Source of the DNA: Pseudomonadota bacterium
GTDB lineage: Bacteria; UBA10199; 2-02-FULL-44-16; DYJF01
Length of the DNA stretch: 64,000 nt
Assembly (NCBI GenBank): GCA_043823065.1
Contig: JBDRBB010000025.1
Location: forward strand, 276-64,275
Reading direction: 5' to 3'
Part shown: positions 1-64,000 of the stretch, one piece after another
Position numbering within the stretch: the first letter of the stretch is position 1
Layout of the letters: each line of letters starts with the position of its first letter
Program-made: the position numbers and the translations under genes
The notes under the pieces: generated by a model
Told to the model about the DNA's origin: nothing
Database searches by the model: none
Seen by the model: only the letters and a program-made list of their open reading frames with translations

Positions 1-1
1 A

Positions 2-232
2 GAAGGGATCGCACTTGAGTATCCAGGCTCAAAAGATTCTGGTCGTGCTGAATTTGAAAAAGCCTTGCGCGATTTGAATATCTGGGAACAAGTAACTGCT
101 CTTAATTCACAATCATTTAAATCATATGCAAAAAAACATGGCTGGCTAGCTTCTGTTCCAGAGGAAGTGGCGGATTTTGTAAAAATCTCTCCTACAAAAA
201 CCGCTCATCTTGCACGCCCAAAGGAAAAATAA
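2..232 (+). CDS. 3' end of an unidentified protein-coding gene (partial; C-terminal 76 aa)
   Basis: Open frame 2 runs from the window edge to TAA at 230..232 and translates to ...KHGWLASVPEEVADFVKISPTKTAHLARPKEK. It is convergent with the next gene. I do not recognise a family. Confidence 0.3.
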   Translation, partial: EGIALEYPGSKDSGRAEFEKALRDLNIWEQVTALNSQSFKSYAKKHGWLASVPEEVADFVKISPTKTAHLARPKEK

Positions 233-259
233 GAAACTACACCCCCCCCCAAAAAAACA

Positions 260-1624
260 TCAAGGACAATTAGGTCCAAATGTTACGTGGACCTTTGTCG
301 CTGCTGAGCAATGCCGCAAACCATAATTGTCATCATAAGCATAAGCATAGGTACTGTTATTGCACATGGCATGAATAGCAGTTACATAGCCATTGCTAGC
401 GCCTGGACCAGCGCGGCACTGGGCAGAAGTTACGCAAGTATCTGGATGGGCTTCGCACTCGGCATCAGTTGAATATGGTGTTGGGCAGCAATAAATAATT
501 GGCGGATCACTATCTTCAGCCAAGCCATAACCATCATAAGTGGGATAGTTAAATTTTTTGCACGGAGAATAGCAACCTATAATTGCATCTGAAGTATTTT
601 TAACCCGCAAATCAGCACTGGCATATTGCGGAAAGATTGTTCCGGTTCTGCCTTCGCTCAAGTTGGCTGTGGTTGGGCATTGATTAAAATCCAAACTTGA
701 ACAATCTACAGCTTCACACGGGGCGCCACTGTCAGTGGTAGTGTTGTCAGTAACACTGGTGGTAAAGGGAAGCGTATAACCATCAACCGCGCTCATGTTC
801 CAGTATGTATCGCCAATAACATTGCCTTGCGGTGTAGTGCCGCATTGACTTGCATTAGACAGCACACAACCCCAGGTTGATTCCAACTTGGAATCAACTG
901 GTGGCGGACAATTGGTACATGGATCAGAACTTTGACCAATAGTACAATTTTGCCCGCTGCCATCGCAACCAGTCTTGGGCCAGAATCTGGTGGAAGCCTG
1001 CCCGGCTTCAGGTATAGCCCACTCATGAGACTCTCCTGCATCTAACTTAACCACTGCTGGAACACTAGACGGCATATTTTGCTGCTGGATCCAGATAGCA
1101 TAGCTGCAATTGTTGGTTATTTTCAAACGCTCTGTTTGCGTACCTCCACCGCCTCCACCGCCACCACCAACTGTATTAAAAGAAGCTTGAAAACCCGCAA
1201 AAGCATTGCCATCTACCTGAATATCGCTGGTCAAACAAACCGTATATCCCCCACTACCAACCAAATCGCTAGCAGGAGTAAGATCAGCATAGCTGGCAGT
1301 TGGGGAATGAACAGCAGAAGTTACAGAAGCTGCTAAGGCATTACTTACATCGCATATTGCTGGATTAAATGTTGCTTTGGACATAGCTGCAAGATTGGCA
1401 GCTGCTGCAGGTGTTTCCACAATAAAAAAGGAAGCTGTGGTAATTGACGAATTTGCTACTGTTCCAGAAAAGGTATAGCGAAACGGCTCATTAACCGCCA
1501 CATCTGTCTGGCCATCAAGGGTGTTAACATCAACTACTGTAGTGGTTCCTCCTCCAGAACCTCCACCACAACTGCTGATCAACAAAATTGCCAGACTACT
1601 AATAATCAAATAATATTGCTTCAT
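260..1624 (-). CDS. secreted lipoprotein with a C-terminal thaumatin-like domain (osmotin/PR-5 family)
   Basis: Start corrected to ATG at 1624 (MKQYYLIISSLAILLISSCGGG) because a strong SD (aagggggat) precedes it; the lipobox Cys is followed by poly-Gly linkers. The C-terminal half has a thaumatin-type Cys pattern: NNCSYAIWI, W..TGCDGSGQNCTIGQ, and a C-terminal AYAYDDNYG...C...V.FGPNCP resembling thaumatin CPDAYSYPQDD..TFTC...Y.VVFCP. Confidence 0.6.
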   Translation of the reverse strand: MKQYYLIISSLAILLISSCGGGSGGGTTTVVDVNTLDGQTDVAVNEPFRYTFSGTVANSSITTASFFIVETPAAAANLAAMSKATFNPAICDVSNALAASVTSAVHSPTASYADLTPASDLVGSGGYTVCLTSDIQVDGNAFAGFQASFNTVGGGGGGGGGTQTERLKITNNCSYAIWIQQQNMPSSVPAVVKLDAGESHEWAIPEAGQASTRFWPKTGCDGSGQNCTIGQSSDPCTNCPPPVDSKLESTWGCVLSNASQCGTTPQGNVIGDTYWNMSAVDGYTLPFTTSVTDNTTTDSGAPCEAVDCSSLDFNQCPTTANLSEGRTGTIFPQYASADLRVKNTSDAIIGCYSPCKKFNYPTYDGYGLAEDSDPPIIYCCPTPYSTDAECEAHPDTCVTSAQCRAGPGASNGYVTAIHAMCNNSTYAYAYDDNYGLRHCSAATKVHVTFGPNCP

Positions 1625-1712
1625 ATATCCCCCTTTTTTGCTCACCTACTATAAGTACGCTATTAAATTTTAATTTTCAAATGAATACTTTTTCATAATA
1701 ATAGCAAGACTT

Positions 1713-1985
1713 ATGCATTATATTTACATTATTCAATGTGCAGATGATTCATATTATACTGGTTATACAAATGATATTGCTCGGCGGTTAAAGGCACATA
1801 ATCAAGGCAAGGCTAGCCGCATTACACGCAGCAAGTTGCCTGTTAAGCTGGTTTATAAAGAAAGTTTTTCCCAAAAAAGCGAAGCCTTAAAGCGTGAAGC
1901 AGAAATAAAGAAATGGCCTAGAGCAAAAAAAATTGCGCTGATAAATCTTGTTGCTTACCATACCCCTGAATCTGAATGCCATTAG
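1713..1985 (+). CDS. GIY-YIG nuclease family protein (UPF0213-like)
   Basis: 90 aa. The N-terminal YIYIIQC...YYTGYTNDIARRLKAH matches the GIY-YIG motif layout (GIY...YIG...R...E). Confidence 0.7.
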   Translation: MHYIYIIQCADDSYYTGYTNDIARRLKAHNQGKASRITRSKLPVKLVYKESFSQKSEALKREAEIKKWPRAKKIALINLVAYHTPESECH

Positions 1986-2045
1986 CAATTATCTGACTCA
2001 GCTGAATGGGCTGCGGTTAAGAAACTGTAGCATTAGTTTAAATAA

Positions 2046-3002
2046 TTAAATAGTTTTCCCAATCCAATAAATTTGATCATCAATCTTCTTTTGTTCAATT
2101 AACCCTTGCTCTTGTAATTTTTGCAAATATTTTATTACTTCGTTGGGATGTAAATTAAAAGTACGGGCAATCTGCTCAATAGTGCCTGGCCTGCGCTGAC
2201 ACATGCCTAAAATATCTTGCAGAGAACCTGCACTTTCAATCTGTCTATGCTTAGGAAACGAAGCTATAACTTCTGCCGGCGGTGTAAAACGCCTGGCAAT
2301 TTGCTCCATTTTTTCTTTGCTAACCGCTTGGCATATTACTTCTGCCGGCGGTCTGGATACAGTATTAAGTTGAACCTTGTCCGGCTCAATCAATTTGACA
2401 ATATCAACTAACTGAGCAATCTCTTTATCATTGTCATTTATTCCAACTAATAAAAAAATCTCCAGCCAGATCTTGCCAAAATATTCCTGCCTGAAAGCAA
2501 TTAAACCATCTTTCATTTGTTCAAAACTTACAGCTTGATGCGGACGATTAACCTGCTCGAAACTATCTACCGAACCTGCATCAAGAGAAGGAACGACCAG
2601 GTCGGCTTTAAGCAAAGCCTGACGCACTTGTTTTTGCCATAAAAGCGAGCCATTGGTCAGCACCGCCACCGGAATTTTGGTAAGCTTTTTAATGGCCATA
2701 ATTATTTCCGCCAAATCCGAATGCAAGGTCGGCTCACCTGAACCGGAAAGAGTAATATAATCTGCTTTAATACCTTTAGCTAAAATATCTTTTAGCTCGC
2801 TTAAAATATCTTGAACTGAAACATATTTTTTGCGCTCAACTGTTTTATCTGTGGTTAAGCCCAATTGACAATAAAGGCAATCATAACTGCAGGTCTTGTA
2901 AGGAACAAGATCAAGGCCCAAAGAACGGCCCAAACGTCTGGACAGCACAGGGCCATAAATATGTTTGTATTTTTTTTTAGTTTCAGATGGATTGTAAAAC
3001 AT
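2046..3002 (-). CDS. radical SAM protein with a C-terminal winged-helix domain
   Basis: N-terminal GPVLSRRLGRSLGLDL, then the CSYDCLYC (CxxxCxxC) radical-SAM cluster motif and a GSGEPTL glycine-rich SAM motif. The C-terminal IEQIARTFNLHPNEVIKYLQKLQEQGLI looks like a winged HTH. Confidence 0.7.
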   Translation of the reverse strand: MFYNPSETKKKYKHIYGPVLSRRLGRSLGLDLVPYKTCSYDCLYCQLGLTTDKTVERKKYVSVQDILSELKDILAKGIKADYITLSGSGEPTLHSDLAEIIMAIKKLTKIPVAVLTNGSLLWQKQVRQALLKADLVVPSLDAGSVDSFEQVNRPHQAVSFEQMKDGLIAFRQEYFGKIWLEIFLLVGINDNDKEIAQLVDIVKLIEPDKVQLNTVSRPPAEVICQAVSKEKMEQIARRFTPPAEVIASFPKHRQIESAGSLQDILGMCQRRPGTIEQIARTFNLHPNEVIKYLQKLQEQGLIEQKKIDDQIYWIGKTI

Positions 3003-3089
3003 TAAAATATTGACTCCATAAATTTAGAAACATATTAACATATGATCATAATCCGGTAAAGGCCCGTTGTTTAATTTTGGTTAACATAA

Positions 3090-3722
3090 ATGTTTAAAAC
3101 TATTTCTCTAGAATTAAAAAGGCATGCTCCTTTTACTTTTTTTGGCGCATTGACTGGCATAATTATTATGCTGTTTTGCCAAAAAATACCGCATAATCTT
3201 TCATATAATATATTCTATATACTTCATCCAATTCACGTTGTGCTTAGTGCTTTAGTAACAGCTTCTATGTATAAGCTACATAAATGTAAACGGATTGGAA
3301 CTAAATGTATAACCGGTAAATGCAATTTATGGATTTTAATTATTATTGGTTATACCGGTGCAATAGGCATTGCCACCATTAGCGATTCAATTATTCCATA
3401 TTTAGGAGAAACATTACTGAATATGCCCAACAAGGGTATCCATATTGGGTTCATTGAAAAATGGTGGCTGGTAAATCCCTTGGCCTTATTGGGCATTGCT
3501 ACTGCATTTTTTAAGCCAACCACAAAGATCCCTCATGCTGGCCATGTTTTGTCGAGCACTTGGGCCTCCTTATTTCATATTATTATGGCTATGGGGGCTG
3601 GGTTAAGTTGGTTTTCATATATCATTGTCTTTATCTTTTTATTTTTTTCTGTCTGGCTTCCTTGCTGCTTAAGCGATATTATTTTTCCTCTTCTCTTCGT
3701 TAAAGAACCCAAAAACACTTGA
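3090..3722 (+). CDS. polytopic membrane protein, function unknown
   Basis: 210 aa with about six hydrophobic helices and no recognisable motif. Confidence 0.45.
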   Translation: MFKTISLELKRHAPFTFFGALTGIIIMLFCQKIPHNLSYNIFYILHPIHVVLSALVTASMYKLHKCKRIGTKCITGKCNLWILIIIGYTGAIGIATISDSIIPYLGETLLNMPNKGIHIGFIEKWWLVNPLALLGIATAFFKPTTKIPHAGHVLSSTWASLFHIIMAMGAGLSWFSYIIVFIFLFFSVWLPCCLSDIIFPLLFVKEPKNT

Positions 3723-3770
3723 CTTTAGTTGCCATAATAGTTATAAACATATGTTCATAATGGAGTAAAT

Positions 3771-4103
3771 ATGGTCAGGCCGCACATAAATAGAAGGATT
3801 AGGGGGGAACCTGCTGTCACCTATTTTAAGCCCCAAGGTATCCCTTTAAGGGTATTGGAAGAAATCAACCTTACCCTGGATGGTTTGGAGGCTTTGAAGT
3901 TGGCTGACGAGCAAGGTCTATATCACGACGCAGCAGCTAAAAAAATGGGGGTTTCCCGCCCTACTTTTGGCAGAATACTTGCTCAAGCTAGAAAAACAGT
4001 TGCTACTGCAATTATTCAGGGAAAAGCGCTGCGTATTGAAGGTGGAGTCGTACAGCAGGTGCAACCACGTGGCTGCTGCCGACGAGGTTGGGGTAGATGG
4101 TAA
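3771..4103 (+). CDS. DUF134 (UPF0251) family putative DNA-binding protein
   Basis: MVRPHINRRIRGEPAVTYFKPQGIPL...LDGLEALKLADEQGLYHDAAAKKMGVSRPTFGRILAQARKTVA is the typical DUF134 sigma-70 region-4-like architecture. The C-terminal 20 aa may be read-through. Confidence 0.7.
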   Translation: MVRPHINRRIRGEPAVTYFKPQGIPLRVLEEINLTLDGLEALKLADEQGLYHDAAAKKMGVSRPTFGRILAQARKTVATAIIQGKALRIEGGVVQQVQPRGCCRRGWGRW

Positions 4104-4129
4104 ATTAATTTAAATAAAGGAGGTGTTTT

Positions 4130-4510
4130 ATGCCAAGAGGAGATGGAACAGGCCCAATGGGCCAAGGACCAAAAACAGGTAAAGCAATGGGCCATTGCGC
4201 TGGTTTTAACACACCTGGCTACTTGAATTCCGGACGAGGATTGTTCGGCGCCGGTCGTGGCGGCATGCCCTGGGGAGGCGGACGAGGCCGCGCTTGGGGA
4301 GGCGGCAGAGGCAGAGGTTTTGCCCAAGGCTTTGGCCGTGGGTGGAGTCCAGCACCAGCCTGTGATTATGGCTGGGATTATGCACCTCAACCCATCAGCC
4401 CAGAAGATGAACGCACTTACTTAAACGATCAATTAGTTTTTTTGGAAAAAGAAATTCAGGAAATCAAAAAACGCCTAGCTCAAATTGACGAAAAAAAGGA
4501 CAAAAAATGA
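4130..4510 (+). CDS. DUF5320 family protein (Gly/Arg-rich, C-terminal coiled coil)
   Basis: Starts MPRGDGTGPMGQGP, as the paralog at 4889 does. It has a GGRGRAWGGGRGRGF low-complexity segment and a C-terminal coiled coil (LEKEIQEIKKRLAQIDEKK). A strong SD precedes the start. Confidence 0.6.
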   Translation: MPRGDGTGPMGQGPKTGKAMGHCAGFNTPGYLNSGRGLFGAGRGGMPWGGGRGRAWGGGRGRGFAQGFGRGWSPAPACDYGWDYAPQPISPEDERTYLNDQLVFLEKEIQEIKKRLAQIDEKKDKK

Positions 4511-4866
4511 AAATATTAATTACAGCAACAGATAATTCATTAGATGCTCAAGTCGATCCGCGTTTTGGCCGGGCTAAGTTTTTTGCTGTTTATGAAACTG
4601 ATAATGATCAAGTTGAATTCATAAGCAATGAACAAAATCTAAATGCTGCCAGCGGAGCTGGAATTCAAGCTGGTTCAAATGCTGTTAAAACAGGAACAAA
4701 AGTTGTAATTACCGGCAACTGCGGTCCAAAAGCTTTTCGTACTTTAAATGAAGCAGGCATTAAAATTATTAGTGGAGCAAGCGGAACAATTAAAGAAGTG
4801 GCTGAAAAATTTAAGAAAGGTGAATACCAATACTCAACTGAAGCAAATGTTGAAGGACATTGGTAA
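4507..4866 (+). CDS. NifX/NifB-like dinitrogenase FeMo-cofactor biosynthesis domain protein
   Basis: MKILITATDNSLDAQVDPRFGRAKFFAVYE... and ...GNCGPKAF...AGIKII are typical of the small NifX/NafY-like family. The start overlaps the upstream stop (ATGA). Confidence 0.7.
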   Translation: MKILITATDNSLDAQVDPRFGRAKFFAVYETDNDQVEFISNEQNLNAASGAGIQAGSNAVKTGTKVVITGNCGPKAFRTLNEAGIKIISGASGTIKEVAEKFKKGEYQYSTEANVEGHW

Positions 4867-4888
4867 ACCTTAAATAATAGGAGGAACT

Positions 4889-5110
4889 ATGCCCAGAGGT
4901 GATGGTACCGGTCCATTTGGCCAAGGTCCAAGTGGTGGAGGCGGTGGTAGGGGAGCAGGCGGACGTGGTCGCCAAGGTGGTTTTGCCGCCGGCCCAGGCG
5001 GAGAATGTATGTGTCCAAAGTGCGGGCAAAAAACTGCTCACACTCGCGGCACTCCCTGTAACAGCATGAAATGCCCTAAATGCGGTACTTTAATGACTAG
5101 GTCTCTATGA
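4889..5110 (+). CDS. DUF5320 family protein with a C-terminal zinc ribbon
   Basis: MPRGDGTGPFGQGP N-terminus, a GGGGRGAGGRGRQGG tract, then two CPKCG motifs (a Cys4 Zn ribbon). A strong SD is present. Confidence 0.55.
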   Translation: MPRGDGTGPFGQGPSGGGGGRGAGGRGRQGGFAAGPGGECMCPKCGQKTAHTRGTPCNSMKCPKCGTLMTRSL

Positions 5111-5961
5111 TTATAACCATAGGAAGTGGAAAAGGCGGCACAGGCAAAACCACTGTAGCCACAAATCTTGCCTTGTGTCTGGAAAAACATAATATCCCGG
5201 TTCAATTTATAGACTGCGATGTTGAGGAACCTAATGCTAATCTGTTCCTAAAAGCAGATATTAAATCCAGAGAACCTGTAACAGTAATGGTACCAGAGAT
5301 AGATGAAAAACTCTGCATCCATTGCGATCAGTGTGCAAAGTTTTGCCGATTTAATTCTTTGGTAGTTTTTCCAGATAAAGTGCTGATATTCCCAGAAATG
5401 TGCCATTCTTGCCAGGGTTGTGTCATCATCTGCCCATTTGATGCCATAAAACCAAAACAACGAGCAATTGGCACAATCGAACTTGGGCAATTAAAGCAAA
5501 TGAAATTTGCCCAGGGCTTAATAAATATTGGTGAAGCCAGAGCCACACCAGTGATTGCCAAACTGCAATCCTTTATAGCTCCTAATCTAACAACTATTTT
5601 AGATGCGCCTCCTGGTACGTCTTGCCCATTTGTGGAAACACTTAAAAAAAGCGATGTGTGCGTATTGGTAACAGAGCCCACACCTTTTGGCTTAAACGAT
5701 TTGAAACTAGCAGTGGAAGTCACTGAAATCTTTAACATTCCCAGAGGTATAATAATTAATCGTTCTGATATCGGCGATGATCAAGTTGAAAAATACTGCC
5801 AGGAAAAACAAATTGAAATCTTAATGAAAATTCCACATGACCTGAAAATTGCCCAGGCCTATTCTAATGGCATCCCTATTGTTGAAGCATTACCTGAGTA
5901 TGAAAATAAATTTTTGGAGCTACATAAAAAAATAATTAAATTGAAAGAAAACAAGAGATGA
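5107..5961 (+). CDS. MinD/Mrp-family P-loop ATPase with a 4Fe-4S ferredoxin insert
   Basis: Deviant Walker A GSGKGGTGKTT. It has the CIHCDQCAKFC and CHSCQGCVIICP Fe-S motifs and the architecture of the '(4Fe-4S)-binding ATPase' family. Confidence 0.8.
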   Translation: MIITIGSGKGGTGKTTVATNLALCLEKHNIPVQFIDCDVEEPNANLFLKADIKSREPVTVMVPEIDEKLCIHCDQCAKFCRFNSLVVFPDKVLIFPEMCHSCQGCVIICPFDAIKPKQRAIGTIELGQLKQMKFAQGLINIGEARATPVIAKLQSFIAPNLTTILDAPPGTSCPFVETLKKSDVCVLVTEPTPFGLNDLKLAVEVTEIFNIPRGIIINRSDIGDDQVEKYCQEKQIEILMKIPHDLKIAQAYSNGIPIVEALPEYENKFLELHKKIIKLKENKR

Positions 5962-6851
5962 CCAAAACCATTGTCATAATTAGCGGCAAAGGCGGCACTG
6001 GCAAAACCAGCATAACAGCTTGCCTGGCCCTTTTAGCCAAAAAAGCTGTTCTAGCAGATTGCGATGTGGATGCTGCTGATCTTCACTTATTGCTTTCACC
6101 TAAAATTCAGGAAGAAAAACCTTTTATAAGCGGAGAACAAGCTTTGATTGATCCTGAAAAATGCATTAATTGTGATAAATGTCGCCGGGCTTGCACCTTT
6201 TCGGCTATTAATGAAACTTATGCTGTTAATCCAATCGATTGCGAAGGCTGTGCAGCTTGCACCCTTGTCTGTCCAGTAAATGCTATCACCATGATTCCAA
6301 GTGAGTGCGGCAAATCTTTTATTTCAGAAACCAGGGCCGGCCCCATGGCTCATGCCAAACTTTTTCCAGGAAAAGAAAACTCCGGAAAACTTGTTTCCTT
6401 GGTCAGATCAAAAGCTCAAGAATTAGCCAAGCAAAATAATGCTAATTTTATTCTGGTAGATGGACCACCAGGAGTTGGTTGCCCGGTTATTGCCTCAATT
6501 GGCAATACAGATATTGCCTTAATTGTTACTGAACCAACAGTATCTGGAGTTCACGATTTAAAACGTGCCCTGCAATTAACTCAACATTTTAAAATTAATT
6601 CTGCAGTACTTATTAACAAAAGCGATATCAATGAACAAATCTCAACAGAGATTGAAGATTTTTGTAATTCTCAAAATATAATAATTGCCGGCAAAATTCC
6701 TTATACAACCGAGTTTGTAAAAGCTCAACTTGCCGGCCAAACCATAATCGAATACATAAAAAAGGAGAACAAAGATGAAGATAGCTATACCCCTAGCCAA
6801 CGGCAAATTATCACTGCATTTCGGTCATTGCGAGAATTTTGCTTTAGTTGA
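5958..6851 (+). CDS. MinD/Mrp-family P-loop ATPase with a 4Fe-4S ferredoxin insert (paralog)
   Basis: GKGGTGKTS Walker A plus CINCDKCRRAC and CEGCAACTLVCP. The start overlaps the upstream stop. The 3' 77 nt overlaps the next gene, so the tail may be over-called. Confidence 0.8.
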   Translation: MTKTIVIISGKGGTGKTSITACLALLAKKAVLADCDVDAADLHLLLSPKIQEEKPFISGEQALIDPEKCINCDKCRRACTFSAINETYAVNPIDCEGCAACTLVCPVNAITMIPSECGKSFISETRAGPMAHAKLFPGKENSGKLVSLVRSKAQELAKQNNANFILVDGPPGVGCPVIASIGNTDIALIVTEPTVSGVHDLKRALQLTQHFKINSAVLINKSDINEQISTEIEDFCNSQNIIIAGKIPYTTEFVKAQLAGQTIIEYIKKENKDEDSYTPSQRQIITAFRSLREFCFS

Positions 6852-7113
6852 AGTGGATGAAAAACAGAAACAAATTATAAATAAGGAAATATTAGCTGCC
6901 CCACCTCACGAACCTGGCTTATTACCGCGCTGGCTTGGTGAAAAAGGAGCTAATGTAATTATTGCTGGCGGCATGGGACAGCGCGCTCAAACATTATTTG
7001 CCCAGCAAAAGATTAAGGTTTTTGTTGGAGCAAGTTCAGCAACTCCAGAAGAGATTGTTGAAGCTTATCTTAACGATGCTCTTATTTCAGGGACAAACCT
7101 TTGCGATCATTAA
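6775..7113 (+). CDS. NifX/NifB-like dinitrogenase FeMo-cofactor biosynthesis domain protein
   Basis: MKIAIPLANGKLSLHFGHCENFALVEVD... and ...IIAGGMGQRA are classic motifs of this family. Confidence 0.7.
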   Translation: MKIAIPLANGKLSLHFGHCENFALVEVDEKQKQIINKEILAAPPHEPGLLPRWLGEKGANVIIAGGMGQRAQTLFAQQKIKVFVGASSATPEEIVEAYLNDALISGTNLCDH

Positions 7114-7140
7114 GTCAGCTTTACATTAGTAACTTGAAAA

Positions 7141-7995
7141 TTGATGCATAAGCTAATATTACATTTAACAATTTTATTGATAGTAACTATAATTATATGT
7201 TTGACTGTGCGTCAACATTCGCTTTTAAAATCTAATAATGTGAGCTTAGAAAAAATTAATTCAATGAAAAATAATCAGCAATCAAAGATTAAAATTACTA
7301 TTGTTTATGACAATAATGCTTATAACCCAGAGCTAACTACGGCCTGGGGATTTGCCTGCATCATTGAAATGCCCGAGCAGACGATTCTTTTTGATACAGG
7401 CGAAGATGGCCGCATTCTTCTTGAAAACATGGGAAAAATGGGGATTACCCCTCAAAAAATCGATATGGTTTTTCTTTCCCATATTCACAGTGATCATACT
7501 GGCGGTTTGATTGATTTACTCAAGCAAAATTCTAAAATAAGCGTTTATTACCCTCACTCCTTCCCAGAAGTTTTTGAACAACAAATTACAGCTTTGGGTG
7601 CTAAAGCAAAGAAAGTTGATCTTCCTCAAGAGATTGCCCCTAATATCTTTACCACTGGCGAAATGGGAGGGTTAATCAAAGAACAATCATTGGTTATTAA
7701 AACCAATAAAGGGCTATTGATAATAACCGGCTGTTCACATCCGGGCATTGTCAAAATAATTAACCAAGCAAAAAAAATCACTCAGGCCAAACCATATTTA
7801 GTAATCGGCGGTTTTCATCTAAGAGATGCTTCTACTGTTGAATTGAACGCAATTATTAATGATTTCAAATTGGCCGGAGTTAGAAAAGTAGGCCCAGCAC
7901 ATTGTTCTGGGCAACAAGCAGGTGCTTTATTTAAGAAGGCTTTTGGCAACAACTATATTCCTGCTGGCGCAGGCACTGAAATAAACATATACTAA
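7141..7995 (+). CDS. MBL-fold metallo-hydrolase with an N-terminal membrane anchor or signal
   Basis: HIHSDHTGG (the HxHxDH zinc motif), later His/Asp residues, and an N-terminal hydrophobic segment. Confidence 0.7.
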   Translation: MMHKLILHLTILLIVTIIICLTVRQHSLLKSNNVSLEKINSMKNNQQSKIKITIVYDNNAYNPELTTAWGFACIIEMPEQTILFDTGEDGRILLENMGKMGITPQKIDMVFLSHIHSDHTGGLIDLLKQNSKISVYYPHSFPEVFEQQITALGAKAKKVDLPQEIAPNIFTTGEMGGLIKEQSLVIKTNKGLLIITGCSHPGIVKIINQAKKITQAKPYLVIGGFHLRDASTVELNAIINDFKLAGVRKVGPAHCSGQQAGALFKKAFGNNYIPAGAGTEINIY

Positions 7996-8015
7996 TCAAA
8001 AAAGAAGAGAGAACC

Positions 8016-9359
8016 ATGACAAAAAAAAACTTTGATATAATTATTGTTGGAGGAGGACCAGCTGGCATAATCAGCGGGGTTACAGCTAGAAAATATTATC
8101 CAGATAAAAGCATTTTACTAATTAAAAATGTAGCACAAGGTGTAGTCCCTTGCGGCATACCATACATGTTTTCAACTCTAAATAAACCCGAAGACAACGC
8201 TATGGGCGACGCTCCTTTGCAAAAAAATAAAATCGATTTTTTAGTGGATGAAGTAGTTGATCTAAAAAAAGATGAACATAAAATTGAAACAAAACTTGGC
8301 AATAGTTTCTCTTATCAAAAACTTGTCTTAGCCAATGGCTCTAATCCAATAATACCGCCGATTAAAGGATTGGATAAAAATGGAGTGTATGCAATTCATA
8401 AAGATATGCCCTACTTAAAGGAATTAAAAAATAAAATAGGTAGTGCTAAAAATATAGTGATCATTGGAGGCGGTTTTATTGGAATTGAGTTTGCTGATGA
8501 ACTTTCTAATATCAACAATTTAAACGTTCATTTGGTTGAAGTCTTACCACGGCTGTTAATGAATTCTTTTGATCCAGAATTCAGCAAAATGGTAGAAACT
8601 AAATTAGAAGAAAAAGGAGTTAAGCTTATATTGGGCAAAAAAGTCGTAGAAATAATTGGAAAAGAAAAAGTAAAAAAAGTTAACTTAGATGATAACAACA
8701 ACATAAAGGCTGATCTAATAATCCTCTGCATTGGCGCAGCTCCAAACATTAAACTTGCAGAAAAAGCCGGTTTGGAAACCATTAAATCTGGCATTTGTGT
8801 TGATGAATACATGAGAACCAGCGATAAAAATATCTTTGCCGTAGGCGATTGTGCAGGAAAAAAAGATTTTTTTACCAGGAAAATATTACCAGTAATGTTA
8901 GCATCCACAGCCACAGCCGAAGCAAGAGTAGCTGGAGCAAATCTTTTTCAGCTTAAAGTTGTACGTGAAAACAAAGGAACCATTGCTATCTATTCAACAT
9001 ATGTAGATGGATTAGTATTGGGCTCAGCCGGCTTAAGTGAAACAGCAGCTACTAACGAAGGCTTTGAAATAGTCAAAGGAACCGCTGAAGTGCCAAGCAA
9101 ACACCCAGCCAGCTTGCCCAATACAGAAATGATTAAAGTAAAACTTATTTTTTCCAAACAATCAGAGGTTCTCATGGGAGGACAAATAAGTGGAGGAATA
9201 ACTGCAGGAGAAATTATTAACAGTATTGGTTTAGCCATTCAGCAACGGGTTTCTTTAACTGAATTGGAAACACTGCAAATGGCTACGCATCCACATTTAA
9301 CAGCTCCGCCTACTCAATATCCATTAGTATTAGCAGCTCAAAATACACTAAATCGGTAG
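8016..9359 (+). CDS. FAD-dependent pyridine nucleotide-disulfide oxidoreductase (NADH oxidase / CoA-disulfide reductase family)
   Basis: IIIVGGGPAGI FAD fold, a GVVPCGIPY redox-active single-Cys motif like SxxxCGLPY of Nox/CoADR, and a second Rossmann IVIIGGGFIGIE. Confidence 0.75.
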   Translation: MTKKNFDIIIVGGGPAGIISGVTARKYYPDKSILLIKNVAQGVVPCGIPYMFSTLNKPEDNAMGDAPLQKNKIDFLVDEVVDLKKDEHKIETKLGNSFSYQKLVLANGSNPIIPPIKGLDKNGVYAIHKDMPYLKELKNKIGSAKNIVIIGGGFIGIEFADELSNINNLNVHLVEVLPRLLMNSFDPEFSKMVETKLEEKGVKLILGKKVVEIIGKEKVKKVNLDDNNNIKADLIILCIGAAPNIKLAEKAGLETIKSGICVDEYMRTSDKNIFAVGDCAGKKDFFTRKILPVMLASTATAEARVAGANLFQLKVVRENKGTIAIYSTYVDGLVLGSAGLSETAATNEGFEIVKGTAEVPSKHPASLPNTEMIKVKLIFSKQSEVLMGGQISGGITAGEIINSIGLAIQQRVSLTELETLQMATHPHLTAPPTQYPLVLAAQNTLNR

Positions 9360-9394
9360 ACACTAGTACCTATTTGTTTGTTTTAAGCACGTTT

Positions 9395-10837
9395 TTAATA
9401 CCGATAATGATCTGGTTTATAGGGGCCTTCTGCTGGTACGCCAAGGTATTCAGCTTGCTTTGGCGTTAGCTTGGTCAGCTTAACCCCAATTTTTCCTAAA
9501 TGCAGTCTGGCTACTTCTTCATCCAATTTTTTGGGCAAGGTATAAACGCCTATTTTATAATCCTTAGTGGCAAACTCAATTTGCGCCAAGCTTTGGTTAG
9601 TAAAACTATTGCTCATCACAAAACTGGGATGACCAGTAGCACAACCCAAGTTTACCAAGCGGCCTTCAGCCAGCACGATAATTGATTTACCGGATTTTAA
9701 GGTCCACTTGTCAACTTGTGGTTTAATGGTTTCTTTTTTACAAGCAGAATTGTTATCCAGATAGTGCATCGCAATTTCATTATCAAAGTGACCAATGTTG
9801 CAAACAATTGCGCCGTCTTTCATCTTTTCCATATGCTCACCACTAATCACTTCAAAATTTCCAGTGGCCGTAACGTAAATATCACCTTCAGCTAAGGCAT
9901 CTTCAATAGTGGTTACTTCATAACCTTCCATAGCAGCTTGCAAAGCGCAGATTGGATCAATCTCGGTAACAATGACGCGCGCGCCAAAACCTTTCATAGA
10001 TTGCGCACAACCCTTGCCCACATCGCCATAGCCGCAAACCACCACAACTTTGCCAGCCACCATAATATCAGTGGCCCGCTTAATGCCGTCTGCCAAAGAT
10101 TCGCGGCAGCCATATAAATTATCAAACTTGGATTTGGTGACAGAATCATTAACGTTCATGGCCGGAAAAAGCAGTTCTTTCTTTTCCAACATTTGATATA
10201 GGCGGTGAACACCAGTAGTGGTTTCTTCAGTAACACCCCGAATTTTTTTGGCTATATTTGTCCACTTCTGCTTATTATTTTTCAAACTAGCTTTTAGGCG
10301 ATCTATAACAATCTGAAATTCCTTGTTGTCATATTTTTGTTCAGCAATAGAAACATCTTTTTCAGCTTTTACACCCTGGTGCACGATAAGCGTGGCATCA
10401 CCACCATCATCAACAATTAAATCCGGGCCTGTACCATCTGGCCAGGTTAAGGCCTGCTCAGTACACCACCAATATTCTTCCAGAGTTTCACCCTTCCAGG
10501 CAAAAACTGCAGCTGAACCTGCTTTGGCAATTGCTGCTGCTGCATGATCTTGAGTGGAAAAAATATTGCAAGAAGCCCAACGCACATCAGCACCTAACTT
10601 CTTTAAGGTTTCAATGAGCACTGCGGTTTGGATAGTTATGTGCAAGCTACCCATAACTTTCAAACCCTTAAGCGGTTTTTCTTTACCGTATTTTTCACGC
10701 ACAGCCATGAGCCCTGGCATTTCAGCTTCTGCCAAAACAATTTCTTTTCTGCCCCAATCAGCCAAGCTCAAATCTGCAACCTTATAGGGCAAGCTCAAAT
10801 CCAGTTCAAAAACTCCGTCAGTCTTCTTCATGTTCAT
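9395..10837 (-). CDS. ahcY: adenosylhomocysteinase
   Basis: 480 aa with strong recognisable SAHH identity along its whole length ([20 protein letters not shown]-binding [12 protein letters not shown]). Typical long-form size. Confidence 0.9.
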
Positions 10838-10887
10838 GATTTTCCTCCATTGCGGCCCAGGAACCTACTTTAACTAAAACAGGATGT

Positions 10888-11337
10888 CTAGAAAGAAAAG
10901 CCCGGGCAATTATACTCAACTACATCTTTTTGATTAATGGGATAAATGCGACAATTAGCTGGTTTGGCAGGATGTAAAATACATTGCCAGCTCTGTCCTT
11001 CTTGAATGATAAAAGGGCATTTGCGCACACAGCAGCAACGACCACACATTTGACATTCGCCTTTTCTCTTGGCTAATTGTTTTTCTATATATGCTTTACG
11101 AAAACGAATGGTAAAATATCGACGTAACCTGCCGCGCCAATTGGTGCGCAAAACCGGTAAATCTCGCCAGCCCAAATAAACTGCCCGGCCTTTTTCATCT
11201 GCAACCCGAATATAGCTTTGTTGGTTTGGACCACAGGCTGTCACTGGCCTAGCCTGGCGCTTGTGCACAAAAAAACCAAATAAAATCAAGGAAACATAGG
11301 CTGGATAAAAAATTATATGATCAATAAGGGTTCTCAT
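10888..11337 (-). CDS. membrane-anchored protein with a YkgJ/UPF0153-like CxxCGxCC metal-chelating motif
   Basis: N-terminal TM helix, a basic region, then CQMCGRCCCVRKCP matching the CxxCGxCC Fe-S/Zn 'flagellin N-methylase-like' motif. Confidence 0.4.
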   Translation of the reverse strand: MRTLIDHIIFYPAYVSLILFGFFVHKRQARPVTACGPNQQSYIRVADEKGRAVYLGWRDLPVLRTNWRGRLRRYFTIRFRKAYIEKQLAKRKGECQMCGRCCCVRKCPFIIQEGQSWQCILHPAKPANCRIYPINQKDVVEYNCPGFSF

Positions 11338-11403
11338 AATTTGACCTGTTTTAACACATCATTTTGGATTTTCAAGAAAGATTGCGATTTTCTTAGCAAC
11401 ATT

Positions 11404-11433
11404 TTTGACAATATGCCGATATTATAGGTATAA
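11404..11433 (+). promoter_or_regulatory. sigma-70-like promoter (TTGACA-N18-TATAAA) for the downstream gene
   Basis: TTGACA at 11404..11409 and TATAAA at 11428..11433 with an 18-nt spacer. The ORF-track TTG start lies inside this -35 box, so the true start is the ATG at 11459. Confidence 0.35.
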
Positions 11434-11458
11434 AGATGCCTCTTTAAGGAAAGAATTC

Positions 11459-12703
11459 ATGGATCCAATTTCTTCAATAATTTCCAACTATTACGATATC
11501 TGGCTATCTAACCCTGAAACCACAAGTTCTGTGGGACAAAATGGCTATGGCTATGAATTTGATGAAAACGGCCAAATAGCTGCTATTTATGATCCCCAAG
11601 GCAATTGCGTTGGCTATCGCGAACAAGAAATATTTATTATCGAGCAAGAAGATGCTACCTATTATTATCAGATCCAGGAAGATGGCTCTTTAATTGAAGT
11701 AGAAAATCCTGATACGTTGCAATGCTTCCTGTCTGAAGATGATTTTATCCTGCCCCAGCCACCAATAGTTGCTCAAATTGAACCTTGGCAAATGGCGCCT
11801 GTACTTATTAGAGTGCCAGAAGTTAATCCAGTAATTGCCAACCCAGTTTCAAACCCAAATAATGTTAATCAAGATCGGGAAATCGTTGAAGCACCTGAAT
11901 CTCCTTTAAGTAATAATCCATCACTATGGGCTTCTTTGTCTAACTCTAATGCTGATTTGCTACTAACTGTAGTTTCAATAGCAACTTTTCCTCCTTTAAC
12001 CAGAGTTGCTTTTGATATTTTTACAAATAGCTTTGCTTCAAGCAATCCAGTCTTAAGGGCAGCACATAGCCCTCAGCCAGCGCAAACTTCAACAGGATTA
12101 CAAATTAGTCAAGCTGTGGAATATATTGTCGAACTAGCTGTAACCGCAGCTGTATTGTCTTATAACTCAAATGGCCAAGTGAGTTTTGCAGATGCTTTTG
12201 GTAACTTAGTAAGGTCCGAAATAGTTACAGCTGTTGGCATATCTGTTATGCCTTTGCTAGCCAATGTTTTTACTTCAAGAACTCAACCAGGTGTGATTCA
12301 AGAAAATACTGCACCAGAACAATCTCCGACTATGGTTTTGCCTTTAAACAGACCAATGCTTAGAAATACAGCAGCAAATAATGCGGCAGTTATAAAACCT
12401 ATATTAAATCCTGTCCATTCTCCAAGCGTAGTACGCTCATCTGGATTATTATCCTGGCCCTCAACCAATTTAAATTTAAACGAAACTGCATATAGAGCAG
12501 CTTATGCGGCCTTTATGCTCCCTATTTTTGAATTACCCAGAATTGCCAGCCATATTCCTAACATTGTTGCTGCAGCCAGAGCTAATGCTTCCCGAGACAT
12601 CCCAGAAGTAAACTCCAGGGGCGACAATGGCCGTCAAAATGACCAAGAGTCAGACGGACGAAATTTCTACCAAGACGAAAATCCTGAAGAAGAACAGGCA
12701 TAA
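11459..12703 (+). CDS. hypothetical protein, effector-like (no signal peptide; Pro/Asn/Ser-rich with internal hydrophobic segments and an acidic tail)
   Basis: Start moved to ATG at 11459 (MDPISS) with the SD aaggaaag upstream. There are no recognisable catalytic motifs. Two or three internal hydrophobic stretches (LLLTVVSIATFPPL, AVTAAVLSY, AVGISVMPLLANVF) sit between low-complexity P/N/S regions. Confidence 0.45.
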   Translation: MDPISSIISNYYDIWLSNPETTSSVGQNGYGYEFDENGQIAAIYDPQGNCVGYREQEIFIIEQEDATYYYQIQEDGSLIEVENPDTLQCFLSEDDFILPQPPIVAQIEPWQMAPVLIRVPEVNPVIANPVSNPNNVNQDREIVEAPESPLSNNPSLWASLSNSNADLLLTVVSIATFPPLTRVAFDIFTNSFASSNPVLRAAHSPQPAQTSTGLQISQAVEYIVELAVTAAVLSYNSNGQVSFADAFGNLVRSEIVTAVGISVMPLLANVFTSRTQPGVIQENTAPEQSPTMVLPLNRPMLRNTAANNAAVIKPILNPVHSPSVVRSSGLLSWPSTNLNLNETAYRAAYAAFMLPIFELPRIASHIPNIVAAARANASRDIPEVNSRGDNGRQNDQESDGRNFYQDENPEEEQA

Positions 12704-12748
12704 TGTCATTGCCCGACTTGATCGGGCAATCCCAATGACATCTTTTTA
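12704..12748 (+). terminator. rho-independent terminator (hairpin plus T-run)
   Basis: tgtcattgcccgacttgatcgggcaat...atgaca is a perfect 8-bp inner stem (attgcccg/cgggcaat) followed by ctttttag, immediately after the stop at 12703. Confidence 0.5.
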
Positions 12749-13020
12749 GATCCTCCAGTCAAGCTGGAGGATGACAAACTAGCGCTGGAGGATGACACAC
12801 CAAGGATATTTCCCCAACCACTGTGGATAACCTTCTGGATAAGTGCCTATCTTTTTAACTCTTAGCTAGCCAAGACCCTATTCAAATTAGAGTGCACATT
12901 TTTTAAGCAGTAAATCATCTTCCAATTCAAATAGTTGCAAACTATTGGATTATTACTAGATTGTCAGGGTTATACGCAGAGTTTTCCACAGATGTGAATA
13001 AATACTAAAAGGCAAGCAAG

Positions 13021-15696
13021 TTAACACAGCCTTTCAAGTTGTACTTGAAGTTCTTGCAGTAACTTATTGTCTATTTGAGAAGTGAAAATTATCTTACCTT
13101 TTACACCTAGTTCAGCACCATGATGTTTGAGCAGGCCAAAATTGCACATTAGTTTTAAAGAATTGGTGAGATTAATCCTTGAAATAGCTTCAGAATGCTT
13201 AATATGCCCCAAAACATGCATATTTTTACCAGTAGCAATCATTTGTTTAACCAAATCTTTTTCACTCTTGTTTTTAAAATTTGCCCAGCGCAAAGAATTA
13301 AGGGCAATTTTTTGGGCTTCAAAAAAATTTTTTAGCAAACCTGCAAATGTCGCCAACACAACTGCACCTTCAATGTTTAATTTGAATTTGCCGCTTTTGT
13401 CTACACTTAAAACTTGCTTAGAAAGCAGAAAACCAAACACTTCGTTAATCTTGGCTTCAATGTTTTCCGCAGAATCAAATAAAAATTCAAATTTCAAGAA
13501 ATTCTGACATACTTGATAATTTTCTACTAAATCCTCTGGCTGAACTCCTTCGCTATAATCCAACCTTTTCAACAAAAGATTGGCTACTATACTAATATCC
13601 ACTAAAAAATGAATACTGGTGTTTTTGTAATAATCAAGCTGCAGACGTTTTTCCTCATCTATAATATAATATTTTTCCTGATGGGGGTACACATTTTCAG
13701 GATCGTGCAAACTAACCACTCCTTGATTCACAAAATTCTGCAAGGCTTTAGTAATTGCCCCCTGCTCATCAAAAGCTAAACTGGCAGCAGTTGGTTTGTG
13801 GCCTGCCTTTATATAATCCAAAAAAAGCATGGCGTGGCCAAGCAAATCGCTTTGCTTCATACCTTTGCGAGTTTGAGTCAGAATTGCGCTGGCCAAAAGC
13901 GCAGAAGGCGTAACCACCAAATTTTTATTTATTTGCTGACAAATTTTATTCACCAAGATTTTACTTTGTTCTTCTCTATCAACCTGCTTAGCAACTTCCT
14001 GATAAGAAATAGGTTCGCCAAAGTTCATATATACTTTTCCATGACGTTGTTTTTGTTTTTTTAAATATTTAAACAGCCGCAAGAAGTGCGTAAACCGTTC
14101 TTGGTGCTTTGCTGCACCACGCACTTCCTTTTCATAGGATTTCTGTTCAATCACTTGATCATAAGAAAAAGAAACTGGCACAAAGATAATATCTGGAAGT
14201 TGAAATGTGTTCACCGCATTAGTTAACATTCTAACCATGCCAAATTTAGGAGCCAACAATTTACCGGAGCGTGAACGAGCGCCTTCAATAAAAAACTCTT
14301 GCGAATATCCCTCTTCCAAAAGCACGCCCAGATAGGTTTCCACGCAAGCTTGATATAGTTTATTATTTTCAAAACTCCTTCTGATAAAATAGGCGCCGCA
14401 ATGCCTGAAAATATTTCCCAAAGGCCAAAAAGAAAGATTAATGCCTGCTGCGACCTGCGGAGGGGTCATGTAATTATTATGCAAAATATAGGTAAGCAAA
14501 AGGTAGTCTAAATGACTCTTGTGATTAGGCACAAAAACTAAAGGTTGGTTGGCATATATTTTCTTTAACTCTTTTAGCCTATCTTCATTATAATCCAAAC
14601 CATCATAAAGAGAATTCAGGCGCCAACCCACAAGCGCCTCGCCAAGTTCTACATACGTGTAGTTAATATCGGCAATTATCTCTTTTAAATATTTCTGCGC
14701 CAAATCTCTAAGATCATCTGTTTGTTTGTGCATTTCCAAGGCTAACTCACAAAGCAAGTTCTGAAACTTATCTTCAATCATGACCCTTTCTATAAACCAA
14801 GCCCGGTTGCGAATTATAGGACCGGTGATTGCGCGTCTTTCTAAATTTAAGACTTGCAGCAACTTCTCCCCAACTTGTTGGATGGTTTGATCAGCCAGCA
14901 ATTCTTGAGCGCTGATTGGGTGACCGATTTTAGCTATAGCCCGACGATGATAGCTGCGCCAAAACCACACAGTTTTACGAATTGCGCCGGGATTTTCTTT
15001 TTCGCCAAATAAAATATCTACCAAAGATTTTTTGGCGCGCGGCGGCCGACGATCCCAAATAAATTCCAGGGGCACAAAAAAAACAGGTTTTTCAGGATTG
15101 GTCCTGGCTAAAGCAGCTTGAATAAGCTTTTGCGAATAAGAAAGAAAAATCCCCTTTTCCTCCAACTCGGTGGGCACAACATAAAGTAAAATGGGTTGGC
15201 CTTGGGCCACCAAGTTAGTTACTTGCCCTGATGAAATTGGATCTATGATTCCACCATATTCAGCAAAATGATTTAACTGAGTTAATAGGGTTGCTTTCAA
15301 ATCTGACCAAGGCATGAACCGCCGCACTGATATGCCATTGGTGAATTGCGACAAAGGCAAGCCTTCTTCTAAAAACAAGTGTTGAAAAAAATTAAATTCC
15401 AACTGACCAGCTTGTCTTTGCAAATAAATCAACGTGCCGGTTTGCGCAGCTTGCCTTAAAGCTTCTGGCGCGGTTATTTCATAACGAATTTTTTTGAAAA
15501 AAGGAGAGAAGATCAGACGATAGAGAAAATTACCCCTAGGAAGCATGGCCGAGGCATAAATATCCTTTTTTGGTGTTTTAGCTATATCACACCATTTTGG
15601 TTTGATTTTTTTAACCAACCAATAAAAGGGATATAACCCCAGAAGCCCAACTGGTATTTTAAGTTTCTCTGGGGAAGCAATTTCCATAGTTGACAA
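13021..15696 (-). CDS. plsB: glycerol-3-phosphate 1-O-acyltransferase
   Basis: 891 aa. The HxxxxD acyltransferase motif sits in VFVPNHKSHLDYLLLTYIL, almost identical to E. coli PlsB VPCHRSHMDYLLLSYVL. Size and downstream FGRxxGAxxxxR-like blocks are consistent with PlsB. Confidence 0.85.
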   Translation of the reverse strand: MSTMEIASPEKLKIPVGLLGLYPFYWLVKKIKPKWCDIAKTPKKDIYASAMLPRGNFLYRLIFSPFFKKIRYEITAPEALRQAAQTGTLIYLQRQAGQLEFNFFQHLFLEEGLPLSQFTNGISVRRFMPWSDLKATLLTQLNHFAEYGGIIDPISSGQVTNLVAQGQPILLYVVPTELEEKGIFLSYSQKLIQAALARTNPEKPVFFVPLEFIWDRRPPRAKKSLVDILFGEKENPGAIRKTVWFWRSYHRRAIAKIGHPISAQELLADQTIQQVGEKLLQVLNLERRAITGPIIRNRAWFIERVMIEDKFQNLLCELALEMHKQTDDLRDLAQKYLKEIIADINYTYVELGEALVGWRLNSLYDGLDYNEDRLKELKKIYANQPLVFVPNHKSHLDYLLLTYILHNNYMTPPQVAAGINLSFWPLGNIFRHCGAYFIRRSFENNKLYQACVETYLGVLLEEGYSQEFFIEGARSRSGKLLAPKFGMVRMLTNAVNTFQLPDIIFVPVSFSYDQVIEQKSYEKEVRGAAKHQERFTHFLRLFKYLKKQKQRHGKVYMNFGEPISYQEVAKQVDREEQSKILVNKICQQINKNLVVTPSALLASAILTQTRKGMKQSDLLGHAMLFLDYIKAGHKPTAASLAFDEQGAITKALQNFVNQGVVSLHDPENVYPHQEKYYIIDEEKRLQLDYYKNTSIHFLVDISIVANLLLKRLDYSEGVQPEDLVENYQVCQNFLKFEFLFDSAENIEAKINEVFGFLLSKQVLSVDKSGKFKLNIEGAVVLATFAGLLKNFFEAQKIALNSLRWANFKNKSEKDLVKQMIATGKNMHVLGHIKHSEAISRINLTNSLKLMCNFGLLKHHGAELGVKGKIIFTSQIDNKLLQELQVQLERLC

Positions 15697-15728
15697 GAAT
15701 GATACGGAGTTAATACAATACTTGCAAT

Positions 15729-16301
15729 ATGTCTTTTCTCAACGAAAAAACCAAAGAAATTAATTACAAAGTATTATATTACGGTCCAGCTTTAGCTGGC
15801 AAAACCACCACGTTGCGCCAAATCTATCAAAAAATTAATCAAAAATCCAAGGGACAGATAATTTCTGTGGCTGATACTAACAACAATACCTTGTATTTTG
15901 ATTTTATTCCACTCACCTTGGGCAAGGTTAAGCAATATCAAGTGCACCTTCATTTATATAGCGTACCAGATGACTTAGCCTATAAATCTGCCCAAAAATT
16001 AATCGCTAAGGGAATTGATGGTGTAGTTTTTGTGGCAGATTCACAACTGGAAAAAATGGAAGCTAATTTGGAAAGCATGAAAAAACTTCAAGAAATTCTG
16101 ATTCATGAAGGTGTTGATCTAGGCCAAATACCCATGGTCATACAATATAACAAACGTGACCTGCCAGAAGCTGTACCGCTAGCAGAAATGCAAAAATTGC
16201 TAAATCCCAACCAAAATGCAGAATTTGAAACAATCGCTACTAGCGGCACAGGTATCTTGGAAACCTTGCAGGAAATTAGTAAAAAAGTGCTGAAATCTTA
16301 A
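15729..16301 (+). CDS. mglA: MglA-like Ras-family small GTPase (mutual gliding motility protein A homolog) with both catalytic residues substituted
   Basis: Gapless alignment to M. xanthus MglA over the first 90 residues: MSF.N...EIN.K..YYGP.L.GKTT...IY, TLYFDFIPLTLG, FVADSQLEKMEANLESM, IQYNKRDL (NKxD). No mglB lies adjacent. Confidence 0.8.
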   Translation: MSFLNEKTKEINYKVLYYGPALAGKTTTLRQIYQKINQKSKGQIISVADTNNNTLYFDFIPLTLGKVKQYQVHLHLYSVPDDLAYKSAQKLIAKGIDGVVFVADSQLEKMEANLESMKKLQEILIHEGVDLGQIPMVIQYNKRDLPEAVPLAEMQKLLNPNQNAEFETIATSGTGILETLQEISKKVLKS

Positions 16302-16325
16302 ATGTCAATGACAACCGATAATCAC

Positions 16326-17381
16326 TTATTTATGAATCTGATAACCCCAAAAGGTTTTAGACAATTCATAAAGATCTTCATCAACGGTTTTCAATCTTTC
16401 AGCAACCACTGTTAAAGGTTTTTCCACAATATTATTACCATCCAAAGCAACCATAACTCCGAACCGACCTTTGTGTACAGCATCCATAGCAGCAACGCCA
16501 TATCTGGTGGCTAAAACCCGGTCATGAGCGGTTGGGCTTCCACCACGCTGAATATGACCCAATACTGTCACTCTGGTTTCATAACCAGTTTTTTCTTCCA
16601 GAATTTTACTTAAACGATTACCAACTCCACCTAATCTAACATGACCAAACTCATCTTTTTCTTCGGAAATCAATTGTTCTTTGCCTCCAAATTTGGCCCC
16701 TTCAGCTACCACAATAATGCTAAAATTTGTGCCATTATCGTGACGATCTCTAAGCACTTTACAAACTTCATCTATATCAATTGGTCTTTCTGGAATGAGA
16801 ATAGCATCAGCTCCGCCAGCAATGCCAGCATACGTGGCGATCCAACCAGCATGCCTGCCCATGACTTCGCAAACCAAAACGCGGTCGTGCGATTCTGCAG
16901 TGGTGTGCAAACGATCAATTGCTTCAGTAACAATATTAATGGCTGTGTCAAAACCAAAAGTAAAATCAGTGCCATTTAAATCATTATCAATGGTCTTGGG
17001 TACACCCACAACTGGATAACCCATTTCATTAAGTTTATTAGCTGCACCCAAAGTATCTTCACCACCAATAGCAATTAAGGCATCCAATTTTAAGTTTTTG
17101 AAATTTGCTTGAGCCTTTTTAGTTGTCTCTTCATCCTTAAAAATATTGGTGCGAGACGTACCTAAAATGGTTCCTCCCCTGTGCAACACACCAGCCACTG
17201 TTGCCCTATTTAAGGGCATGGTAATTCCTTCTACCAAACCACGCCAGCCGTGCTTGATACCAACCACTTCATAACCATTATACATTAAGGCGCGACGCAC
17301 CACTGCTCTAATTACCGCATTTAAGCCTGGGCAATCTCCTCCACCAGTCAATACGCCAATTCTTTTTTTTGTCATAACCAA
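16326..17381 (-). CDS. pfkA: 6-phosphofructokinase, probably the pyrophosphate-dependent type
   Basis: RIGVLTGGGDCPGLNAVIRAVV and MGRHAGW motifs. GGEDT replaces E. coli GGDGS (Gly104 to Asp), and VPKTIDND replaces LPGTIDND (Gly124 to Lys). That residue pair is associated with PPi specificity. Confidence 0.8.
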   Translation of the reverse strand: MVMTKKRIGVLTGGGDCPGLNAVIRAVVRRALMYNGYEVVGIKHGWRGLVEGITMPLNRATVAGVLHRGGTILGTSRTNIFKDEETTKKAQANFKNLKLDALIAIGGEDTLGAANKLNEMGYPVVGVPKTIDNDLNGTDFTFGFDTAINIVTEAIDRLHTTAESHDRVLVCEVMGRHAGWIATYAGIAGGADAILIPERPIDIDEVCKVLRDRHDNGTNFSIIVVAEGAKFGGKEQLISEEKDEFGHVRLGGVGNRLSKILEEKTGYETRVTVLGHIQRGGSPTAHDRVLATRYGVAAMDAVHKGRFGVMVALDGNNIVEKPLTVVAERLKTVDEDLYELSKTFWGYQIHK

Positions 17382-17390
17382 TTCCTCCTA

Positions 17391-18644
17391 TTATTCATTA
17401 GTTTTACTTTGAAAAATTTCCCAGCTCTTTAAATAATCAAGAGCCACTTTGATTTGATAATCTTTGGTCAAGTCCTGGGGTGTTTCTGAAGTTGGCTCTT
17501 TTCCTTCTGGCGCTTCCAAATGCCCAACCAAAGCTTCCTCCCTAACCACGCCTTCTTTAAGCTCCACTTTTGGAGCTTTGGCTGGAACTTTAACATCTGG
17601 TTCAATTCCATGAGCCTGGATGGAACGTCCTTTTGGCGTAAAATAACGAGCTACAGTTAATTTTAATCCGCTGCCATCATCTAACTCCACCACGGTTTGC
17701 ACTGAACCTTTGCCAAAAGTTTTTGAACCAAAAATCATGGCTTGTTTATTATCTTGCAAGGCCCCAGCCACAATTTCAGAAGCAGAAGCTGAACCTTCAT
17801 CAACCAAAACAATCATGGGCACTTCAAATTTATCTCCTTCTTCAGAAGCTTGCACTCGATCAACTTCCTGGCCCCGACTTTCTGTGGTCACAATTATACC
17901 TTTTTTCAGGAACAAATTAGACACTGCCACTGCTTCATCTAAAAGCCCGCCAGGATTTTTGCGCAGATCCAAAATTAGACCATGCAAAGAATTTTCCTTT
18001 TGCAGCTTTTTCAAGGCTTTTTTAAGCTCCTTGGCTGTTCCTTCTTGAAAAGAGCTAATATGCACATAGACATAACCATCAATTCTTTCGGCGCGTACAC
18101 TAGGCACGTTAATGGCTTGACGCATAATCGTAAAATAATGAGGTTTTTTAGAACCCTCTCTAATAATGGTTAACTTAACTTTAGTGCCTCGCTTGCCCCG
18201 CATTTTGGTTATGGCCTCGGCAAGATCAGTATGTTCTGTGGATTGACCATTAATCCTGATAATTTTATCTCCTGGTTGAATACCAGCTCGATCTGCTGGA
18301 GTGCCAGAAATAGGGGCAATTACTGTGAGCACACCATCACGAATTGCAACTTCCAAACCTATGCCATCAAACCTGCCCTTGGTATCAACTTTGAGTTCCT
18401 TAAAAACTTCTGGAGACATGTAAACTGTATGAGGATCTAAGGTGCCCAGCATACCAGCAATAGCGCCTCTGATAACTTTTTCTTCATCAATTTCATCTAC
18501 ATAATTATCTTCCAGATAACTTAAAACTTTGGTAAATATATGCAAATTCTTAAAACCTTTTTCAGTTACGGCCCAAGAAGTGAGTGGAGCTAAAAAGATA
18601 GTTAGACTAAGCAAAATTAAGAAAAACCTTTTCAAGCTGTTCAT
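17391..18644 (-). CDS. ctpA: carboxyl-terminal processing (S41) peptidase
   Basis: Start moved to ATG 18644 (MNSLKRFF...) with SD agggggttt. There is a PDZ domain (GIQPGDKIIRING) and an S41 catalytic core (GSASASEI...K). The signal peptide is retained. Confidence 0.85.
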   Translation of the reverse strand: MNSLKRFFLILLSLTIFLAPLTSWAVTEKGFKNLHIFTKVLSYLEDNYVDEIDEEKVIRGAIAGMLGTLDPHTVYMSPEVFKELKVDTKGRFDGIGLEVAIRDGVLTVIAPISGTPADRAGIQPGDKIIRINGQSTEHTDLAEAITKMRGKRGTKVKLTIIREGSKKPHYFTIMRQAINVPSVRAERIDGYVYVHISSFQEGTAKELKKALKKLQKENSLHGLILDLRKNPGGLLDEAVAVSNLFLKKGIIVTTESRGQEVDRVQASEEGDKFEVPMIVLVDEGSASASEIVAGALQDNKQAMIFGSKTFGKGSVQTVVELDDGSGLKLTVARYFTPKGRSIQAHGIEPDVKVPAKAPKVELKEGVVREEALVGHLEAPEGKEPTSETPQDLTKDYQIKVALDYLKSWEIFQSKTNE

Positions 18645-18730
18645 TAAACCCCCTAAAAGATGGAAAACCCCTTGAAAAAACAAGAAGTTCACTAACATAA
18701 ACAACATGAAATGCAAGTGGAAATCAAAAA

Positions 18731-19546
18731 TTAAAAAGAGATATGCTTGACTTGGGGTAGGTCTTTTCCTAAAAATTTACTGGCAATGGTTTCAAAACGG
18801 GCAGGAAGATCTGTTACATAAATCTGATGTTCTGGAGTAAAATTTGTTTTAGCTAGAATTTGAAGATTTTTTTTCTCCAACATCTGGGCCAAAGCTTGAG
18901 CTGTAGCTTGCGCTGAATCAATAAGTTTTATTTCATTACCCACTACTTTGTTGATAACAGATTTTAAGACCGGATAATGGGTGCAACCTAAAACTAAAAC
19001 ATCAATATTTTCTGCTTTTATACCAGAAAGATATTTGCGTGCTACTAGCTCTGCCACATCATTATCAACCCAGCCTTCTTCAACTAGAGGCACAAAAAGA
19101 GGACAAGCCTGACTAACTACTTTTACTTGATCATCACATTCTTTTAAAGCTTTGCTATATGCTTCACTGGCAATTGTGGCTTGGGTGCCAATTACCCCAA
19201 TTACTTTATTATTGGTGGCAACCAAAGCTGCCTTAGCCCCTGGACGCACCACACCGATAATCGGCAATTCAAAATCTCTGGCCAAGGTTGGTAACGCCAA
19301 GGCTGAAGCTGTATTACAGGCAACAACTATGGCTTTAACCTGGCGATCTCTTAAAAACCTAGCATTTTCCAGAGAATAACGAATTACAGTTTCTGTAGAT
19401 TTAGAACCATACGGCACCCGGGCTGTATCGCCCAAATAAATCAAAGATTCTTGGGGTAAATGTTTTCTGATTTCCGCAAATACGGTCAAACCGCCTATGC
19501 CGGAATCAAAGATACCTATGGGTTTGTTTAAATCGGCATTATCCAT
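18731..19546 (-). CDS. murI: glutamate racemase
   Basis: IGIFDSGIGGLTV, VVACNTAS and LGCTHYP, the two-Cys racemase signature. Confidence 0.85.
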   Translation of the reverse strand: MDNADLNKPIGIFDSGIGGLTVFAEIRKHLPQESLIYLGDTARVPYGSKSTETVIRYSLENARFLRDRQVKAIVVACNTASALALPTLARDFELPIIGVVRPGAKAALVATNNKVIGVIGTQATIASEAYSKALKECDDQVKVVSQACPLFVPLVEEGWVDNDVAELVARKYLSGIKAENIDVLVLGCTHYPVLKSVINKVVGNEIKLIDSAQATAQALAQMLEKKNLQILAKTNFTPEHQIYVTDLPARFETIASKFLGKDLPQVKHISF

Positions 19547-19655
19547 GGGCCAGCGCTATAATGAATTGTTGAAAAGATAGCAATAGAAAAGACCTCTGCT
19601 CTTGACACATAACCCCTTGCCTCTGTAATATAGGAAACTTACATAGGAGGATTTT

Positions 19656-20351
19656 ATGGGAATTTTAGGTTTATTAGCTCAAGTTGAAACCGCACCAATT
19701 ACAGAAAATAATCACACCCTGGTATCTTTGTTTCTTGGCGCCAATTTTGTGGTGCAACTCACTATTATTCTGCTGGTTATTTTTTCTGTGGTTTCCTGGG
19801 CTATTATTGGCAGCAAACATCGTCAGCTAAAAAGAGATAAAGCCAGGGCCAACGATTTTTATAAACATTTCTGGCAGTCTAAAACCATTGAGCAGTTTGT
19901 AACCAAAGCCAAATTTCGCAGCAATCCTGCGTATAGCGTTTTCCGCACTGGCCTGGACAGTTTAAGAGAAAACCCAGACGCTGATAGCGCCATTACTGTG
20001 GAAAAAGAAATCAGACGCGCTACTGAAGATGAAATTGAACAAATGGAATATGGAGTTCCATTTTTAGCCACCACTGGTAGTGCTGCACCATTTATTGGTC
20101 TGTTTGGAACAGTCTGGGGAATCTTGCATGCTTTCTGGAAAATTGGTCGCACAGGGACATCCAGCTTAGCTGTAGTTGGTCCGCACATTGCCGAAGCTTT
20201 AATTGCCACGGCCATTGGCTTGGCTGCAGCTATTCCAGCTGTAATTTTTTATAATGTCTATACCAATAAAATTCGCATTATCTCTAAAGATCTGGAAAAC
20301 TTTTCCGAAGATTTAATTTCCAGATTAAATAAAGAATATTACAAAATATAA
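19656..20351 (+). CDS. tolQ: TolQ/ExbB-family proton channel protein
   Basis: Three-TM MotA/TolQ/ExbB topology, a conserved C-terminal TM pair, and first position in a tolQRAB-like cluster. Confidence 0.8.
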   Translation: MGILGLLAQVETAPITENNHTLVSLFLGANFVVQLTIILLVIFSVVSWAIIGSKHRQLKRDKARANDFYKHFWQSKTIEQFVTKAKFRSNPAYSVFRTGLDSLRENPDADSAITVEKEIRRATEDEIEQMEYGVPFLATTGSAAPFIGLFGTVWGILHAFWKIGRTGTSSLAVVGPHIAEALIATAIGLAAAIPAVIFYNVYTNKIRIISKDLENFSEDLISRLNKEYYKI

Positions 20352-20363
20352 GGGGAGTAACCT

Positions 20364-20801
20364 ATGCAAGTGCGCAACAACAATAACGGCAACAAAGATC
20401 GCCGTTTAGCATCAGAGATTAATATCACGCCTTTTGTAGATGTGGTCTTGGTTCTTTTAATTATCTTTATGGTCACTGCTCCCTTGCTGCAACAGGGACT
20501 GCCAGTGAATCTACCTGAAGCTGCAGCACCAGCTCTAAAACGCACTAAGGCTGACATCATTGTCACTATTCAACCTGGAGAAAAAGTTTTCATTGGCGAT
20601 GATCAGATCCAGATACCCATGGATGAGCTGCAAGGAAGATTAACCGCCATTTTTGAGGTTAAAGAACAGAAGGATTTATTTATTAAAGCTGACACTGACT
20701 TACTTTATGGAACAGTGATTAGAGTAATGTCTATTGCCAAAAAAGCTGGTGTAGAGCGCATTGGCATGATTACCCAACCTGAATTAACAGGCCGTTTATA
20801 A
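20364..20801 (+). CDS. tolR: TolR/ExbD-family protein
   Basis: INITPFVDVVLVLLIIFMVTAPL is the ExbD/TolR signature TM. 145 aa. Confidence 0.8.
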   Translation: MQVRNNNNGNKDRRLASEINITPFVDVVLVLLIIFMVTAPLLQQGLPVNLPEAAAPALKRTKADIIVTIQPGEKVFIGDDQIQIPMDELQGRLTAIFEVKEQKDLFIKADTDLLYGTVIRVMSIAKKAGVERIGMITQPELTGRL

Positions 20802-20817
20802 TTAATTTTTTAATTTA

Positions 20818-21672
20818 ATGATTCCTAAGGCGAACATCACTCAAACCCCGCCCCTGAAAAAATCGGTTTTTTTTTCGGCATTCATGCATTTTCTGTTGAT
20901 CATGGGTATAATTTTAATTCCTAATATTCGCCTGAAGGAAGAAAAATCAACCAGCGTGATTTGGGTGCAAATTCCCAAAGGAACCAGCTCAGATATTAAC
21001 TGGGGTATGCCTAAATCTGCAAATCTGCCTAGAAGCACGATTGAGCAGCAAAAAAACTTTAAGCCAGGCCAAGTGCCTAAAGACAGCACTGTTGGCAAAA
21101 CTACTGATAAAGCCAAAGAACCAAGCAAGAGCAAAATGACTCTGGCAGATAAAGCTAAAAAAACTGATATTAAAAAGGCTCCGCCCAAAAAAATATCTGC
21201 AGCAGACCGCAAAATTGCTGCGGCTCTAGCCATGATTGATAAAGATCTGGCTTCCAGACAAACCATGGAAGGAGCTCCACCTGAAGCTGCTCAAGTTGAC
21301 GATAGTGGAGAAGGTTATATTTACGGCACTGGCACTGAACCTGTGCGCGTGGCACCAGATGATGTTGAATATATTGAATATCAAGCCAAGATTAGAGCCT
21401 TAATAATCCAGGAGTGGGTGTTACCCTTGCGTTATGTTGAAGAAGGAGCAGCTCCGCGCAAATGTATTTTGGAAGTAATGATTAATCAAGACGGTTATGT
21501 TTTTTCCACTAAATGGAACAAACCCAGCGGGGATAATACCTTTGATGCTTCTGCCTTGCGCGCAGTAAAAAAATCTTCTCCCTTTCCAAAACCACCAGAA
21601 CGCTTGGCTTGGGAAGCTTATAATGAAGGTTTTCTCATTGAATTTGACCCTCGACTTAAACCGCAATACTAG
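20818..21672 (+). CDS. tolA: TolA/TonB-like energy-transducing protein (TonB C-terminal domain)
   Basis: N-terminal TM anchor, a Lys/Pro/Ala-rich linker, and a C-terminal TonB_C-like domain (YQAKIRALIIQEWVLP...). Third position in the tol cluster. Confidence 0.6.
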   Translation: MIPKANITQTPPLKKSVFFSAFMHFLLIMGIILIPNIRLKEEKSTSVIWVQIPKGTSSDINWGMPKSANLPRSTIEQQKNFKPGQVPKDSTVGKTTDKAKEPSKSKMTLADKAKKTDIKKAPPKKISAADRKIAAALAMIDKDLASRQTMEGAPPEAAQVDDSGEGYIYGTGTEPVRVAPDDVEYIEYQAKIRALIIQEWVLPLRYVEEGAAPRKCILEVMINQDGYVFSTKWNKPSGDNTFDASALRAVKKSSPFPKPPERLAWEAYNEGFLIEFDPRLKPQY

Positions 21673-21707
21673 GGTATAGGATATGCGGGAATAACTAAAT
21701 ATGGAGG

Positions 21708-23018
21708 TTGTTTGTGATAAAGATAGTAAAGTTTATTTTTATACTTGGTTTACTTTTTTTCAGTTTACCTGCTTTGGCTAGAATTTATATTCCAATTGAT
21801 CAACCATCAGATCAAAAATTTCCAATTGCTATTTGCAACTTAAATGGCCCAAGCAGCATGACCAAGACAGTTGCTGATGTTATTCGCAATGATCTTGATC
21901 TATCTGGTTATTTTAAAATCATTTCACCTGAAATTTTCAAGGACGTATCTAAAACCGAAGGACTAAGTCCGGACAGTATTCGTTTTAGTTTTTGGACCGC
22001 CCTTGAAACCCAAGGATTGGTAAAAGGTTCCATTAATAAAGATGACGATAATTATGTTGTAGATCTTAGGTTATATGATCCTTATTTAGAATCAATGTTA
22101 GTGGGCAAAGAATATACTTTTCCAAAGAAAGAAATGAAATCTGCCCTGCGTGAAATTGCTCATCGCTTTTCAGATGAAATCATGGAAGCCCTAACTGGCA
22201 TTCACGGTATCTTTAATACCAAGATCGCTTACACTGCAGTTACTGGCAAGGGCAAAAAAGAAATTTTCATCATGGATATGGATGGTGAAAATGTTTCGCA
22301 AGTCACTAATTTAAAATCCATAAGCCTTAGCCCAACCTGGTCTCCTGATGGTGGGTATCTAGCTTTTACCTCTTACGCTCGCGGCAATCCAGATCTTTAC
22401 AAGATTCAAACCAATGGCAAGGGCTTAAAACAATTAGTCGGCGGCCAGGGCAGCAAAATTACACCTTCCTGGTCTCCTAACGGCCAGTTTCTGGCCTTTT
22501 CTGGAGCAATAAAAGATGGTGATGCCGAGCTTTACACCATGGCCATGCCATCTGAAAAAAAGGTGCACCGTTTAACCAAAGCAGATGCCATTGATATTGC
22601 CCCAACCTGGTCGCCAGGAAGCAATCAAATTGCCTTTGCTTCAGAAAGACTGGGTAATTTGCATTTATTTAAAATGAATGCAAATGGTGGCGCTATCCAA
22701 AGATTAACTTTTGTAGGTTATCAAAACGACATGCCCAATTGGTCACCCAAAGGAGATAAAATTGCTTTTGCCGGCCGGGATATGGGCACGTTTGATATTT
22801 TTATCATGAATCCTGATGGCTCTAATATTCAGCGTTTGACAATTGCCAGCGGCAGCAATGAACATCCTGCCTGGTCACCAGATGGCAGATTTATTACGTT
22901 TAGCTCTACTCGCGATGGAGGAAATGCCATCTATATTATGCGTGCTGATGGCAGCAATCAGCGTAGAGTATCAAAAGGAAACGGCATTTTGCCGGAATGG
23001 GGGCCTCGAGTTAAATAA
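21708..23018 (+). CDS. tolB: Tol-Pal system beta-propeller protein TolB
   Basis: Signal peptide, a TolB N-domain, and repeated SPDG/SWSP(D/N)G beta-propeller blades. Confidence 0.85.
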   Translation: MFVIKIVKFIFILGLLFFSLPALARIYIPIDQPSDQKFPIAICNLNGPSSMTKTVADVIRNDLDLSGYFKIISPEIFKDVSKTEGLSPDSIRFSFWTALETQGLVKGSINKDDDNYVVDLRLYDPYLESMLVGKEYTFPKKEMKSALREIAHRFSDEIMEALTGIHGIFNTKIAYTAVTGKGKKEIFIMDMDGENVSQVTNLKSISLSPTWSPDGGYLAFTSYARGNPDLYKIQTNGKGLKQLVGGQGSKITPSWSPNGQFLAFSGAIKDGDAELYTMAMPSEKKVHRLTKADAIDIAPTWSPGSNQIAFASERLGNLHLFKMNANGGAIQRLTFVGYQNDMPNWSPKGDKIAFAGRDMGTFDIFIMNPDGSNIQRLTIASGSNEHPAWSPDGRFITFSSTRDGGNAIYIMRADGSNQRRVSKGNGILPEWGPRVK

Positions 23019-23956
23019 TGTTTGCTACCATAGACATAGGCTCTAATTCTACTTTGCTTTTGATTGGTGAAGTTTTGCCAGACGGGCAGATTGCTATCAA
23101 AACTGACCTGGCTAAAATTAACCGCCTGGGTGAAGGTGTTGCCCAGACTGAAAAACTTCAACCCATAGCAATTTTACGCACTATTGAAGTGCTTAAAGAA
23201 TATCGTGAACTTTGCAATAATAATGAAGTTAGCCAGGTAATTGCTGTGGGCACTCAGGCCTTGCGCACAGCCACCAATGCCAAGGAATTTGTCAGCCAAA
23301 TCAAAAAAGAGCTTGGCCTTGAAATAGAAATTCTCTCTGCAAAAAATGAAGCTTGGTACACATATATAGCTTGCGCCAAAGATTTTGGGGAAGATATTTT
23401 AGTCTGTGATATTGGCGGCGGATCCACAGAATTAATCTGGGGCAATTTTGGCAATAGAGATAAAACCAGTGAAAAATGTCACTTTCTGAGCGCTTCTCTT
23501 GGCTGTGTGGCCTTAACCGAACGCTTGGTGCAAACAGACCCTATTTCTGCAGAAGATTTTCATCTTTTGCGCGTAACTATTGATGAGCAATTAAATAAAT
23601 CTTTAAACACCAATGTCTATCGTCATGCGAAAAAATTAGTAGCCACTGCTGGCACAGCCACCACCCTGGCCAGCATCTATAAAAAATTAACAACCTATGA
23701 TCACCAAAAAGTTCATGGCACAAACATTGAAATGCTAGACTTGCAGGTAATTTTAGATAACTTGAAAGCCAGGTCTGTTTTGGAAAGAGCCAAAATGCCT
23801 GGGATGCAAAAAGGTAGAGAAGACGTGCTTTTAGCTGGAACTTTAATCTTAGATAGAATCATGCGCCGCTTTGGTTATGATAATGTAACTTTTTCCGACC
23901 GGGGCCTACGCTGGGGTTTGTTTTACGAACACTTTCTGCCAAAAACTAGTTCTTAA
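23018..23956 (+). CDS. Ppx/GppA-family phosphatase (exopolyphosphatase / guanosine pentaphosphate phosphohydrolase)
   Basis: MFATIDIGSNSTLLLIG and CDIGGGSTE, the ASKHA-fold Ppx/GppA motifs. One nucleotide overlaps the tolB stop (TAATG). Confidence 0.7.
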   Translation: MFATIDIGSNSTLLLIGEVLPDGQIAIKTDLAKINRLGEGVAQTEKLQPIAILRTIEVLKEYRELCNNNEVSQVIAVGTQALRTATNAKEFVSQIKKELGLEIEILSAKNEAWYTYIACAKDFGEDILVCDIGGGSTELIWGNFGNRDKTSEKCHFLSASLGCVALTERLVQTDPISAEDFHLLRVTIDEQLNKSLNTNVYRHAKKLVATAGTATTLASIYKKLTTYDHQKVHGTNIEMLDLQVILDNLKARSVLERAKMPGMQKGREDVLLAGTLILDRIMRRFGYDNVTFSDRGLRWGLFYEHFLPKTSS

Positions 23957-24838
23957 AGGCAGGGGCACACCCACCATTACCAACCATACGCCCATAAAAA
24001 TAAGCACCACACCAAACCAGGTATAATAATGGGGAATAGCTGCAAAAATCAGCCAATCTAAAAAAACTGCTAAAACAACTTCCAAAAAAATTGAAACAGT
24101 GCTGGCTACAGCACCAATTCTTTTTAACAACCAATAATAGGAACCTAGCGCAATGATTGAACCAAAAATTGCCAAATAAAAAATTGCAGCCAAGGCTTGC
24201 CAATTAGCTAACCCTTGCAAAAATTTTGTGGGCGATTCGATTAATAAGCCTGCGCTGATTAACATTGGACAAGCAAAAGCCATTTGAAAAAACAAACATT
24301 TAGAAACTGAAATATGACCAGTATATTTTTTCAAATAAACAGTGGCTATTGAACAAACCAGCATGGCCATGATTAAAGCCAGGTTGCCTTTTAAACTGCC
24401 AACTCCTGCTATTAAAGCAGGATAAAAAATAAAACTTACACCTGCAAAACCAACAATCACCCCCAACAACTTAGCGCTGGTTAATTTCTCGAAACTTTTT
24501 AGCAAATAGGAAATAGGAAAAATAGCCAAAGGCAAGGCACACATGATAATCGCGCCCATGGCAGAATTGGTGTATTGCTCTCCCCAGCTCACCAAACTAA
24601 AGGGTAAAGCAATGCCAAACACGCTTAAAAATAAAATTGGCTTGACCTCAGACTTGACCAACCTAAGGGGAACTTTTTTGGCCAGCAAAACTAAGCCTAA
24701 AATGATGGTGGCTGCCAAAAACCGGGATGCAGTGAATAAAATCGGCGATAAGCTCTCTACACCGAATTTAATGGCCAACCAGGTTGTGCCCCAAACCAAG
24801 CACATTACTATATATAAAAATACCACCTTTGCTTGCAT
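23906..24838 (-). CDS. EamA/DMT-family transporter
   Basis: Ten TM helices arranged as two EamA repeats. 310 aa. Confidence 0.65.
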   Translation of the reverse strand: MQAKVVFLYIVMCLVWGTTWLAIKFGVESLSPILFTASRFLAATIILGLVLLAKKVPLRLVKSEVKPILFLSVFGIALPFSLVSWGEQYTNSAMGAIIMCALPLAIFPISYLLKSFEKLTSAKLLGVIVGFAGVSFIFYPALIAGVGSLKGNLALIMAMLVCSIATVYLKKYTGHISVSKCLFFQMAFACPMLISAGLLIESPTKFLQGLANWQALAAIFYLAIFGSIIALGSYYWLLKRIGAVASTVSIFLEVVLAVFLDWLIFAAIPHYYTWFGVVLIFMGVWLVMVGVPLPLRTSFWQKVFVKQTPA

Positions 24839-24934
24839 AGGTTGGAGCTATTCCACACAATAATAATAAACACAATCTTATATATAGGCTTGGCATTTCC
24901 TGCTTAAAAGCATAAAATTAAAAAACTATTTCTT

Positions 24935-26674
24935 ATGAATGAACAACCTCAAAGCAATAAGTGGATTTTTATTATCTTAATCTTGGCTACTGCTGCCCTA
25001 TTTCTGGAATATGGCATCCCCACCACCAGGCCAATTAGAATTGCCATTCATGTCCTAGATTTTAGCGTACTTATTCTTTTCATATTTGAGATGGCCTTGC
25101 GCCTGATTCAAGCCAGATATAAATCCAATTTTCTGAAGCGTCATTGGTTTGACGTGCTATTTTTAATCTTTTTCACCACCCTCTTTTTATATAGCAAATA
25201 TCACACTCTGCTCTTGGAATATAACAAACTGGAAAATCTATCCATAAAAGTCATTTTTGCCAGAAATTTATTTTTGGCTCTAAAAATATTTATCCGCTTT
25301 AATAAATTAAATTACTTTTTTACAGAATTTACCAAAAACCCAGCTCAAACCATGGTGCTCAGTTTTTTATTTTTGATTTCAGTGGGCACCTTGTTCTTAA
25401 TGATGTCTTTTACTACTGCTGATAAAACACATTTAGGTTTCTTAGACGCTTTGTTTACAGCTACTTCTGCGGTTTGCGTAACCGGCTTAATAGTGGTGGA
25501 TACTGCCACCCGCTTTTCATTTTGGGGCCAACTTGTAATTATGTGTCTGATTCAAGCAGGCGGCTTAGGTATTATGATGTTTACTTACACCACAGCTTTT
25601 ATTTTGGGCCGGCGTCTAACCTTAAAAGAAAAAATTGCGCTTTCCTATATGCTCAATGAAAACGATATGCGTAAGCTTTATAGTTCAATTATAAAAATTG
25701 TGGGCATGACTTTTTTAATTGAAGCAATAGGCATGGTTTTCCTGTTTTCAGCTTTTCAAAAACAATTTGGCCTGTCTAGCAAAACAATTTTCTTTTCCGC
25801 ATTTCACGCAATTTCAGCTTTTTGCAATGCTGGCTTTGCTTTATTCACCACCAGCCTGGAAGCTTTTAAATCAAACAGCCTCATTAATCTCACTGTTGCT
25901 TTTTTAATTATTCTGGGTGGCATAAGTTTCCCTGTGCTGATGAATCTTTTTCAACATTTTAAAAGCAAGTTTTATCTTAAATATCTTAGAAAACCTTATG
26001 CTAGAACAAATTTAAACATGAACACCAAATCTGTGTTAGTTACTTCTCTGGTTTTGATTATTGCTGGCACCTTATTAATTTACGGTTTTGAACATAAAAC
26101 CGATTTGATAAATTATGATCTTAAAACCCAGTACTTGGCTGCTTTTTTTCAATCCGTCACGCTTAGAACAGCGGGGTTCAATACTTTAGACATTGCTCAT
26201 CTGCAGCTGCCAACCTATTTGCTGATGCTGCTTTTCATGTTTATTGGCGGAGCTGCTGGCTCAACTGCTGGCGGTATTAAAGTTAATTCTTTAGCTGTCA
26301 TTTATTCTTATATTCGTGCTGTGATCAAGAATCAGTATAGCGTGGTGCTTTACGGTCATTTTTTGCAAAAATATTTGGTAAGTCGTGCCTTGTTAATTGT
26401 TATTTTAGCATCCCTGGCTATTTTTACTGGCACTATCATTTTAAGCATTACTGAGGCCACATCTTTTATGAACATTTTATTTGAAGTGGTCTCAGCCTTT
26501 GGTACTGTTGGTTTATCCACAGGTATAACCTCTGCTTTGACGAGTATTGGCAAATCAGTCATTATTATTATGATGTTTTTGGGCAGACTTGGTCCATTAA
26601 CCATCATGGCTGCTTTTGCTGCCAAGAAAACATTTCAACCCAAATATCCTGAAGGCGAAATTAATTTGGGTTAA
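24935..26674 (+). CDS. ktrB: TrkH/KtrB-family potassium transporter with an N-terminal extension
   Basis: SAFCNAGF and RTAGFNT motifs plus GG-containing pore loops. It is followed by a TrkA-N gene. It has about 100 extra N-terminal residues with two or three TM helices. Confidence 0.75.
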   Translation: MNEQPQSNKWIFIILILATAALFLEYGIPTTRPIRIAIHVLDFSVLILFIFEMALRLIQARYKSNFLKRHWFDVLFLIFFTTLFLYSKYHTLLLEYNKLENLSIKVIFARNLFLALKIFIRFNKLNYFFTEFTKNPAQTMVLSFLFLISVGTLFLMMSFTTADKTHLGFLDALFTATSAVCVTGLIVVDTATRFSFWGQLVIMCLIQAGGLGIMMFTYTTAFILGRRLTLKEKIALSYMLNENDMRKLYSSIIKIVGMTFLIEAIGMVFLFSAFQKQFGLSSKTIFFSAFHAISAFCNAGFALFTTSLEAFKSNSLINLTVAFLIILGGISFPVLMNLFQHFKSKFYLKYLRKPYARTNLNMNTKSVLVTSLVLIIAGTLLIYGFEHKTDLINYDLKTQYLAAFFQSVTLRTAGFNTLDIAHLQLPTYLLMLLFMFIGGAAGSTAGGIKVNSLAVIYSYIRAVIKNQYSVVLYGHFLQKYLVSRALLIVILASLAIFTGTIILSITEATSFMNILFEVVSAFGTVGLSTGITSALTSIGKSVIIIMMFLGRLGPLTIMAAFAAKKTFQPKYPEGEINLG

Positions 26675-26692
26675 TTTTGATGAGGGGGTCTC

Positions 26693-27385
26693 ATGGCTAA
26701 AGAAAGAGTGTTTGCAGTATTTGGTTTGGGAACGTTTGGCTTTGAAGTCAGCCGAGTGCTGGCTGAAAAAGGCGGCAAAGTAATTGTCGTAGATAAAGAT
26801 GCCGAACTAATTGAAAAAACAAAAAATATTGTCACCCAAGCAGTGCTCATTGACTGCACAGATGAAGAAGCCCTAAAAAATTTAGGGCTTGATGAAATTG
26901 ATATTGCAGTTGTAGCTATTGGCGAAGATTTAAATGCCAGCATTTTAACTACTGCTCTTTTAAGCAAACTTGGCGTGCCCTATATTATTTCTCGGGCTAT
27001 TACTGATATTCACGCCCAAGTTTTAAAACAAGTCGGAGCAACTGAAATTATTAACATTGAAATCAATGAAGGCCAAGAACTTGCCAATCGCATACTTTAT
27101 CCTGATATTTTAGAAAATATTCCTATTTCAGATGAGCTAAAACTGGTGGAAATTGTCACTCCAGAAAATTTTGTAGGCAAAGCCCTTAAAAATCTAGATT
27201 TGCGAAAAAAATTTAATGTTAACGTTATATCTGTAAAACGCTCACACACGGAAATTGATGATATGGGCAACCCAACTTCTGAAGAAATTGTTTTTGCGCC
27301 AACACCCAACGATATTTTGCAACAAAACGATATTATGGTTTTAATCGGCTCTGACCTGTCTATTAACAGCTTGAGAGGTGCCTGA
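26693..27385 (+). CDS. ktrA: TrkA/KtrA potassium-uptake regulatory subunit (RCK domain)
   Basis: VFGLGTFG...VVDKD Rossmann (TrkA-N) plus a TrkA-C domain. 230 aa. Confidence 0.8.
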   Translation: MAKERVFAVFGLGTFGFEVSRVLAEKGGKVIVVDKDAELIEKTKNIVTQAVLIDCTDEEALKNLGLDEIDIAVVAIGEDLNASILTTALLSKLGVPYIISRAITDIHAQVLKQVGATEIINIEINEGQELANRILYPDILENIPISDELKLVEIVTPENFVGKALKNLDLRKKFNVNVISVKRSHTEIDDMGNPTSEEIVFAPTPNDILQQNDIMVLIGSDLSINSLRGA

Positions 27386-28224
27386 TGTTTATCATTAGAA
27401 AAGCAGTTTTATACATAATGTTTATTTTATGCGCCATACCCACTGTGATCATGGCCTTTTACAGCTCCTATATTTTTTCCCTCCTTCATGGAAACAAGAC
27501 AGTTAATTTAAAATTCCATGCAGAAAATTTCATTTATTTGATGATAATCTGCATTCTGTTTTTAGGTGCGGTCTTGTTAATTGTATATGTAAAAAGCAGA
27601 AAAGTATTTCGCGAGTTAAATAAAATTTCAATATTAGTACAACAAGGCGGGCCGCATGCCAATGTTGCTCAGTACTTAAGCCGTTTGGGCAAGTTAGGTG
27701 AAAAAATTAATACTATTTTTTTTCAACTCACTGAATTAAATGAAATGAAATCCTTAAAAATTAGTTCTTTGGGAAATTTAAATCATTTTTTAGTGGATAA
27801 TATGCAGCTCAAAGTGATTTTGCTCAATCCCCTAGGCCGCATTACCCAATGCAGTAAAAAAGTTTTACTCAAACTGGAAACAACCAACAATTACCTCTTA
27901 GATCATAATATCGGAGAAATCATCAGTGATCTCAAGTGGGAGGAGATTATTTCTGAGCTGAACAAAACCAGAAACAGTGTTGTGCGCGAAAAGTTGACCT
28001 TTAAAGATCCTCTTAAATATAAGGGCGACTTGGTTTTTTATCCCATCTTTGACATGCGTAATAACCTGTCTATTATTGCTGGCATACTGGAAGAAGATGA
28101 AATTACAAGTGAACTTGCTATTAAAACCTCTCATATAAATGGCGAAAAAAAGAAAAAACCAGGCCACTTAATTCAAGCTTTAGTTAGAAAAGCAGGGGAG
28201 CTCACTTCGCGCAAAAAATCTTGA
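27385..28224 (+). CDS. hypothetical membrane protein (two N-terminal TM helices)
   Basis: No recognisable motifs. Possibly a degenerate sensor. Confidence 0.4.
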   Translation: MFIIRKAVLYIMFILCAIPTVIMAFYSSYIFSLLHGNKTVNLKFHAENFIYLMIICILFLGAVLLIVYVKSRKVFRELNKISILVQQGGPHANVAQYLSRLGKLGEKINTIFFQLTELNEMKSLKISSLGNLNHFLVDNMQLKVILLNPLGRITQCSKKVLLKLETTNNYLLDHNIGEIISDLKWEEIISELNKTRNSVVREKLTFKDPLKYKGDLVFYPIFDMRNNLSIIAGILEEDEITSELAIKTSHINGEKKKKPGHLIQALVRKAGELTSRKKS

Positions 28225-28228
28225 TATT

Positions 28229-29116
28229 TTAGGTGCGTACATTTGGCGCAGAATCTCCATCACCAACTGGCGGAGAAATTTGCATAATACCAACACCTGC
28301 GCCCACAATAATTATTGCCCCGACAATTGACCAAACATCCGGCACTTCAGCAAAAAAGATTAAACCAATCAAGTAGGAACCAATAACTGAAATATAACCA
28401 AATGGCGCTACTGTAGAAGCTTTTTCATGATGAAAAGCCTGAACCAGGAAAAGTTGAGCTGCCGTAATAGTGGTCCCCATGGCCAGCAGCCAGACCCATT
28501 CCCCAAAAGTTGGCCATATGAAATTACGCAAGGCCAAAGGCGCGATAACCACACTAACAAAAAGCGCGAAATGAAAAGAAATAATATATACTGAATCGCT
28601 CTCACGCAATTTGCGCGTATAAACCAAAGACAGGGTAGCTAAAAAAGCAGCTAATAACGCATAAATTGAAACACTATGCAAAATATTCAGACCTGGCTTA
28701 AGAATCATGCTGATCCCGCCAAAGGCAATAACCACAAACACAAACTGAAGTTGCCTAAATGGTTCTTTAAGCATCAAAGGCGCTAAGAAAGCCATAAAAA
28801 TAGGAAGCGTATTAAGCAAGGTCACCACATTACCAATCTGGGAATTGACCATGGCGTAAAAAGCACAGCACATGGCTCCAAAACCAGTTAAACAACGCAG
28901 AAAAATATTGGTCCAGTGTTTACCCTTAAAGGTGCGATGAAAATAATAAGTAAGGGGCATCAAGATAATTAAAGAAATAAAACCGCGAAAAAAAATAATT
29001 TCAACCAAAGGCAGGCGATTACCCAAAAACTTGATACTGGCCCAAGCAGCTACAAAAAAAAGCTGGGCCAGAACCATAGCAAAAACACCTTTAGCTGCTA
29101 GTATTCTTTTGACCAT
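28229..29116 (-). CDS. EamA/DMT-family transporter
   Basis: Ten hydrophobic helices with a duplicated EamA pattern. Confidence 0.65.
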   Translation of the reverse strand: MVKRILAAKGVFAMVLAQLFFVAAWASIKFLGNRLPLVEIIFFRGFISLIILMPLTYYFHRTFKGKHWTNIFLRCLTGFGAMCCAFYAMVNSQIGNVVTLLNTLPIFMAFLAPLMLKEPFRQLQFVFVVIAFGGISMILKPGLNILHSVSIYALLAAFLATLSLVYTRKLRESDSVYIISFHFALFVSVVIAPLALRNFIWPTFGEWVWLLAMGTTITAAQLFLVQAFHHEKASTVAPFGYISVIGSYLIGLIFFAEVPDVWSIVGAIIIVGAGVGIMQISPPVGDGDSAPNVRT

Positions 29117-29390
29117 AGGAATTAACTTTTACTATTAGATTGAGCACAGAACAAGAGGAAAACTTATCCACCATGCATCAATTGGCTCTCGGCCAAGTCT
29201 TCTCACCTCCCTCAGACTTTTACGAAACTATTAGCAGCTTGAATTATGTCGGTCCGGATTCGAAGACCTGCCCTACGCCAATTGCTACATGGATTTCACA
29301 CAGCTGAATAGCCCGGTTGAGTGCGCCTGCTTTGAAGACCTTGTCCCCTGCGGGAATTTTAAACTTAGGCGAGGGCATCTAGCACGCAGA

Positions 29391-30971
29391 TTATTCAAAT
29401 GCATCCATTACCATTTGCAAACCAGCGCCTGATGGTGGTGCGTAATCTGTGTTAAGTAGCTGCATTTGTGCAAAATTTCTAGCTTCTGGATTGGTGCGAA
29501 TTTCTTCTTGGCCAATTTTGGCCAAATATATGCCGCCAACTATGGCTACTAACGCTGCGCCCACCCAGCCACCAGCAATTACTAAACCTTCAGTTAAACT
29601 TGCTTCTGTACTAATTAAACCAGCGCCAATTAAATATTCTCTAGCACCTGCAATTAAAAAAGTAGATGTTAAACCATCAAAAAGTAAATCTTGTGGTGAA
29701 TCAGGGGCTTGGTCCCAACTTAAGCCTGATTCCTGCCTAATGTGTCTAACTGAAGCAAATGTGGCTACTCCACCAAAAGCGCCTCCGCCAAGCAATTGCA
29801 AGGCTGAACCTAAAGACACGCCTTCAGCTAATAAGGCACCTAAACCGCTGCCTAGCATTCCCAGAATCGCGCCCATTCTTTCTTCATTACTTAAAGGCCG
29901 GCCGCGTAAATTTTCACTACCCATATCTGCAGCAAAAAAAGCTAGGGGTGTAAAAAAATCCACACCGCGAAAACTAGTGGCAAAACCTTCCATCCTAAAA
30001 ACTTCTGGACGAACATATCTTATTCTCATTGAACCCATTCTTTGAACATCATTATGAATGCGTAAAAGCTCTACAGCATGGGGCGGCAAACAATCTGTAG
30101 CCACACCAGGGAGAGCCTGTCGAAAATTTCCACCACGGTTTAAGTTTTCAATTAAGGAAGGCGTATCTGCAGTAGTCAGCAAAGGGTTATGCTCACTAAA
30201 TAAAAGCCTTATAGCATAAGACCTCATCAATTCAGGGCCTGTTATAAAATGGGCTCTGCCCATAACTTCTGGATGTCTATTAGCAAGGTCAGCAATTCTA
30301 GCTTCATCAACAATAATACGCACTGGATATTGGGTGGGTTCATTTGCCACTTCAAAGCTAGGCACAACTGCCATCAGCCTTGGCGTATTATCCCTTAGTC
30401 CATTTTGTTCAATATTCTCTGCTAAAAAACGAGCAAAATTCACAAAACCTCGAGTTTCTGGATTAATCCCATCTGGCCCTGCAGGATGCCAGCGCCAGTC
30501 CAAAAGATCCATAACCCGGTTGGCCTTAAAAAAATTTCTTGTCTCCCCAGTTAAGTCTCTTAAAAGAGCTGTACTGCGCGGACTAGCTTTTAGCTGTCTG
30601 GGTTCTGGAACAAGATTAAAAATACTATTTATTCCTGGACGGGCTATTTCTGAAAACTCACTACCTACTGAAGCTTCCACAAATATAATTTGCCGCGGAT
30701 ATTCCCAGAGTCCAAAACGAATATTACCTTCTGGAGGAACCCTGGTTATGTCATAAGTTAAGTGTCCTGCTGAATTCTCATTATATTCAATAGCATAAAC
30801 ATTACCCTGTCCCCTTTTAGACAAAACCATACCGCGCGGAATAGCCCTGTGAATATCATGACTTCTTAAAAACTCAGCAAGCGCATCTGGAATTTCTATG
30901 GTTGGTCTAGCTACTGGGGCCATGCTTGGTCCCCTAGTTACAACTATAGATCCTTCACTTCCACTAAACAT
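29391..30971 (-). CDS. hypothetical 526-aa protein with a C-terminal glycine-zipper membrane region (effector/toxin-like)
   Basis: No signal peptide. Arg-rich, unlike the Lys-rich neighbours. The C-terminal 150 aa is Gly/Ala-rich amphipathic (GMLGSGLGALLAEGVSLGSALQLLGGGAFGGVATF...GGWVGAALVAIVGGIYLAKIG). Confidence 0.45.
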   Translation of the reverse strand: MFSGSEGSIVVTRGPSMAPVARPTIEIPDALAEFLRSHDIHRAIPRGMVLSKRGQGNVYAIEYNENSAGHLTYDITRVPPEGNIRFGLWEYPRQIIFVEASVGSEFSEIARPGINSIFNLVPEPRQLKASPRSTALLRDLTGETRNFFKANRVMDLLDWRWHPAGPDGINPETRGFVNFARFLAENIEQNGLRDNTPRLMAVVPSFEVANEPTQYPVRIIVDEARIADLANRHPEVMGRAHFITGPELMRSYAIRLLFSEHNPLLTTADTPSLIENLNRGGNFRQALPGVATDCLPPHAVELLRIHNDVQRMGSMRIRYVRPEVFRMEGFATSFRGVDFFTPLAFFAADMGSENLRGRPLSNEERMGAILGMLGSGLGALLAEGVSLGSALQLLGGGAFGGVATFASVRHIRQESGLSWDQAPDSPQDLLFDGLTSTFLIAGAREYLIGAGLISTEASLTEGLVIAGGWVGAALVAIVGGIYLAKIGQEEIRTNPEARNFAQMQLLNTDYAPPSGAGLQMVMDAFE

Positions 30972-30985
30972 AACGATCTCCTATC

Positions 30986-31060
30986 TGTGTCATCCCTGCG
31001 AAGGCAGGGATCCAGAACATATTGATATTACTAGCTGGATTCCTGCCTTCGCAGGAATGA
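30986..31060. repeat. inverted pair of about 26-bp hairpin repeats (TGTCATYCCTGCGAAGGCAGGRATCC) in a divergent promoter region
   Basis: 30986..31012 tgtcatccctgcgaaggcagggatcc, and 31035..31060 is its near-perfect reverse complement. Each copy is itself a hairpin (ccctgc gaag gcaggg). Confidence 0.6.
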
Positions 31061-31206
31061 TCAGCATAAAACTATCGGTTTATGTTAAAAAAAGTTGCTA
31101 ACTATATTGTTTTTATTTGTTTTTCAAGCAATTATCCAGTTTTTGGCTTTACATAAGGCTCAAATTCTGCATAAGTACGCAGAATTAATCAAAAAAGAGG
31201 TGTAAA

Positions 31207-31593
31207 ATGGCTAATGAAAATCAAATTCTTTCTTTTTGTGGCAAATGCAAAGAACCAACCATGCATGAAATTTTAGATATGGTTGATGAAGAAATTGCAG
31301 GCAAGTGCCTTTGCAGTATTTGCCAGGCTAAACATAATTATCGCGATCCAGTGACCAAGAAAACGCCTAAAAAAGGTAAGCCCAAAGGTCCAGCTCCTGA
31401 AAAAGTTTGGAAACAAGCTCTGGATCAAGCTGGCGGACAAGCCAAAAATTACTCAATGAAAACCCAATTTGAACCAGGCCAACTCATTGAGCACAAAACC
31501 TTTGGCAAAGGCGTGATTGAAGAAGTGATTAATGAAAAAAAGATTCGCGTGGTGTTTGAAGCTGGCACAAAAATTTTAGTGCACAATCAATGA
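31207..31593 (+). CDS. small zinc-ribbon protein, function unknown
   Basis: CGKC...CSIC four-Cys motif, a Lys/Pro linker and a C-terminal small beta-rich domain. Good SD (aaaagagg). Confidence 0.4.
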   Translation: MANENQILSFCGKCKEPTMHEILDMVDEEIAGKCLCSICQAKHNYRDPVTKKTPKKGKPKGPAPEKVWKQALDQAGGQAKNYSMKTQFEPGQLIEHKTFGKGVIEEVINEKKIRVVFEAGTKILVHNQ

Positions 31594-32534
31594 GGATTGT
31601 CACTCATATCCAAGTGCCTGGACTTAAAACCATAACCCATTACATCGCTAACTTCAGTTAAGATGATAAATGCATCTGGATCAATTTTACGCACCCAATC
31701 TCTTAAAATATTGGTCTGCCGGCGATTGATTACGCACATCACAATCTTTTTCTTTTTATGAGAATAGGCCCCTTCACCATAAAAATAGGTTACTCCCCTA
31801 CCTAATTTATCCATTAAAGATTCAGCAATTTCTTCTGACTTGTCGGTAATGACAAAAACCCCTTTAGTATAGGGCAAACCTTCTGCAGTTAAATCGCAAA
31901 CCTTGGAAGCTAAAAATAAATTAAAAAGTCCCCAAATAATTATATTGGGATTTTTAAAAACAATGCCAATGAGAAAAATAATTCCGGTTTCAATTACCAA
32001 ATAACCAGTGGTGATGGACATATTGTAATATTTTTTTAGAATGGCCACTGGAATATCTGTGCCGCCAGTGGAACCTTTTGCCCTAAAGATAATCCCGATT
32101 CCAGCGCCTAAAAGAATTGAACCAGCCAGAGCAGCCAGCAAGATATTGTCAGTCATAGCCCACTCGTGTATGGGCTTGCCCTGATTATACTGCTCTAAAA
32201 TTTTCTGCATAAAACTCAGCTTATAAATATTTTTTACCGCCAATAAATCAGTAAACACTGAGCCTAACAAAAATCCAGTAAATGTGCCCATACCGAATTG
32301 TTTACCAACCAACCACACGCCCAAAACAAACAAAGGGATATTCATGGCTAGCATACACACACCAGCAGGAATGCCAAAAAAGTGATAAAAAATCTGGCTT
32401 AAACCACCAACGCCGCCTGGCGCAATTTTATAAGGAATTAAAAACCAGGCATAACCCATGCCGTAAATAATGGAGCCAATTATAATACCAATAGAATTGC
32501 GAATAAAGTGTCGGTGATGAATAATATTTAACAT
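31587..32534 (-). CDS. YitT-family membrane protein (DUF161 + DUF2179)
   Basis: GYAWFLIPYKIAPGGVGGLSQI (YitT N-terminal motif) and a C-terminal DUF2179 soluble domain. Confidence 0.7.
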   Translation of the reverse strand: MLNIIHHRHFIRNSIGIIIGSIIYGMGYAWFLIPYKIAPGGVGGLSQIFYHFFGIPAGVCMLAMNIPLFVLGVWLVGKQFGMGTFTGFLLGSVFTDLLAVKNIYKLSFMQKILEQYNQGKPIHEWAMTDNILLAALAGSILLGAGIGIIFRAKGSTGGTDIPVAILKKYYNMSITTGYLVIETGIIFLIGIVFKNPNIIIWGLFNLFLASKVCDLTAEGLPYTKGVFVITDKSEEIAESLMDKLGRGVTYFYGEGAYSHKKKKIVMCVINRRQTNILRDWVRKIDPDAFIILTEVSDVMGYGFKSRHLDMSDNPH

Positions 32535-33817
32535 ATTTCCTCACTAGTATTTAAGGTTTGGTCAGACAACATTTCATCTTGTCTAGAAACTTTACGGCGA
32601 AATCTTTTTACAATAATAATCGTGATATATATCCAAACTAGGCACAAAACTAAAATCAACCAGGTGGTCAAGCTTTCAGCATGCAAAGCAATCAGACCCA
32701 TTAATAGAACAGATACGCCCACCTTGGCCAGGCGATACATAAACATATCAATAATAGACTTGCCCTGGGTTTTTTCCACATAACTAAGTGGGATATAAAG
32801 CATCTCTCTGGCAAATTTATAAATACTATAATCAAAACATTTACTGGCTACTTTCAAACCTGCGCCAGTCATAAACAAAGGCACAATGGCAAAAATTCCC
32901 ACGCCAGAACCCAGCAAGACCGGCACTATTAAAAGCACCAAAGGTACGCCAGCAAGTCTTAGCACTGGGCCGGTTAAAATATTTAGACCCATGGTTGCTA
33001 TTTCAATTACTGCGTAAACAATGCCAATCATGCGCGTGCGCTGATCCAAATCGGCAAAAGCTTGTTCCAGAATGCCGTTAAATTCAAAATCAATTAAGGT
33101 AATCACCAGCTGCACTAACAACACCAAGAGCAAAATCAAAGAAAGATATGAACTTTTTCTCATCACACCTACTGCATCTCTTAAGTGCACTGTTTTTTCC
33201 TGCTGATGATGCACCACTTCACCACTAGCAACCTTGGCAAAAAACAGACAAAAAACCCAACTGATCAGAAGAATAGGTACAATCAACCAAAGCAAGTGTA
33301 GGCTACCAAAATATGCTGCTAAATAACCAACCGCCAGGTTTCCCAAAAAAGCGCTACTAGAAGCCATGACTCCAAAAAAACCATAAGCCCAACGCGCGGT
33401 TTTAATGGGAAATACCGAATTGGCAAAACTATAAAAAATTACCACCAGAACTACAATGTAAATATCTTTCCAAACATACAGGGCATAAAAACTTCCCGGC
33501 AGTTTATACTGGCAAGCTAAAATCATACCTACTAACAAGATAGCGCTGATCGCGCAAACATTACCCATCAAGTGCATTAAATCCATGCGCGCCAAGTTGC
33601 GCACATAAATCCAAAGGGTTAAAAACATACCCAAGCCGACAAAAAACCAAACCTGCGGCAAAGCCTTGCTAGTATGGACTTGCAAAAATAAAGATTCAGT
33701 AGCTGGACGCGCCAAAGAATAGGTTAACAAGAGTATAAAAGCCAAAAAACTTAAGCCTGCAAAGCGAATTTTCTTTAAGATTTGGGGATTTTTTAGATCC
33801 ATAATTGCCAGTTGCAT
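32528..33817 (-). CDS. 12-TM transporter, possibly TLC/NTT (ATP:ADP antiporter-like) family
   Basis: 429 aa with about 12 TM helices. The N-terminal LTYSLARPATESLFL resembles the TLC-family F-N-Y-T-I-L-R-D-T-K-D-x-L block. The family assignment is tentative and it could be a divergent MFS. Confidence 0.35.
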   Translation of the reverse strand: MQLAIMDLKNPQILKKIRFAGLSFLAFILLLTYSLARPATESLFLQVHTSKALPQVWFFVGLGMFLTLWIYVRNLARMDLMHLMGNVCAISAILLVGMILACQYKLPGSFYALYVWKDIYIVVLVVIFYSFANSVFPIKTARWAYGFFGVMASSSAFLGNLAVGYLAAYFGSLHLLWLIVPILLISWVFCLFFAKVASGEVVHHQQEKTVHLRDAVGVMRKSSYLSLILLLVLLVQLVITLIDFEFNGILEQAFADLDQRTRMIGIVYAVIEIATMGLNILTGPVLRLAGVPLVLLIVPVLLGSGVGIFAIVPLFMTGAGLKVASKCFDYSIYKFAREMLYIPLSYVEKTQGKSIIDMFMYRLAKVGVSVLLMGLIALHAESLTTWLILVLCLVWIYITIIIVKRFRRKVSRQDEMLSDQTLNTSEEIC

Positions 33818-33976
33818 TATGCTATTTATTGTTTATTGTCAGCAAAAAATAGGTGTCGCCTCTGGCGACCACCGTTTCTCCTCTCCCTTGATGGGAGAGG
33901 CAGGGTGAGGGTGATAATTGATACAGTTAATCACCCTCCCCTTAATCCCCTCCCCTCAAGGGAGGGGAAAAATCAT

Positions 33977-34735
33977 ATGACTACTATAAATAGTATTGTT
34001 CTCTTCCTCAATCAAGAACTTAACATCCACAAGATTGCTGATACTTCGCGTAATGGCCTGCAAGTCAAGGCTGGGCCTAAACATATTCAAAAAATAGCTT
34101 TTGCAGTTGATGCTAGCTTGGAAACTTTCAAGTTGGCGAAAAAGGCTGGCGCAGATTTGCTCATCGTTCACCATGGAATTTTTTGGAAAGGCGCTAAAGA
34201 TAGCACTGGCACCAGAAAAACCCGCCTTACTCAGCTTAAAAAATTCAAACTTCATCTATATGCCTGTCACCTGCCTTTGGATATGCACCCAGAATGTGGC
34301 AACAACATTGGTTTGGCCAGAATTTTGGGTCTGCATAATCTTAAACCTTTTGGTAAATATCACGGCCTGGCTATTGGCTTTCAAGGTAAATTTAAAAAAC
34401 CTGTTTCACTAAAAAATCTGACCTCGGTTTTAAACCGCACCCTTAACACCAGAAGCATCTTGCTAAATTTTGGCAAACCCAAGGTTAAATCAATCGGCAT
34501 TGTCAGCGGTGGTGGCGGTTCAGTTGTCGCCAATCTAAAAAAAGAAAAAGTTGATTGTTTTATTACTGGCGAAGCACAGCATTATGTTTATCATGAAGCC
34601 AAAGACATGAAACAAAATATTATTTTAGCCGGGCACTATGCCACAGAAACCGTGGGGGTAAAGCTGCTCATGCCTTTGCTGCAAGAAAAATTTAAGCTTA
34701 AAACCATTTTTATTGGCTATCCCACAGGGTTTTAA
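33977..34735 (+). CDS. Nif3-family dinuclear metal-centre protein (YqfO/YbgI-like)
   Basis: Start moved to ATG 33977 (MTTINSIVLFL) behind the SD gggagggg. LIVHHGIFW (the HHP/G motif) and a C-terminal GHYATE are Nif3 hallmarks. Confidence 0.75.
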   Translation: MTTINSIVLFLNQELNIHKIADTSRNGLQVKAGPKHIQKIAFAVDASLETFKLAKKAGADLLIVHHGIFWKGAKDSTGTRKTRLTQLKKFKLHLYACHLPLDMHPECGNNIGLARILGLHNLKPFGKYHGLAIGFQGKFKKPVSLKNLTSVLNRTLNTRSILLNFGKPKVKSIGIVSGGGGSVVANLKKEKVDCFITGEAQHYVYHEAKDMKQNIILAGHYATETVGVKLLMPLLQEKFKLKTIFIGYPTGF

Positions 34736-34752
34736 ACTAGTGGAGGAATATC

Positions 34753-35502
34753 ATGCACCCCTTTTGGTGGATTATAGGCAGCGTTACCTTAATTAGCATT
34801 GTCTCCTTGGTAGGAGCAACTACTCTGTTACTAACTGCTTCCAGGATGAAATTAGTTCTCTACGTGTTGGTTGGTTTTTCAGCAGGCGCCATGATGGGTG
34901 GCGCTTTTCTTCATCTTCTGCCAGAGGCCTTAACTCAACTGTCTTCGCTCAAAGTTTTTATAACTATGCTTTTTGGCTTTTCCCTGTTTTTCCTCTTGGA
35001 AAGATTAATTCTTTGGCACCATTGTCACGATGAAATCTGCAAAGTGCATCCTTTTACTTATCTTAATCTCCTTGGCGATGGAATTCACAATTTTATTGAT
35101 GGCTTTATTATTGCCACTGCTTATTTAATAAATATCGAAGTTGGCCTGGTCACCACCTTAGCCATTATCCTGCATGAAATCCCCCAGGAGCTAGGAGATT
35201 TTGGAGTTTTAGTATATGGCGGTTTTCGCCCCAGACGCGCGCTGTTCATGAACTTTATGACTGCAGTGGCAGCAGTAATTGGAGCAATTATTGGATATTT
35301 GTTACACAATTTAGTTGGCAGCTATTTAGCCTATGTGCTGCCCTTTGCTGCTGGCAATTTTATTTACATTGCTGGCTCAGATCTAATTCCAGAATTACAC
35401 AAAGAACCTCAGCTTTCAAAATCAGTATTAGCCTTCAGTATGTTTATTGCCGGGCTACTTTTAATGGCTATTTTAAAACTTAATTTGGACGGAGCTCACT
35501 AG
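34753..35502 (+). CDS. ZIP-family zinc/iron permease
   Basis: HEIPQELGDFGVL matches the ZIP signature HEIPHELGDFAIL, with 7-8 TM helices. Confidence 0.8.
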   Translation: MHPFWWIIGSVTLISIVSLVGATTLLLTASRMKLVLYVLVGFSAGAMMGGAFLHLLPEALTQLSSLKVFITMLFGFSLFFLLERLILWHHCHDEICKVHPFTYLNLLGDGIHNFIDGFIIATAYLINIEVGLVTTLAIILHEIPQELGDFGVLVYGGFRPRRALFMNFMTAVAAVIGAIIGYLLHNLVGSYLAYVLPFAAGNFIYIAGSDLIPELHKEPQLSKSVLAFSMFIAGLLLMAILKLNLDGAH

Positions 35503-35515
35503 AAAAGGAGTCGTC

Positions 35516-36184
35516 ATGACAGTTAAAAAAGCTGATATTCGCGAAAAGTTAAAAGATGTCTGTAATATTTTTCATCTTTTAGATGGCGATAAAAAAGAAG
35601 AACTAAACCTTTTACAAGTTGAGCCAGATGCTATTGTAGTTGATGCACCAGAACACTTGCCAAAAAATAAAAACATCAAAGGTTATATTCAAAAATTAAG
35701 TTTAGAACTTTTCTATGCAGTGGAAGGTATTGTGAGCGAACCCTTGCCTGGCCAAAAACCCAAGACTCTGCGTATTATTGTAGATCCTGATAGCATTAGA
35801 AGTTTTGATCGTCGTATTTATCCCAGACACGTACTGCGCGAACCAGTGGAAGCCATGGTCACTTCCTATGATGAAATGGAAGCCTTAATTGGAGCAATCA
35901 TTAATCTCAGCCCTGCTGGCTTGCGCGTGGAAGTGCCAGAGCGCTTAAACATGGAAACCAGATATACTTTTAGCTTTGAGCTGGATTTTAGGAGCCAAAC
36001 TTATTCTTTAGCTTTAACTGGCACGCCAGTTTCTGAAACCAGGCTTAGTGAAACCTGGGTTTATGGCGTGTGGTTAGGAGAAGGCAAAGATGATCGCCAG
36101 GTTATTATTGAAGATGAAGAAACTGATACCTGGAAGAAGATAGATTTAATGGAGTTGGTGAACAAGCTAATAAAATGCAGTTAA
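35516..36184 (+). CDS. PilZ-domain protein (putative c-di-GMP receptor)
   Basis: RRIYPRH (RxxxR) and NLSPAGLRV (D/NxSxxG) PilZ motifs in the C-terminal half. Confidence 0.55.
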   Translation: MTVKKADIREKLKDVCNIFHLLDGDKKEELNLLQVEPDAIVVDAPEHLPKNKNIKGYIQKLSLELFYAVEGIVSEPLPGQKPKTLRIIVDPDSIRSFDRRIYPRHVLREPVEAMVTSYDEMEALIGAIINLSPAGLRVEVPERLNMETRYTFSFELDFRSQTYSLALTGTPVSETRLSETWVYGVWLGEGKDDRQVIIEDEETDTWKKIDLMELVNKLIKCS

Positions 36185-36211
36185 GGAGAAGGCTTAGTAA
36201 TTTGTTTTTGC

Positions 36212-37609
36212 GTGTTGGCTTTGGCTTGTCCTAGTTCAAACACCCAACAAGGACAAACTGGCAATGGCGGGACTGATAACGGCACAACTGGCGAAACCAC
36301 TGAAGGCACCCAAACTGCCACCACTCCTGCTGCCCAGCTTTTGCAACCTGAAGACTTGCAATATCTTGGCGCTTTTAGATTACCAGATGGAGCGGTTCCT
36401 AATTCCTGGGAATGGAACGGCGATGCCCTAACCTATTATCCTGAAGGTGCTAATGCTGGCCTGCCTGGTTCCTTGTTTGGCACAGGAAATGGTCCAACTA
36501 ATTATGTATCAGAAATCAGCATTCCAGCTCCAGTTAATTCTCGCAATCTGGCTGCGCTTAATACTGCTGATACGCGTCAGGGTTTTGCAGATATCCGTGG
36601 TGGATTGGTTGATCATCTCATGGAAGTTCCGTTTGTGGCTTTGGAATATTTTTCTACACCCACTACTGGTCCAAAAATTCATTTTGCCTGGGGTGCTAAC
36701 TTGCAAGGTGAAGAAGCAGCACCTAGCCATGGCTGGTTTGATCTGAATTTGGCTGTTCCCAATACACAAGGGTTATGGACTATTGGCAGCAATTCTCCAA
36801 ACAGCGTTAATGATTATATTTTTGCCATTCCTACAGAATGGGCAGATGCCAATGTAGGCAGCAGATATTTAGCCACCGGTAGATTTAAAGATGGCGGTTT
36901 GGGCGGCAAAGGACCTTCACTTTTTGCTTATGCACCTTGGCTGCAAGGAAATCCACCTGCTGCTGGCACAGTTTTGAATGAAGTTACCTTGCTTAAATAT
37001 GGTTCAACTTTTCACGATGATGAAACCACTTATCGCACCAGAAGAATGACCAATTATCATGATGCAGATTCCTGGGCAGGAGGAGCTTGGATCACAACTG
37101 CTTCAGGAAAATCAGGTGTAATTTTTGTAGGCACCAAATCCACTGGTAATTATTATTGGTATGGTTATGTAGATCGCAACAATCGCACTAGGCCTTGCGT
37201 GGAACCTGAAGAACTCAGCTTTATTACTTGCCGTAATGCCAATGGCACTGCTTGCAGCGAAGATTTGTTTGCTGGTTGCGGAGGAGAAGCAAACTGGCTC
37301 ACTGAAAAAGGCTGGCGCGGCGACAGGTTTGACGCCCAAATTATTTTTTATGATCCGGCAAATTTGGCTGAAGTTGTTGCCGGCAACATGGAATCCTACG
37401 TGCCCCAACCTTATGCCACAATGGATATTGATGAATATTTATTCTTGCCTGATATATCTGCTGATATTGTTATTACTTTTGGCGCTGGAGACCAAAGAAA
37501 ATATCGAGTAAGCGGTGTGGCTTATGATCGCACAAATAATTATCTATATGTCATGGAACCTTTTGCTGATGAATCCAAACCTGTGATCCATGTCTGGAAA
37601 ATAAATTGA
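36212..37609 (+). CDS. secreted hypothetical protein (465 aa)
   Basis: Begins with the end of a signal/lipobox-like segment (LALAC). The true start is probably a non-canonical codon a few codons upstream, since the in-frame upstream codons are hydrophobic and there is no ATG. No known domain. Confidence 0.45.
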   Translation: MLALACPSSNTQQGQTGNGGTDNGTTGETTEGTQTATTPAAQLLQPEDLQYLGAFRLPDGAVPNSWEWNGDALTYYPEGANAGLPGSLFGTGNGPTNYVSEISIPAPVNSRNLAALNTADTRQGFADIRGGLVDHLMEVPFVALEYFSTPTTGPKIHFAWGANLQGEEAAPSHGWFDLNLAVPNTQGLWTIGSNSPNSVNDYIFAIPTEWADANVGSRYLATGRFKDGGLGGKGPSLFAYAPWLQGNPPAAGTVLNEVTLLKYGSTFHDDETTYRTRRMTNYHDADSWAGGAWITTASGKSGVIFVGTKSTGNYYWYGYVDRNNRTRPCVEPEELSFITCRNANGTACSEDLFAGCGGEANWLTEKGWRGDRFDAQIIFYDPANLAEVVAGNMESYVPQPYATMDIDEYLFLPDISADIVITFGAGDQRKYRVSGVAYDRTNNYLYVMEPFADESKPVIHVWKIN

Positions 37610-37704
37610 CTCGTGCTTACTGGCGTGATTGATTCAATGTTGTCATTCTGAGCCAAAAACGAAGGATGACCCAATAAAAACTAACAACAAAAAGGGGGTA
37701 AAGC

Positions 37705-39141
37705 ATGAACAAAAGAATGATAAATTACCTAGCAGTAGCAGTTCTATTATTAGGCTTGGCTGCTTGCGGTGGTAGCAGCGGAGGTGGCGGTGGCGCTGGT
37801 CTGAACGGAGCCACTTCAGTTACCGGAACAGTTTATTCAGCAAGTGGAGACCCTGTACCTGGCACCACAGTCTATATTCCAGGCGCTACAGTTTCCGCAA
37901 TGACAGTGAACAAAGCCACTCGCAGTTTTAACAAAGCTGTAGTCAACCCAGATGGCACTTCCTGCGAAGACCCACTTTCTGGCGACAATGCCCAGGCCTC
38001 AGCTTGCGCAGGTCAGGATGGTTCATTTAACATAGATACATCTGCCTTAACTAGTGGCACCCAAATTGTTTTCCAACGCGGCGCCTTGCGCATGATTATG
38101 AATCTGAATTGTACCAGCAGTATTATTGCTGCTGGCGTCTGCACTTTGCCCACAACCGACACTTCTTTTGGTGGTGGTTCAACCACCTGGCCCAGAGTAG
38201 CAGTAGTAACCGGCTTGTGGGATCGGATGGAAGATGTGTTGGCTAAGCTTGCTGACTCAAATACTACTGATGATACCAATGGCCAATATGGCCGGGTTGA
38301 TGCTTCTACTGGCATATTTGTCTATGGTTCAGAATATGGAACCAATCTCACTATTATTGACGGCACTGGCTTTACCACCCCAACTGAAAATGTAGATAAT
38401 GTTGGCACCTATAAAACTTGGAATACCTATCTAGATGGCACCAATCCCTTGGTCAGCGGCGGCGCACCTGTGTTTGACATAATCTTTATTAATTGCGGAA
38501 ATTCTTATGAAGCAACTCAACTTATTCCCAACATAGCTACCTTGCAAGCTTATGTAAATGCTGGCGGCAGACTCTATGTAACCGATTTATCTTACGATCA
38601 TATTGAACAATCCTTTCCCCAATTTATGCAGTTTGCCAATGACCCGGCCGATCCTGATACTCCAGGCGTTTTGGGCGCTGCAGAAGTGGGTTCTGCTGTT
38701 GAGCCTGACGGAGTTACACCGCTTACCGTTAATGCAGCGGTAAATGAAGCAGGTATGGCTACTTGGTTAGCTGATGTTAATGTCAATCGTCATGATGCTA
38801 CTACCCCAGGCAACCCAGATTTCGATTGCGCAGCAGCACCTTATGATCAAATTACCAGCGCTCTAACTACGAACAGCTTGATTCCTTTAGGTGATTTCTT
38901 AGGTGGCTGGGCCCACATGGATGGGGCTCATACTGGTTATACCCCAACTATCTGGATTTCTTCTGGAACAGGCGTAGTGTTTAACGGTTTAACCAACAGA
39001 CCTTTAACTGCTTCCATGAGCTCTGGCGCTAATGGTGGTTTACTAGTTTACTCTTCTTATCATACTGCTCATAGCTGCCCCACGCCAACCTTCTGGCCCC
39101 AAGAAAGAGTACTGCAATATCTAATCTTTGAAGCTTTCTAA
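37705..39141 (+). CDS. lipoprotein, function unknown (478 aa)
   Basis: Lipobox LGLAACGGSSGGGGG, Gly-rich linkers, and no catalytic motif I recognise. Confidence 0.5.
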   Translation: MNKRMINYLAVAVLLLGLAACGGSSGGGGGAGLNGATSVTGTVYSASGDPVPGTTVYIPGATVSAMTVNKATRSFNKAVVNPDGTSCEDPLSGDNAQASACAGQDGSFNIDTSALTSGTQIVFQRGALRMIMNLNCTSSIIAAGVCTLPTTDTSFGGGSTTWPRVAVVTGLWDRMEDVLAKLADSNTTDDTNGQYGRVDASTGIFVYGSEYGTNLTIIDGTGFTTPTENVDNVGTYKTWNTYLDGTNPLVSGGAPVFDIIFINCGNSYEATQLIPNIATLQAYVNAGGRLYVTDLSYDHIEQSFPQFMQFANDPADPDTPGVLGAAEVGSAVEPDGVTPLTVNAAVNEAGMATWLADVNVNRHDATTPGNPDFDCAAAPYDQITSALTTNSLIPLGDFLGGWAHMDGAHTGYTPTIWISSGTGVVFNGLTNRPLTASMSSGANGGLLVYSSYHTAHSCPTPTFWPQERVLQYLIFEAF

Positions 39142-39421
39142 GCTATAATGTTATCCTGAACAAAAGTGAAGGATCCCAGTTTTTACTGGGATTCCTCACT
39201 GCGTTCGGAATGACAAGCCTGAAAATATGAGAACCTATTCTCATTATTGGGAAATACTGAAAAGACCAAATAATATCAATAAGTTATAGATGGCAATCAC
39301 CTCCTAATTAACCTCTTTTCATTCTCATCCTTGAGAAAAAAACAAAACTTATCATTTTAGTAAAAGAACTCCTTAAATCTTAAATAATATCAATGAATTA
39401 CATGCCACCTATTTTTTAACC

Positions 39422-39437
39422 TGGCACCATTTTCGCT
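39422..39437 (+). promoter_or_regulatory. candidate sigma-54 (-24/-12) promoter
   Basis: TGGCAC-cattt-TCGC has the conserved GG and GC at the canonical 10-nt spacing, with one mismatch to TGGCAC-N5-TTGC. It lies 33 nt upstream of the 39470 ATG and next to a sigma-54 activator gene. Confidence 0.4.
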
Positions 39438-39469
39438 TATATAAAAAGTGGAGAAGGAGCGGTGGAGTT

Positions 39470-40132
39470 ATGGAGATCAATAAATTAATTAACATAATAA
39501 GCTTTGCAGTATTAATGATCACCTTAATTGGTGTTTTATATAGCAACCAAATGATCTTAGTTCCTTTAGTTTCAGCAAAAACTGATATAGCTGAAGGCCA
39601 AACTTCATATAGCATTCGTTGCGTTCCTTCAAATGAGCTAAGCTTGGTTTCGCATTTTAATATTATGAGTACTTTTAATAACCAATTAGGTTCAACCCTA
39701 GCTGTTACCAACAGTGAAACTGGCCAAGCCATTATCAGCAAATCAGTTAAAGAAACTCTGGAAACTATAGAAAATGAACAATACCAAGTAGCCATGTTTG
39801 AAGGACCAAAGGTTAGTCATCATGCTTTTTGCGCTAATGAACAATTAAACCACGGCAACTTGCATATGGCCCAAATCAGTAAGCAGGAAAATCCTCCAAT
39901 TTTAATGGCTCAAGGTTCAGAAACAAATATTGATAACTTTCAGCAAGTTCCTAACAATGGTCAGTTTTATAATGCGGTTAATAACGGCTCAATAGATAAA
40001 ATAAATTTTGGTTTAAGAGCAACCTATGGTGAGGGAAGCAGCAATAATTACAGGGTAGCAGTAACCAAACCCTTAAATAGCGATCAACAAAGCTATGTTT
40101 ACGAAATGTTAGTTAGTTCAAACTTAGAATAA
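39470..40132 (+). CDS. secreted or membrane-anchored hypothetical protein (220 aa, Asn/Gln/Ser-rich)
   Basis: N-terminal hydrophobic helix and no recognisable domain. Preceded by a sigma-54-type promoter and a purine-rich SD. Confidence 0.45.
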   Translation: MEINKLINIISFAVLMITLIGVLYSNQMILVPLVSAKTDIAEGQTSYSIRCVPSNELSLVSHFNIMSTFNNQLGSTLAVTNSETGQAIISKSVKETLETIENEQYQVAMFEGPKVSHHAFCANEQLNHGNLHMAQISKQENPPILMAQGSETNIDNFQQVPNNGQFYNAVNNGSIDKINFGLRATYGEGSSNNYRVAVTKPLNSDQQSYVYEMLVSSNLE

Positions 40133-40141
40133 GTATAAGAT

Positions 40142-41410
40142 TTAAAGTTGCCCCCTTTCAATCTTATATTTTTTGATTTTCCGATACAATGTGGCCAAAC
40201 TCATATTAAGAGATTTGGCCGCATGTTTATAATCATCTTTATTGGTACGCACAGCTTTTTCAATAATCATTTTTTCGTATTCATCTACGCTTAAATTCTT
40301 GTCAACTGGGCAATGGTTTTCCATCAGAGAGCTGGCTGCTGATGTTAAATCATCCAAGGTAATAATTTGGCCCTTGCCAATAGCAATGGCTCCTCTAATA
40401 GCATTTTCTAATTCTCTGACATTTCCTGGCCAGTCATATTGATAGAGAATTTTCATCACCCTGGGCTCTACAGAATTAATCTTTCTGGTTTCAGGTTGAA
40501 ATTTTTGGACAAAATGTTCCACCAAGAGCGGTATATCTGCCCTTCTTTCTCTTAAAGGTGGAATGCGCAAAGACACAACATTAAGCCGATAAAACAAATC
40601 TTCCCTGAATTTTCCCTGCCTAACTTCTTCTTTTAAATCTCTATTGCTGGCAGCAATGATACGCACATCAACCTTCTCCATTTTTTCGCTGCCAACCGGA
40701 GTAACTTCTCCTTCCTGAATAGCCCTCAGTAGCTTCACCTGCAAGGCTAGAGGAATTTCGGATATTTCGTCCAAAAAAATGGTGCCATTATTGGCCAGCT
40801 GAAACAAACCTTTTTTATCCCGATGCGCGCTAGTGAATGAACCTTTTAGATGGCCGAACAATTCGCTTTCAATCACCCCTGGCGCAAAAGCAGCGCAGGA
40901 AACAGGAATAAACTTAGTGTCTTTGCGCAAACTGCTAAAATGAATAGCCCTGGCCACCAATTCTTTACCTGTACCGCTTTCACCTTGAATTAAAACATCT
41001 GCTTCACTGCTTGACAACCTGTTAATGAGATTAAACAAGCGATACATTTGTTCTGAACTGGCAATGATGTTTTGACAACAATCTTCATCGTGAAAGGAAA
41101 ACTCTTCTTTTTGATAAGACAAACTTTGATCCAGAGTTGGTTCAGCTACTCCAGCAATTAAGTTAGCCAAACTTTCAGCAGTGGCTTGAGCTGATTTAAG
41201 CAAACACTTTATTTTATCTTGCTGCTGATCGGTTAAATTAAGGCTGTCATCATTCAAAAGCTCATTGGCATAACGCATCACTGAATTTAGCTGTTTTTGC
41301 ACTTCACCTGACAAACCTTTGACCACTGTATGACTATATGCGGGTGACATACTTGCTTGGTTTTTTTCCATAAGTGTGCTAATGCTAATGCATTCTTTTT
41401 TATTTAGCAA
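40142..41410 (-). CDS. sigma-54-dependent transcriptional activator (bEBP) lacking a receiver domain
   Basis: AAA+ core with Walker A GESGTGKE, ESELFGH, an Arg-finger region and a C-terminal Fis-type HTH (LATLYRKIKKY). The GAFTGA loop reads GSFTSA. The N-terminal 130 aa has no REC or GAF signature. The ORF-track TTG start is uncertain; the ATG at 41371 or 41350 is more likely. Confidence 0.8.
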   Translation of the reverse strand: MLNKKECISISTLMEKNQASMSPAYSHTVVKGLSGEVQKQLNSVMRYANELLNDDSLNLTDQQQDKIKCLLKSAQATAESLANLIAGVAEPTLDQSLSYQKEEFSFHDEDCCQNIIASSEQMYRLFNLINRLSSSEADVLIQGESGTGKELVARAIHFSSLRKDTKFIPVSCAAFAPGVIESELFGHLKGSFTSAHRDKKGLFQLANNGTIFLDEISEIPLALQVKLLRAIQEGEVTPVGSEKMEKVDVRIIAASNRDLKEEVRQGKFREDLFYRLNVVSLRIPPLRERRADIPLLVEHFVQKFQPETRKINSVEPRVMKILYQYDWPGNVRELENAIRGAIAIGKGQIITLDDLTSAASSLMENHCPVDKNLSVDEYEKMIIEKAVRTNKDDYKHAAKSLNMSLATLYRKIKKYKIERGQL

Positions 41411-41424
41411 CCTTGAGTTAAAAA

Positions 41425-42654
41425 ATGAATATATATTTAGTTATTATTCTTGGCGCCTTAAGTTTTCAATTTATCTTGCAAACAATAGTGCGCATTTTAA
41501 ATATCAAATCCTTAAGCCCAATTTTACCTGCAGAATTTGCTAATTTTTATGATCCACAAGAATATCAGCGTTCCCAAAAATATACCAAAACTAATGCTTT
41601 GTTTAATCAGATCTTAACTACTTTTAGTTTTATCCTGGTTATTGCTTTTATCTTACTAGGTGGATTTAATTATGCTGATTTATTTGTACGCTCATTTGTA
41701 GCCAATCCTATTGCCCAGGGTTTAATCTTTATGGCTATTCTCTATCTAGCCAATGATCTTATTTTGCTGCCTTTTTCCCTTTATCATACTTTTGTGATCG
41801 AAGAAAAATTCGGGTTTAACAAAACCTCGGCTAAAACTTTTGTTATTGATCAACTTAAATCCTATTTTTTGCTTATCGTGATTGGCGGGCCGATTTTAGC
41901 ATTACTACTTTTATTTTTTGAAAAAGCTGGTCAATACGCCTGGTTACTAGCTTGGGGCTTGGTAGCAATTTTTATGGTTTTGATTCAACCTTTGTTCACC
42001 TTGGTAATTGCGCCCTTATTTAACAAGTTTACGCCACTTGAACCTGGCGGGCTTAAAACCGCTATTGAAAATTATGCTCAAAAAGTAAAATTTTCCCTTA
42101 AAGAAATTTCAGTAATGGATGGCTCCAAGCGCTCTAGCCATTCCAACGCTTATTTCAGCGGCATAGGCAAAAAAAGAATTGCCCTGTTTGATACTTTGAT
42201 TGCCAAACATTCTATCCCGGAACTACTGGCCATTGTGGCTCATGAAGTTGGTCATTATAAGAAACACCACATTATTAAAAATACGGTTATTGCTATTATT
42301 CATTCAGGTGTTTTGTTTTTTCTTTTATCTTTGTTTATTAAAAACCCAGAACTTTTTGCTGCTTTTAAAATGGAGCATACTTCAATTTATGCCAGCTTTA
42401 TCTTTTTTGCGCTGCTATACTCGCCAGTGGAAATGATTATCTCTGTGGTGCTAAATTGGTTGTCTCGCAAATATGAATATGAAGCAGACCAGTTTGCTAG
42501 CCAAACCACGCAAGATCCAGAAAGCATGGTCTTGGCCTTAAAAAATTTATCAGTTAGCAATCTGGCAAACCTAACTCCTCACCCTTGGCATGTTTTTTTG
42601 AATTATAGCCATCCCCCGATCTTGCAGCGAATCAAGGCTATTGAGAAATTCTGA
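41425..42654 (+). CDS. M48-family (Ste24/HtpX-like) zinc metallopeptidase
   Basis: HEVGHYKKHH (HExxH) with a downstream Glu, and multiple N-terminal TM helices. 409 aa is typical of bacterial Ste24-like enzymes. Confidence 0.8.
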   Translation: MNIYLVIILGALSFQFILQTIVRILNIKSLSPILPAEFANFYDPQEYQRSQKYTKTNALFNQILTTFSFILVIAFILLGGFNYADLFVRSFVANPIAQGLIFMAILYLANDLILLPFSLYHTFVIEEKFGFNKTSAKTFVIDQLKSYFLLIVIGGPILALLLLFFEKAGQYAWLLAWGLVAIFMVLIQPLFTLVIAPLFNKFTPLEPGGLKTAIENYAQKVKFSLKEISVMDGSKRSSHSNAYFSGIGKKRIALFDTLIAKHSIPELLAIVAHEVGHYKKHHIIKNTVIAIIHSGVLFFLLSLFIKNPELFAAFKMEHTSIYASFIFFALLYSPVEMIISVVLNWLSRKYEYEADQFASQTTQDPESMVLALKNLSVSNLANLTPHPWHVFLNYSHPPILQRIKAIEKF

Positions 42655-43711
42655 CCACATGACTTAATCCCCACACATCCCTATCCACAAAAAAATCATC
42701 AATAGCTGCTAACATGATCTTGCCCATTGGCAGCTGGCCATCTAACTGATCCAAAATCAGATATGATTCGCTGTTTTTGTTGAGAAAAAGCTCTCTAGCG
42801 GAAAAAAGTGCTCTATATCCATCACAACCTACAAATAAAAAATAGTCATCCAAGTTATAATCAGGAAAATTTTTCTTTAAAAATGATCTCAAATTAAAAC
42901 CTGAAGCTTTAGAAATGCTTTTATACCCTTGGCCATGACCAATTCTTATCCAATTAGAAACGCTATTTTTTTTCACATTATCATAATTTGCTTTTCCAAC
43001 ATTTTTATCATCAATAATATTAAGCGAATCTGCATCGCACTTTAAGCCTTTTTGTACCTTGGGCAATAAATGCTCCGGCAAACTAATCGGCGCAATAGTA
43101 ATCTCCACAACATCGTCCAAGTATCTGGCTGTATCTGGATCACGCGGAGCAATAAGTTTTAACCCCTTAATATTATCTTTATATTTATTGTGATTATATT
43201 GATCAGGATCTTTATAAGGCAATATTTCTTGTCTATAAAAAGCCAAGGTTACTGGCAAAGAATCATCAGTCATTAGCAATTCATTGTAGGTAAAATTAAC
43301 TATTTTACCAGTTGCTGACTTAACGCTAACAATAAGATCCAAAGGCTTGTTAAAACTTGCTTGCTCAGGTTTTTTAGGTTCAATACCTTCCAGAATATTA
43401 TATAGAGGAATCCCAACATAAGTATATGCACCTATAAATTCCCCTTGAGCAGACATTTCCTTAGTACGAATACTGGAAGTGGCAAAAGCGGCCAAAGCCT
43501 GGCTAGAAAATTTATATTCTCTGCTAACCAACCCATTTATGGTTAGCGCAATATTTTCTGGTAAGGGCTGGCTCAAGACTTTAGGTGTGGCGCCAGTGAC
43601 TGCTAATACTGAATAATAATTTTTTTGAGTATAATAGACCCTGACCAAATAGATCACAGCCAGTGCAATTAACAAGCTAGCGATGAATATTAGCCAATGT
43701 CTTTTAAGCAT
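42638..43711 (-). CDS. membrane-anchored hypothetical protein (357 aa)
   Basis: N-terminal TM. Weak resemblance to the sulfite-oxidase-fold Moco domain, but the cofactor-binding Cys is absent, so I make no confident assignment. Confidence 0.4.
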   Translation of the reverse strand: MLKRHWLIFIASLLIALAVIYLVRVYYTQKNYYSVLAVTGATPKVLSQPLPENIALTINGLVSREYKFSSQALAAFATSSIRTKEMSAQGEFIGAYTYVGIPLYNILEGIEPKKPEQASFNKPLDLIVSVKSATGKIVNFTYNELLMTDDSLPVTLAFYRQEILPYKDPDQYNHNKYKDNIKGLKLIAPRDPDTARYLDDVVEITIAPISLPEHLLPKVQKGLKCDADSLNIIDDKNVGKANYDNVKKNSVSNWIRIGHGQGYKSISKASGFNLRSFLKKNFPDYNLDDYFLFVGCDGYRALFSARELFLNKNSESYLILDQLDGQLPMGKIMLAAIDDFFVDRDVWGLSHVVRISQ

Positions 43712-43720
43712 AATTTTAAA

Positions 43721-44107
43721 TTAGTAGCGCCAGGTTAAGAAATCAACATCTGCCCTGTCTGGCAAGATGGAACAATATCCAGGCATTGGCCGACTTAAAT
43801 CCATTCCCAAAAAACACATCAAATTAAAAATCAGCGGGTCTGGTTCATAACACTCATCATAAACTTCATCAATTACAGATTCAAACCTGCTTATAAAAAC
43901 AAAACGATCCATACCTATTTCTTGAGTAACAAAAGCGCTTCTGGTCAAACGTGCGACTAATTCCAAATTTTCCAAAGGCTGCTGACCATTATTTTGCTGC
44001 TCATCTTGCCTTAGCGCATTATAAACTTCTCTTAGCTCGCTGGCATCCAGCCAACTGTCATTTTGCAAGGCAGCGTTAAATCTAGCTATTGCTAATGTTT
44101 CCGACAC
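43721..44107 (-). CDS. hypothetical acidic protein (128 aa)
   Basis: No motifs. Co-directional with and just downstream of 42638..43711. Confidence 0.35.
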   Translation of the reverse strand: MSETLAIARFNAALQNDSWLDASELREVYNALRQDEQQNNGQQPLENLELVARLTRSAFVTQEIGMDRFVFISRFESVIDEVYDECYEPDPLIFNLMCFLGMDLSRPMPGYCSILPDRADVDFLTWRY

Positions 44108-44261
44108 AAAACCTCCTTAAATATTGATTTGAGTTGACTAGCAACTGACATATCAGGCTAAAATTGTCAAGCCAGCCCTGAATCTAATCCGGATTTGCCG
44201 CTTGCCATGTTTGCTCAATATAGTATAAATTTCTAAATCAAATCCAACCTAGGGGGAGATC

Positions 44262-45311
44262 ATGAAAGATATAGCCAAAATTCTTGGAAACGATGCTGAT
44301 ACATTGCTAAAACACGAATGCAAAACCATCTCTAAGAAAGATTTACACTTACCTGGCCCAGACTTTATTGACCGTATCGTAGCTTTATCTGATCGCCCTA
44401 CTCCAGTTCTAAAAAGCCTAGCCAGCCTTTTCAACCATGGCCGTTTGAGTGGCACTGGGTATGTTTCAATCTTGCCAGTTGACCAAGGTATTGAACACAC
44501 TGCTGGCGCTTCTTTTGCCCCAAATCCCATTTATTTTGACCCGGAAAATATTGTAAAATTAGCTATTGAAGGCGGTTGCAATGGCGTAGCCTCTACCTTA
44601 GGCGTGCTAGGCGCTGTGGCTAGAAAATATGCGCACAAAATTCCTTTTATACTTAAAATCAATCATAATGAGCTTCTCACTTATCCTAATAGTTATGACC
44701 AAAGATTATTTGCCAGTGTTGAACAAGCCTTTGAAATGGGTTGTGTGGCAATTGGCGCAACTATCTATTTTGGTTCTGAAGAATCTAGGCGCCAAATTGA
44801 AGAGATATCTGAAGCCTTTCAATATGCTCATGAAATGGGCATGGCCACAATTCTGTGGTGCTACTTAAGAAATGATGGGTTCAAAAAAGATGGCGTAGAT
44901 TACCATGCTGCTGCAGACTTAACAGGACAAGCCAACCATTTGGGCGTAACCATTCAAGCTGATATTATTAAGCAAAAGCTGCCGGAGAACAATGGCGGCT
45001 TTAAGGCCATTAAATTTGGCAAGACCAGTCCGCTGGTTTACGAAAAACTTACTTCTGATCACCCAATTGATCTAACCCGCTACCAAGTGGCAAATTGCTA
45101 TATGGGCCGAGCTGGCTTGATTAACTCTGGTGGCCCTTCTGGCAAAGATGACTTAAAACAAGCAGTTATGACTGCTGTGGTCAACAAACGCGCTGGTGGC
45201 ACTGGTTTAATTTCCGGACGCAAAGCTTTTCAAAAGCCCATGAAACAAGGCGTGGAACTTTTAAATGCCATTCAAGATGTTTATCTTTCTAAAGAGATAA
45301 CTATAGCTTAA
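44262..45311 (+). CDS. fbaB: class I fructose-bisphosphate aldolase (DhnA/FbaB type)
   Basis: Near-colinear match to E. coli FbaB throughout: [83 protein letters not shown]. Confidence 0.9.
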
Positions 45312-45377
45312 AAAGCGCGCAACTTATTTTGATTCTTGACGATAAAAGATCAGATTATAATGGAGGTTTAAATATAT

Positions 45378-45965
45378 ATGTTGGAATTTGGAAGTTTTGG
45401 ACCTTTAGCTGCCACAGCTTTTATTTTTGTGGCCCGCATTTTAGATGTGAGCATTGGCACCATTAGAATTATTTATGTGACCAAGGGAAAAAGATATCAA
45501 GCCACTATCTTAGGTTTTTTTGAGGTTTTAATCTGGATAATCGCCATTAACCAAGTAATGAATCATACCAATAGCTGGGTTGATTTTGTGGCTTATGCTG
45601 GTGGCTTTGCCATAGGCAATTTTGTGGGTATTACCATTGAAGACAAACTAGCTTTTGGCAAATTGGCCATTCAGCTAATTACTCAAAATGAAACCACGCT
45701 GTTAATGAGCAAACTTAAAGAAGCCGGGTTTGGGGTAACCCAAATTGAAGGCATGGGTGTTAAAACCAAGGTGATAATTTTAGTGGTAATGCTTAATCGC
45801 AAACGCTTGCCTGAGATCGTCAAGATTATTGACGAATATGCACCTAATACCTTTTATGCCATTTCAGATGTGCAAAACACCAAGTCTGGAGTTTTTCCCG
45901 TGGCACATTCCAGAAAAACTACCGCACCTTTTGATTTCTTGCGTATGTTCCGTTTGGCTAAATAA
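45378..45965 (+). CDS. UPF0316/DUF2179-family membrane protein
   Basis: Two or three N-terminal TM helices and a C-terminal DUF2179-like domain (GFGVTQIEGMG...). Confidence 0.55.
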   Translation: MLEFGSFGPLAATAFIFVARILDVSIGTIRIIYVTKGKRYQATILGFFEVLIWIIAINQVMNHTNSWVDFVAYAGGFAIGNFVGITIEDKLAFGKLAIQLITQNETTLLMSKLKEAGFGVTQIEGMGVKTKVIILVVMLNRKRLPEIVKIIDEYAPNTFYAISDVQNTKSGVFPVAHSRKTTAPFDFLRMFRLAK

Positions 45966-45967
45966 AT

Positions 45968-46711
45968 TTAAGCTTTGCCCTGGTTAGCCACAGACTGCAT
46001 GGCTTTTTCCACTTCTTTAGGATCGCCTAAGTAATAGCGATTGGTTGGCTTAAGATGCTCGTCTAATTCATAAACCAAAGGCATGCCAGTGGGAATATTA
46101 AGGCTCACAATATCTTTTTCTGAAACATCATCTAAGTGTTTAACCAAAGCCCGCAAACTATTACCATGCGCGGCAATCAAAACTTTTTTGCCAGCCTTAA
46201 TCTGAGGGACAATGGTATCATTCCAATAGGGCAAGAATCTGGCCACTGTATCTTTCAAACATTCAGTCAAAGGCAAGTGATGTTCATCTAAATCATGATA
46301 GCGGGGATCTTTACCTGGATAGCGTTCATCAGATTCTTCCAAGGCTGGTGGTGGAATATCATAGCTACGGCGCCAAATTAAAACCTGGTCTTCACCAAAC
46401 TTTTTTGCCATTTCTGATTTATTCAAACCTTGCAAAGCACCATAGTGACGCTCATTTAAGCGCCAAGATCTAATTACTGGAATCCACATCAGATCCATCT
46501 TATCTTGAACCAACCACAAGGTGCGAATTGCCCTCTTCAAAACTGAAGTAAAGGCTACGTCAAAAATATAACCTTCTTTTAACAACAGCTCGCCTGCTTT
46601 TTTGGCTTCTTCAATTCCTTTGTCAGACAAATCTACATCTGTCCAACCTGTGAATCGATTTTCCTTGTTCCAAATACTTTCCCCGTGCCTGAGTAATACT
46701 ACTTTGTACAT
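45968..46711 (-). CDS. gpmA: 2,3-bisphosphoglycerate-dependent phosphoglycerate mutase
   Basis: [18 protein letters not shown] (catalytic His signature), RHYG, and a 247-aa length. Confidence 0.9.
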
Positions 46712-46787
46712 TTATTTCTCCTCGTAATTGACTATTGACCATAGACTAAAAGGTCTTTAGTCAATAGTCCATGGTCTATGGTCGCTT

Positions 46788-48203
46788 TTAAATTTGCCTC
46801 ACCTCAACCAGCCTCATCAAATCATCTTTGGTTCCATGCGCGCCGCTGGTAATTACAATGCGATCGCCTTTTTCAATATAAGCTGACTGGCGAGCTACTT
46901 TTTCAGCTTGAATTAAAATTTTATCCACACTTGCTGCATCTGTAGTTAAAATTGGCACCACTCCCCAAAAAAGACTCATCCGTCTGGCCATGTTTTGGTT
47001 AGAAATTGGGGCCAAAATCGGCATGGGTGGTCTTTGCTGACTCACAAACAAGGGCGTGCGACCAGAGCGCGTGGGCGTAACAATTGCCTGTGCACCTAAT
47101 TCTTCAGCAATTAACACTGCTCCTTCTGCAATAATTTGGGATTGCAAACTACTAGATTCAAATTCCCGGCGCCTCTGCGGCAAAGGCGGCATATCACTCT
47201 CTGCTTCATAAGCAATTGCAGCCATGGCTTTAACTGCTTCTGCTGGATTTATGCCAATTGCTGTTTCTTCAGAAAGCATGACTGCATCCGAACCTGCCCA
47301 CACTGCTTCAGCCACATCTGTTGCTTCAGCCCTGGTAGGTCTTTTGGAATTTACCATAGATTCTAACATCTGAGTGGCGGTAATAGAAGGTTTGCCAGCG
47401 ATCATACATCTTCTTAAAATATCACGTTCCACCAAAGGAAGTTTAGGAAAAGGAATTTCAATTCCCAAATCGCCGCGCGCTACCATCACTGCATCAGCAA
47501 CTTCAATTATATTATCAATATCATCCAAGGCTTCTGGTTTTTCAATCTTGGCAATCACGCCTATTTGCGGAGCATGTCGTTTTAAGATTTTTTTCACTGT
47601 CTCCACATTTCTAGCGCTGCGCACAAAAGATAAACCAATAAAATCAACTTTGGCTTTAATGGCAAAATCTAAAATCTTTTTATCTGCTTCAGTTAAAGCT
47701 GGAACATTTAATTTTACGCCTGGCAGATTAATTCCTTTGCGCGAACGAATCTCGCCGCCAGCATTCACCACACAAGTAACATCTGTTCCTTCAACACTTT
47801 TCACTTTTAAGCCAACCAAACCATCATTGAGAAAAATCTGATCACCCTTTTTTAAGCAAGCATGAATAGCTTGAGGAACAGGAATCCGGGAATCGGTTTG
47901 AGTAGTTTTCCGGCAAGCCAAGACAATGGTTTGATTCTTCTTTAGTTCAATTGGTTCTTTTTTTAGATCACCCAAACGATATTTTGGTCCTGGCAGATCC
48001 ATCAAGATTGCTGTGGAAGTTTTGTACTGCTGGCTTAATTGACGAATATTATTAATGGTATCTTGATGCTGTTTAAAACTTCCATGCGCTCCATTTAAGC
48101 GAAAAACACTTACCCCAGCTTTAATCATTTCCAGCAAAACAGCTTTACCCAAACAAGCTGGCCCAACTGTGGCAATAATTTTGGTATGGTTCCAAGTGTT
48201 CAT
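46788..48203 (-). CDS. pyk: pyruvate kinase
   Basis: TKIIATVGPA, MVARGDLGIEIP and the K+/Mg2+ site residues. 471 aa. Confidence 0.9.
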   Translation of the reverse strand: MNTWNHTKIIATVGPACLGKAVLLEMIKAGVSVFRLNGAHGSFKQHQDTINNIRQLSQQYKTSTAILMDLPGPKYRLGDLKKEPIELKKNQTIVLACRKTTQTDSRIPVPQAIHACLKKGDQIFLNDGLVGLKVKSVEGTDVTCVVNAGGEIRSRKGINLPGVKLNVPALTEADKKILDFAIKAKVDFIGLSFVRSARNVETVKKILKRHAPQIGVIAKIEKPEALDDIDNIIEVADAVMVARGDLGIEIPFPKLPLVERDILRRCMIAGKPSITATQMLESMVNSKRPTRAEATDVAEAVWAGSDAVMLSEETAIGINPAEAVKAMAAIAYEAESDMPPLPQRRREFESSSLQSQIIAEGAVLIAEELGAQAIVTPTRSGRTPLFVSQQRPPMPILAPISNQNMARRMSLFWGVVPILTTDAASVDKILIQAEKVARQSAYIEKGDRIVITSGAHGTKDDLMRLVEVRQI

Positions 48204-48204
48204 A

Positions 48205-49215
48205 TTAATTTGATGTCATCAACTTAATAACATCACCCTTTTTAGGTTGGCCGGAAATGGCTTTGGTCACTGCATAGCGTTCGTAAACTTTAGTAACTTG
48301 CAAAACTCCTATTTCAAATTCTTCCACACCAAGCTCAACACCTTTGCCGCCTACAGACTTGCGACCAATCACGCTAAATTGCATACCTTCTTTAAGTCCA
48401 GCGTTTGAACCAGCATTAATATAATATTGTCCGCTAGTAACTTTAATGATCTGGCCTTCCCAAGTTTGACCTTCCATTTTTTTATCAATCCAGCTGATAC
48501 ATTTGTTTACGGCGCGGTCAAACATACGATCGAAATCTCGATTGCGATCAGAACTATCACCTGTGGTGTAAAACATCATATCTCGGAAACTACGCATACT
48601 AGTAGATGAAGTACGCGCATCATAATGATCTAAAACCTTACCTGATTCTGGATCGCGTTGAATGCAAGTTAATGTCAAACTTACTGTATCTGAATTTAAA
48701 TCAAAGCTATGCAGAGGCGCCCCAGTTAAATCTTCAGCAGTATCAAAAGCTGTACCTGTGCCAAATCTGCTTTCACCCTGCTGAACATCAAAGTTAAACA
48801 AGGCCTGGGCGGCAATTGGTTTGTGCAAATATTTTCCCTGAGCCTGGGCCATCATTTTCTGCATAGCCTTTTGCATCTTTGCTGCATAAACTTGGGCTTC
48901 AGCAGCAGTTTTAGGTGGAGGACCTGCTGGCATTTCCGATTCTTCTTTCTCTTCTTCAGTTTCTGCTGGCACTACCACTACATAACGGCCAGACTTTTCC
49001 AGATCTTTTTGAACACGGTTACGCAGCAATTCATCTAAAGTGGCTGTATTCATACCAGCCATCATTAATTGCCTGGTATTCACTCGGCCCACAGCCACCA
49101 CCTTTTTTAATCCATCTGTCTCATTGTTTTTCTTGGCAAAGACCGATGAATTTGCGCTAAATAATCCCACGCCCAAAATCAGGGCAACCAAAATAATTTT
49201 ATTTATATTCTTCAT
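48205..49215 (-). CDS. secreted hypothetical protein (336 aa)
   Basis: Signal peptide MKNINKIILVALILGVGLFSANSSVFA and no recognisable domain. Co-transcribed orientation with pyk. Confidence 0.45.
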   Translation of the reverse strand: MKNINKIILVALILGVGLFSANSSVFAKKNNETDGLKKVVAVGRVNTRQLMMAGMNTATLDELLRNRVQKDLEKSGRYVVVVPAETEEEKEESEMPAGPPPKTAAEAQVYAAKMQKAMQKMMAQAQGKYLHKPIAAQALFNFDVQQGESRFGTGTAFDTAEDLTGAPLHSFDLNSDTVSLTLTCIQRDPESGKVLDHYDARTSSTSMRSFRDMMFYTTGDSSDRNRDFDRMFDRAVNKCISWIDKKMEGQTWEGQIIKVTSGQYYINAGSNAGLKEGMQFSVIGRKSVGGKGVELGVEEFEIGVLQVTKVYERYAVTKAISGQPKKGDVIKLMTSN

Positions 49216-49277
49216 AGTGTTGGTCTATAACTAACGTTGCATAAAAAGTCTAGACTTAAGGTACAAAGGTTTCTAAT

Positions 49278-50327
49278 ATGGCAACCATGCCAAAAAATAT
49301 TAAGATATTAGATGTCACCATTCGTGATGGCAGTTATGCTATAAATTATCAATACACACCTGAACAGGTGGCGCAAATTGCTCAAGCCCTTGATCAAGCT
49401 GGTATTCATTATATAGAAGTAAGCCATGGTTGTGGTTTGGGGGCTAGCGAAAATCTGGGTTTGCCTGCCGCAGCTACAGACCAGGAATATGTGCAAGCTG
49501 CCAAAAAATCAGTTAAAAAAGCCAAAATTGGGGTGATTGCTGGCACACCTCCGCTTACCTTTCCCAAAGATATTGATACTATTAAAAATGACGCAGATTT
49601 TATCCGCATTGCAGCAAATTGTGACGAAGTGCAAATAGCTGAAGAAAATATCAATTATGCCCAGAAAAATGGCCTTACCTGTTTTTTTCAAATGATGCGC
49701 TCCAGTAGAATTTCTTTACCTAAACTCATCGCCCAAACTAAAATTGTAGAAAAAATGGGGGCCCAGGTCGCTTATGTTGTAGATACAGCAGGTTATTTTA
49801 CTCCAGATCAAATAGAAAAAATTATCTCGGAACTAAAAGCAAAATTAAAAATCAAAATAGGTTTTCATGCTCACAATAATTTAGGCCTAGCCATTGCCAA
49901 TACTTTGGCTGCTGTCAGAGCTGGCTGTGATTTTATTGATGCCAGCTTGCTGGGTATGGGACGCCAGGCAGGCAATGCCCAGCTGGAAGCAGTTGTATCT
50001 TTAATGCAAAGACAAGGTTTACTAAAAAATATTAATTTGGATTTACTTTTAGAAACTGCGGAAAAATATCTTGTGCCTATTATGCCTGCCCGAAAAGGCC
50101 TTGCGCGCTTAGACCTAATTACTGCTGACACAAATATTGATCTTTATCCTTTAGATCTTTTTCAAATTGTAGCCCAGGAATTAAAAATAGATTTAACTAA
50201 ATTAATTCGCCATCTTTCAACTCACAAAAACATGACTGAAGTTAAACCTGAACACCTTATAAAAACCATCAAACACTTTGGGGGCAACCCCCAAAAAATT
50301 CTGGGTAAATACGGCATCCCAATCTAG
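49278..50327 (+). CDS. DRE-TIM metallolyase of the 4-hydroxy-2-oxovalerate aldolase (DmpG/MhpE) family
   Basis: LDVTIRDGSYAINYQYT aligns with DmpG SDVTLRDGSHAIRHQYT. IEVSHGCGLGAS and FHAHNNLGLAIANTLAAVRAGCDFIDASLLGMGRQAGNAQLE align with the DmpG metal-site blocks. No adjacent acylating acetaldehyde dehydrogenase. Confidence 0.65.
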   Translation: MATMPKNIKILDVTIRDGSYAINYQYTPEQVAQIAQALDQAGIHYIEVSHGCGLGASENLGLPAAATDQEYVQAAKKSVKKAKIGVIAGTPPLTFPKDIDTIKNDADFIRIAANCDEVQIAEENINYAQKNGLTCFFQMMRSSRISLPKLIAQTKIVEKMGAQVAYVVDTAGYFTPDQIEKIISELKAKLKIKIGFHAHNNLGLAIANTLAAVRAGCDFIDASLLGMGRQAGNAQLEAVVSLMQRQGLLKNINLDLLLETAEKYLVPIMPARKGLARLDLITADTNIDLYPLDLFQIVAQELKIDLTKLIRHLSTHKNMTEVKPEHLIKTIKHFGGNPQKILGKYGIPI

Positions 50328-50339
50328 GAGGAACTAAAT

Positions 50340-53096
50340 ATGAGCGCTACTCAGCAAACCTGGTATCAACTTTCTGCTGAAAAGGTTTTTGAAAAATTGG
50401 AAACTAATGCCAACGGGTTAAATACCACCGAAGCTCAAAAACGCCTAGAACAATATGGTTATAATGAACTAGAGGTAAAAAAACCCAGCGTACTAATGCG
50501 CTTTCTGCGGCAATTTCACAACCCTCTAGTTTATATCCTGCTTTTAGCTGCTGCCATCACTGGCACGTTATCTGTGCTGGGTGAAGATATGCTGCCAGAT
50601 ACTATTGTTATTATTGGTGTAGTTATCTTAAATGCGATCCTTGGTTTCTTCCAAGAAGGCAAGGCTGAAAAAGCCTTATTAGCTCTGCAAAACATGATCG
50701 TTGCTGAGTGCACTGTGTTGCGCGATGGCAAACAACTAATGATCAAGGCGCGCGAACTTGTGCCTGGTGATATTGTCATTCTTAATGGTGGCGATAAAAT
50801 CCCTGCAGATTTAAGACTTTTTTCCACCAAAGATGCCCAGACAGATGAAGCTGCCCTTACTGGAGAATCTGTTCCAGTTAAAAAATCTTCGGAAAGCATT
50901 AATCGTCCTAATTTAACGCCTGGCGATCAACACTGCATGGCTTTTAGCGGAACATTTTTATCCAGAGGCAGTATGCGCGGTATAGTTATTGCCACCGGCG
51001 AACAAACCGAGTTTGGCAAAATTGCCACTTTGGTCAAAGAGACCCACCAGGTAGCCACACCTTTGCAAAAGAAAATTAGTGCTTTTACCAAAACTTTAAT
51101 CATTGGCATTAGCGGTGTGGGTCTGATTAATTTTATTCTTGGTTATTGGTTTGGTTATACACTTATTTACAGTTTTCTAGGCTCGGTTTCTTTAATCGTA
51201 GCTGCTATCCCAGAAATGTTACCTATGATTGTCACTGCTATTTTGGCTTTAGCAGCTTCAGCTATGGCCAATAGCCATGCTTTAACCAGAAGGCTGCCAG
51301 CAGCAGAAACTTTGGGTTGCACAACTGTAATTTGTTCCGACAAAACCGGCACGCTCACCAGAAACGAAATGACTGTGCTTAAGATTTATGCTGCCAGCAA
51401 TATATATGATGTTAGCGGACCAGGCTATGAACCGATCGGGCAATTTAGTTTAAATAACCGACACATTGAATGGTCTCAGTTTCCCAAATCGCTAACGGAA
51501 ACCTTAGAGGCAGGTTATCACTGCAACACTTCCAATCTGGTTCAAGAAGCTGGCAGATATCGCATTATTGGCGATCCAACTGAAGGCGCTTTAATAGTTT
51601 CTGCCAACAAAGCAGGCATTACTGAAAAATTAAATCAGCTTGATGAAATTCCTTTTCATTCGGAAAAAATGTACATGGCCACTCTGCATGAAGGCGCCAC
51701 TGAAAATATTATCTACGTAAAAGGTTCTCCAGAAAAAATGATTGAGATGAGCGCTAATCAATTAAATGAAGTGGCTACTGAACCAGTGCGCAAACAGGAA
51801 ATCTTAAACGCTGCTGAAACCATGGCCAAAGACGCCTTGCGTGTTTTAGGCATGGCTTATAAAAAGGTGCCAAAAACCAAAACTGAAATTGATCACGCTG
51901 ACATCAAAGAACTCATCTTTTTGGGTTTACAAGGCATGATTGACCCACCCAGACAAGAAGCAATTGAAGCAGTGAAAAATTGCAAAACAGCTGGCATTAG
52001 AACAGTTATGATCACTGGCGACCATGCCCTAACAGCCAAAGCAATTGCCAAACAACTGGGCATTATTGACAGCGAAAAACATGAAGTATTGATTGGTGAA
52101 AAATTATCGCAAATGAGCGATCAGCAGTTATATGAAGCAGTGGATAAAGTATCAGTTTACGCTAGAGTAGCGCCTGAGCACAAGCTGCGCATTGCCCAGC
52201 AATTGCAAAGACGCGGGCACATTGTATCCATGACCGGTGACGGAGTTAATGACGCGCCTGCGCTTAAAGCAGCAGACATTGGCGTGGCCATGGGCATCAC
52301 TGGAACTGAAGTCAGCAAAGAAGCTGCAGACATGATTTTGACTGATGATAATTTTGCCAGCATCGTCAAAGCTGTTGAAGAAGGAAGGCATGCCTGGAAC
52401 AATCTGGAAAAAGCAATTTTATACACCTTGCCCACCAACGGCGGCCAGGCGTTTTTAGTAATCGGAGCGGTTTTGCTGGCTCCTTTGATCCCCTTATTTG
52501 CCCTTCGCTTGCCCTTAGAACCAGTGCAAATTCTGTGGGTTAATTTATTAGATTCAGTTTTCTTAACAATGCCCTTAATGATGGAACATAAAGCCAGAGA
52601 CTTATTAACCACTCCACCGCGTAACCCCAAAGCAAAAATTGCTGATTGGCTGTTTCTGCAAAGAGTGGTTATTATGGGCGCAATAATTGCTGCTTGCGGT
52701 TTTGTTATCTATTACATTTTTGGCTTACCAGCAATTGTGAACGGCAAAATTGTGGATGAGTTGCTGTTAACTCAGGCTCAAACCGCAGCCTTTTGGGCAG
52801 TGTTAATGGTGCATTTTGGATTTGTCATGAGCGCCAGATCAGTCTTTGATTCAGCATTTACCTTTAGTCCGTTTTCTAACAAATGGCTGCTATTGGGAAT
52901 TTTAGTAAGCGTTTTATCGCGTTTAATTCCTACTTTTGTGCCAGAAGCTCAAACCTTGTTTAGAACCGCAGACTTTCCTTTGGAATGGTGGTGGTATATT
53001 GCGCCGTGTTTATTTCCTGGTTTCATCGCCCTGGAAATTGATAAATTAATCAGAAGAAAAAGGGGACGTTTCCCCGGAAGAAATATTTCTAAATAA
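50340..53096 (+). CDS. cation-transporting P-type ATPase (P2/P3-type, Ca2+/Mg2+-like)
   Basis: DKTGTLT phosphorylation motif, TGES, a PE(M)LP-like [26 protein letters not shown], and an N-terminal cation_ATPase_N region. 918 aa. Confidence 0.85.
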
Positions 53097-53109
53097 GGGA
53101 GGAAGCAGT

Positions 53110-54519
53110 ATGGAAACTATAACCAATTATCTCGACCAAGCCAGTGGTTTTATTTGGGGCATACCCTTGATAGTCATGTTAGGTGGCACTGGTATTTATC
53201 TAACAATTAAACTTAGAGGTTTGCAATTTACTCAGTTGGGATATGCGCTCAAGCTAGCTTTTATCAAGCGCCATGAAGCTGGCGAAGGAGATATTTCTCA
53301 TTTTCAAGCTTTAATGACCGCACTTTCCGCCACAGTTGGCGTGGGTAACATTGCTGGCGTTGCTACAGCTATAGCCTTGGGCGGACCTGGTGCTTTATTC
53401 TGGATGTGGGTCATTGGCTGGATTGGTATGGCCACCAAATATGGGGAAGCAATCTTAGCTGTTAAATATCGGGAAAAAGATGAAAAAGGAATGATGTGCG
53501 GCGGACCAATGTATTATATCGCCAAGGGTTTAAAAATGCCCTGGCTGGGTTTTGTGTTTGCCCTATTCACCGCTATTGCTGCTTTTGGAATCGGCAACAT
53601 GGTGCAAGCCAATACTGTAGCCCTGGCTGTGCAAAACTCCTTTGGAATATCAACCTGGATTACAGGAATTATAATTGCAGCTGCCACAGCTTTAGTAATT
53701 GTCGGCGGTATTAAAGCTATTGGTCGCATCACCAGCCTTTTGGTTCCTTTTATGGTGGTGATCTATGTCGTGGGCTGTTTGGCTGTTTTAATTGTAAATT
53801 GGAGCGTGCTTCCAGCCACTCTGGCTCTGATCTTAAAATCCGCCTTTGCTCCACATGCAGCAACTGGCGGCTTTGCTGGAGCCACAGTAATGATGGCCCT
53901 GCGTTTTGGTTTTGCCCGGGGAATTTTTTCCAATGAATCTGGTTTAGGCAGCGCACCTATTGCAGCAGCTGCAGCTAAGACCCCTAACCCAGTTAATCAA
54001 GCTTTGGTTTCCATGACCCAAACTTTTATTGATACAGTGGTAATCTGCGCTCTCACTGGTCTGGCCATTGTCTCCACTGGTCTTTGGAAAACCCTAAGCT
54101 TAAATGGTGCAGCGCTTTCCACAGAAACTTTTAATGCAGCTCTACCTGGTGGTGCCGGTAATTTTATAGTAAGTGTTGGTTTAATTTTATTTGCCTATTC
54201 CACAGTGCTAGGTTGGGAATATTATGGTGAAAAAGCCATTGAATATATCTTTGGCGCTAAAGCAATTTTTCCCTATCGCCTGCTTTGGGTAGTTGCTGTT
54301 TTTATGGGCGCTACCTTAAAATTAAATTTGGTTTGGTCTTTTGCAGATTTGGCCAACGGCTTGATGGCTATCCCTAATTTGATTGCCTTAATCGGACTGT
54401 CCGGAGTGATAGCCAGAGAAACTAATAAATATTTAACTAAGTTGAAAACTGAGCCGCCCCTGACGCACAGTAATTGCGCCTGCCAAAGCCAGGAACGCTG
54501 CAGGTGCAATCCAAGCTAG
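53110..54519 (+). CDS. agcS: sodium:alanine symporter family (AGCS) transporter
   Basis: [22 protein letters not shown] and [19 protein letters not shown] are AGCS signatures. The last 20-30 aa overlap brnQ and may be over-called. Confidence 0.85.
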
Positions 54520-55722
54520 ACCATTTTGGGCAAAAGGTAAATTGATATAGATACTATCTAAAATTGGCAAGTGCGCGCCCAATCTGTGCAAAGAATCTAA
54601 ACAACCAGCAAAAAAAGCGCCTAAAACTGCGCCTTGCCAGATGCGTCTTCTTTTAATCTTTTCGCCAAAAATGGTAAAGATAACCAGGATCATCACTATC
54701 GGGTACAGAGCAACCAAAGGTACTACTGCTATTTTAACAATTGTCTCTACTCCGGCATTAGATAAAATTAAACTAACCCCAGTAACCAAAAAACAAATCA
54801 AGCGATAGCTTAATTTGCCTTTAGAATATTTTGAAAAATATTCTCCACAAACAACTGTTAGACCAATAGCTGTAGTCAAGCAAGCCATAGCTACAGCTAT
54901 ACCCAAGGCCAACATTCCTTCCCATCCTAATAAATTATGCGCTAGGCGCACTAAAAGCTCGGTCCGGGAAATATCTGCAGACCAAGAACTGGTTGTTGCT
55001 CCTAAGTACAATAAACCTGCGTAAACCAAGGCCAAGCCAGAAACAGAAATTAAGCCAGCTTTAAGCACAATGCTTAATTGGCCTTTTTTAGTTTGCACTC
55101 CCTTATTGCGCAAATCATTTAAGATAACCAATCCAAAAATTGAGGCAGCTAATAGATCCATGGTCTGATAGCCTTCTACAAAAGCCTGACCAAAAGCATT
55201 AGCCACAAAAGTATTAACAGGAAGGGCCACCGGCCAAAAAATTCCTTTGATAATCAAAACTGCCAAAGCCAGAAAAAGCGCTGGTGTTAAAAACTTTCCG
55301 ATTCGATCAACTACTGAAGAGGGGTTAAGGGCAAAAAACATGACCACCCCAAAATAAATAAAAGAAAAAAACCAGGAATTAAGTCCTGACAAATTGGGCA
55401 GAATGGCTAATTCAAAAGTAGTGGCGCAAGTGCGGGGAATAGCCAGTAACGGGCCAATGGCTAACACAATAATAATGGATAAAAGTTTGGCAAAGTTTCC
55501 ATTAACTCTGGCTGCAAAAAATTCAACACCACCGCCAGCTTTGGCCACTGCTAAAATTCCCAAAAAAGGCAGGCCCACACCAGTTATTAAAAAACCTATT
55601 GTAGAAAGTAAAAATTGATCGCCAGCTAACTTACCCAAAGTTGGTGGAAAAATTAGATTGCCTGCCCCAAAAAACATGGCAAAAAGCGCAAACCCAATAG
55701 TTAAAATATGCTTCCAAGACAT
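54433..55722 (-). CDS. brnQ: branched-chain amino acid transport system II carrier (LIVCS family)
   Basis: [12 protein letters not shown] is the hallmark N-terminal motif. 12 TM helices. Confidence 0.8.
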
Positions 55723-55841
55723 TAATTGAACTTAGCATGATTTAATTTTGAAGATCAAGCAATTGGTTTAATGGTTAGTGTAATGGCTATCTACTTGTTT
55801 TGTTGCAAAAAAAACAATAATCTGCCAAGGCTTGAAAGCAG

Positions 55842-57221
55842 ATGAAACCAACCTTAAATGAAAGACAACGACTTGAAAAAGCTAGCAATTTAGCCAAAAC
55901 AAATTGGCCCCGCGCTGGCGTTAACAAGCAACAAGAATTAACCAGATTAATCTATGAAATTTCCAAACGCGAAAATATCGATCCAGATCAAATTATAGAG
56001 CAGAACTCTGAACCCACGCAATTCAATCACATCAAACAAGTGCTGCTTAACAAGAGATTCCCTTTTTCTGCCAGTACCAATGAATTAAAGAATTGTTTTC
56101 TGCCAAAAGTTTATTTTGAGGATAGTTGTTGTCATAAAACACGTTCAGATAATTTCTTGCCGAAAAATATTTTTATTGAATCTACCGTGGCTAATTCAGA
56201 ATTAGCTGAAAATTTTAGACAAGCTTTTCCCTTAACCAAAATTGTCAAAATTGATTCACTAAAAAATTTTCTCAGGGAAAATAAGCGCCCAACTCTTGCA
56301 GATTACAACACCAGAACTGATAATGTTTTTATTGTTGATGAGAAATATGATTTTTATAAACGCTGTCCATGCACTATAAGTGCTGTGAATTGTGGTTATC
56401 ATATTTTGAATTTAGGTTTTGGCTGTATCTATGAATGCAGCTATTGCTACCTTCAAGGTTATAGCAATAGCCCTGGCCTGATCTTTCCTGCAAATTTTGA
56501 TGCTTTTTTTGAACAATTCAACACTTACCTGCAATCAGCTAAAACCAAAGCCTGGCAACAAGGAAGCCATTTTCGTTTAGGCACTGGTGAATTTTGCGAC
56601 TCTTTAATGCTGGATCATATCACCAAATATTCTGAATCGTTAATCGCTTTTTTTAAGCATCATCCTCAGGTTTTATTTGAACTAAAAACCAAAAGCGCCA
56701 ATGTAGAAAATCTTTTAAGCACTGAACACATTGGTAACATTGTAATCGCTTGGTCTATAAATCCCCAAAACTTTATTGAACAAAATGAACTTTATACTGC
56801 TTCTTTGCTTGAGCGCCTACAAGCAGCGCGCAAGTGTCAAGACGCCGGATATCTTCTAGCCTTTCACTTTGATCCTATTGTTTATTTTGATAATTGGGAA
56901 AAGAAATATAAAGAGGTAATTGAACTTATGTTTGAATATGTAGATCACAAACACATTGCCTGGATGAGCCTGGGCACCTTAAGATTTCACAGCTCACTTA
57001 AAAGGATCATTGAAAACCGGTTTCCAGAAAACGCAATTTTAAATGGCGAATTGTTAAAGGGATATGATGACAAACTACGTTATCCAGAAACCCTGCGCTT
57101 AATCGTTTATAAGAAAATGCTGGAAATGTTAAACAAACATCACAAAAATCTTCCTATATATTTATGTATGGAAGATAAAAAAATATGGCAGCAGTTAAAT
57201 TTGGAGATGCCATTTAAATGA
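55842..57221 (+). CDS. spore-photoproduct-lyase-family radical SAM protein with an N-terminal extension
   Basis: GCIYECSYCYLQ matches the SplB signature GCxxxCxYCYLQ (CxxxCxxC cluster). About 140 extra N-terminal residues have no homolog motif. Confidence 0.6.
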   Translation: MKPTLNERQRLEKASNLAKTNWPRAGVNKQQELTRLIYEISKRENIDPDQIIEQNSEPTQFNHIKQVLLNKRFPFSASTNELKNCFLPKVYFEDSCCHKTRSDNFLPKNIFIESTVANSELAENFRQAFPLTKIVKIDSLKNFLRENKRPTLADYNTRTDNVFIVDEKYDFYKRCPCTISAVNCGYHILNLGFGCIYECSYCYLQGYSNSPGLIFPANFDAFFEQFNTYLQSAKTKAWQQGSHFRLGTGEFCDSLMLDHITKYSESLIAFFKHHPQVLFELKTKSANVENLLSTEHIGNIVIAWSINPQNFIEQNELYTASLLERLQAARKCQDAGYLLAFHFDPIVYFDNWEKKYKEVIELMFEYVDHKHIAWMSLGTLRFHSSLKRIIENRFPENAILNGELLKGYDDKLRYPETLRLIVYKKMLEMLNKHHKNLPIYLCMEDKKIWQQLNLEMPFK

Positions 57222-58066
57222 AAAACAAAGTAAGTGTCATAATTCCTGTTTATAACCGCGCACAACATTTATCCAAGGCTGTAAATTCAGTGCTAGATCA
57301 AAGCTCTCCTGCTTATGAAATTATTGTGGTGGATGATGGCTCTACCGACAATACGTCAAAAATCATTCAACAATATGGCTCCAAAATATCTTGTCTCAGA
57401 CAAGAAAATAAAGGGCCTGCTGCAGCCCGCAACTTAGGAATCATGAATGCTTCCGGAGAATTGATTGCTTTTCTAGATTCAGATGATTGGTGGCACAAAG
57501 ACAAGCTCCAACGACAGGTAGCACGCATGGAAGAAGAACCAAGCTTCTTAGTCTCCCATACCGATGAAACCTGGTATCGCCGCGGCCAGCATCTTAATCA
57601 AAAAAATAAACACAAAAAATATCACGGCTATATTTATGATAAGTGTTTGCCTCTTTGTGCCGTAAGTCCATCTACAGTAATGGCCCGCAAAGAACTTTTC
57701 AATCAGATCGGTCTTTTTGATGAAACCCTGCCTTGCTGCGAAGATTATGATTTATGGCTAAGGGTGAGCATCCAGCACCAGTTCTTATTGATAGATAAGC
57801 CTTTAACCTTAAAAGACGGGGGCCGACCAGACCAGGTTTCATTTATCCATAGGATTGGCATTGATAAATATAGAATTAAATCTCTGCAAAAAATTCTGAG
57901 CACGCCTGAATTGCTAAATGCTGAACAAAGATCATTGGCCTTTAAAGAATTAGAGTACAAGTGCCGCATCTATGGCAATGGTTGCCTAAAACATGGGAAA
58001 CCAAAAGAGGCAGAATTTTACCTTGGTTTACCAACTAAATTCAGATATGAATCTGCATTGTCATGA
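57218..58066 (+). CDS. family 2 glycosyltransferase
   Basis: VSVIIPVYN...IIVVDDGSTD and a DSDD (DxD) motif. It overlaps the upstream stop. Confidence 0.75.
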   Translation: MKNKVSVIIPVYNRAQHLSKAVNSVLDQSSPAYEIIVVDDGSTDNTSKIIQQYGSKISCLRQENKGPAAARNLGIMNASGELIAFLDSDDWWHKDKLQRQVARMEEEPSFLVSHTDETWYRRGQHLNQKNKHKKYHGYIYDKCLPLCAVSPSTVMARKELFNQIGLFDETLPCCEDYDLWLRVSIQHQFLLIDKPLTLKDGGRPDQVSFIHRIGIDKYRIKSLQKILSTPELLNAEQRSLAFKELEYKCRIYGNGCLKHGKPKEAEFYLGLPTKFRYESALS

Positions 58067-58368
58067 AAAAATCTAGAAAAAAAACATGCCTTGTTTTCTG
58101 CCTGATATTTTTGGGTTTTAGCTCGATAATTTTGGCTAATGATAAACAAAAATTAAAGTTTGAGCCTAAAGATTTCAGTCTAAAGGATAGCCAAACTATT
58201 AAAACTTTTCAGGTAACTCCTCAAAACAATTTTTTTCTAAATACTTGGCTCAATTATATTACAAATTTCCAGATACCTATTTCAGAAGGAAAATTGGGCA
58301 TTAACACAGGAAAGACTTCCAAAGTTTCAGGGGTTGGCATTATTTATTCTTATGAACTAAAAAAGTAA
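58063..58368 (+). CDS. small secreted hypothetical protein
   Basis: Signal peptide LVFCLIFLGFSSIILA. Overlaps the GT2 stop. 101 aa. Confidence 0.35.
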   Translation: MKKSRKKTCLVFCLIFLGFSSIILANDKQKLKFEPKDFSLKDSQTIKTFQVTPQNNFFLNTWLNYITNFQIPISEGKLGINTGKTSKVSGVGIIYSYELKK

Positions 58369-58401
58369 CTCTAGTACAAATAGGAACGAACCGTTCATAT
58401 T

Positions 58402-59214
58402 TTATTGACCAATTGAACCAGCTGAATAAGTTAAATCATGAGCAGTTATCAAAACTCCGGTTTGAGCATCTAAATCTCCGGTTATGCTTTCAACCCGGCG
58501 GATGGTCTCGTTTATCAAGCCCTTATCAACTGCAACAACAATAACTCGGCTAAAACTGCGCGGTTGGTCGCTCCACAACCCTGCAAATAAAGGAATTTTT
58601 GCTAAATACACGGCAGTATTCTCTGCTTCAAGCACCACCAGATGGCTGGTTTCAACTCCTGTTAAAAGCTCTAGCACCTCATGAAACACCTTTTCATCTT
58701 GAATAAAAATATTGATTAAACTCTTGGTGGCTTGTTCTTTAGAAGGAATTTCAGTATGGGCATAACTTAAAAATCTCTGTTTTAGACTACTGGCATCTAC
58801 TTCAGCCAACAAGGATTGGATTGCCCCTGGCCTATGCAAAGCTTGAGAGATTTTGGAAAGCAATTTGATCTGTTTATTTGCTTCTGCTTCTGGCGCAATG
58901 ATAAAAATAATCAGCTTTACTTTTTCTTCATCAATAGCTTCAAATTCAACGCCCTCTGGGGCTGTTATAATTCCCACCACAAAATCTTTCACTGATTTTA
59001 GCCGGCAGTGCGGAATGGCTATGCCTTGGCCAAAACCAGTTGAACCCAAGGACTCTCTTTCTTTTAAACCATCAACAATAGCTTTTATATCTACTTTTTT
59101 CAAAAGATCACTTTTTTTAGCCACCTGAGCAATTGTTTCTAAAACTTCTTCTTTGACCTGAAATTTTGCGCCAGTTAAAATACATTCTTGCCTTAAACAA
59201 TCAATTAACTTCAT
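58402..59214 (-). CDS. PTS EIIA(Ntr)-like (PtsN-type) domain protein fused to a C-terminal domain of about 110 aa that may be PII-like
   Basis: Start moved to ATG 59214 (MKLIDCL) with SD aaaggag. The N-terminal domain has the EIIA-2 fold motifs including GIAIPH (phospho-His). The C-terminal 110 aa (VVLEAENTAVY...VIVVAVDKGLINE...GVLITAHDL) is an alpha/beta domain that I cannot place firmly. Confidence 0.6.
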   Translation of the reverse strand: MKLIDCLRQECILTGAKFQVKEEVLETIAQVAKKSDLLKKVDIKAIVDGLKERESLGSTGFGQGIAIPHCRLKSVKDFVVGIITAPEGVEFEAIDEEKVKLIIFIIAPEAEANKQIKLLSKISQALHRPGAIQSLLAEVDASSLKQRFLSYAHTEIPSKEQATKSLINIFIQDEKVFHEVLELLTGVETSHLVVLEAENTAVYLAKIPLFAGLWSDQPRSFSRVIVVAVDKGLINETIRRVESITGDLDAQTGVLITAHDLTYSAGSIGQ

Positions 59215-59287
59215 AAGAACTCCTTTCTTCTCTTGCATCGGCACTAGCAATTATATTAGATAACATTGCTTAGCAAGGATTTAAAAA

Positions 59288-59620
59288 ATGAAAACATTTA
59301 TCATAAACAATGAATTTATGGGGCAAGGAAGTCCGGAGCTTGGCGGACAAATTTTGGCGTCTTTTTTTAAAAAAATCGCTACTCATGCCAAAAATATAGA
59401 AGCAATTATTTTTTATAATTCTGGGGTTAAGTTAGTGGCCAATGATTCTCCCCATCTGGCTGATCTCGAACTAGTCCGCTCAGCAGGCATAGATCTGCTT
59501 GCTTGCGGAACTTGTCTTAACTTCTATGAACTAAGTGATAAACTAGCCATAGGTCGGCCCAGCAACATGCAAGAAATTTGTCAGATGTTAATTAAAGCTG
59601 ATAATGTTATCACACTTTAG
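59288..59620 (+). CDS. DsrE/DsrF/TusD-like protein
   Basis: IIFYNSGV, LLACGTCLNFYEL and ADNVITL follow the DsrE/TusD pattern. 110 aa. Confidence 0.55.
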   Translation: MKTFIINNEFMGQGSPELGGQILASFFKKIATHAKNIEAIIFYNSGVKLVANDSPHLADLELVRSAGIDLLACGTCLNFYELSDKLAIGRPSNMQEICQMLIKADNVITL

Positions 59621-59639
59621 AATATCGATAGGAGGAACT

Positions 59640-60086
59640 ATGAAAAAAATTTTATTAAATTTAATATTGTGTTGCCTAGCTATATTTATTTTTACAACAG
59701 CCTGCAAAGAGCCCATTGATTATGACAAACTTCCTCCTGAAAGTTTGATAAAAAATAACATTAAAGAAACTGATCTCACAGCCAAGGTGCATGTCACCTT
59801 CTTTCAAGAAGCTGATACTATTAAGACAGACGCGGGCAAGCCAGGTTATATTGTCTATAAAATCGATGCCACCAATGTTAAATGCTATAAAGGCGACCTA
59901 AAAAAACAGGAGCGCTTTAGTTATTATGAAACCAGGGAAGCTGGCATTCCCCGTCCTTTATTAGGTGGCATCTATTATATTAGCTTAAAGAAAAACGATA
60001 AGGGCGAATATTATGTGCCAGATAACGGCTATGCTTTTCTTTATGAAAGAGGAATGAATGAGCTATATAAAAAGGCGAGCCAGTAA
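59640..60086 (+). CDS. lipoprotein, function unknown
   Basis: Start moved to ATG 59640 (MKKILLNLILCCLAIF..TTAC) behind the SD aggagg. Lipobox Cys. No domain recognised. Confidence 0.45.
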   Translation: MKKILLNLILCCLAIFIFTTACKEPIDYDKLPPESLIKNNIKETDLTAKVHVTFFQEADTIKTDAGKPGYIVYKIDATNVKCYKGDLKKQERFSYYETREAGIPRPLLGGIYYISLKKNDKGEYYVPDNGYAFLYERGMNELYKKASQ

Positions 60087-60106
60087 ACTGACTCGCCTTT
60101 TTTTCT
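60069..60106. terminator. bidirectional rho-independent terminator
   Basis: aaaaaggcgag-ccagtaaactga-ctcgccttttttt has a perfect 11-bp stem flanked by an A-run and a T-run, between convergent genes. Confidence 0.65.
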
Positions 60107-60120
60107 GTTAACTATAAGCA

Positions 60121-63000
60121 TTAGAACAGGTTCCAAATAGTGTCATCATCAAGATAGGTTTCTGGCACACCAAAGCTGGTTAAAATTTCTGTAAATGGTT
60201 CGTGATAACCAGTTGTCATATTTTCTAACAACATAAAGGTAGAGTAAAATCGTTCATTGATTAGTTCCACATCCACTGCTTGTCCTGTTTGCGCATCATA
60301 GGTATATGCAGGCAAAGTAATTTGCGGCACAATTATATTTCCTTCTGTATTCCAAGCTAAGTACACAAAAGCAAAAGCTTCAATCACGTTAAATTCAGTA
60401 GCAGGTGTCACTTGTGCCTTTCCGCCCAAAGCCAATGAGGCCATATTAATCATCGTAATTGGTCGGCCAATTGAATAGGTGTTGAAACGCGCCTTAAACT
60501 GTCTTTCAGCCAAGCCATTGTCTGCCGGCACATTGTAAAAATCAAAGAAATCACCTGAAGATAAGTCTGGCAGGATATTACCCTCTTCATCTGGTTCAGG
60601 TGGCAGTTTATTCATACTAAATACATCTCCACAAGCAATGGTTTGCACGGCACCGCCTAATTCTGCTGGTTTTACATAACTCTTTTCTGCAGCCCAGCGA
60701 TAGAAATCCTCGCTCACACTATAGGGTGCATTTGGATTAGCCATATAAGGTCGCCAAGAGAAACTAGGTTCCATGACATCGCAGAGTAGCTCATTAAACA
60801 TGGTTTCACTACACCAGATGCCATCGCCATCATCTTGAACTCCGTTTAGATCTGCATCTACATTACACAAGTCTGGCGGAAAATCGTCAAAGTAAGGATC
60901 TGCAGAAACTAGATATCTAGGATTGGTCACATCACCGCTATAAACATAGTTATGCACATCACGATATTGCAAATCTTCTAAACCAAAAATACTGGTCAAG
61001 AGCCATCTCACACAAGTGTTGGTCTCAGAATGTTGCTGGCTAGGATCGACGAGCGCGCAAATAGCAGTTGTTCCATCTAATAGTTCTGCAGTATTATCAA
61101 TTTCACTGGTATCATGCAGACCAAGATAATACTGGCTACCATCGCAAGTTCCATCTTCATTTTCAATTACTGTATAATGGTCACTATAACTTACACAAAC
61201 TTCGATAGGCGCTGCGCCAATCTGCCAACCATCATACACCACAGCATAATCAAAACCAGCAATGGTTATAGACGGACCAGTATATAAGTGCACGCCAACT
61301 TCATGAACATCTACGCCTGGCAATAACCCAACATCACTAATATTCACAATTTGATCACGGCCATTTATATCCACCATGGGCAAACCTGTAGTCACACTAA
61401 CCGGTATTGTTGAGCCATCTTCATTAGTCTGATCATTAAAAGATAAGTAGTAAGCTCCAGCCAGATCTTGCACCACCGAAACAATATTAAGATTTTCATC
61501 CCGCACTATATTAACCTTAATAGCTGCAGCACTTGGATTGCCAGCATAGGGATCGCTATCATAAACCACAGAAATAAATTCGCCGCCTGTTCTGTTCCAA
61601 GGCAAATGAATGCGCTTAAAGATTATGCTTTCCTCAATCGCATCTAAATCAATATCTTTAGCGCTAAAACTGCTGATTGATTCTCCCTCATCGCAAAGGA
61701 TTGGCAATATCTCATGACAGCTTGGAACTTTTACCTCTGCTGCTGCCAGCCTTGATTCCAGATCTTCATCATAAACCATATTGATTAAAGGACTGTCATC
61801 TGGCGCCAAACAATATTGGATAGAAATACCAGATTCAAAACATTGTCGTAAACCAAGCACGCTGTTATCAACCAAAGTTGTATAAATATCCTGGGCTGTA
61901 AGGCTTATGCCATCAATATAGGCTTTAGCCATGGACATGATTGTATATTCGTCAATAATCGGCAGGAAATATTCATTTTCATTATCTGGATCATTGCGAT
62001 CATCTTCCACTGCATCTGGAATTACCGCCAAAGGAATGGCTGTACCTTCTTCAGCACATCCTGTGTCATCATCTACTGGGCAATAACTGACTTCAACCTG
62101 GCCGGAGGTAAACGGGCTGCCATAATAGCTATAGTGACAAAATGATTGGTTAGGTTGATTTAAGGAAATTATAAAACCCATTTGATGCAAGATATCGCAC
62201 ATGGCCTGAGTTACTGCTGCTGGATTATTGCCAGCTGCTAATAAACGACCGCGGGCAAATGAAGTATAACCCAAAGTTTTACATACACCTGGCAGTTCAT
62301 CAAATTTAGCTGCTAAGGTGGCTAGATCTAAAGGATCGCTTTCCCAGGATTGCAAGGTTGAAGCTTCAATTGTGTCTTCAATGCCCAAATCTACCAAGGT
62401 TTCATAGCAATCTCTGATCTTGCCAATCATCATGTCTAGATCAAAACCAGCCAGCGCGTTTCCAGTTATGCCGTAGATATTTCCATTATATTCAGCTGCA
62501 GCCACAGTAATTGTGGAAAGAGGATCTGCCCGAGCTGTAACTACATCTCCCTCTGTAACTTCAACATAGGAAGAAAGTTGCAGACCAACAAATTCAACTG
62601 GAGTGGCTAAAGTCAAAATTAATTTATAAGTTCCCACAGGTATACTGGAAAAAGAATATTCTCCACTGACAATGCTGACACTGGCAACTAGCTGGTCTTC
62701 CAAATCATACAGATCCGCAACACCACTTACTGCTGGGTCCACTATTTTTGCTAAGCCAGCCACTTTAAGGCTTTTGCTAATAGCCAGATCAGCACCAAGG
62801 TTGGATTCAAAGGAAGCTGAACCTGTGCTATTTTCCAGGGCCAGAGTACCAGCAATGCCTCCGACCTGAACAGCGCCAGATTCTCCAGAACCACTTGTGG
62901 AAGACATACCTCCACAACCATAACTACCTGGAACTAATAAGCTAATTGCCACTATTAAAATGGCCGCGCCAAACAAACCAAGCATTTTAAAGTTTGTCAT
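60121..63000 (-). CDS. large secreted protein (959 aa), function unknown
   Basis: Sec signal MTNFKMLGLFGAAILIVAISLLVPGSYGCGG. Acidic and Asp/Tyr-rich, with no catalytic motif I recognise. Confidence 0.55.
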   Translation of the reverse strand: MTNFKMLGLFGAAILIVAISLLVPGSYGCGGMSSTSGSGESGAVQVGGIAGTLALENSTGSASFESNLGADLAISKSLKVAGLAKIVDPAVSGVADLYDLEDQLVASVSIVSGEYSFSSIPVGTYKLILTLATPVEFVGLQLSSYVEVTEGDVVTARADPLSTITVAAAEYNGNIYGITGNALAGFDLDMMIGKIRDCYETLVDLGIEDTIEASTLQSWESDPLDLATLAAKFDELPGVCKTLGYTSFARGRLLAAGNNPAAVTQAMCDILHQMGFIISLNQPNQSFCHYSYYGSPFTSGQVEVSYCPVDDDTGCAEEGTAIPLAVIPDAVEDDRNDPDNENEYFLPIIDEYTIMSMAKAYIDGISLTAQDIYTTLVDNSVLGLRQCFESGISIQYCLAPDDSPLINMVYDEDLESRLAAAEVKVPSCHEILPILCDEGESISSFSAKDIDLDAIEESIIFKRIHLPWNRTGGEFISVVYDSDPYAGNPSAAAIKVNIVRDENLNIVSVVQDLAGAYYLSFNDQTNEDGSTIPVSVTTGLPMVDINGRDQIVNISDVGLLPGVDVHEVGVHLYTGPSITIAGFDYAVVYDGWQIGAAPIEVCVSYSDHYTVIENEDGTCDGSQYYLGLHDTSEIDNTAELLDGTTAICALVDPSQQHSETNTCVRWLLTSIFGLEDLQYRDVHNYVYSGDVTNPRYLVSADPYFDDFPPDLCNVDADLNGVQDDGDGIWCSETMFNELLCDVMEPSFSWRPYMANPNAPYSVSEDFYRWAAEKSYVKPAELGGAVQTIACGDVFSMNKLPPEPDEEGNILPDLSSGDFFDFYNVPADNGLAERQFKARFNTYSIGRPITMINMASLALGGKAQVTPATEFNVIEAFAFVYLAWNTEGNIIVPQITLPAYTYDAQTGQAVDVELINERFYSTFMLLENMTTGYHEPFTEILTSFGVPETYLDDDTIWNLF

Positions 63001-63298
63001 AACGCCTCCTAACTATTTGTTTTCTAACCTCTTTTTTGAGGTCAGACGCGACATTATACGTCGCAGATACAGGTATATACAGCAAGAAATATACCAATTG
63101 ATAATAATTCTTAATTATCTATCCAGCTGATTCACAATGATTTTTAAGAAAAAAAACCTGTTAAATAAGTGGATAAGGTAGAATTTACCTCAGAAAAGAC
63201 AGGTTTTTAGCGTCAATTATTTAACACCTCAAAACACAGGATCTTATTTACTAATCCTTGAGAAAAGAATAAACACCAGCCCAATAAAGGAGACTAAT

Positions 63299-64000
63299 AT
63301 GCAGAAAATAATGATTTCGGTTTGTTTACTTGCCTGCTTTTTTTTATTGGCCTGCCCTAATTCAACAACCACTACCAGTTCTGGAGGAACTACTGGCACA
63401 GGAACAACAGCTACTGGTCAAGCTACAAGGGAAGCTCCAATTGTGGCTGATCACACAGCAGTTGCTGGTTTTAATGCTGGCATACCAGAATCAGCAGTTA
63501 CCACAGCCAAGGCAAATTTAAATATTTTTTACGGTCATACTTCGCATGGCAGCCAATTAATGACTGGCATGACTATGCTGGGAGCTCCCTACTATAGCGC
63601 TGGAAGTAAGTTAAATATTACGGAAAATCGCGATGTGGATTTAGGCCACAGTGGAGATACATCCTGGGCAGACACCACCAGAACTGCACTTGATAACAAC
63701 GCCAATCTTAATGTCGTGATCTGGTCCTGGTGCGGCGGAGTTGCAGATAACACTACAGAGGGAATTAACACTTACCTCACCACCATGGATCAGCTTGAGC
63801 AAGAATATCCTGAAGTAACTTTTGTTTATATGACTGGCAGACATTGGAACTTTGATAACGAAGCCAGGGTTGAGGGCGAAAGTTCCAGCACTAACACGCA
63901 CATCCAAGAGATGAACACTTTGATTCGCAATTACGCAAATACTTACAATAAAGTGCTTTTTGATTTTGCTGATATTGAAGAATATGATCCAGATGGCACG
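63299..64000 (+). CDS. lipoprotein (5' partial; runs off the window end)
   Basis: ATG 63299 behind the SD aaggag. Lipobox FFLLACPNS then a Thr/Gly-rich linker. The frame stays open to position 64000. It is absent from the ORF track because no stop falls inside the window. Confidence 0.5.
   Translation, partial: MQKIMISVCLLACFFLLACPNSTTTTSSGGTTGTGTTATGQATREAPIVADHTAVAGFNAGIPESAVTTAKANLNIFYGHTSHGSQLMTGMTMLGAPYYSAGSKLNITENRDVDLGHSGDTSWADTTRTALDNNANLNVVIWSWCGGVADNTTEGINTYLTTMDQLEQEYPEVTFVYMTGRHWNFDNEARVEGESSSTNTHIQEMNTLIRNYANTYNKVLFDFADIEEYDPDGT

Follow-up and report, generated by a model that had tools for sequence, protein, structure and literature searches.

What does a run of seven genes that encodes two NifX-like proteins and two ferredoxin-bearing ATPases do for its host? 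The genes lie in a 64,000-nucleotide stretch of a Pseudomonadota genome (the window). The first-pass annotation of this DNA had treated the cluster as an undescribed unit; in our comparisons it matches a cluster that is known in Desulfovibrio as orp (orange-protein-complex). We lean towards the reading that the locus is an orp-type operon, in a single-operon form controlled by DUF134, with a mechanism of iron-sulfur storage and trafficking. Handling of iron-sulfur material is the job that we infer to be most likely. What the Orp proteins do has been termed 'still unclear' (PMC8359166). The new element is a conserved palindrome, a likely DNA switch, ahead of an orp-type cluster.

Organization of the cluster

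All seven open reading frames were present, tightly packed and co-directional, as first annotated (Table 1). Three junctions have 4-nt overlaps of the ATGA type (4507/4510, 5107/5110 and 5958/5961), the genes for ATPase B and the Di-Nase protein overlap by 77 nt (6775-6851), and the remaining gaps are 22-26 nt. The overlapping starts and stops suggest translational coupling.

The family assignments held for six of the seven proteins in Pfam. The DUF134 protein scored 81 bits (cut-off 27), the 126-aa protein 82 bits with DUF5320, and the first and second NifX-like proteins 86 and 79 bits with Nitro_FeMo-Co. Both ATPases matched the CbiA/ParA and Fer4 families. The exception was the 73-aa protein, which had been called a second DUF5320 paralogue. 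It did not match Pfam DUF5320 even at E 0.5, and in a profile-profile comparison residues 1-21 alone aligned with that family (probability 96.5%).

Table 1. Features of the cluster and its flanks, in window coordinates
Feature	Positions	Strand	Basis or remark
Radical SAM protein, 318 aa	2046-3002	-	Pfam Radical_SAM, 71 bits
Second promoter/operator copy: TTGACT 3010-3015, N17, TATTAA 3033-3038, palindrome ATTAACATATGATCAT 3034-3049	3010-3049	+	
Membrane protein, 210 aa, polytopic, His- and Cys-rich, uncharacterised family	3090-3722	+	
Sigma-70-like promoter: -35 TTGACT 3719-3724, 17-nt spacer, -10 TATAAA 3742-3747	3719-3747	+	Sequence inspection
Operator-like palindrome ATAAACATATGTTCAT	3743-3758		Overlaps -10 box and likely transcription start
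Cluster of seven genes	3771-7113	+	ORF list
DUF134 (UPF0251) helix-turn-helix protein, 110 aa, pI 10.6	3771-4103	+	Pfam DUF134
DUF5320 protein, 126 aa	4130-4510	+	Pfam DUF5320
Orange-protein-like (ORP-like) NifX-fold protein (IPR003731 domain), 119 aa	4507-4866	+	Nitro_FeMo-Co
Cys6-His protein, 73 aa	4889-5110	+	Alignment of homologues
ATPase A, MinD/Mrp/NifH-class P-loop, 2x[4Fe-4S] ferredoxin insert	5107-5961	+	CbiA/ParA and Fer4 families
ATPase B, same architecture as ATPase A	5958-6851	+	CbiA/ParA and Fer4 families
Stand-alone Di-Nase (NifX-like), MrpORP C-terminal-domain type	6775-7113	+	NCBIfam MrpORP NF041136
Metallo-beta-lactamase-fold (MBL) protein	7141-7995	+	Pfam Lactamase_B; 27 nt downstream of cluster

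The cluster resembles the orp genes of Desulfovibrio

The best PDB match of the first NifX-like protein is 2WFB, the orange protein (ORP) of D. gigas (E 4.9e-18); TM1290 and MTH1175 come next (E 1.4e-13 for the latter). This protein is 37% identical to D. gigas ORP and slightly nearer to a sister group. The second NifX-like protein scores 137 bits against positions 265-364 of the NCBIfam model MrpORP (NF041136), that is, the Di-Nase domain, and bears the HFGHCE and C-terminal CDH motifs as described (PMC6345978). Of the sequences compared, 97% retain its H15, H18 and C19 and 89% its C110. We favor an orp identity because of these two matches, because the ATPases have the features published for Orp3 and Orp4, and because the order small protein-ATPase-ATPase mirrors orp5-orp4-orp3.

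The two systems have in common an orange-protein-like protein with a single NifX-fold domain, a pair of neighboring paralogous MinD-like ATPases that carry two [4Fe-4S] motifs apiece, a small Cys-rich protein encoded immediately upstream of that pair and a Di-Nase domain with the HFGHCE and CDH motifs, and both occur in lineages typical of anaerobic habitats. They differ in that the genes here form one co-directional operon rather than two divergent operons, and in that the sigma-54 promoter, the OrpR palindrome and the adjacent enhancer-binding protein of D. vulgaris are absent; in their place stand a sigma-70-like promoter and a palindrome linked to DUF134. In addition, the Di-Nase protein is free-standing, with no Mrp/NBP35 domain within 64 kb, a DUF134 gene is present, as is a DUF5320 gene ahead of that for ORP, and the ORP-like protein has diverged to the extent given above.

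The proposal that the cluster arose as a tandem duplication of a module does not fit the identities. ATPases A and B are 32% identical to each other and the two NifX-like proteins, which belong to separate old subfamilies, 29%. In contrast, orthologues of ATPase A and of ATPase B are separately conserved, each at 55-84% identity, and the supposed DUF5320 pair shares just 21 residues.

The ATPase pair

Judged by their sequences, ATPases A and B are ancient paralogues, and in other genomes A always comes before B. ATPase B is likely the heterodimer partner of ATPase A. Conservation (given for ATPase B) reaches 99-100% for the eight ferredoxin cysteines, C117 and C175, and 84% for C236. With the dimeric SIMIBI proteins that bind or transfer Fe-S clusters (Mrp/NBP35/ApbC, Cfd1-Nbp35 and NifH/BchL/CfbC) the pair shares a deviant Walker A (GKGGTGKT in ATPase A), the signature lysine and an invariant Cys near Switch II, and the arrangement as paired paralogues is reminiscent of Cfd1-Nbp35. 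Unlike those proteins, the cluster ATPases have an inserted two-cluster ferredoxin domain that separates strand 2 from the remainder of the P-loop fold, an insertion for which we found no counterpart among solved structures. They lack the CXXC bridging motif of the Mrp type and score far under the cut-off of every curated family. In D. vulgaris, Orp3, Orp4 and Orp8 co-purify, and MrpORP passes Fe-S clusters to them in vitro (PMC6345978).

The DUF5320 protein and the Cys6-His protein

The DUF5320 protein consists of an N-terminal MPRGDGTGPMGQGP motif, a cationic segment rich in Gly, Arg and aromatic residues, and a C-terminal helical, coiled-coil-like segment. Residues 1-90 contain 28 Gly, 10 cationic, 11 aromatic and 9 Pro residues and have a pI of 10.5. 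A similar tail, Pro-rich and then Gly/cationic/aromatic with a pI of 10.7, is found on IssA of Pyrococcus furiosus (PF2025), which stores iron-sulfur as thioferrate; MTH1175 was assigned to the IssA clade, and 'IssX' is an uncharacterised clade (Vaccaro 2017, PMC5524996). The likeness to the DUF5320 segment is compositional. Like IssA, the ORP-like protein, which matches MTH1175, is an IPR003731 domain protein without Cys ligands. Among relatives, domain and tail also occur in one chain, with a DUF5320-type tail and coil fused C-terminally to NifX-like domains in L001, L050, L084 and L031. Here, however, the tail is a separate upstream gene whose product has an additional motif at its N-terminus and a coiled coil at its C-terminus, and paired ferredoxin-ATPases are not part of the descriptions of IssA. 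By this analogy, the DUF5320 and ORP-like proteins together look like a split iron-sulfur storage protein of the IssA type, with putative thioferrate binding.

The 73-aa protein, small and cationic like the DUF5320 protein, has the 21-residue N-terminal motif, a disordered Gly/Arg-rich segment and a small Cys6-His domain. This domain replaces the Cys4 zinc ribbon that had been suggested: C40, C45, H51, C57, C62 and C65 are invariant in 30 homologues, and C42 is retained in at least 90% of them. In an AF2 model the pLDDT was 84-90 for residues 39-73 and below 60 for residues 1-38. All matches in a fold search were zinc-ribbon or rubredoxin-like and non-significant. By position, the protein may be the counterpart of Orp5 (order orp5-orp4-orp3; PMC8359166).

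A conserved palindrome upstream of DUF134 genes

The promoter of the cluster was missed by a consensus scan because the scan demands T at position 6 of the -10 box. A GGAG (3762-3765) lies 5 nt ahead of the DUF134 ATG. The same design, TTGAC(T/G)-N17-TATNAN, is found upstream of DUF134 in L089, L091 and L009. Overlapping the -10 box, the palindrome ATAAACATATGTTCAT matches 11 of 12 core positions of a family consensus, ATGnnCATATGnnCAT. There are just two such sites in the window, and the two promoter/operator copies form a 28-nt repeat (82% identical); the second copy sits between the divergent radical SAM and membrane-protein genes.

In other genomes, 19 of 25 sites that match at least 11 of 12 positions fall in the 1.3% of sequence directly upstream of DUF134 domains; the enrichment there is about 57-fold. 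Matches at 14 or more of 16 positions lie upstream of 18 of 70 DUF134 domains, compared to 0.8% of control regions. Since many genomes have this palindrome across the -10 box ahead of their DUF134 genes, DUF134 is likely an autoregulating repressor of the operon. The palindrome could also be recognised by some other regulator. The DUF134 protein, which has weak HTH_23 and Sigma70_r4_2 matches besides Pfam DUF134, is 86% identical to its L089 orthologue. DUF134 is fused to an ORP domain in 39 of 80 loci and to Cys6 domains in other genomes. These fusions to ORP, together with the conserved palindrome, make the earlier suggestion of a local regulator plausible.

Conservation of the neighborhood

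We sampled 80 loci, from species-level genomes of several phyla and archaea, by orange-protein similarity alone. ORP-ATPase A-ATPase B was kept in 63 of them, and in 56 a second NifX-like (Di-Nase) gene came after the ATPase pair; DUF134 was present in 40. The same seven genes form the cluster in L089, a near-identical cluster is present in L091, relatives have it at 69-88% protein identity, and a Pacearchaeota genome has an archaeal version. Further fusions connect the components (NifX-DUF5320, NifX-Cys6 and Mrp-DiNase). Conservation thus goes far beyond chance, as had been predicted.

The commonest extra neighbor with a known function was the scaffold IscU/NifU (NifU_N/IscU immediately downstream in 23 of the 80 loci). 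L091, L002 and L004 have ferritin, EncFtn plus ZIP, and NifU among the neighbors. No client enzyme recurs near the 80 loci, be it a Mo/W enzyme, nitrogenase, hydrogenase or CODH. Of the metallocluster system with a client that was first proposed, the cluster-handling role agrees with the work on MrpORP (PMC6345978) and the client found no support.

Proposed function and alternatives

In an orp-type operon of this form, DUF134 would bind the palindrome at the -10 box and repress the operon, and in this genome also the divergent radical-SAM and membrane-protein promoters, with the ORP or Cys6 domains perhaps sensing cluster load for it. The ORP-like protein and the Gly/Arg/aromatic segment of DUF5320 would work as a split IssA/IssX protein that holds an anionic, non-covalently bound metal-sulfide species, either thioferrate-like Fe-S or a linear Mo-Cu-S cluster as in D. 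gigas ORP. A heterodimer of ATPases A and B, with ATP and four [4Fe-4S] clusters, would load, reduce or release this material, and the Di-Nase and Cys6 proteins may be carriers or acceptors of clusters. Overall, the module would store and traffic Fe-S (metal-sulfide) material and not mature one dedicated enzyme. Counted against Fe-S handling are the cell-shape defects of D. vulgaris orpR mutants. The metal of native D. gigas ORP, Mo-Cu and not Fe, also counts against it.

In another hypothesis, said to be that of Fievet (2011 and 2015), the two MinD-like ATPases would position the septum or partition DNA in anaerobes that have no Min proteins, with the metal clusters as redox sensors only. The closest sequence match of the N-terminal P-loop region is archaeal MinD (1G3Q, 1ION and 1HYQ), which also shares the fold. 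However, ApbC, HypB-type Mrp and NifH equal or exceed MinD in fold score, the fold does not separate MinD from metallocluster ATPases, and the scores are far under the MinD family cut-offs (70 versus 201.75 and 56 versus 212.9). MinD has no counterpart of the invariant ferredoxin insert or of the additional invariant Cys, no MinC or MinE context was seen around the cluster, and the conserved partners are NifX-fold proteins, often with IscU/NifU, rather than division genes. The cluster is found in a DPANN archaeon, too. We consider a role in division unlikely. About equally improbable is that the ORP-like protein binds a thiomolybdate-copper cluster and that the system serves molybdopterin enzymes by buffering or delivering Mo/W, or by detoxifying Cu/thiomolybdate. 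Native D. gigas ORP does bind [S2MoS2CuS2MoS2]3- non-covalently (cited in PMC6345978), and, in keeping with this mode of binding, a comparison of 93 sequences shows no conserved Cys, His or ligand residues in the ORP-like protein. In a study of A. fulgidus, a part in supplying molybdopterin enzymes with cofactor was proposed (PMC3949148), and the best matches of the neighboring radical SAM protein are MoaA and a tungsten-cofactor maturase. Those matches are generic (53-55 bits versus cut-offs of 284-380), mod, moa, moe and molybdoenzyme genes are neither recurrent in the 80 neighborhoods nor present among the scanned window ORFs, and the neighbors that do recur are Fe-S related.

NifX/NafY-like carriers next to a NifH-like ATPase might also be a remnant or variant of nitrogenase FeMo-co maturation, a reading that is close to refuted and that we hold very improbable. 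The NifX equivalog scores 20 bits (cut-off 112) and NifB 16 (cut-off 344), the C-terminal half of the ATPase has no significant alignment to NifH, and nifHDK and nifENB are absent from the scanned window ORFs and the 80 loci. The earlier statement that this is not a nif operon stands: no nif genes were found among the Pfam-scanned window ORFs of at least 150 aa. Adjacency by chance, or a recent local duplication without common function, could be imagined from the paralogous pairs within the cluster, and is next to inconceivable. It is refuted by the 80-locus synteny across phyla and archaea and by the domain fusions, and the overlapping starts and stops and the age of the paralogues argue against it as well.

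Flanking genes

In this genome only, the 210-aa membrane protein probably belongs to the same regulon. It has no Pfam or NCBIfam match and no homologue in L001-L092, its family has 377 representatives in 1.84 billion proteins, and its longer relatives have sub-threshold similarity to ZIP. The radical SAM protein is a recurrent neighbor of the DUF5320/ORP-sister module: it is 57% identical to a gene adjoining the cluster in L091/L092, and homologues adjoin tailed NifX-like, Cys6 or DUF5320 genes in L004, L031, L050, L052 and L084. The MBL gene is possibly co-transcribed with the cluster; there is no terminator-like site in 7113-7141. Its product is 48% identical to that of an MBL gene divergent from DUF134 in L091/L092, and homologues are also found in L004, L050, L074, L082 and L083.

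Relationship to the orp gene cluster

We found that the seven-gene cluster very likely belongs to a known kind, the orp (orange-protein-complex) cluster of Desulfovibrio. Four features point to this: a match to the orange protein (ORP, or Orp8), a match to the Di-Nase domain found in MrpORP (Orp9), a pair of ATPases like Orp3 and Orp4, and a gene order that mirrors that of the Desulfovibrio cluster. The first-pass annotation had presented the cluster as an undescribed unit, and its interpretation held up only in part. The ORF listing placed the seven co-directional, tightly packed genes exactly where that annotation had put them. Pfam searches bore out its assignments of the DUF134 protein, the 126-aa DUF5320 protein, both Nitro_FeMo-Co proteins and both ATPases, but not that of the 73-aa protein to DUF5320 (see table).

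The best match of the ORP-like protein in the PDB was the D. gigas ORP (2WFB, E 4.9e-18); TM1290 and MTH1175 ranked lower. It was 37% identical to D. gigas ORP (79 bits) and slightly closer (~45% identity) to a sister group that coexists with canonical ORP in some genomes. Like Orp8, which binds its cluster non-covalently, it is a single-domain IPR003731 protein without Cys or His ligands; no Cys, His or other ligand residue was conserved across 93 sequences. The Di-Nase protein scored 137 bits against positions 265-364 of the NCBIfam MrpORP model, for which the whole-protein cut-off is 450. Its HFGHCE and C-terminal CDH motifs, conserved in 74 sequences, are those of the MrpORP Di-Nase domain described by Pardoux et al. 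(PMC6345978). MrpORP combines an Mrp/NBP35 domain with Di-Nase. In contrast, the Di-Nase domain stands alone here, and we found neither an Mrp/NBP35 domain nor a third MinD/Mrp-type gene in the 64-kb window. Fused MrpORP does occur in one of the comparison loci (L001).

Orp3 and Orp4 are MinD-like paralogues with two [4Fe-4S] ferredoxin motifs each (PMC6345978). ATPases A and B match them as adjacent paralogues, each with two CxxCxxCxxxC(P) motifs, all invariant. The D. vulgaris operons are orp5-orp4-orp3 and orp7-orp8-orp9 (PMC8359166), and the window has the corresponding orders small Cys protein-ATPase-ATPase and (small protein)-ORP.

The cluster differs from the orp genes of Desulfovibrio in its control sequences. 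The latter have sigma-54 promoters, the enhancer-binding protein (EBP) OrpR encoded between divergent operons, and an OrpR palindrome, GGGCGYRTTTTGCGCCC. None of these is found at the window cluster. The OrpR palindrome was absent from the window at up to 3 mismatches, and no exact copy was present in any of 93 loci. Matches to the sigma-54 -24/-12 pattern in the window were at chance level, with none upstream of the cluster. The window has a sole EBP gene at a distance of 36 kb, and we found no link between it and the cluster.

Features of the cluster and its surroundings. Positions are in the window unless a comparison locus is named.
Feature	Position	Strand	Remarks
461-aa protein	260-1645	-	Lipoprotein-like N-terminus, poly-Gly linkers, Cys-rich C-terminal half
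Radical SAM gene	2046-3002	-	57% identical to gene beside cluster in L091/L092; generic MoaA-like matches only
Palindrome copy	3034-3049		Between radical SAM and membrane-protein genes
Membrane protein, 210 aa	3090-3722	+	His/Cys-rich; carries the cluster's promoter/operator design; no family assignment
Palindrome copy	3743-3758		Upstream of DUF134
DUF134 protein	3771-4103	+	Pfam PF02001 (UPF0251), 81.4 bits, residues 2-94; gathering threshold 27
DUF5320 protein, 126 aa	4130-4510	+	Pfam PF17253, 82.3 bits; gathering threshold 27 bits
ORP-like NifX-fold protein, 119 aa	4507-4866	+	Pfam Nitro_FeMo-Co, 86 bits
73-aa Cys6-His protein	4889-5110	+	Residues 1-21 homologous to DUF5320 family (profile-profile)
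ATPase A	5107-5961	+	Pfam CbiA/ParA and several Fer4 families
ATPase B	5958-6851	+	Pfam CbiA/ParA and several Fer4 families
Di-Nase (second NifX-like) protein	6775-7113	+	Pfam Nitro_FeMo-Co, 79 bits
MBL-fold gene	7141-7995	+	48% identical to gene beside cluster in L091/L092
Arf-family small GTPase	15729-16301	+	
TLC-type ATP/ADP translocase	32528-33817	-	
Sigma-54 EBP	40142-41410	-	Unassigned 114-residue N-terminal domain
Ste24-type CAAX protease	41425-42654	+	
Palindrome in relatives	L009 ~2370-2390; L089 ~7600-7620; L091 ~7685-7700		Also in many others

Gene boundaries, the 73-aa protein and the ATPases

Three junctions in the cluster are 4-nt start/stop overlaps and one is a 77-nt overlap; the remaining gaps are 22-26 nt. 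The long overlap (6775-6851) joins the 3' end of the ATPase B gene to the start of the Di-Nase gene in different frames. It also occurs in L089, one of the nearest relatives, and is absent in the related locus L091, in which a single nucleotide separates the end of B from the ATG of the Di-Nase gene. The part of ATPase B encoded in the overlap is not conserved. Runs of GGN codons for Gly/Arg-rich segments (4190-4340 and 4930-5010) make the DNA locally G-rich, with a GC skew of +0.10 at 4001-6000. These runs also open long antisense ORFs (e.g., 4016-4390, minus strand), which are almost certainly not genes.

The 73-aa protein falls outside Pfam DUF5320 because it had no match even at E 0.5 and its homology is confined to the first 21 residues. 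When the profile of its family (30 sequences) was compared with that of the DUF5320 family, only residues 1-21 aligned (probability 96.5%), over the common N-terminal motif MPRGDGTGPxGxGPxTGRxxG. It had also been described as a Cys4 zinc ribbon, which does not agree with its conserved residues: six are invariant (C40, C45, H51, C57, C62 and C65), and a further one, C42, is present in at least 90% of homologues. In the AF2 model the N-terminal half is disordered and residues 39-73 form a confident small domain, for which Foldseek returned no significant structural match. An identical sequence is annotated as a hypothetical protein in an NCBI MAG labelled 'Pseudomonadota bacterium'. In Desulfovibrio, the small Fe-S protein Orp5, a homologue of the [2Fe-2S] protein Dde_3197, is encoded first in orp5-orp4-orp3. 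By position, the 73-aa Cys6-His protein is equivalent to Orp5.

The Walker A sequence of the two ATPases, GKGGTGKT, is the deviant form of dimer-forming SIMIBI ATPases. In each, all eight ferredoxin cysteines are invariant, as is a cysteine located seven residues past the Asp of Walker B (C173/C175). Conservation extends to C231 in A and to C117 and C236 in B. We found no solved structure with a ferredoxin insert in this fold. When the ATPase was aligned to NifH to test the Switch II cysteine, only the P-loop region aligned and the C-terminal half was not significant. We regard the parallel with NifH at the Switch II cysteine as a lead.

Conservation of the cluster

We used D. gigas ORP as the sole query to collect 80 species-level loci, mostly from Thermodesulfobacteriota and also from Nitrospirota and Chloroflexia, and then searched the ORFs of these loci with the window proteins. 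Since the query was ORP alone, the conservation test was blind to the neighbouring genes. Neither D. vulgaris nor D. alaskensis was represented among the loci retrieved by the scan of the genome collection.

The neighbourhood is conserved, as the first-pass annotation had supposed. ORP, ATPase A and ATPase B were contiguous in 63 of the 80 loci, and in 56 the Di-Nase gene came next after this trio. The order A then B was invariable in the loci examined. DUF134 was present in 40/80 loci; 39 have it as a DUF134-ORP fusion and 24 also have a free copy. DUF5320 was present in 13 and the Cys6 protein in 10. All seven genes were found in L089 (73-88% identity), and six to seven in L091 and L092 (69-75% identity). 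A Pacearchaeota chromosome encodes DUF5320, DUF134-Cys6, Cys6, ORP, A and B, and a deltaproteobacterial MAG has NifX, ORP-DUF5320, fused MrpORP, A, B and Cys6.

The paired genes had been read as a tandem module duplication. We rejected a recent one: the proteins with the DUF5320 motif have only 21 residues in common, and the paralogues are old. ATPases A and B are 32% identical, and A has thousands of relatives at 50% identity or more; orthologues of A score 207-316 bits to A and ~90-155 bits to B, with the converse for orthologues of B. Identity between the two NifX-like proteins is 29%, and they belong to separate old subfamilies.

Nor did a client enzyme emerge for the metallocluster assembly or insertion that had been envisaged. 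No client metalloenzyme turned up when all ORFs from the 80 loci were clustered in an unbiased way, and no Mo/W enzyme, nitrogenase, hydrogenase or CODH recurred near the cluster. Several apparent families were antisense-ORF artefacts of crude gene calling. Of the extra neighbours, the most frequent were a receiver-like protein (35/80) and a NifU_N/IscU scaffold just downstream (23/80). Among L009-L088, the NifU_N/IscU-like gene and the receiver-like gene (~126 aa, conserved FHEASEGLG motif) often lie on the same strand as the cluster, ~0-1.5 kb 3' of the Di-Nase gene; neither is in the window.

A candidate operator upstream of DUF134

A consensus scan for promoters and terminators gave no enrichment. 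By reading the upstream DNA directly and comparing genomes, we found a promoter, TTGACT-17 nt-TATAAA (3719-3747), followed by CATATGTTCATAA, GGAG and the start codon of DUF134. The design recurs as a 28-nt copy (82% identity) at 3033-3060, in the region that separates the divergent radical SAM and membrane-protein genes. Only these two window sites reach at least 11/12 core matches to the palindrome consensus ATGnnCATATGnnCAT. In L089, L091 and L009, the DNA upstream of DUF134 retains the -35/-10/palindrome arrangement although the flanking DNA has diverged; L009 is from a Desulfovibrio sp. with an ORP 94% identical to that of D. gigas.

The palindrome is concentrated upstream of DUF134. Within 220 nt upstream, 18 of 70 DUF134 domains had a site with at least 14/16 matches, compared to 0.8% of 2,800 control regions; at 12/16 or better, the figures were 43/70 and 2.7%. 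In 1.13 Mb, 25 sites matched at 11/12 core positions or more, and 19 of them fell within the 1.3% of the sequence upstream of DUF134 domains. Among ORP loci without DUF134, just two showed 12/12 upstream of ORP and the others had 10/12 or fewer. The palindrome differs from the Gram-positive LexA (Cheo) box in that its GAAC/GTTC positions vary and ATG..CATATG..CAT is fixed.

The simplest reading of these sequences is that DUF134 binds ATGnnCATATGnnCAT and autoregulates. The site overlaps the -10 box, and DUF134 is therefore probably a repressor. In other genomes DUF134 is fused to an ORP domain or a Cys6 domain (confirmed with Pfam), which suggests that these domains supply its signal. The palindrome upstream of DUF134 genes and the fusions make it plausible that DUF134 is the local regulator, as had been proposed. 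We found no functional data on DUF134 or DUF5320 in the literature; the palindrome gives these uncharacterised DNA-binding proteins of the DUF134/UPF0251 family a defined candidate operator. The proposed regulation of the cluster through this promoter and palindrome is new here.

The DUF134-ORP fusion in 39/80 loci is a single ORF of ~240-260 aa (e.g., 8626-9381 in locus L011 and 3134-3865 in L009; others in L009-L088). Based on these ORFs, many Desulfobacterota may encode the classical orange protein as the C-terminal domain of a protein that binds DNA.

A possible role in iron-sulfur storage and trafficking

The ORP complex is among the most widespread conserved anaerobe gene sets without an assigned function. 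The window adds no new kind of system; the comparison gives a concrete operator and an analogy to a storage protein. IssA stores thioferrate in Pyrococcus furiosus, assembling into Fe-S nanoparticles, and has a tail that is Pro-rich and then cationic, aromatic and Gly-rich, with a pI of 10.7 (PMC5524996); the same paper mentions an uncharacterised glycine-rich 'IssX' clade. The DUF5320 protein of the window is alike in composition (residues 1-90: 28 Gly, 10 Arg/Lys, 11 aromatic, 9 Pro, pI 10.5), and this link to the IssA-type tail is a testable handle. IssA and IssX have an IPR003731 domain and a long cationic Gly/aromatic tail in one chain. In contrast, the ORP-like protein is tailless, and the IssA-tail-like segment is encoded by the separate, adjacent DUF5320 gene, with fused forms in relatives. 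Several ORP-sister proteins consist of a NifX-like domain, a Gly/Arg-rich tail (pI 9.6-12) and a coiled coil, which is the window ORP-like protein and DUF5320 in one chain. The lack of a conserved ligand residue in the ORP-like protein fits non-covalent binding of an anionic cluster.

We tentatively suggest that the cluster encodes a module for Fe-S (metal-sulfide) storage and trafficking, driven by the A/B heterodimer. The more specific notion that orp-type clusters are ATP-driven stores and dispensers of inorganic iron-sulfide is speculative and, in our view, unlikely. Under that notion, DUF5320 would act as an IssA-like cationic tail, in trans or fused, wrapping a linear anionic metal-sulfide chain on the ORP domain. 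The ferredoxin-ATPase heterodimer would load or mobilise this chain. DUF134 would sense the filling state via the ORP/Cys6 domains and, at the ATGnnCATATGnnCAT operator, repress the operon. The Fe-S ligand would be the physiological one, and the Mo-Cu cluster known from the classical orange protein would merely resemble it chemically.

Other roles are improbable. The idea of a role of the ATPases in cell division rests on phenotypes in D. vulgaris and is a poor fit with the conserved partners and the ferredoxin inserts. ATPases A and B scored 70 and 58.5 bits with minD_arch (cut-off 201.75) and 38.9 and 56.4 bits with minD_bact (cut-off 212.9), and there was no MinC among the scanned window ORFs (150 aa or more, above the size of MinE). 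A role in Mo/Cu chemistry, proposed for A. fulgidus (PMC3949148) and in keeping with the native cluster of D. gigas ORP, seems to us just as improbable; Mo/W genes do not recur nearby. The lack of a dedicated client and the frequent IscU/NifU linkage favour general Fe-S handling over both cell division and molybdenum chemistry.

A nif role is the most remote of these, and we rejected it on equivalog scores and gene context. The NifX score was 20.4 bits against a cut-off of 112 and the NifB score 16 against 343.65. There were no nif genes among the scanned window ORFs of 150 aa or more or among recurrent neighbours, and no linkage to nifHDK or nifENB. The first-pass annotation had likewise concluded that this is not a nif operon.

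Genes around the cluster

Radical SAM and MBL-fold genes recur beside the cluster (5810-7631 in L091; 1983-5389 in comparison locus L004), above all where it includes tailed NifX, Cys6 or DUF5320 genes. The 210-aa membrane protein belongs to a small family (377 representatives in 1.84 billion), the longer relatives of which have only sub-threshold similarity to ZIP transporters. It has no homologue in L001-L092 and is specific to the neighbourhood in the window genome. Neither Pfam nor NCBIfam gave a match for the 461-aa protein.

The rest of the window contains housekeeping genes, with some signs of a host-associated lifestyle. The translocase, Arf GTPase and CAAX protease occur together on one bacterial contig, a set that hints at a life in association with a host or inside cells. 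If true, this would be an unusual setting in which to find an 'anaerobe-specific' orp cluster.

What the first reader, a model, noticed from the sequence alone, without database searches (positions are those of the whole stretch)
15729..16301. Orphan MglA-like GTPase with both catalytic residues replaced (Arg53 to Asn, Gln82 to Asp)
The protein aligns without gaps to M. xanthus MglA over the first 90 residues. The P-loop GPALAGKTT, TLYFDF and the NKxD motif are all conserved. Position 53 is the intrinsic arginine finger in MglA and is Asn here (ADTNNNTLYFD against TETDRTLFFD). Position 82 is the catalytic Gln and is Asp here (VPDDL against VPGQV). No mglB (roadblock/LC7 GAP) gene is adjacent; the flanking genes are plsB and pfk. 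This predicts a GTPase-deficient protein that binds nucleotide, a polarity-type switch that would be permanently on or regulated by other means.
Basis: partly seen in the sequence, partly recalled or inferred. Interest (0 to 1): 0.6.

Follow-up and report, generated by a model that had tools for sequence, protein, structure and literature searches.

The report
MglA-like GTPase lacking its catalytic residues
This is a real, conserved gene for a bacterial Ras-like polarity switch (MglA) that keeps every nucleotide-binding motif but has lost the residues needed to hydrolyse GTP. It is the most extreme member of an uncultivated lineage whose mglA genes have no mglB partner gene nearby.

Summary

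- **Identity.** ORF 15729-16301 (+) encodes 190 aa that align without gaps over residues 1-188 to M. xanthus MglA (E 8e-62). The predicted fold matches MglA-GTPγS (TM 0.89).
- **Substitutions.** R53→N and Q82→D are correct.
- **Retained motifs.** All nucleotide and Mg2+ motifs are intact: GxxxxGKT, T54, D58, NKRD.
- **Rarity.** Among 150 diverse family representatives, R53 is present in 148, Q82 in 146 and G81 in all 150. Only one other known protein (82% identical, same plsB/pfk neighbours) shares the N53/D81/D82 state.
- **Selection.** dN/dS between the two is 0.10 and the promoter is conserved, so the gene is functional.
- **Lineage.** It nests (97/100 bootstraps) in a larger clade from uncultivated 'Deltaproteobacteria'/Bdellovibrio-like MAGs. 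That clade has P/A21, an acidic E/D82 and a variable residue 53.
- **No mglB nearby.** No clade locus has mglB within the up to 10 kb of flank held. Canonical controls have mglB next to or about 0.7 kb from mglA.
- **Precedent.** The closest case is Bdellovibrio MglA (S21, no MglB).

Loss of hydrolysis is plausible but untested, because the conserved acidic residue at 82 could support a different chemistry. Verdict: a new variant of a known kind, of moderate interest.

The parts
15729..16301 (+). mglA-like gene, 190 aa (identical to NCBI MFH1875200.1, 'GTPase domain-containing protein')
   Evidence: ORF. Gapless alignment to M. xanthus MglA over 1-188, E 8e-62. AF2 model with pLDDT 82, best PDB match 6izw_A (MglA-GTPγS-MglB), TM 0.89. 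dN/dS 0.098 against the orthologue in L001. Accession.
15783..15809 (+). G1/P-loop codons 19-27, GPALAGKTT. G19, G24, K25, T26 and T27 are intact; position 21 is Ala (Mx G21, Ras G12)
   Evidence: P0002 has Pro at position 21.
15885..15890 (+). Codons 53-54: Asn53 in place of the intrinsic arginine finger, followed by the conserved G2 Thr54
   Evidence: There is no Arg anywhere in loop 44-53. N53 is AAT here and AAC in L001, a synonymous difference.
15960..15974 (+). G3/switch II motif, codons 78-82: SVPDD instead of TVPGQ
   Evidence: G81 is present in 150/150 representatives and T78 in 146/150. D81 occurs only in P0001 and P0002.
15993..15995 (+). Codon 89: Gln in place of the near-invariant switch II Arg89 (aligned by position counting with Ras R68)
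   Evidence: R in 99% of all other family members examined.
16149..16160 (+). G4 motif NKRD (codons 141-144), intact guanine-specificity motif
15690..15719 (+). σ70-type promoter-like element TTGACA-N18-TACAAT, ending 9 nt before the ATG (short or no leader)
   Evidence: 11/12 match. 42 of the 48 nt ending at the ATG (45 upstream plus the start codon) are identical in L001, although synonymous sites are near saturation.
13021..15687 (-). Divergent neighbour: PlsB-type glycerol-3-phosphate acyltransferase. The true start is probably ATG at 15687, not TTG at 15696
   Evidence: Pfam Acyltransferase + GPAT_C. Syntenic in L001.
16326..17381 (-). Convergent neighbour: phosphofructokinase
   Evidence: Pfam PFK, E 2e-115. 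90% identical in L001.

Best explanation
The gene encodes a vertically inherited descendant of Group-1 MglA, the bacterial Ras-like polarity GTPase. It still binds guanine nucleotide and Mg2+ but no longer runs the MglB-driven GTPase cycle.

In canonical MglA, an MglB dimer pushes the arginine-finger loop so that R53 and T54 enter the active site. Q82 then positions the attacking water, and G81 senses the γ-phosphate.

This lineage has no mglB next to mglA. Position 21 became P/A, Q82 became acidic, and R53 began to drift. On the branch leading to this protein and its one close relative, R53 became N, G81 became D, T78 became S and R89 became Q, which remodelled switch II. The new state was then held under strong purifying selection.

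The most likely outcome is a hydrolysis-impaired, pseudo-GTPase-like MglA. Its activity would be set by expression level, localisation or partner binding rather than by a GAP. It would act, as MglA does in Bdellovibrio and Myxococcus, as a nucleotide-loaded adaptor for polar machinery.

Shown here: homology, residue mapping, retention of binding motifs, rarity of the substitutions, purifying selection, local absence of mglB, and clade membership. Inferred: loss of hydrolysis, the nucleotide state, and the cellular role.
For: - **Homology and fold.** Gapless alignment to solved M. xanthus MglA. The AF2 model matches MglA structures at TM 0.80-0.89, against ≤0.71 for Ras, Rab and Arf.
- **Binding residues kept.** G19, G24, K25, T26, T27, T54, D58, N141, K142 and D144 are conserved in both P0001 and P0002.
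- **Catalytic and sensor residues lost.** N53, D81, D82, A/P21, S78 and Q89. The family-wide frequencies of the ancestral residues are 148/150, 150/150 and 146/150 for R53, G81 and Q82, and 99% for R89.
- **Functional gene.** dN/dS is 0.098 (dS 1.16), equal to plsB at 0.097. N52 and N53 differ synonymously between the two genomes. The promoter-like element is conserved.
- **Clade placement.** The protein sits inside the non-Q82 clade in 97/100 NJ bootstraps, with the six diagnostic columns removed. TolB from the window finds the same uncultivated lineage, including the contig of L027.
- **No MglB nearby.** None was found in the 64 kb window or in the up to 10 kb of flank held for the 26 clade loci. 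The controls L036 and L037 have mglB directly upstream of mglA, and L035 has it about 0.7 kb upstream.
- **Literature.** MglB brings R53 and T54 into the site, and Q82L cannot hydrolyse GTP (PMC6876712). Bdellovibrio MglA has S21, lacks MglB, is proposed to be GTP-locked, and works with RomR and a TPR protein (PMC3983030).
Against: - No biochemical data exist for this protein or for any member of the clade.
- The acidic residue at 82 is strictly conserved across the clade, which suggests a role, possibly catalytic (a general base, or a second metal site).
- In Ras, G12P is non-transforming, and Q61E has been reported with increased intrinsic GTPase (PMC6813200, PMC2987813).
- A GAP acting in trans could supply the missing residues, as RapGAP does for Rap.
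- An mglB gene or a second mglA elsewhere in the genome cannot be excluded.
- No polarity, pilus or gliding gene lies in the window or next to the clade's genes to support the proposed cellular role.
Confidence: 0.5

Rival explanations
1. It is still a working GTPase with rewired chemistry. The conserved acidic residue at 82, perhaps with D81 and N53, activates the water or binds a second metal, giving GAP-independent self-timed hydrolysis. Alternatively, an unrelated GAP supplies Arg/Gln/Asn in trans.
For: - Position 82 is E or D in all 54 non-Q82 proteins among the 120 nearest clusters and in 23/26 clade loci. It is never hydrophobic or random, which points to selection for an acid.
- The clade consensus P21 + E82 matches two Ras substitutions that do not simply lock Ras. 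G12P is non-transforming (PMC6813200), and Q61E is reported with increased intrinsic GTPase (PMC2987813, citing Frech 1994).
- T54 and D58 are retained.
Against: - The window protein also lacks R53, and there is no other Arg in loop 44-53.
- It lacks G81, which is invariant in 150/150 representatives.
- Der 1986, as cited in PMC6813200, found Ras Q61E about 8-fold slower than wild type.
- No candidate GAP gene is conserved next to the gene.
Confidence: 0.25
2. It is a switch-dead scaffold locked in the 'off' or GDP-like conformation. G81D and two adjacent carboxylates repel or fail to sense the γ-phosphate, so the protein cannot adopt the active state. It would then act through nucleotide-independent binding.
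For: - G81 is equivalent to Ras G60, whose backbone amide senses the γ-phosphate. From general knowledge, Ras G60A and Gαs G226A block the GTP-induced change.
- R89 (aligned with Ras R68), a near-invariant switch II residue, is also lost.
- The branch leading to P0001/P0002 is accelerated: 55.6% identity to clade members that are about 66% identical to one another.
Against: - T54 (the γ-phosphate/Mg2+ sensor of switch I), D58 and the whole P-loop stay conserved under dN/dS 0.1. That would be unnecessary if the GTP state were never used.
- The AF2 model superposes slightly better on GTPγS-bound MglA (TM 0.89) than on GDP-bound MglA (0.83-0.85). This is weak evidence.
Confidence: 0.17
3. It is a decaying remnant (pseudogene in progress) left after loss of the MglA/MglB system.
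For: Several otherwise invariant residues are lost at once, and mglB is absent locally.
Against: - The reading frame is intact and full length.
- dN/dS is 0.098, the same as the essential plsB neighbour, and the protein is 82% identical between two genomes whose synonymous sites are near saturation.
- The promoter is conserved.
- All nucleotide-binding motifs are intact.
Confidence: 0.03
4. It belongs to another Ras-like subfamily (Arf/SRβ, Rup, or MglA Groups 2-5) in which positions 53 and 82 are not catalytic.
For: Pfam assigns it only to Arf (E 7e-10) and SRPRB. MglA Groups 2-5 naturally lack the arginine finger (PMC4316618).
Against: - Identity to Group-1 MglA is 50% over the full length without gaps, while Arf proteins match at E ≥1e-4.
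- Groups 2-5 have a GTPGQ G3 motif (PMC4316618), not xVPxx.
- Phylogeny places the protein inside a Group-1-derived clade.
- Pfam has no dedicated MglA model, so the Arf label is only the nearest generic hit.
Confidence: 0.02

Closest known systems
MglA of Myxococcus xanthus / Thermus thermophilus (Group 1 MglA; PDB 6izw, 6h5b, 3t12)
   Same: - About 50% identity, gapless over 188 residues to M. xanthus MglA.
- The same fold, including the arginine-finger loop region.
- The same P-loop, T54, D58 and NKRD.
- xVPxx in place of the DxxG aspartate, with a hydroxyl residue at position 78.
   Different: - R53→N, Q82→D, G81→D, G21→A, T78→S and R89→Q.
- No adjacent mglB.
- The C-terminus is about 5 residues shorter.
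MglA of Bdellovibrio bacteriovorus (Bd3734; Milner et al. 2014, PMC3983030)
   Same: - An orphan MglA in a genome without mglB.
- A natural substitution of G21 (S21 there; A21 or P21 here).
- Proposed to work outside a GAP-driven cycle.
- Some relatives of the window protein come from MAGs labelled Bdellovibrio or Pseudobdellovibrionaceae.
   Different: - According to the paper, the G2 and PM3 motifs of Bd MglA are conserved (about 82% similarity to M. xanthus MglA), so it appears to keep R53 and TVPGQ.
- The window protein has lost these residues as well.
- The window protein belongs to a separate clade marked by TLYFDF and an acidic residue at 82 (most other members also carry GKST; this protein keeps GKTT).
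- The partners of Bd MglA (RomR, TPR protein Bd2492) are known; none is known here.
SofG of M. xanthus (orphan MglA paralogue)
   Different: SofG keeps the arginine finger, which is required for its GTPase activity (PMC4316618). From general knowledge it also carries terminal extensions. The window protein is a bare 190-aa domain without the finger.
Eukaryotic nucleotide-binding pseudoGTPases (Rnd1/3, RhoH, RGK family), from general knowledge and not tested here
   Same: Small Ras-like proteins with substitutions at the G12, G60 and Q61 equivalents. They retain nucleotide binding but lack a normal GTPase cycle, and are regulated by expression, localisation or partners.
   Different: They are unrelated lineages of the superfamily. 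The analogy is functional only.
Rap / RapGAP (catalysis without Gln in the GTPase)
   Same: Rap is a Ras-like GTPase that naturally lacks the catalytic Gln.
   Different: In Rap the missing residue is supplied in trans by the GAP's Asn thumb. No GAP candidate was found here.

Membership tests
MglA family, Group 1 (Wuichet & Søgaard-Andersen 2014, PMC4316618) | Full-length sequence and fold homology to characterised MglA | tested here: met
   E 8e-62, gapless over 1-188. Foldseek TM 0.89 to 6izw_A.
MglA family, Group 1 (Wuichet & Søgaard-Andersen 2014, PMC4316618) | Intrinsic arginine finger next to the G2 threonine ('conserved in all Group 1 members') | tested here: not met
   N53-T54, with no Arg in loop 44-53.
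MglA family, Group 1 (Wuichet & Søgaard-Andersen 2014, PMC4316618) | G3 motif TVPGQ | tested here: not met
   SVPDD.
MglA family, Group 1 (Wuichet & Søgaard-Andersen 2014, PMC4316618) | G1 GxxxxGK[ST] and G4 [NT]KxD nucleotide-binding motifs | tested here: met
   GPALAGKT and NKRD.
MglA family, Group 1 (Wuichet & Søgaard-Andersen 2014, PMC4316618) | Phylogenetic descent from Group 1 | tested here: met
   The protein nests in a clade that branches among Group-1-type sequences, in 97/100 bootstraps with the diagnostic columns removed.
MglA/MglB GTPase-GAP module | A cognate mglB (Roadblock/LC7) gene, usually adjacent to mglA | tested here: not met
   No MglB was found in the 64 kb window, on the L001 contig, or in the up to 10 kb of flank held for the 26 clade loci. 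The controls L036 and L037 (directly upstream) and L035 (about 0.7 kb upstream) have it. The rest of the genome was not available.
MglA/MglB GTPase-GAP module | MglB-stimulated GTP hydrolysis | not testable with these tools
   This needs a biochemical assay.
Bdellovibrio-type orphan MglA (Milner 2014) | Non-glycine at position 21 together with absence of mglB | tested here: inconclusive
   A21 (P21 in P0002) is met. Absence of mglB is shown only for the window and its flanks, not for the whole genome.
Bdellovibrio-type orphan MglA (Milner 2014) | Interaction with RomR and a TPR (Bd2492/SgmX-like) protein; control of type IV pili | not testable with these tools
   No RomR-like, TPR or pilus gene lies in the window. 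The rest of the genome is unavailable.
PseudoGTPase (nucleotide-binding, catalytically inactive class) | Binding motifs retained while catalytic residues are lost | tested here: met
   Shown at sequence level only.
PseudoGTPase (nucleotide-binding, catalytically inactive class) | Demonstrated lack of GTP hydrolysis | not testable with these tools
   This needs a biochemical assay.

The most novel reading that the evidence does not exclude
Two linked claims. First, a whole uncultivated lineage (dozens of species-level MAGs) has replaced the MglA/MglB GTPase-GAP cycle with a GAP-free MglA that has altered active-site chemistry (P21, acidic 82, drifting residue 53). Second, the window protein is the end point of that process: a natural bacterial Ras-like pseudoGTPase that keeps nucleotide binding but has lost the arginine finger, the catalytic Gln and the γ-phosphate-sensing Gly, and is maintained by selection. 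That would be a bacterial counterpart of Rnd/RhoH/RGK proteins. It would also be a natural experiment on how a polarity switch works without switching.
Probability: 0.3. Interest if true: 0.6.

Novelty: new variant of a known kind. Interest (0 to 1): 0.42.

Why it matters
MglA is the model for Ras-like polarity control in bacteria. Its mechanism (an intrinsic arginine finger plus Gln, positioned by MglB) was described as conserved in all Group-1 members.

A selected, expressed variant that keeps the nucleotide pocket but lacks R53, Q82 and G81 shows that the scaffold can be reused without the canonical cycle. So does the larger clade with no mglB near mglA, P21 and an acidic residue at 82.

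This extends the Bdellovibrio precedent of S21 with no MglB. It offers ready-made natural mutants for asking which MglA functions need hydrolysis and which need only nucleotide-dependent binding. It also raises a testable idea: an acidic residue at the Gln position might support GAP-independent hydrolysis.

The practical impact is limited for now. The organisms are uncultured, and no partners or phenotype are known.

Tried and rejected
- **Searches for mglB.** I used phmmer with the MglB of control locus L036, and a 3-sequence MglB HMM run with --max, against all ORFs ≥50 aa of the window and of 39 loci. Only the three control loci hit.
- **Pfam annotation.** About 57 window ORFs were scanned. 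None carries a Roadblock, receiver/RomR-like, TPR, pilus or gliding domain.
- **Conserved-neighbour clustering in the clade.** Only housekeeping genes recur: transaldolase/FSA, folK, dapF/dapA/dapB and rho. No signalling partner is conserved. The 418-aa gene with no Pfam match just upstream of mglA in L002-L004 is not found elsewhere.
- **Rfam scan of the window.** No RNA families.
- **Exact-sequence look-up.** The look-up of encoding contigs has no record for P0001, so the rest of the MAG could not be reached.
- **Taxonomy from TolB.** The best hits carry only vague MAG names (Pseudomonadota, Deltaproteobacteria). They do link the window to the same lineage as the clade.
- **Tol cluster as a gliding motor.** I considered whether the nearby tolQRA-tolB cluster might be an Agl/Glt-type motor linked to MglA. 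I rejected this because it is an ordinary Tol cluster, sits beyond three intervening genes, and is not a neighbour of mglA in the sister clade.
- **Pseudogene and 'other subfamily' readings.** Both rejected; see the rival explanations.
- **Literature.** A search for MglA together with pseudoGTPase found nothing relevant.

Full report
**The feature is real.** Window 15729-16301 (+) is a 190-codon ORF with an ATG start. Its product is identical to NCBI MFH1875200.1, 'MAG: GTPase domain-containing protein [Pseudomonadota bacterium]', from a 64,693-bp contig. Pfam gives only generic Arf and SRPRB hits. Against PDB sequences, however, it aligns to M. xanthus MglA over residues 1-188 without a single gap (E 8e-62). 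It also aligns to T. thermophilus MglA (E 3e-55, one single-residue gap). An AlphaFold2 model built on 120 homologues has pLDDT 82, with only the switch I/arginine-finger loop 40-55 at low confidence. It superposes best on M. xanthus MglA-GTPγS-MglB (6izw_A, TM 0.89, 188 columns). Ras, Rab and Arf proteins reach TM 0.71 at most. It does not. The fold match to MglA spans 188 columns at 50% identity, which fits the gapless sequence mapping.

**Residue mapping.** Counting along the gapless alignment gives the following.

| Position | M. xanthus MglA | Window protein | Note |
|---|---|---|---|
| 21 | G | A | Ras G12 equivalent |
| 53 | R | N | intrinsic arginine finger |
| 78 | T | S | |
| 81 | G | D | Ras G60, γ-phosphate sensor of DxxG |
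| 82 | Q | D | catalytic Gln |
| 89 | R | Q | aligned with Ras R68, switch II |

There is no other Arg in loop 44-53. Everything needed to bind guanine nucleotide and Mg2+ is kept: G19, G24, K25, T26, T27, T54, D58, N141, K142 and D144.

**How unusual this is.** I tallied 150 representatives of 50%-identity clusters found by an exhaustive HMMER search of 1.84 billion proteins.
- R53 is present in 148, Q82 in 146, G81 in all 150 and T78 in 146.
- R89 is present in 99% of all other family members examined.
- Among 5.8 billion 90%-identity clusters, only one other protein shares the N53/D81/D82 state. This is P0002, 82% identical, from GCA_054920855.1.
- P0002 sits in the same gene order: a 432-aa unknown protein, then plsB, the mglA-like gene and pfk.

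**The gene is functional, not decaying.**
- Between the window and L001, dN/dS is 0.098 (dS 1.16). The neighbouring plsB gives the same value, 0.097.
- N52 and N53 use different synonymous codons in the two genomes.
- A near-consensus σ70 element, TTGACA-N18-TACAAT, ends 9 nt before the ATG. Of the 48 nt ending at the start codon, 42 are identical in L001, even though synonymous sites are near saturation. This suggests a conserved promoter and a very short leader.

**Evolutionary context.** The next relatives (52-61% identity) are not canonical MglA. They form a large clade that accounts for 54 of the 120 nearest clusters and 26 species-level MAG loci.
- Its signature is G21→P/A/S, GKST, TLYFDF and Q82→E or D. 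Three loci keep Q82.
- R53 is usually kept, but is K, H, Q, S or N in a substantial minority.
- The MAGs are labelled Deltaproteobacteria, Pseudomonadota, Bdellovibrio sp. or Pseudobdellovibrionaceae.
- In NJ trees built without the six diagnostic columns, the window protein falls inside this clade in 97/100 bootstraps.
- The window's TolB finds the same lineage, at 60-68% identity. One hit lies on the 1.03-Mb contig that carries locus L027. The gene is therefore vertically inherited.
- The window/P0002 branch is accelerated. These two are 55.6% identical to clade members that are about 66% identical to one another. Purifying selection has acted since then.
- The codons fit a single-step path: Q→E→D at 82, GGT→GAT at 81 and ACC→AGC at 78.

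**Orphan status.** The MglB from a canonical control locus (L036, Robl_LC7 directly upstream of mglA) detects only the three control loci. So does a 3-sequence MglB HMM. No hit falls in the 64 kb window, on the L001 contig, or in the up to 10 kb of flank held for any clade locus. Pfam scans of about 57 window ORFs found no Roadblock, RomR-like receiver, TPR, pilus or gliding protein. In the clade, the gene is consistently beside housekeeping genes: transaldolase/FSA, folK and dapFAB. The rest of the genome could not be examined. 'Orphan' is therefore shown locally, not genome-wide.

**Mechanistic reading.** Published structures show that MglB does not insert a residue into the active site. Instead it forces a lasso movement of loop 44-58 that brings R53 and T54 into the site, and MglA Q82L cannot hydrolyse GTP (PMC6876712). 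[quoted passage not shown] In a lineage without MglB, R53 has nothing to deliver it, which fits its drift within the clade. The closest precedent is Bdellovibrio MglA. It has S21 and no mglB, is proposed to be permanently GTP-bound, and acts with RomR and a TPR protein in pilus-dependent prey invasion (PMC3983030).

The best-supported explanation (confidence about 0.5) is therefore a nucleotide-binding, hydrolysis-impaired MglA descendant. It would work as a constitutive or otherwise-regulated adaptor rather than as a GAP-timed switch.

**Caveats.**
- The acid at position 82 is fixed across the clade, which looks like selection for function.
- In Ras, G12P is the one non-transforming G12 substitution (PMC6813200).
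- Ras Q61E has been reported both with raised intrinsic GTPase (PMC2987813, citing Frech 1994) and with about 8-fold lower GTPase (Der 1986, via PMC6813200).
- The clade, and possibly this protein, might therefore hydrolyse GTP by a different route (rival, about 0.25).
- Conversely, G81D plus R89Q could stop switch II sensing GTP at all, giving a switch-dead scaffold (rival, about 0.17). Conservation of T54 and D58 argues somewhat against that.
- The pseudogene and wrong-subfamily readings are essentially excluded.

**Verdict.** This is a new variant of a known kind (orphan MglA GTPases). Its interest lies mainly in being a natural, selected loss of the complete catalytic set, and in pointing to a clade with no mglB near mglA, P21 and an acidic residue at 82. 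I found no description of that clade in the papers I read or in one targeted literature search. Interest is 0.42.

Noticed in passing
window 15690-15728: A near-perfect σ70 promoter-like element (TTGACA-N18-TACAAT) ends only 9 nt before the mglA-like ATG. This implies a leaderless or very short-leader mRNA with no Shine-Dalgarno sequence. The 48 nt ending at the start codon are 42/48 identical in L001.
   Followed up: partly
window 15687-15696 (-): The mechanical plsB ORF starts at TTG 15696, inside the -35 hexamer. Comparison with L001 suggests the real start is ATG at 15687 (MEIASPEK...).
   Followed up: partly
window 32528-33817 (-): A 429-aa membrane protein has a partial match to the TLC ATP/ADP transporter family (PF03219, E 1.5e-18). 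That family is typical of energy-parasitic or intracellular bacteria, which may hint at the organism's lifestyle.
   Followed up: no
window 3771-6851 (+): A cluster of DUF134 (HTH), DUF5320, a small Nitro_FeMo-Co-like protein and two MinD/ParA-type ATPases with 4Fe-4S inserts. A radical-SAM/HTH gene lies upstream (2046-3002, -). It looks like an anaerobe-type Fe-S module.
   Followed up: no
window 11405-12703 (+): A 432-aa Pro-rich protein with an acidic C-terminus and no Pfam match. Its C-terminal 93 aa are 59% identical in L001 at the syntenic position upstream of plsB. Function unknown.
   Followed up: partly
window 60121-63000 (-), 29391-30971 (-), 36212-39141 (+), 42638-43711 (-), 48205-49215 (-): Several large ORFs (336-959 aa) have no Pfam match at E ≤ 1e-4.
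   Followed up: no
proteins P0121-P0270: 132 of the 150 50%-identity representatives of the MglA family are 280-890 aa long. Most carry the canonical residues at positions 21, 53 and 82. In the four tails examined, the C-terminal extension is a long Glu/Pro/Asp-rich low-complexity sequence. Six scanned proteins had no Pfam domain beyond the GTPase region.
   Followed up: partly
L035 8816-10603: A more distant MglA-like protein (39% identity; G21, R53, Q82, NKVD) has an mglB homologue about 700 bp upstream. It served as a positive control for MglB detection.
   Followed up: partly
L002 344-1600 (also L003, L004): A 418-aa gene with no Pfam match lies 22 bp upstream of, and co-oriented with, the clade's mglA in one species. 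It was not found at any other locus.
   Followed up: yes
window 55842-57221 (+): A spore-photoproduct-lyase-like radical SAM protein (PF20903, E 6e-31) lies next to a family 2 glycosyltransferase.
   Followed up: no
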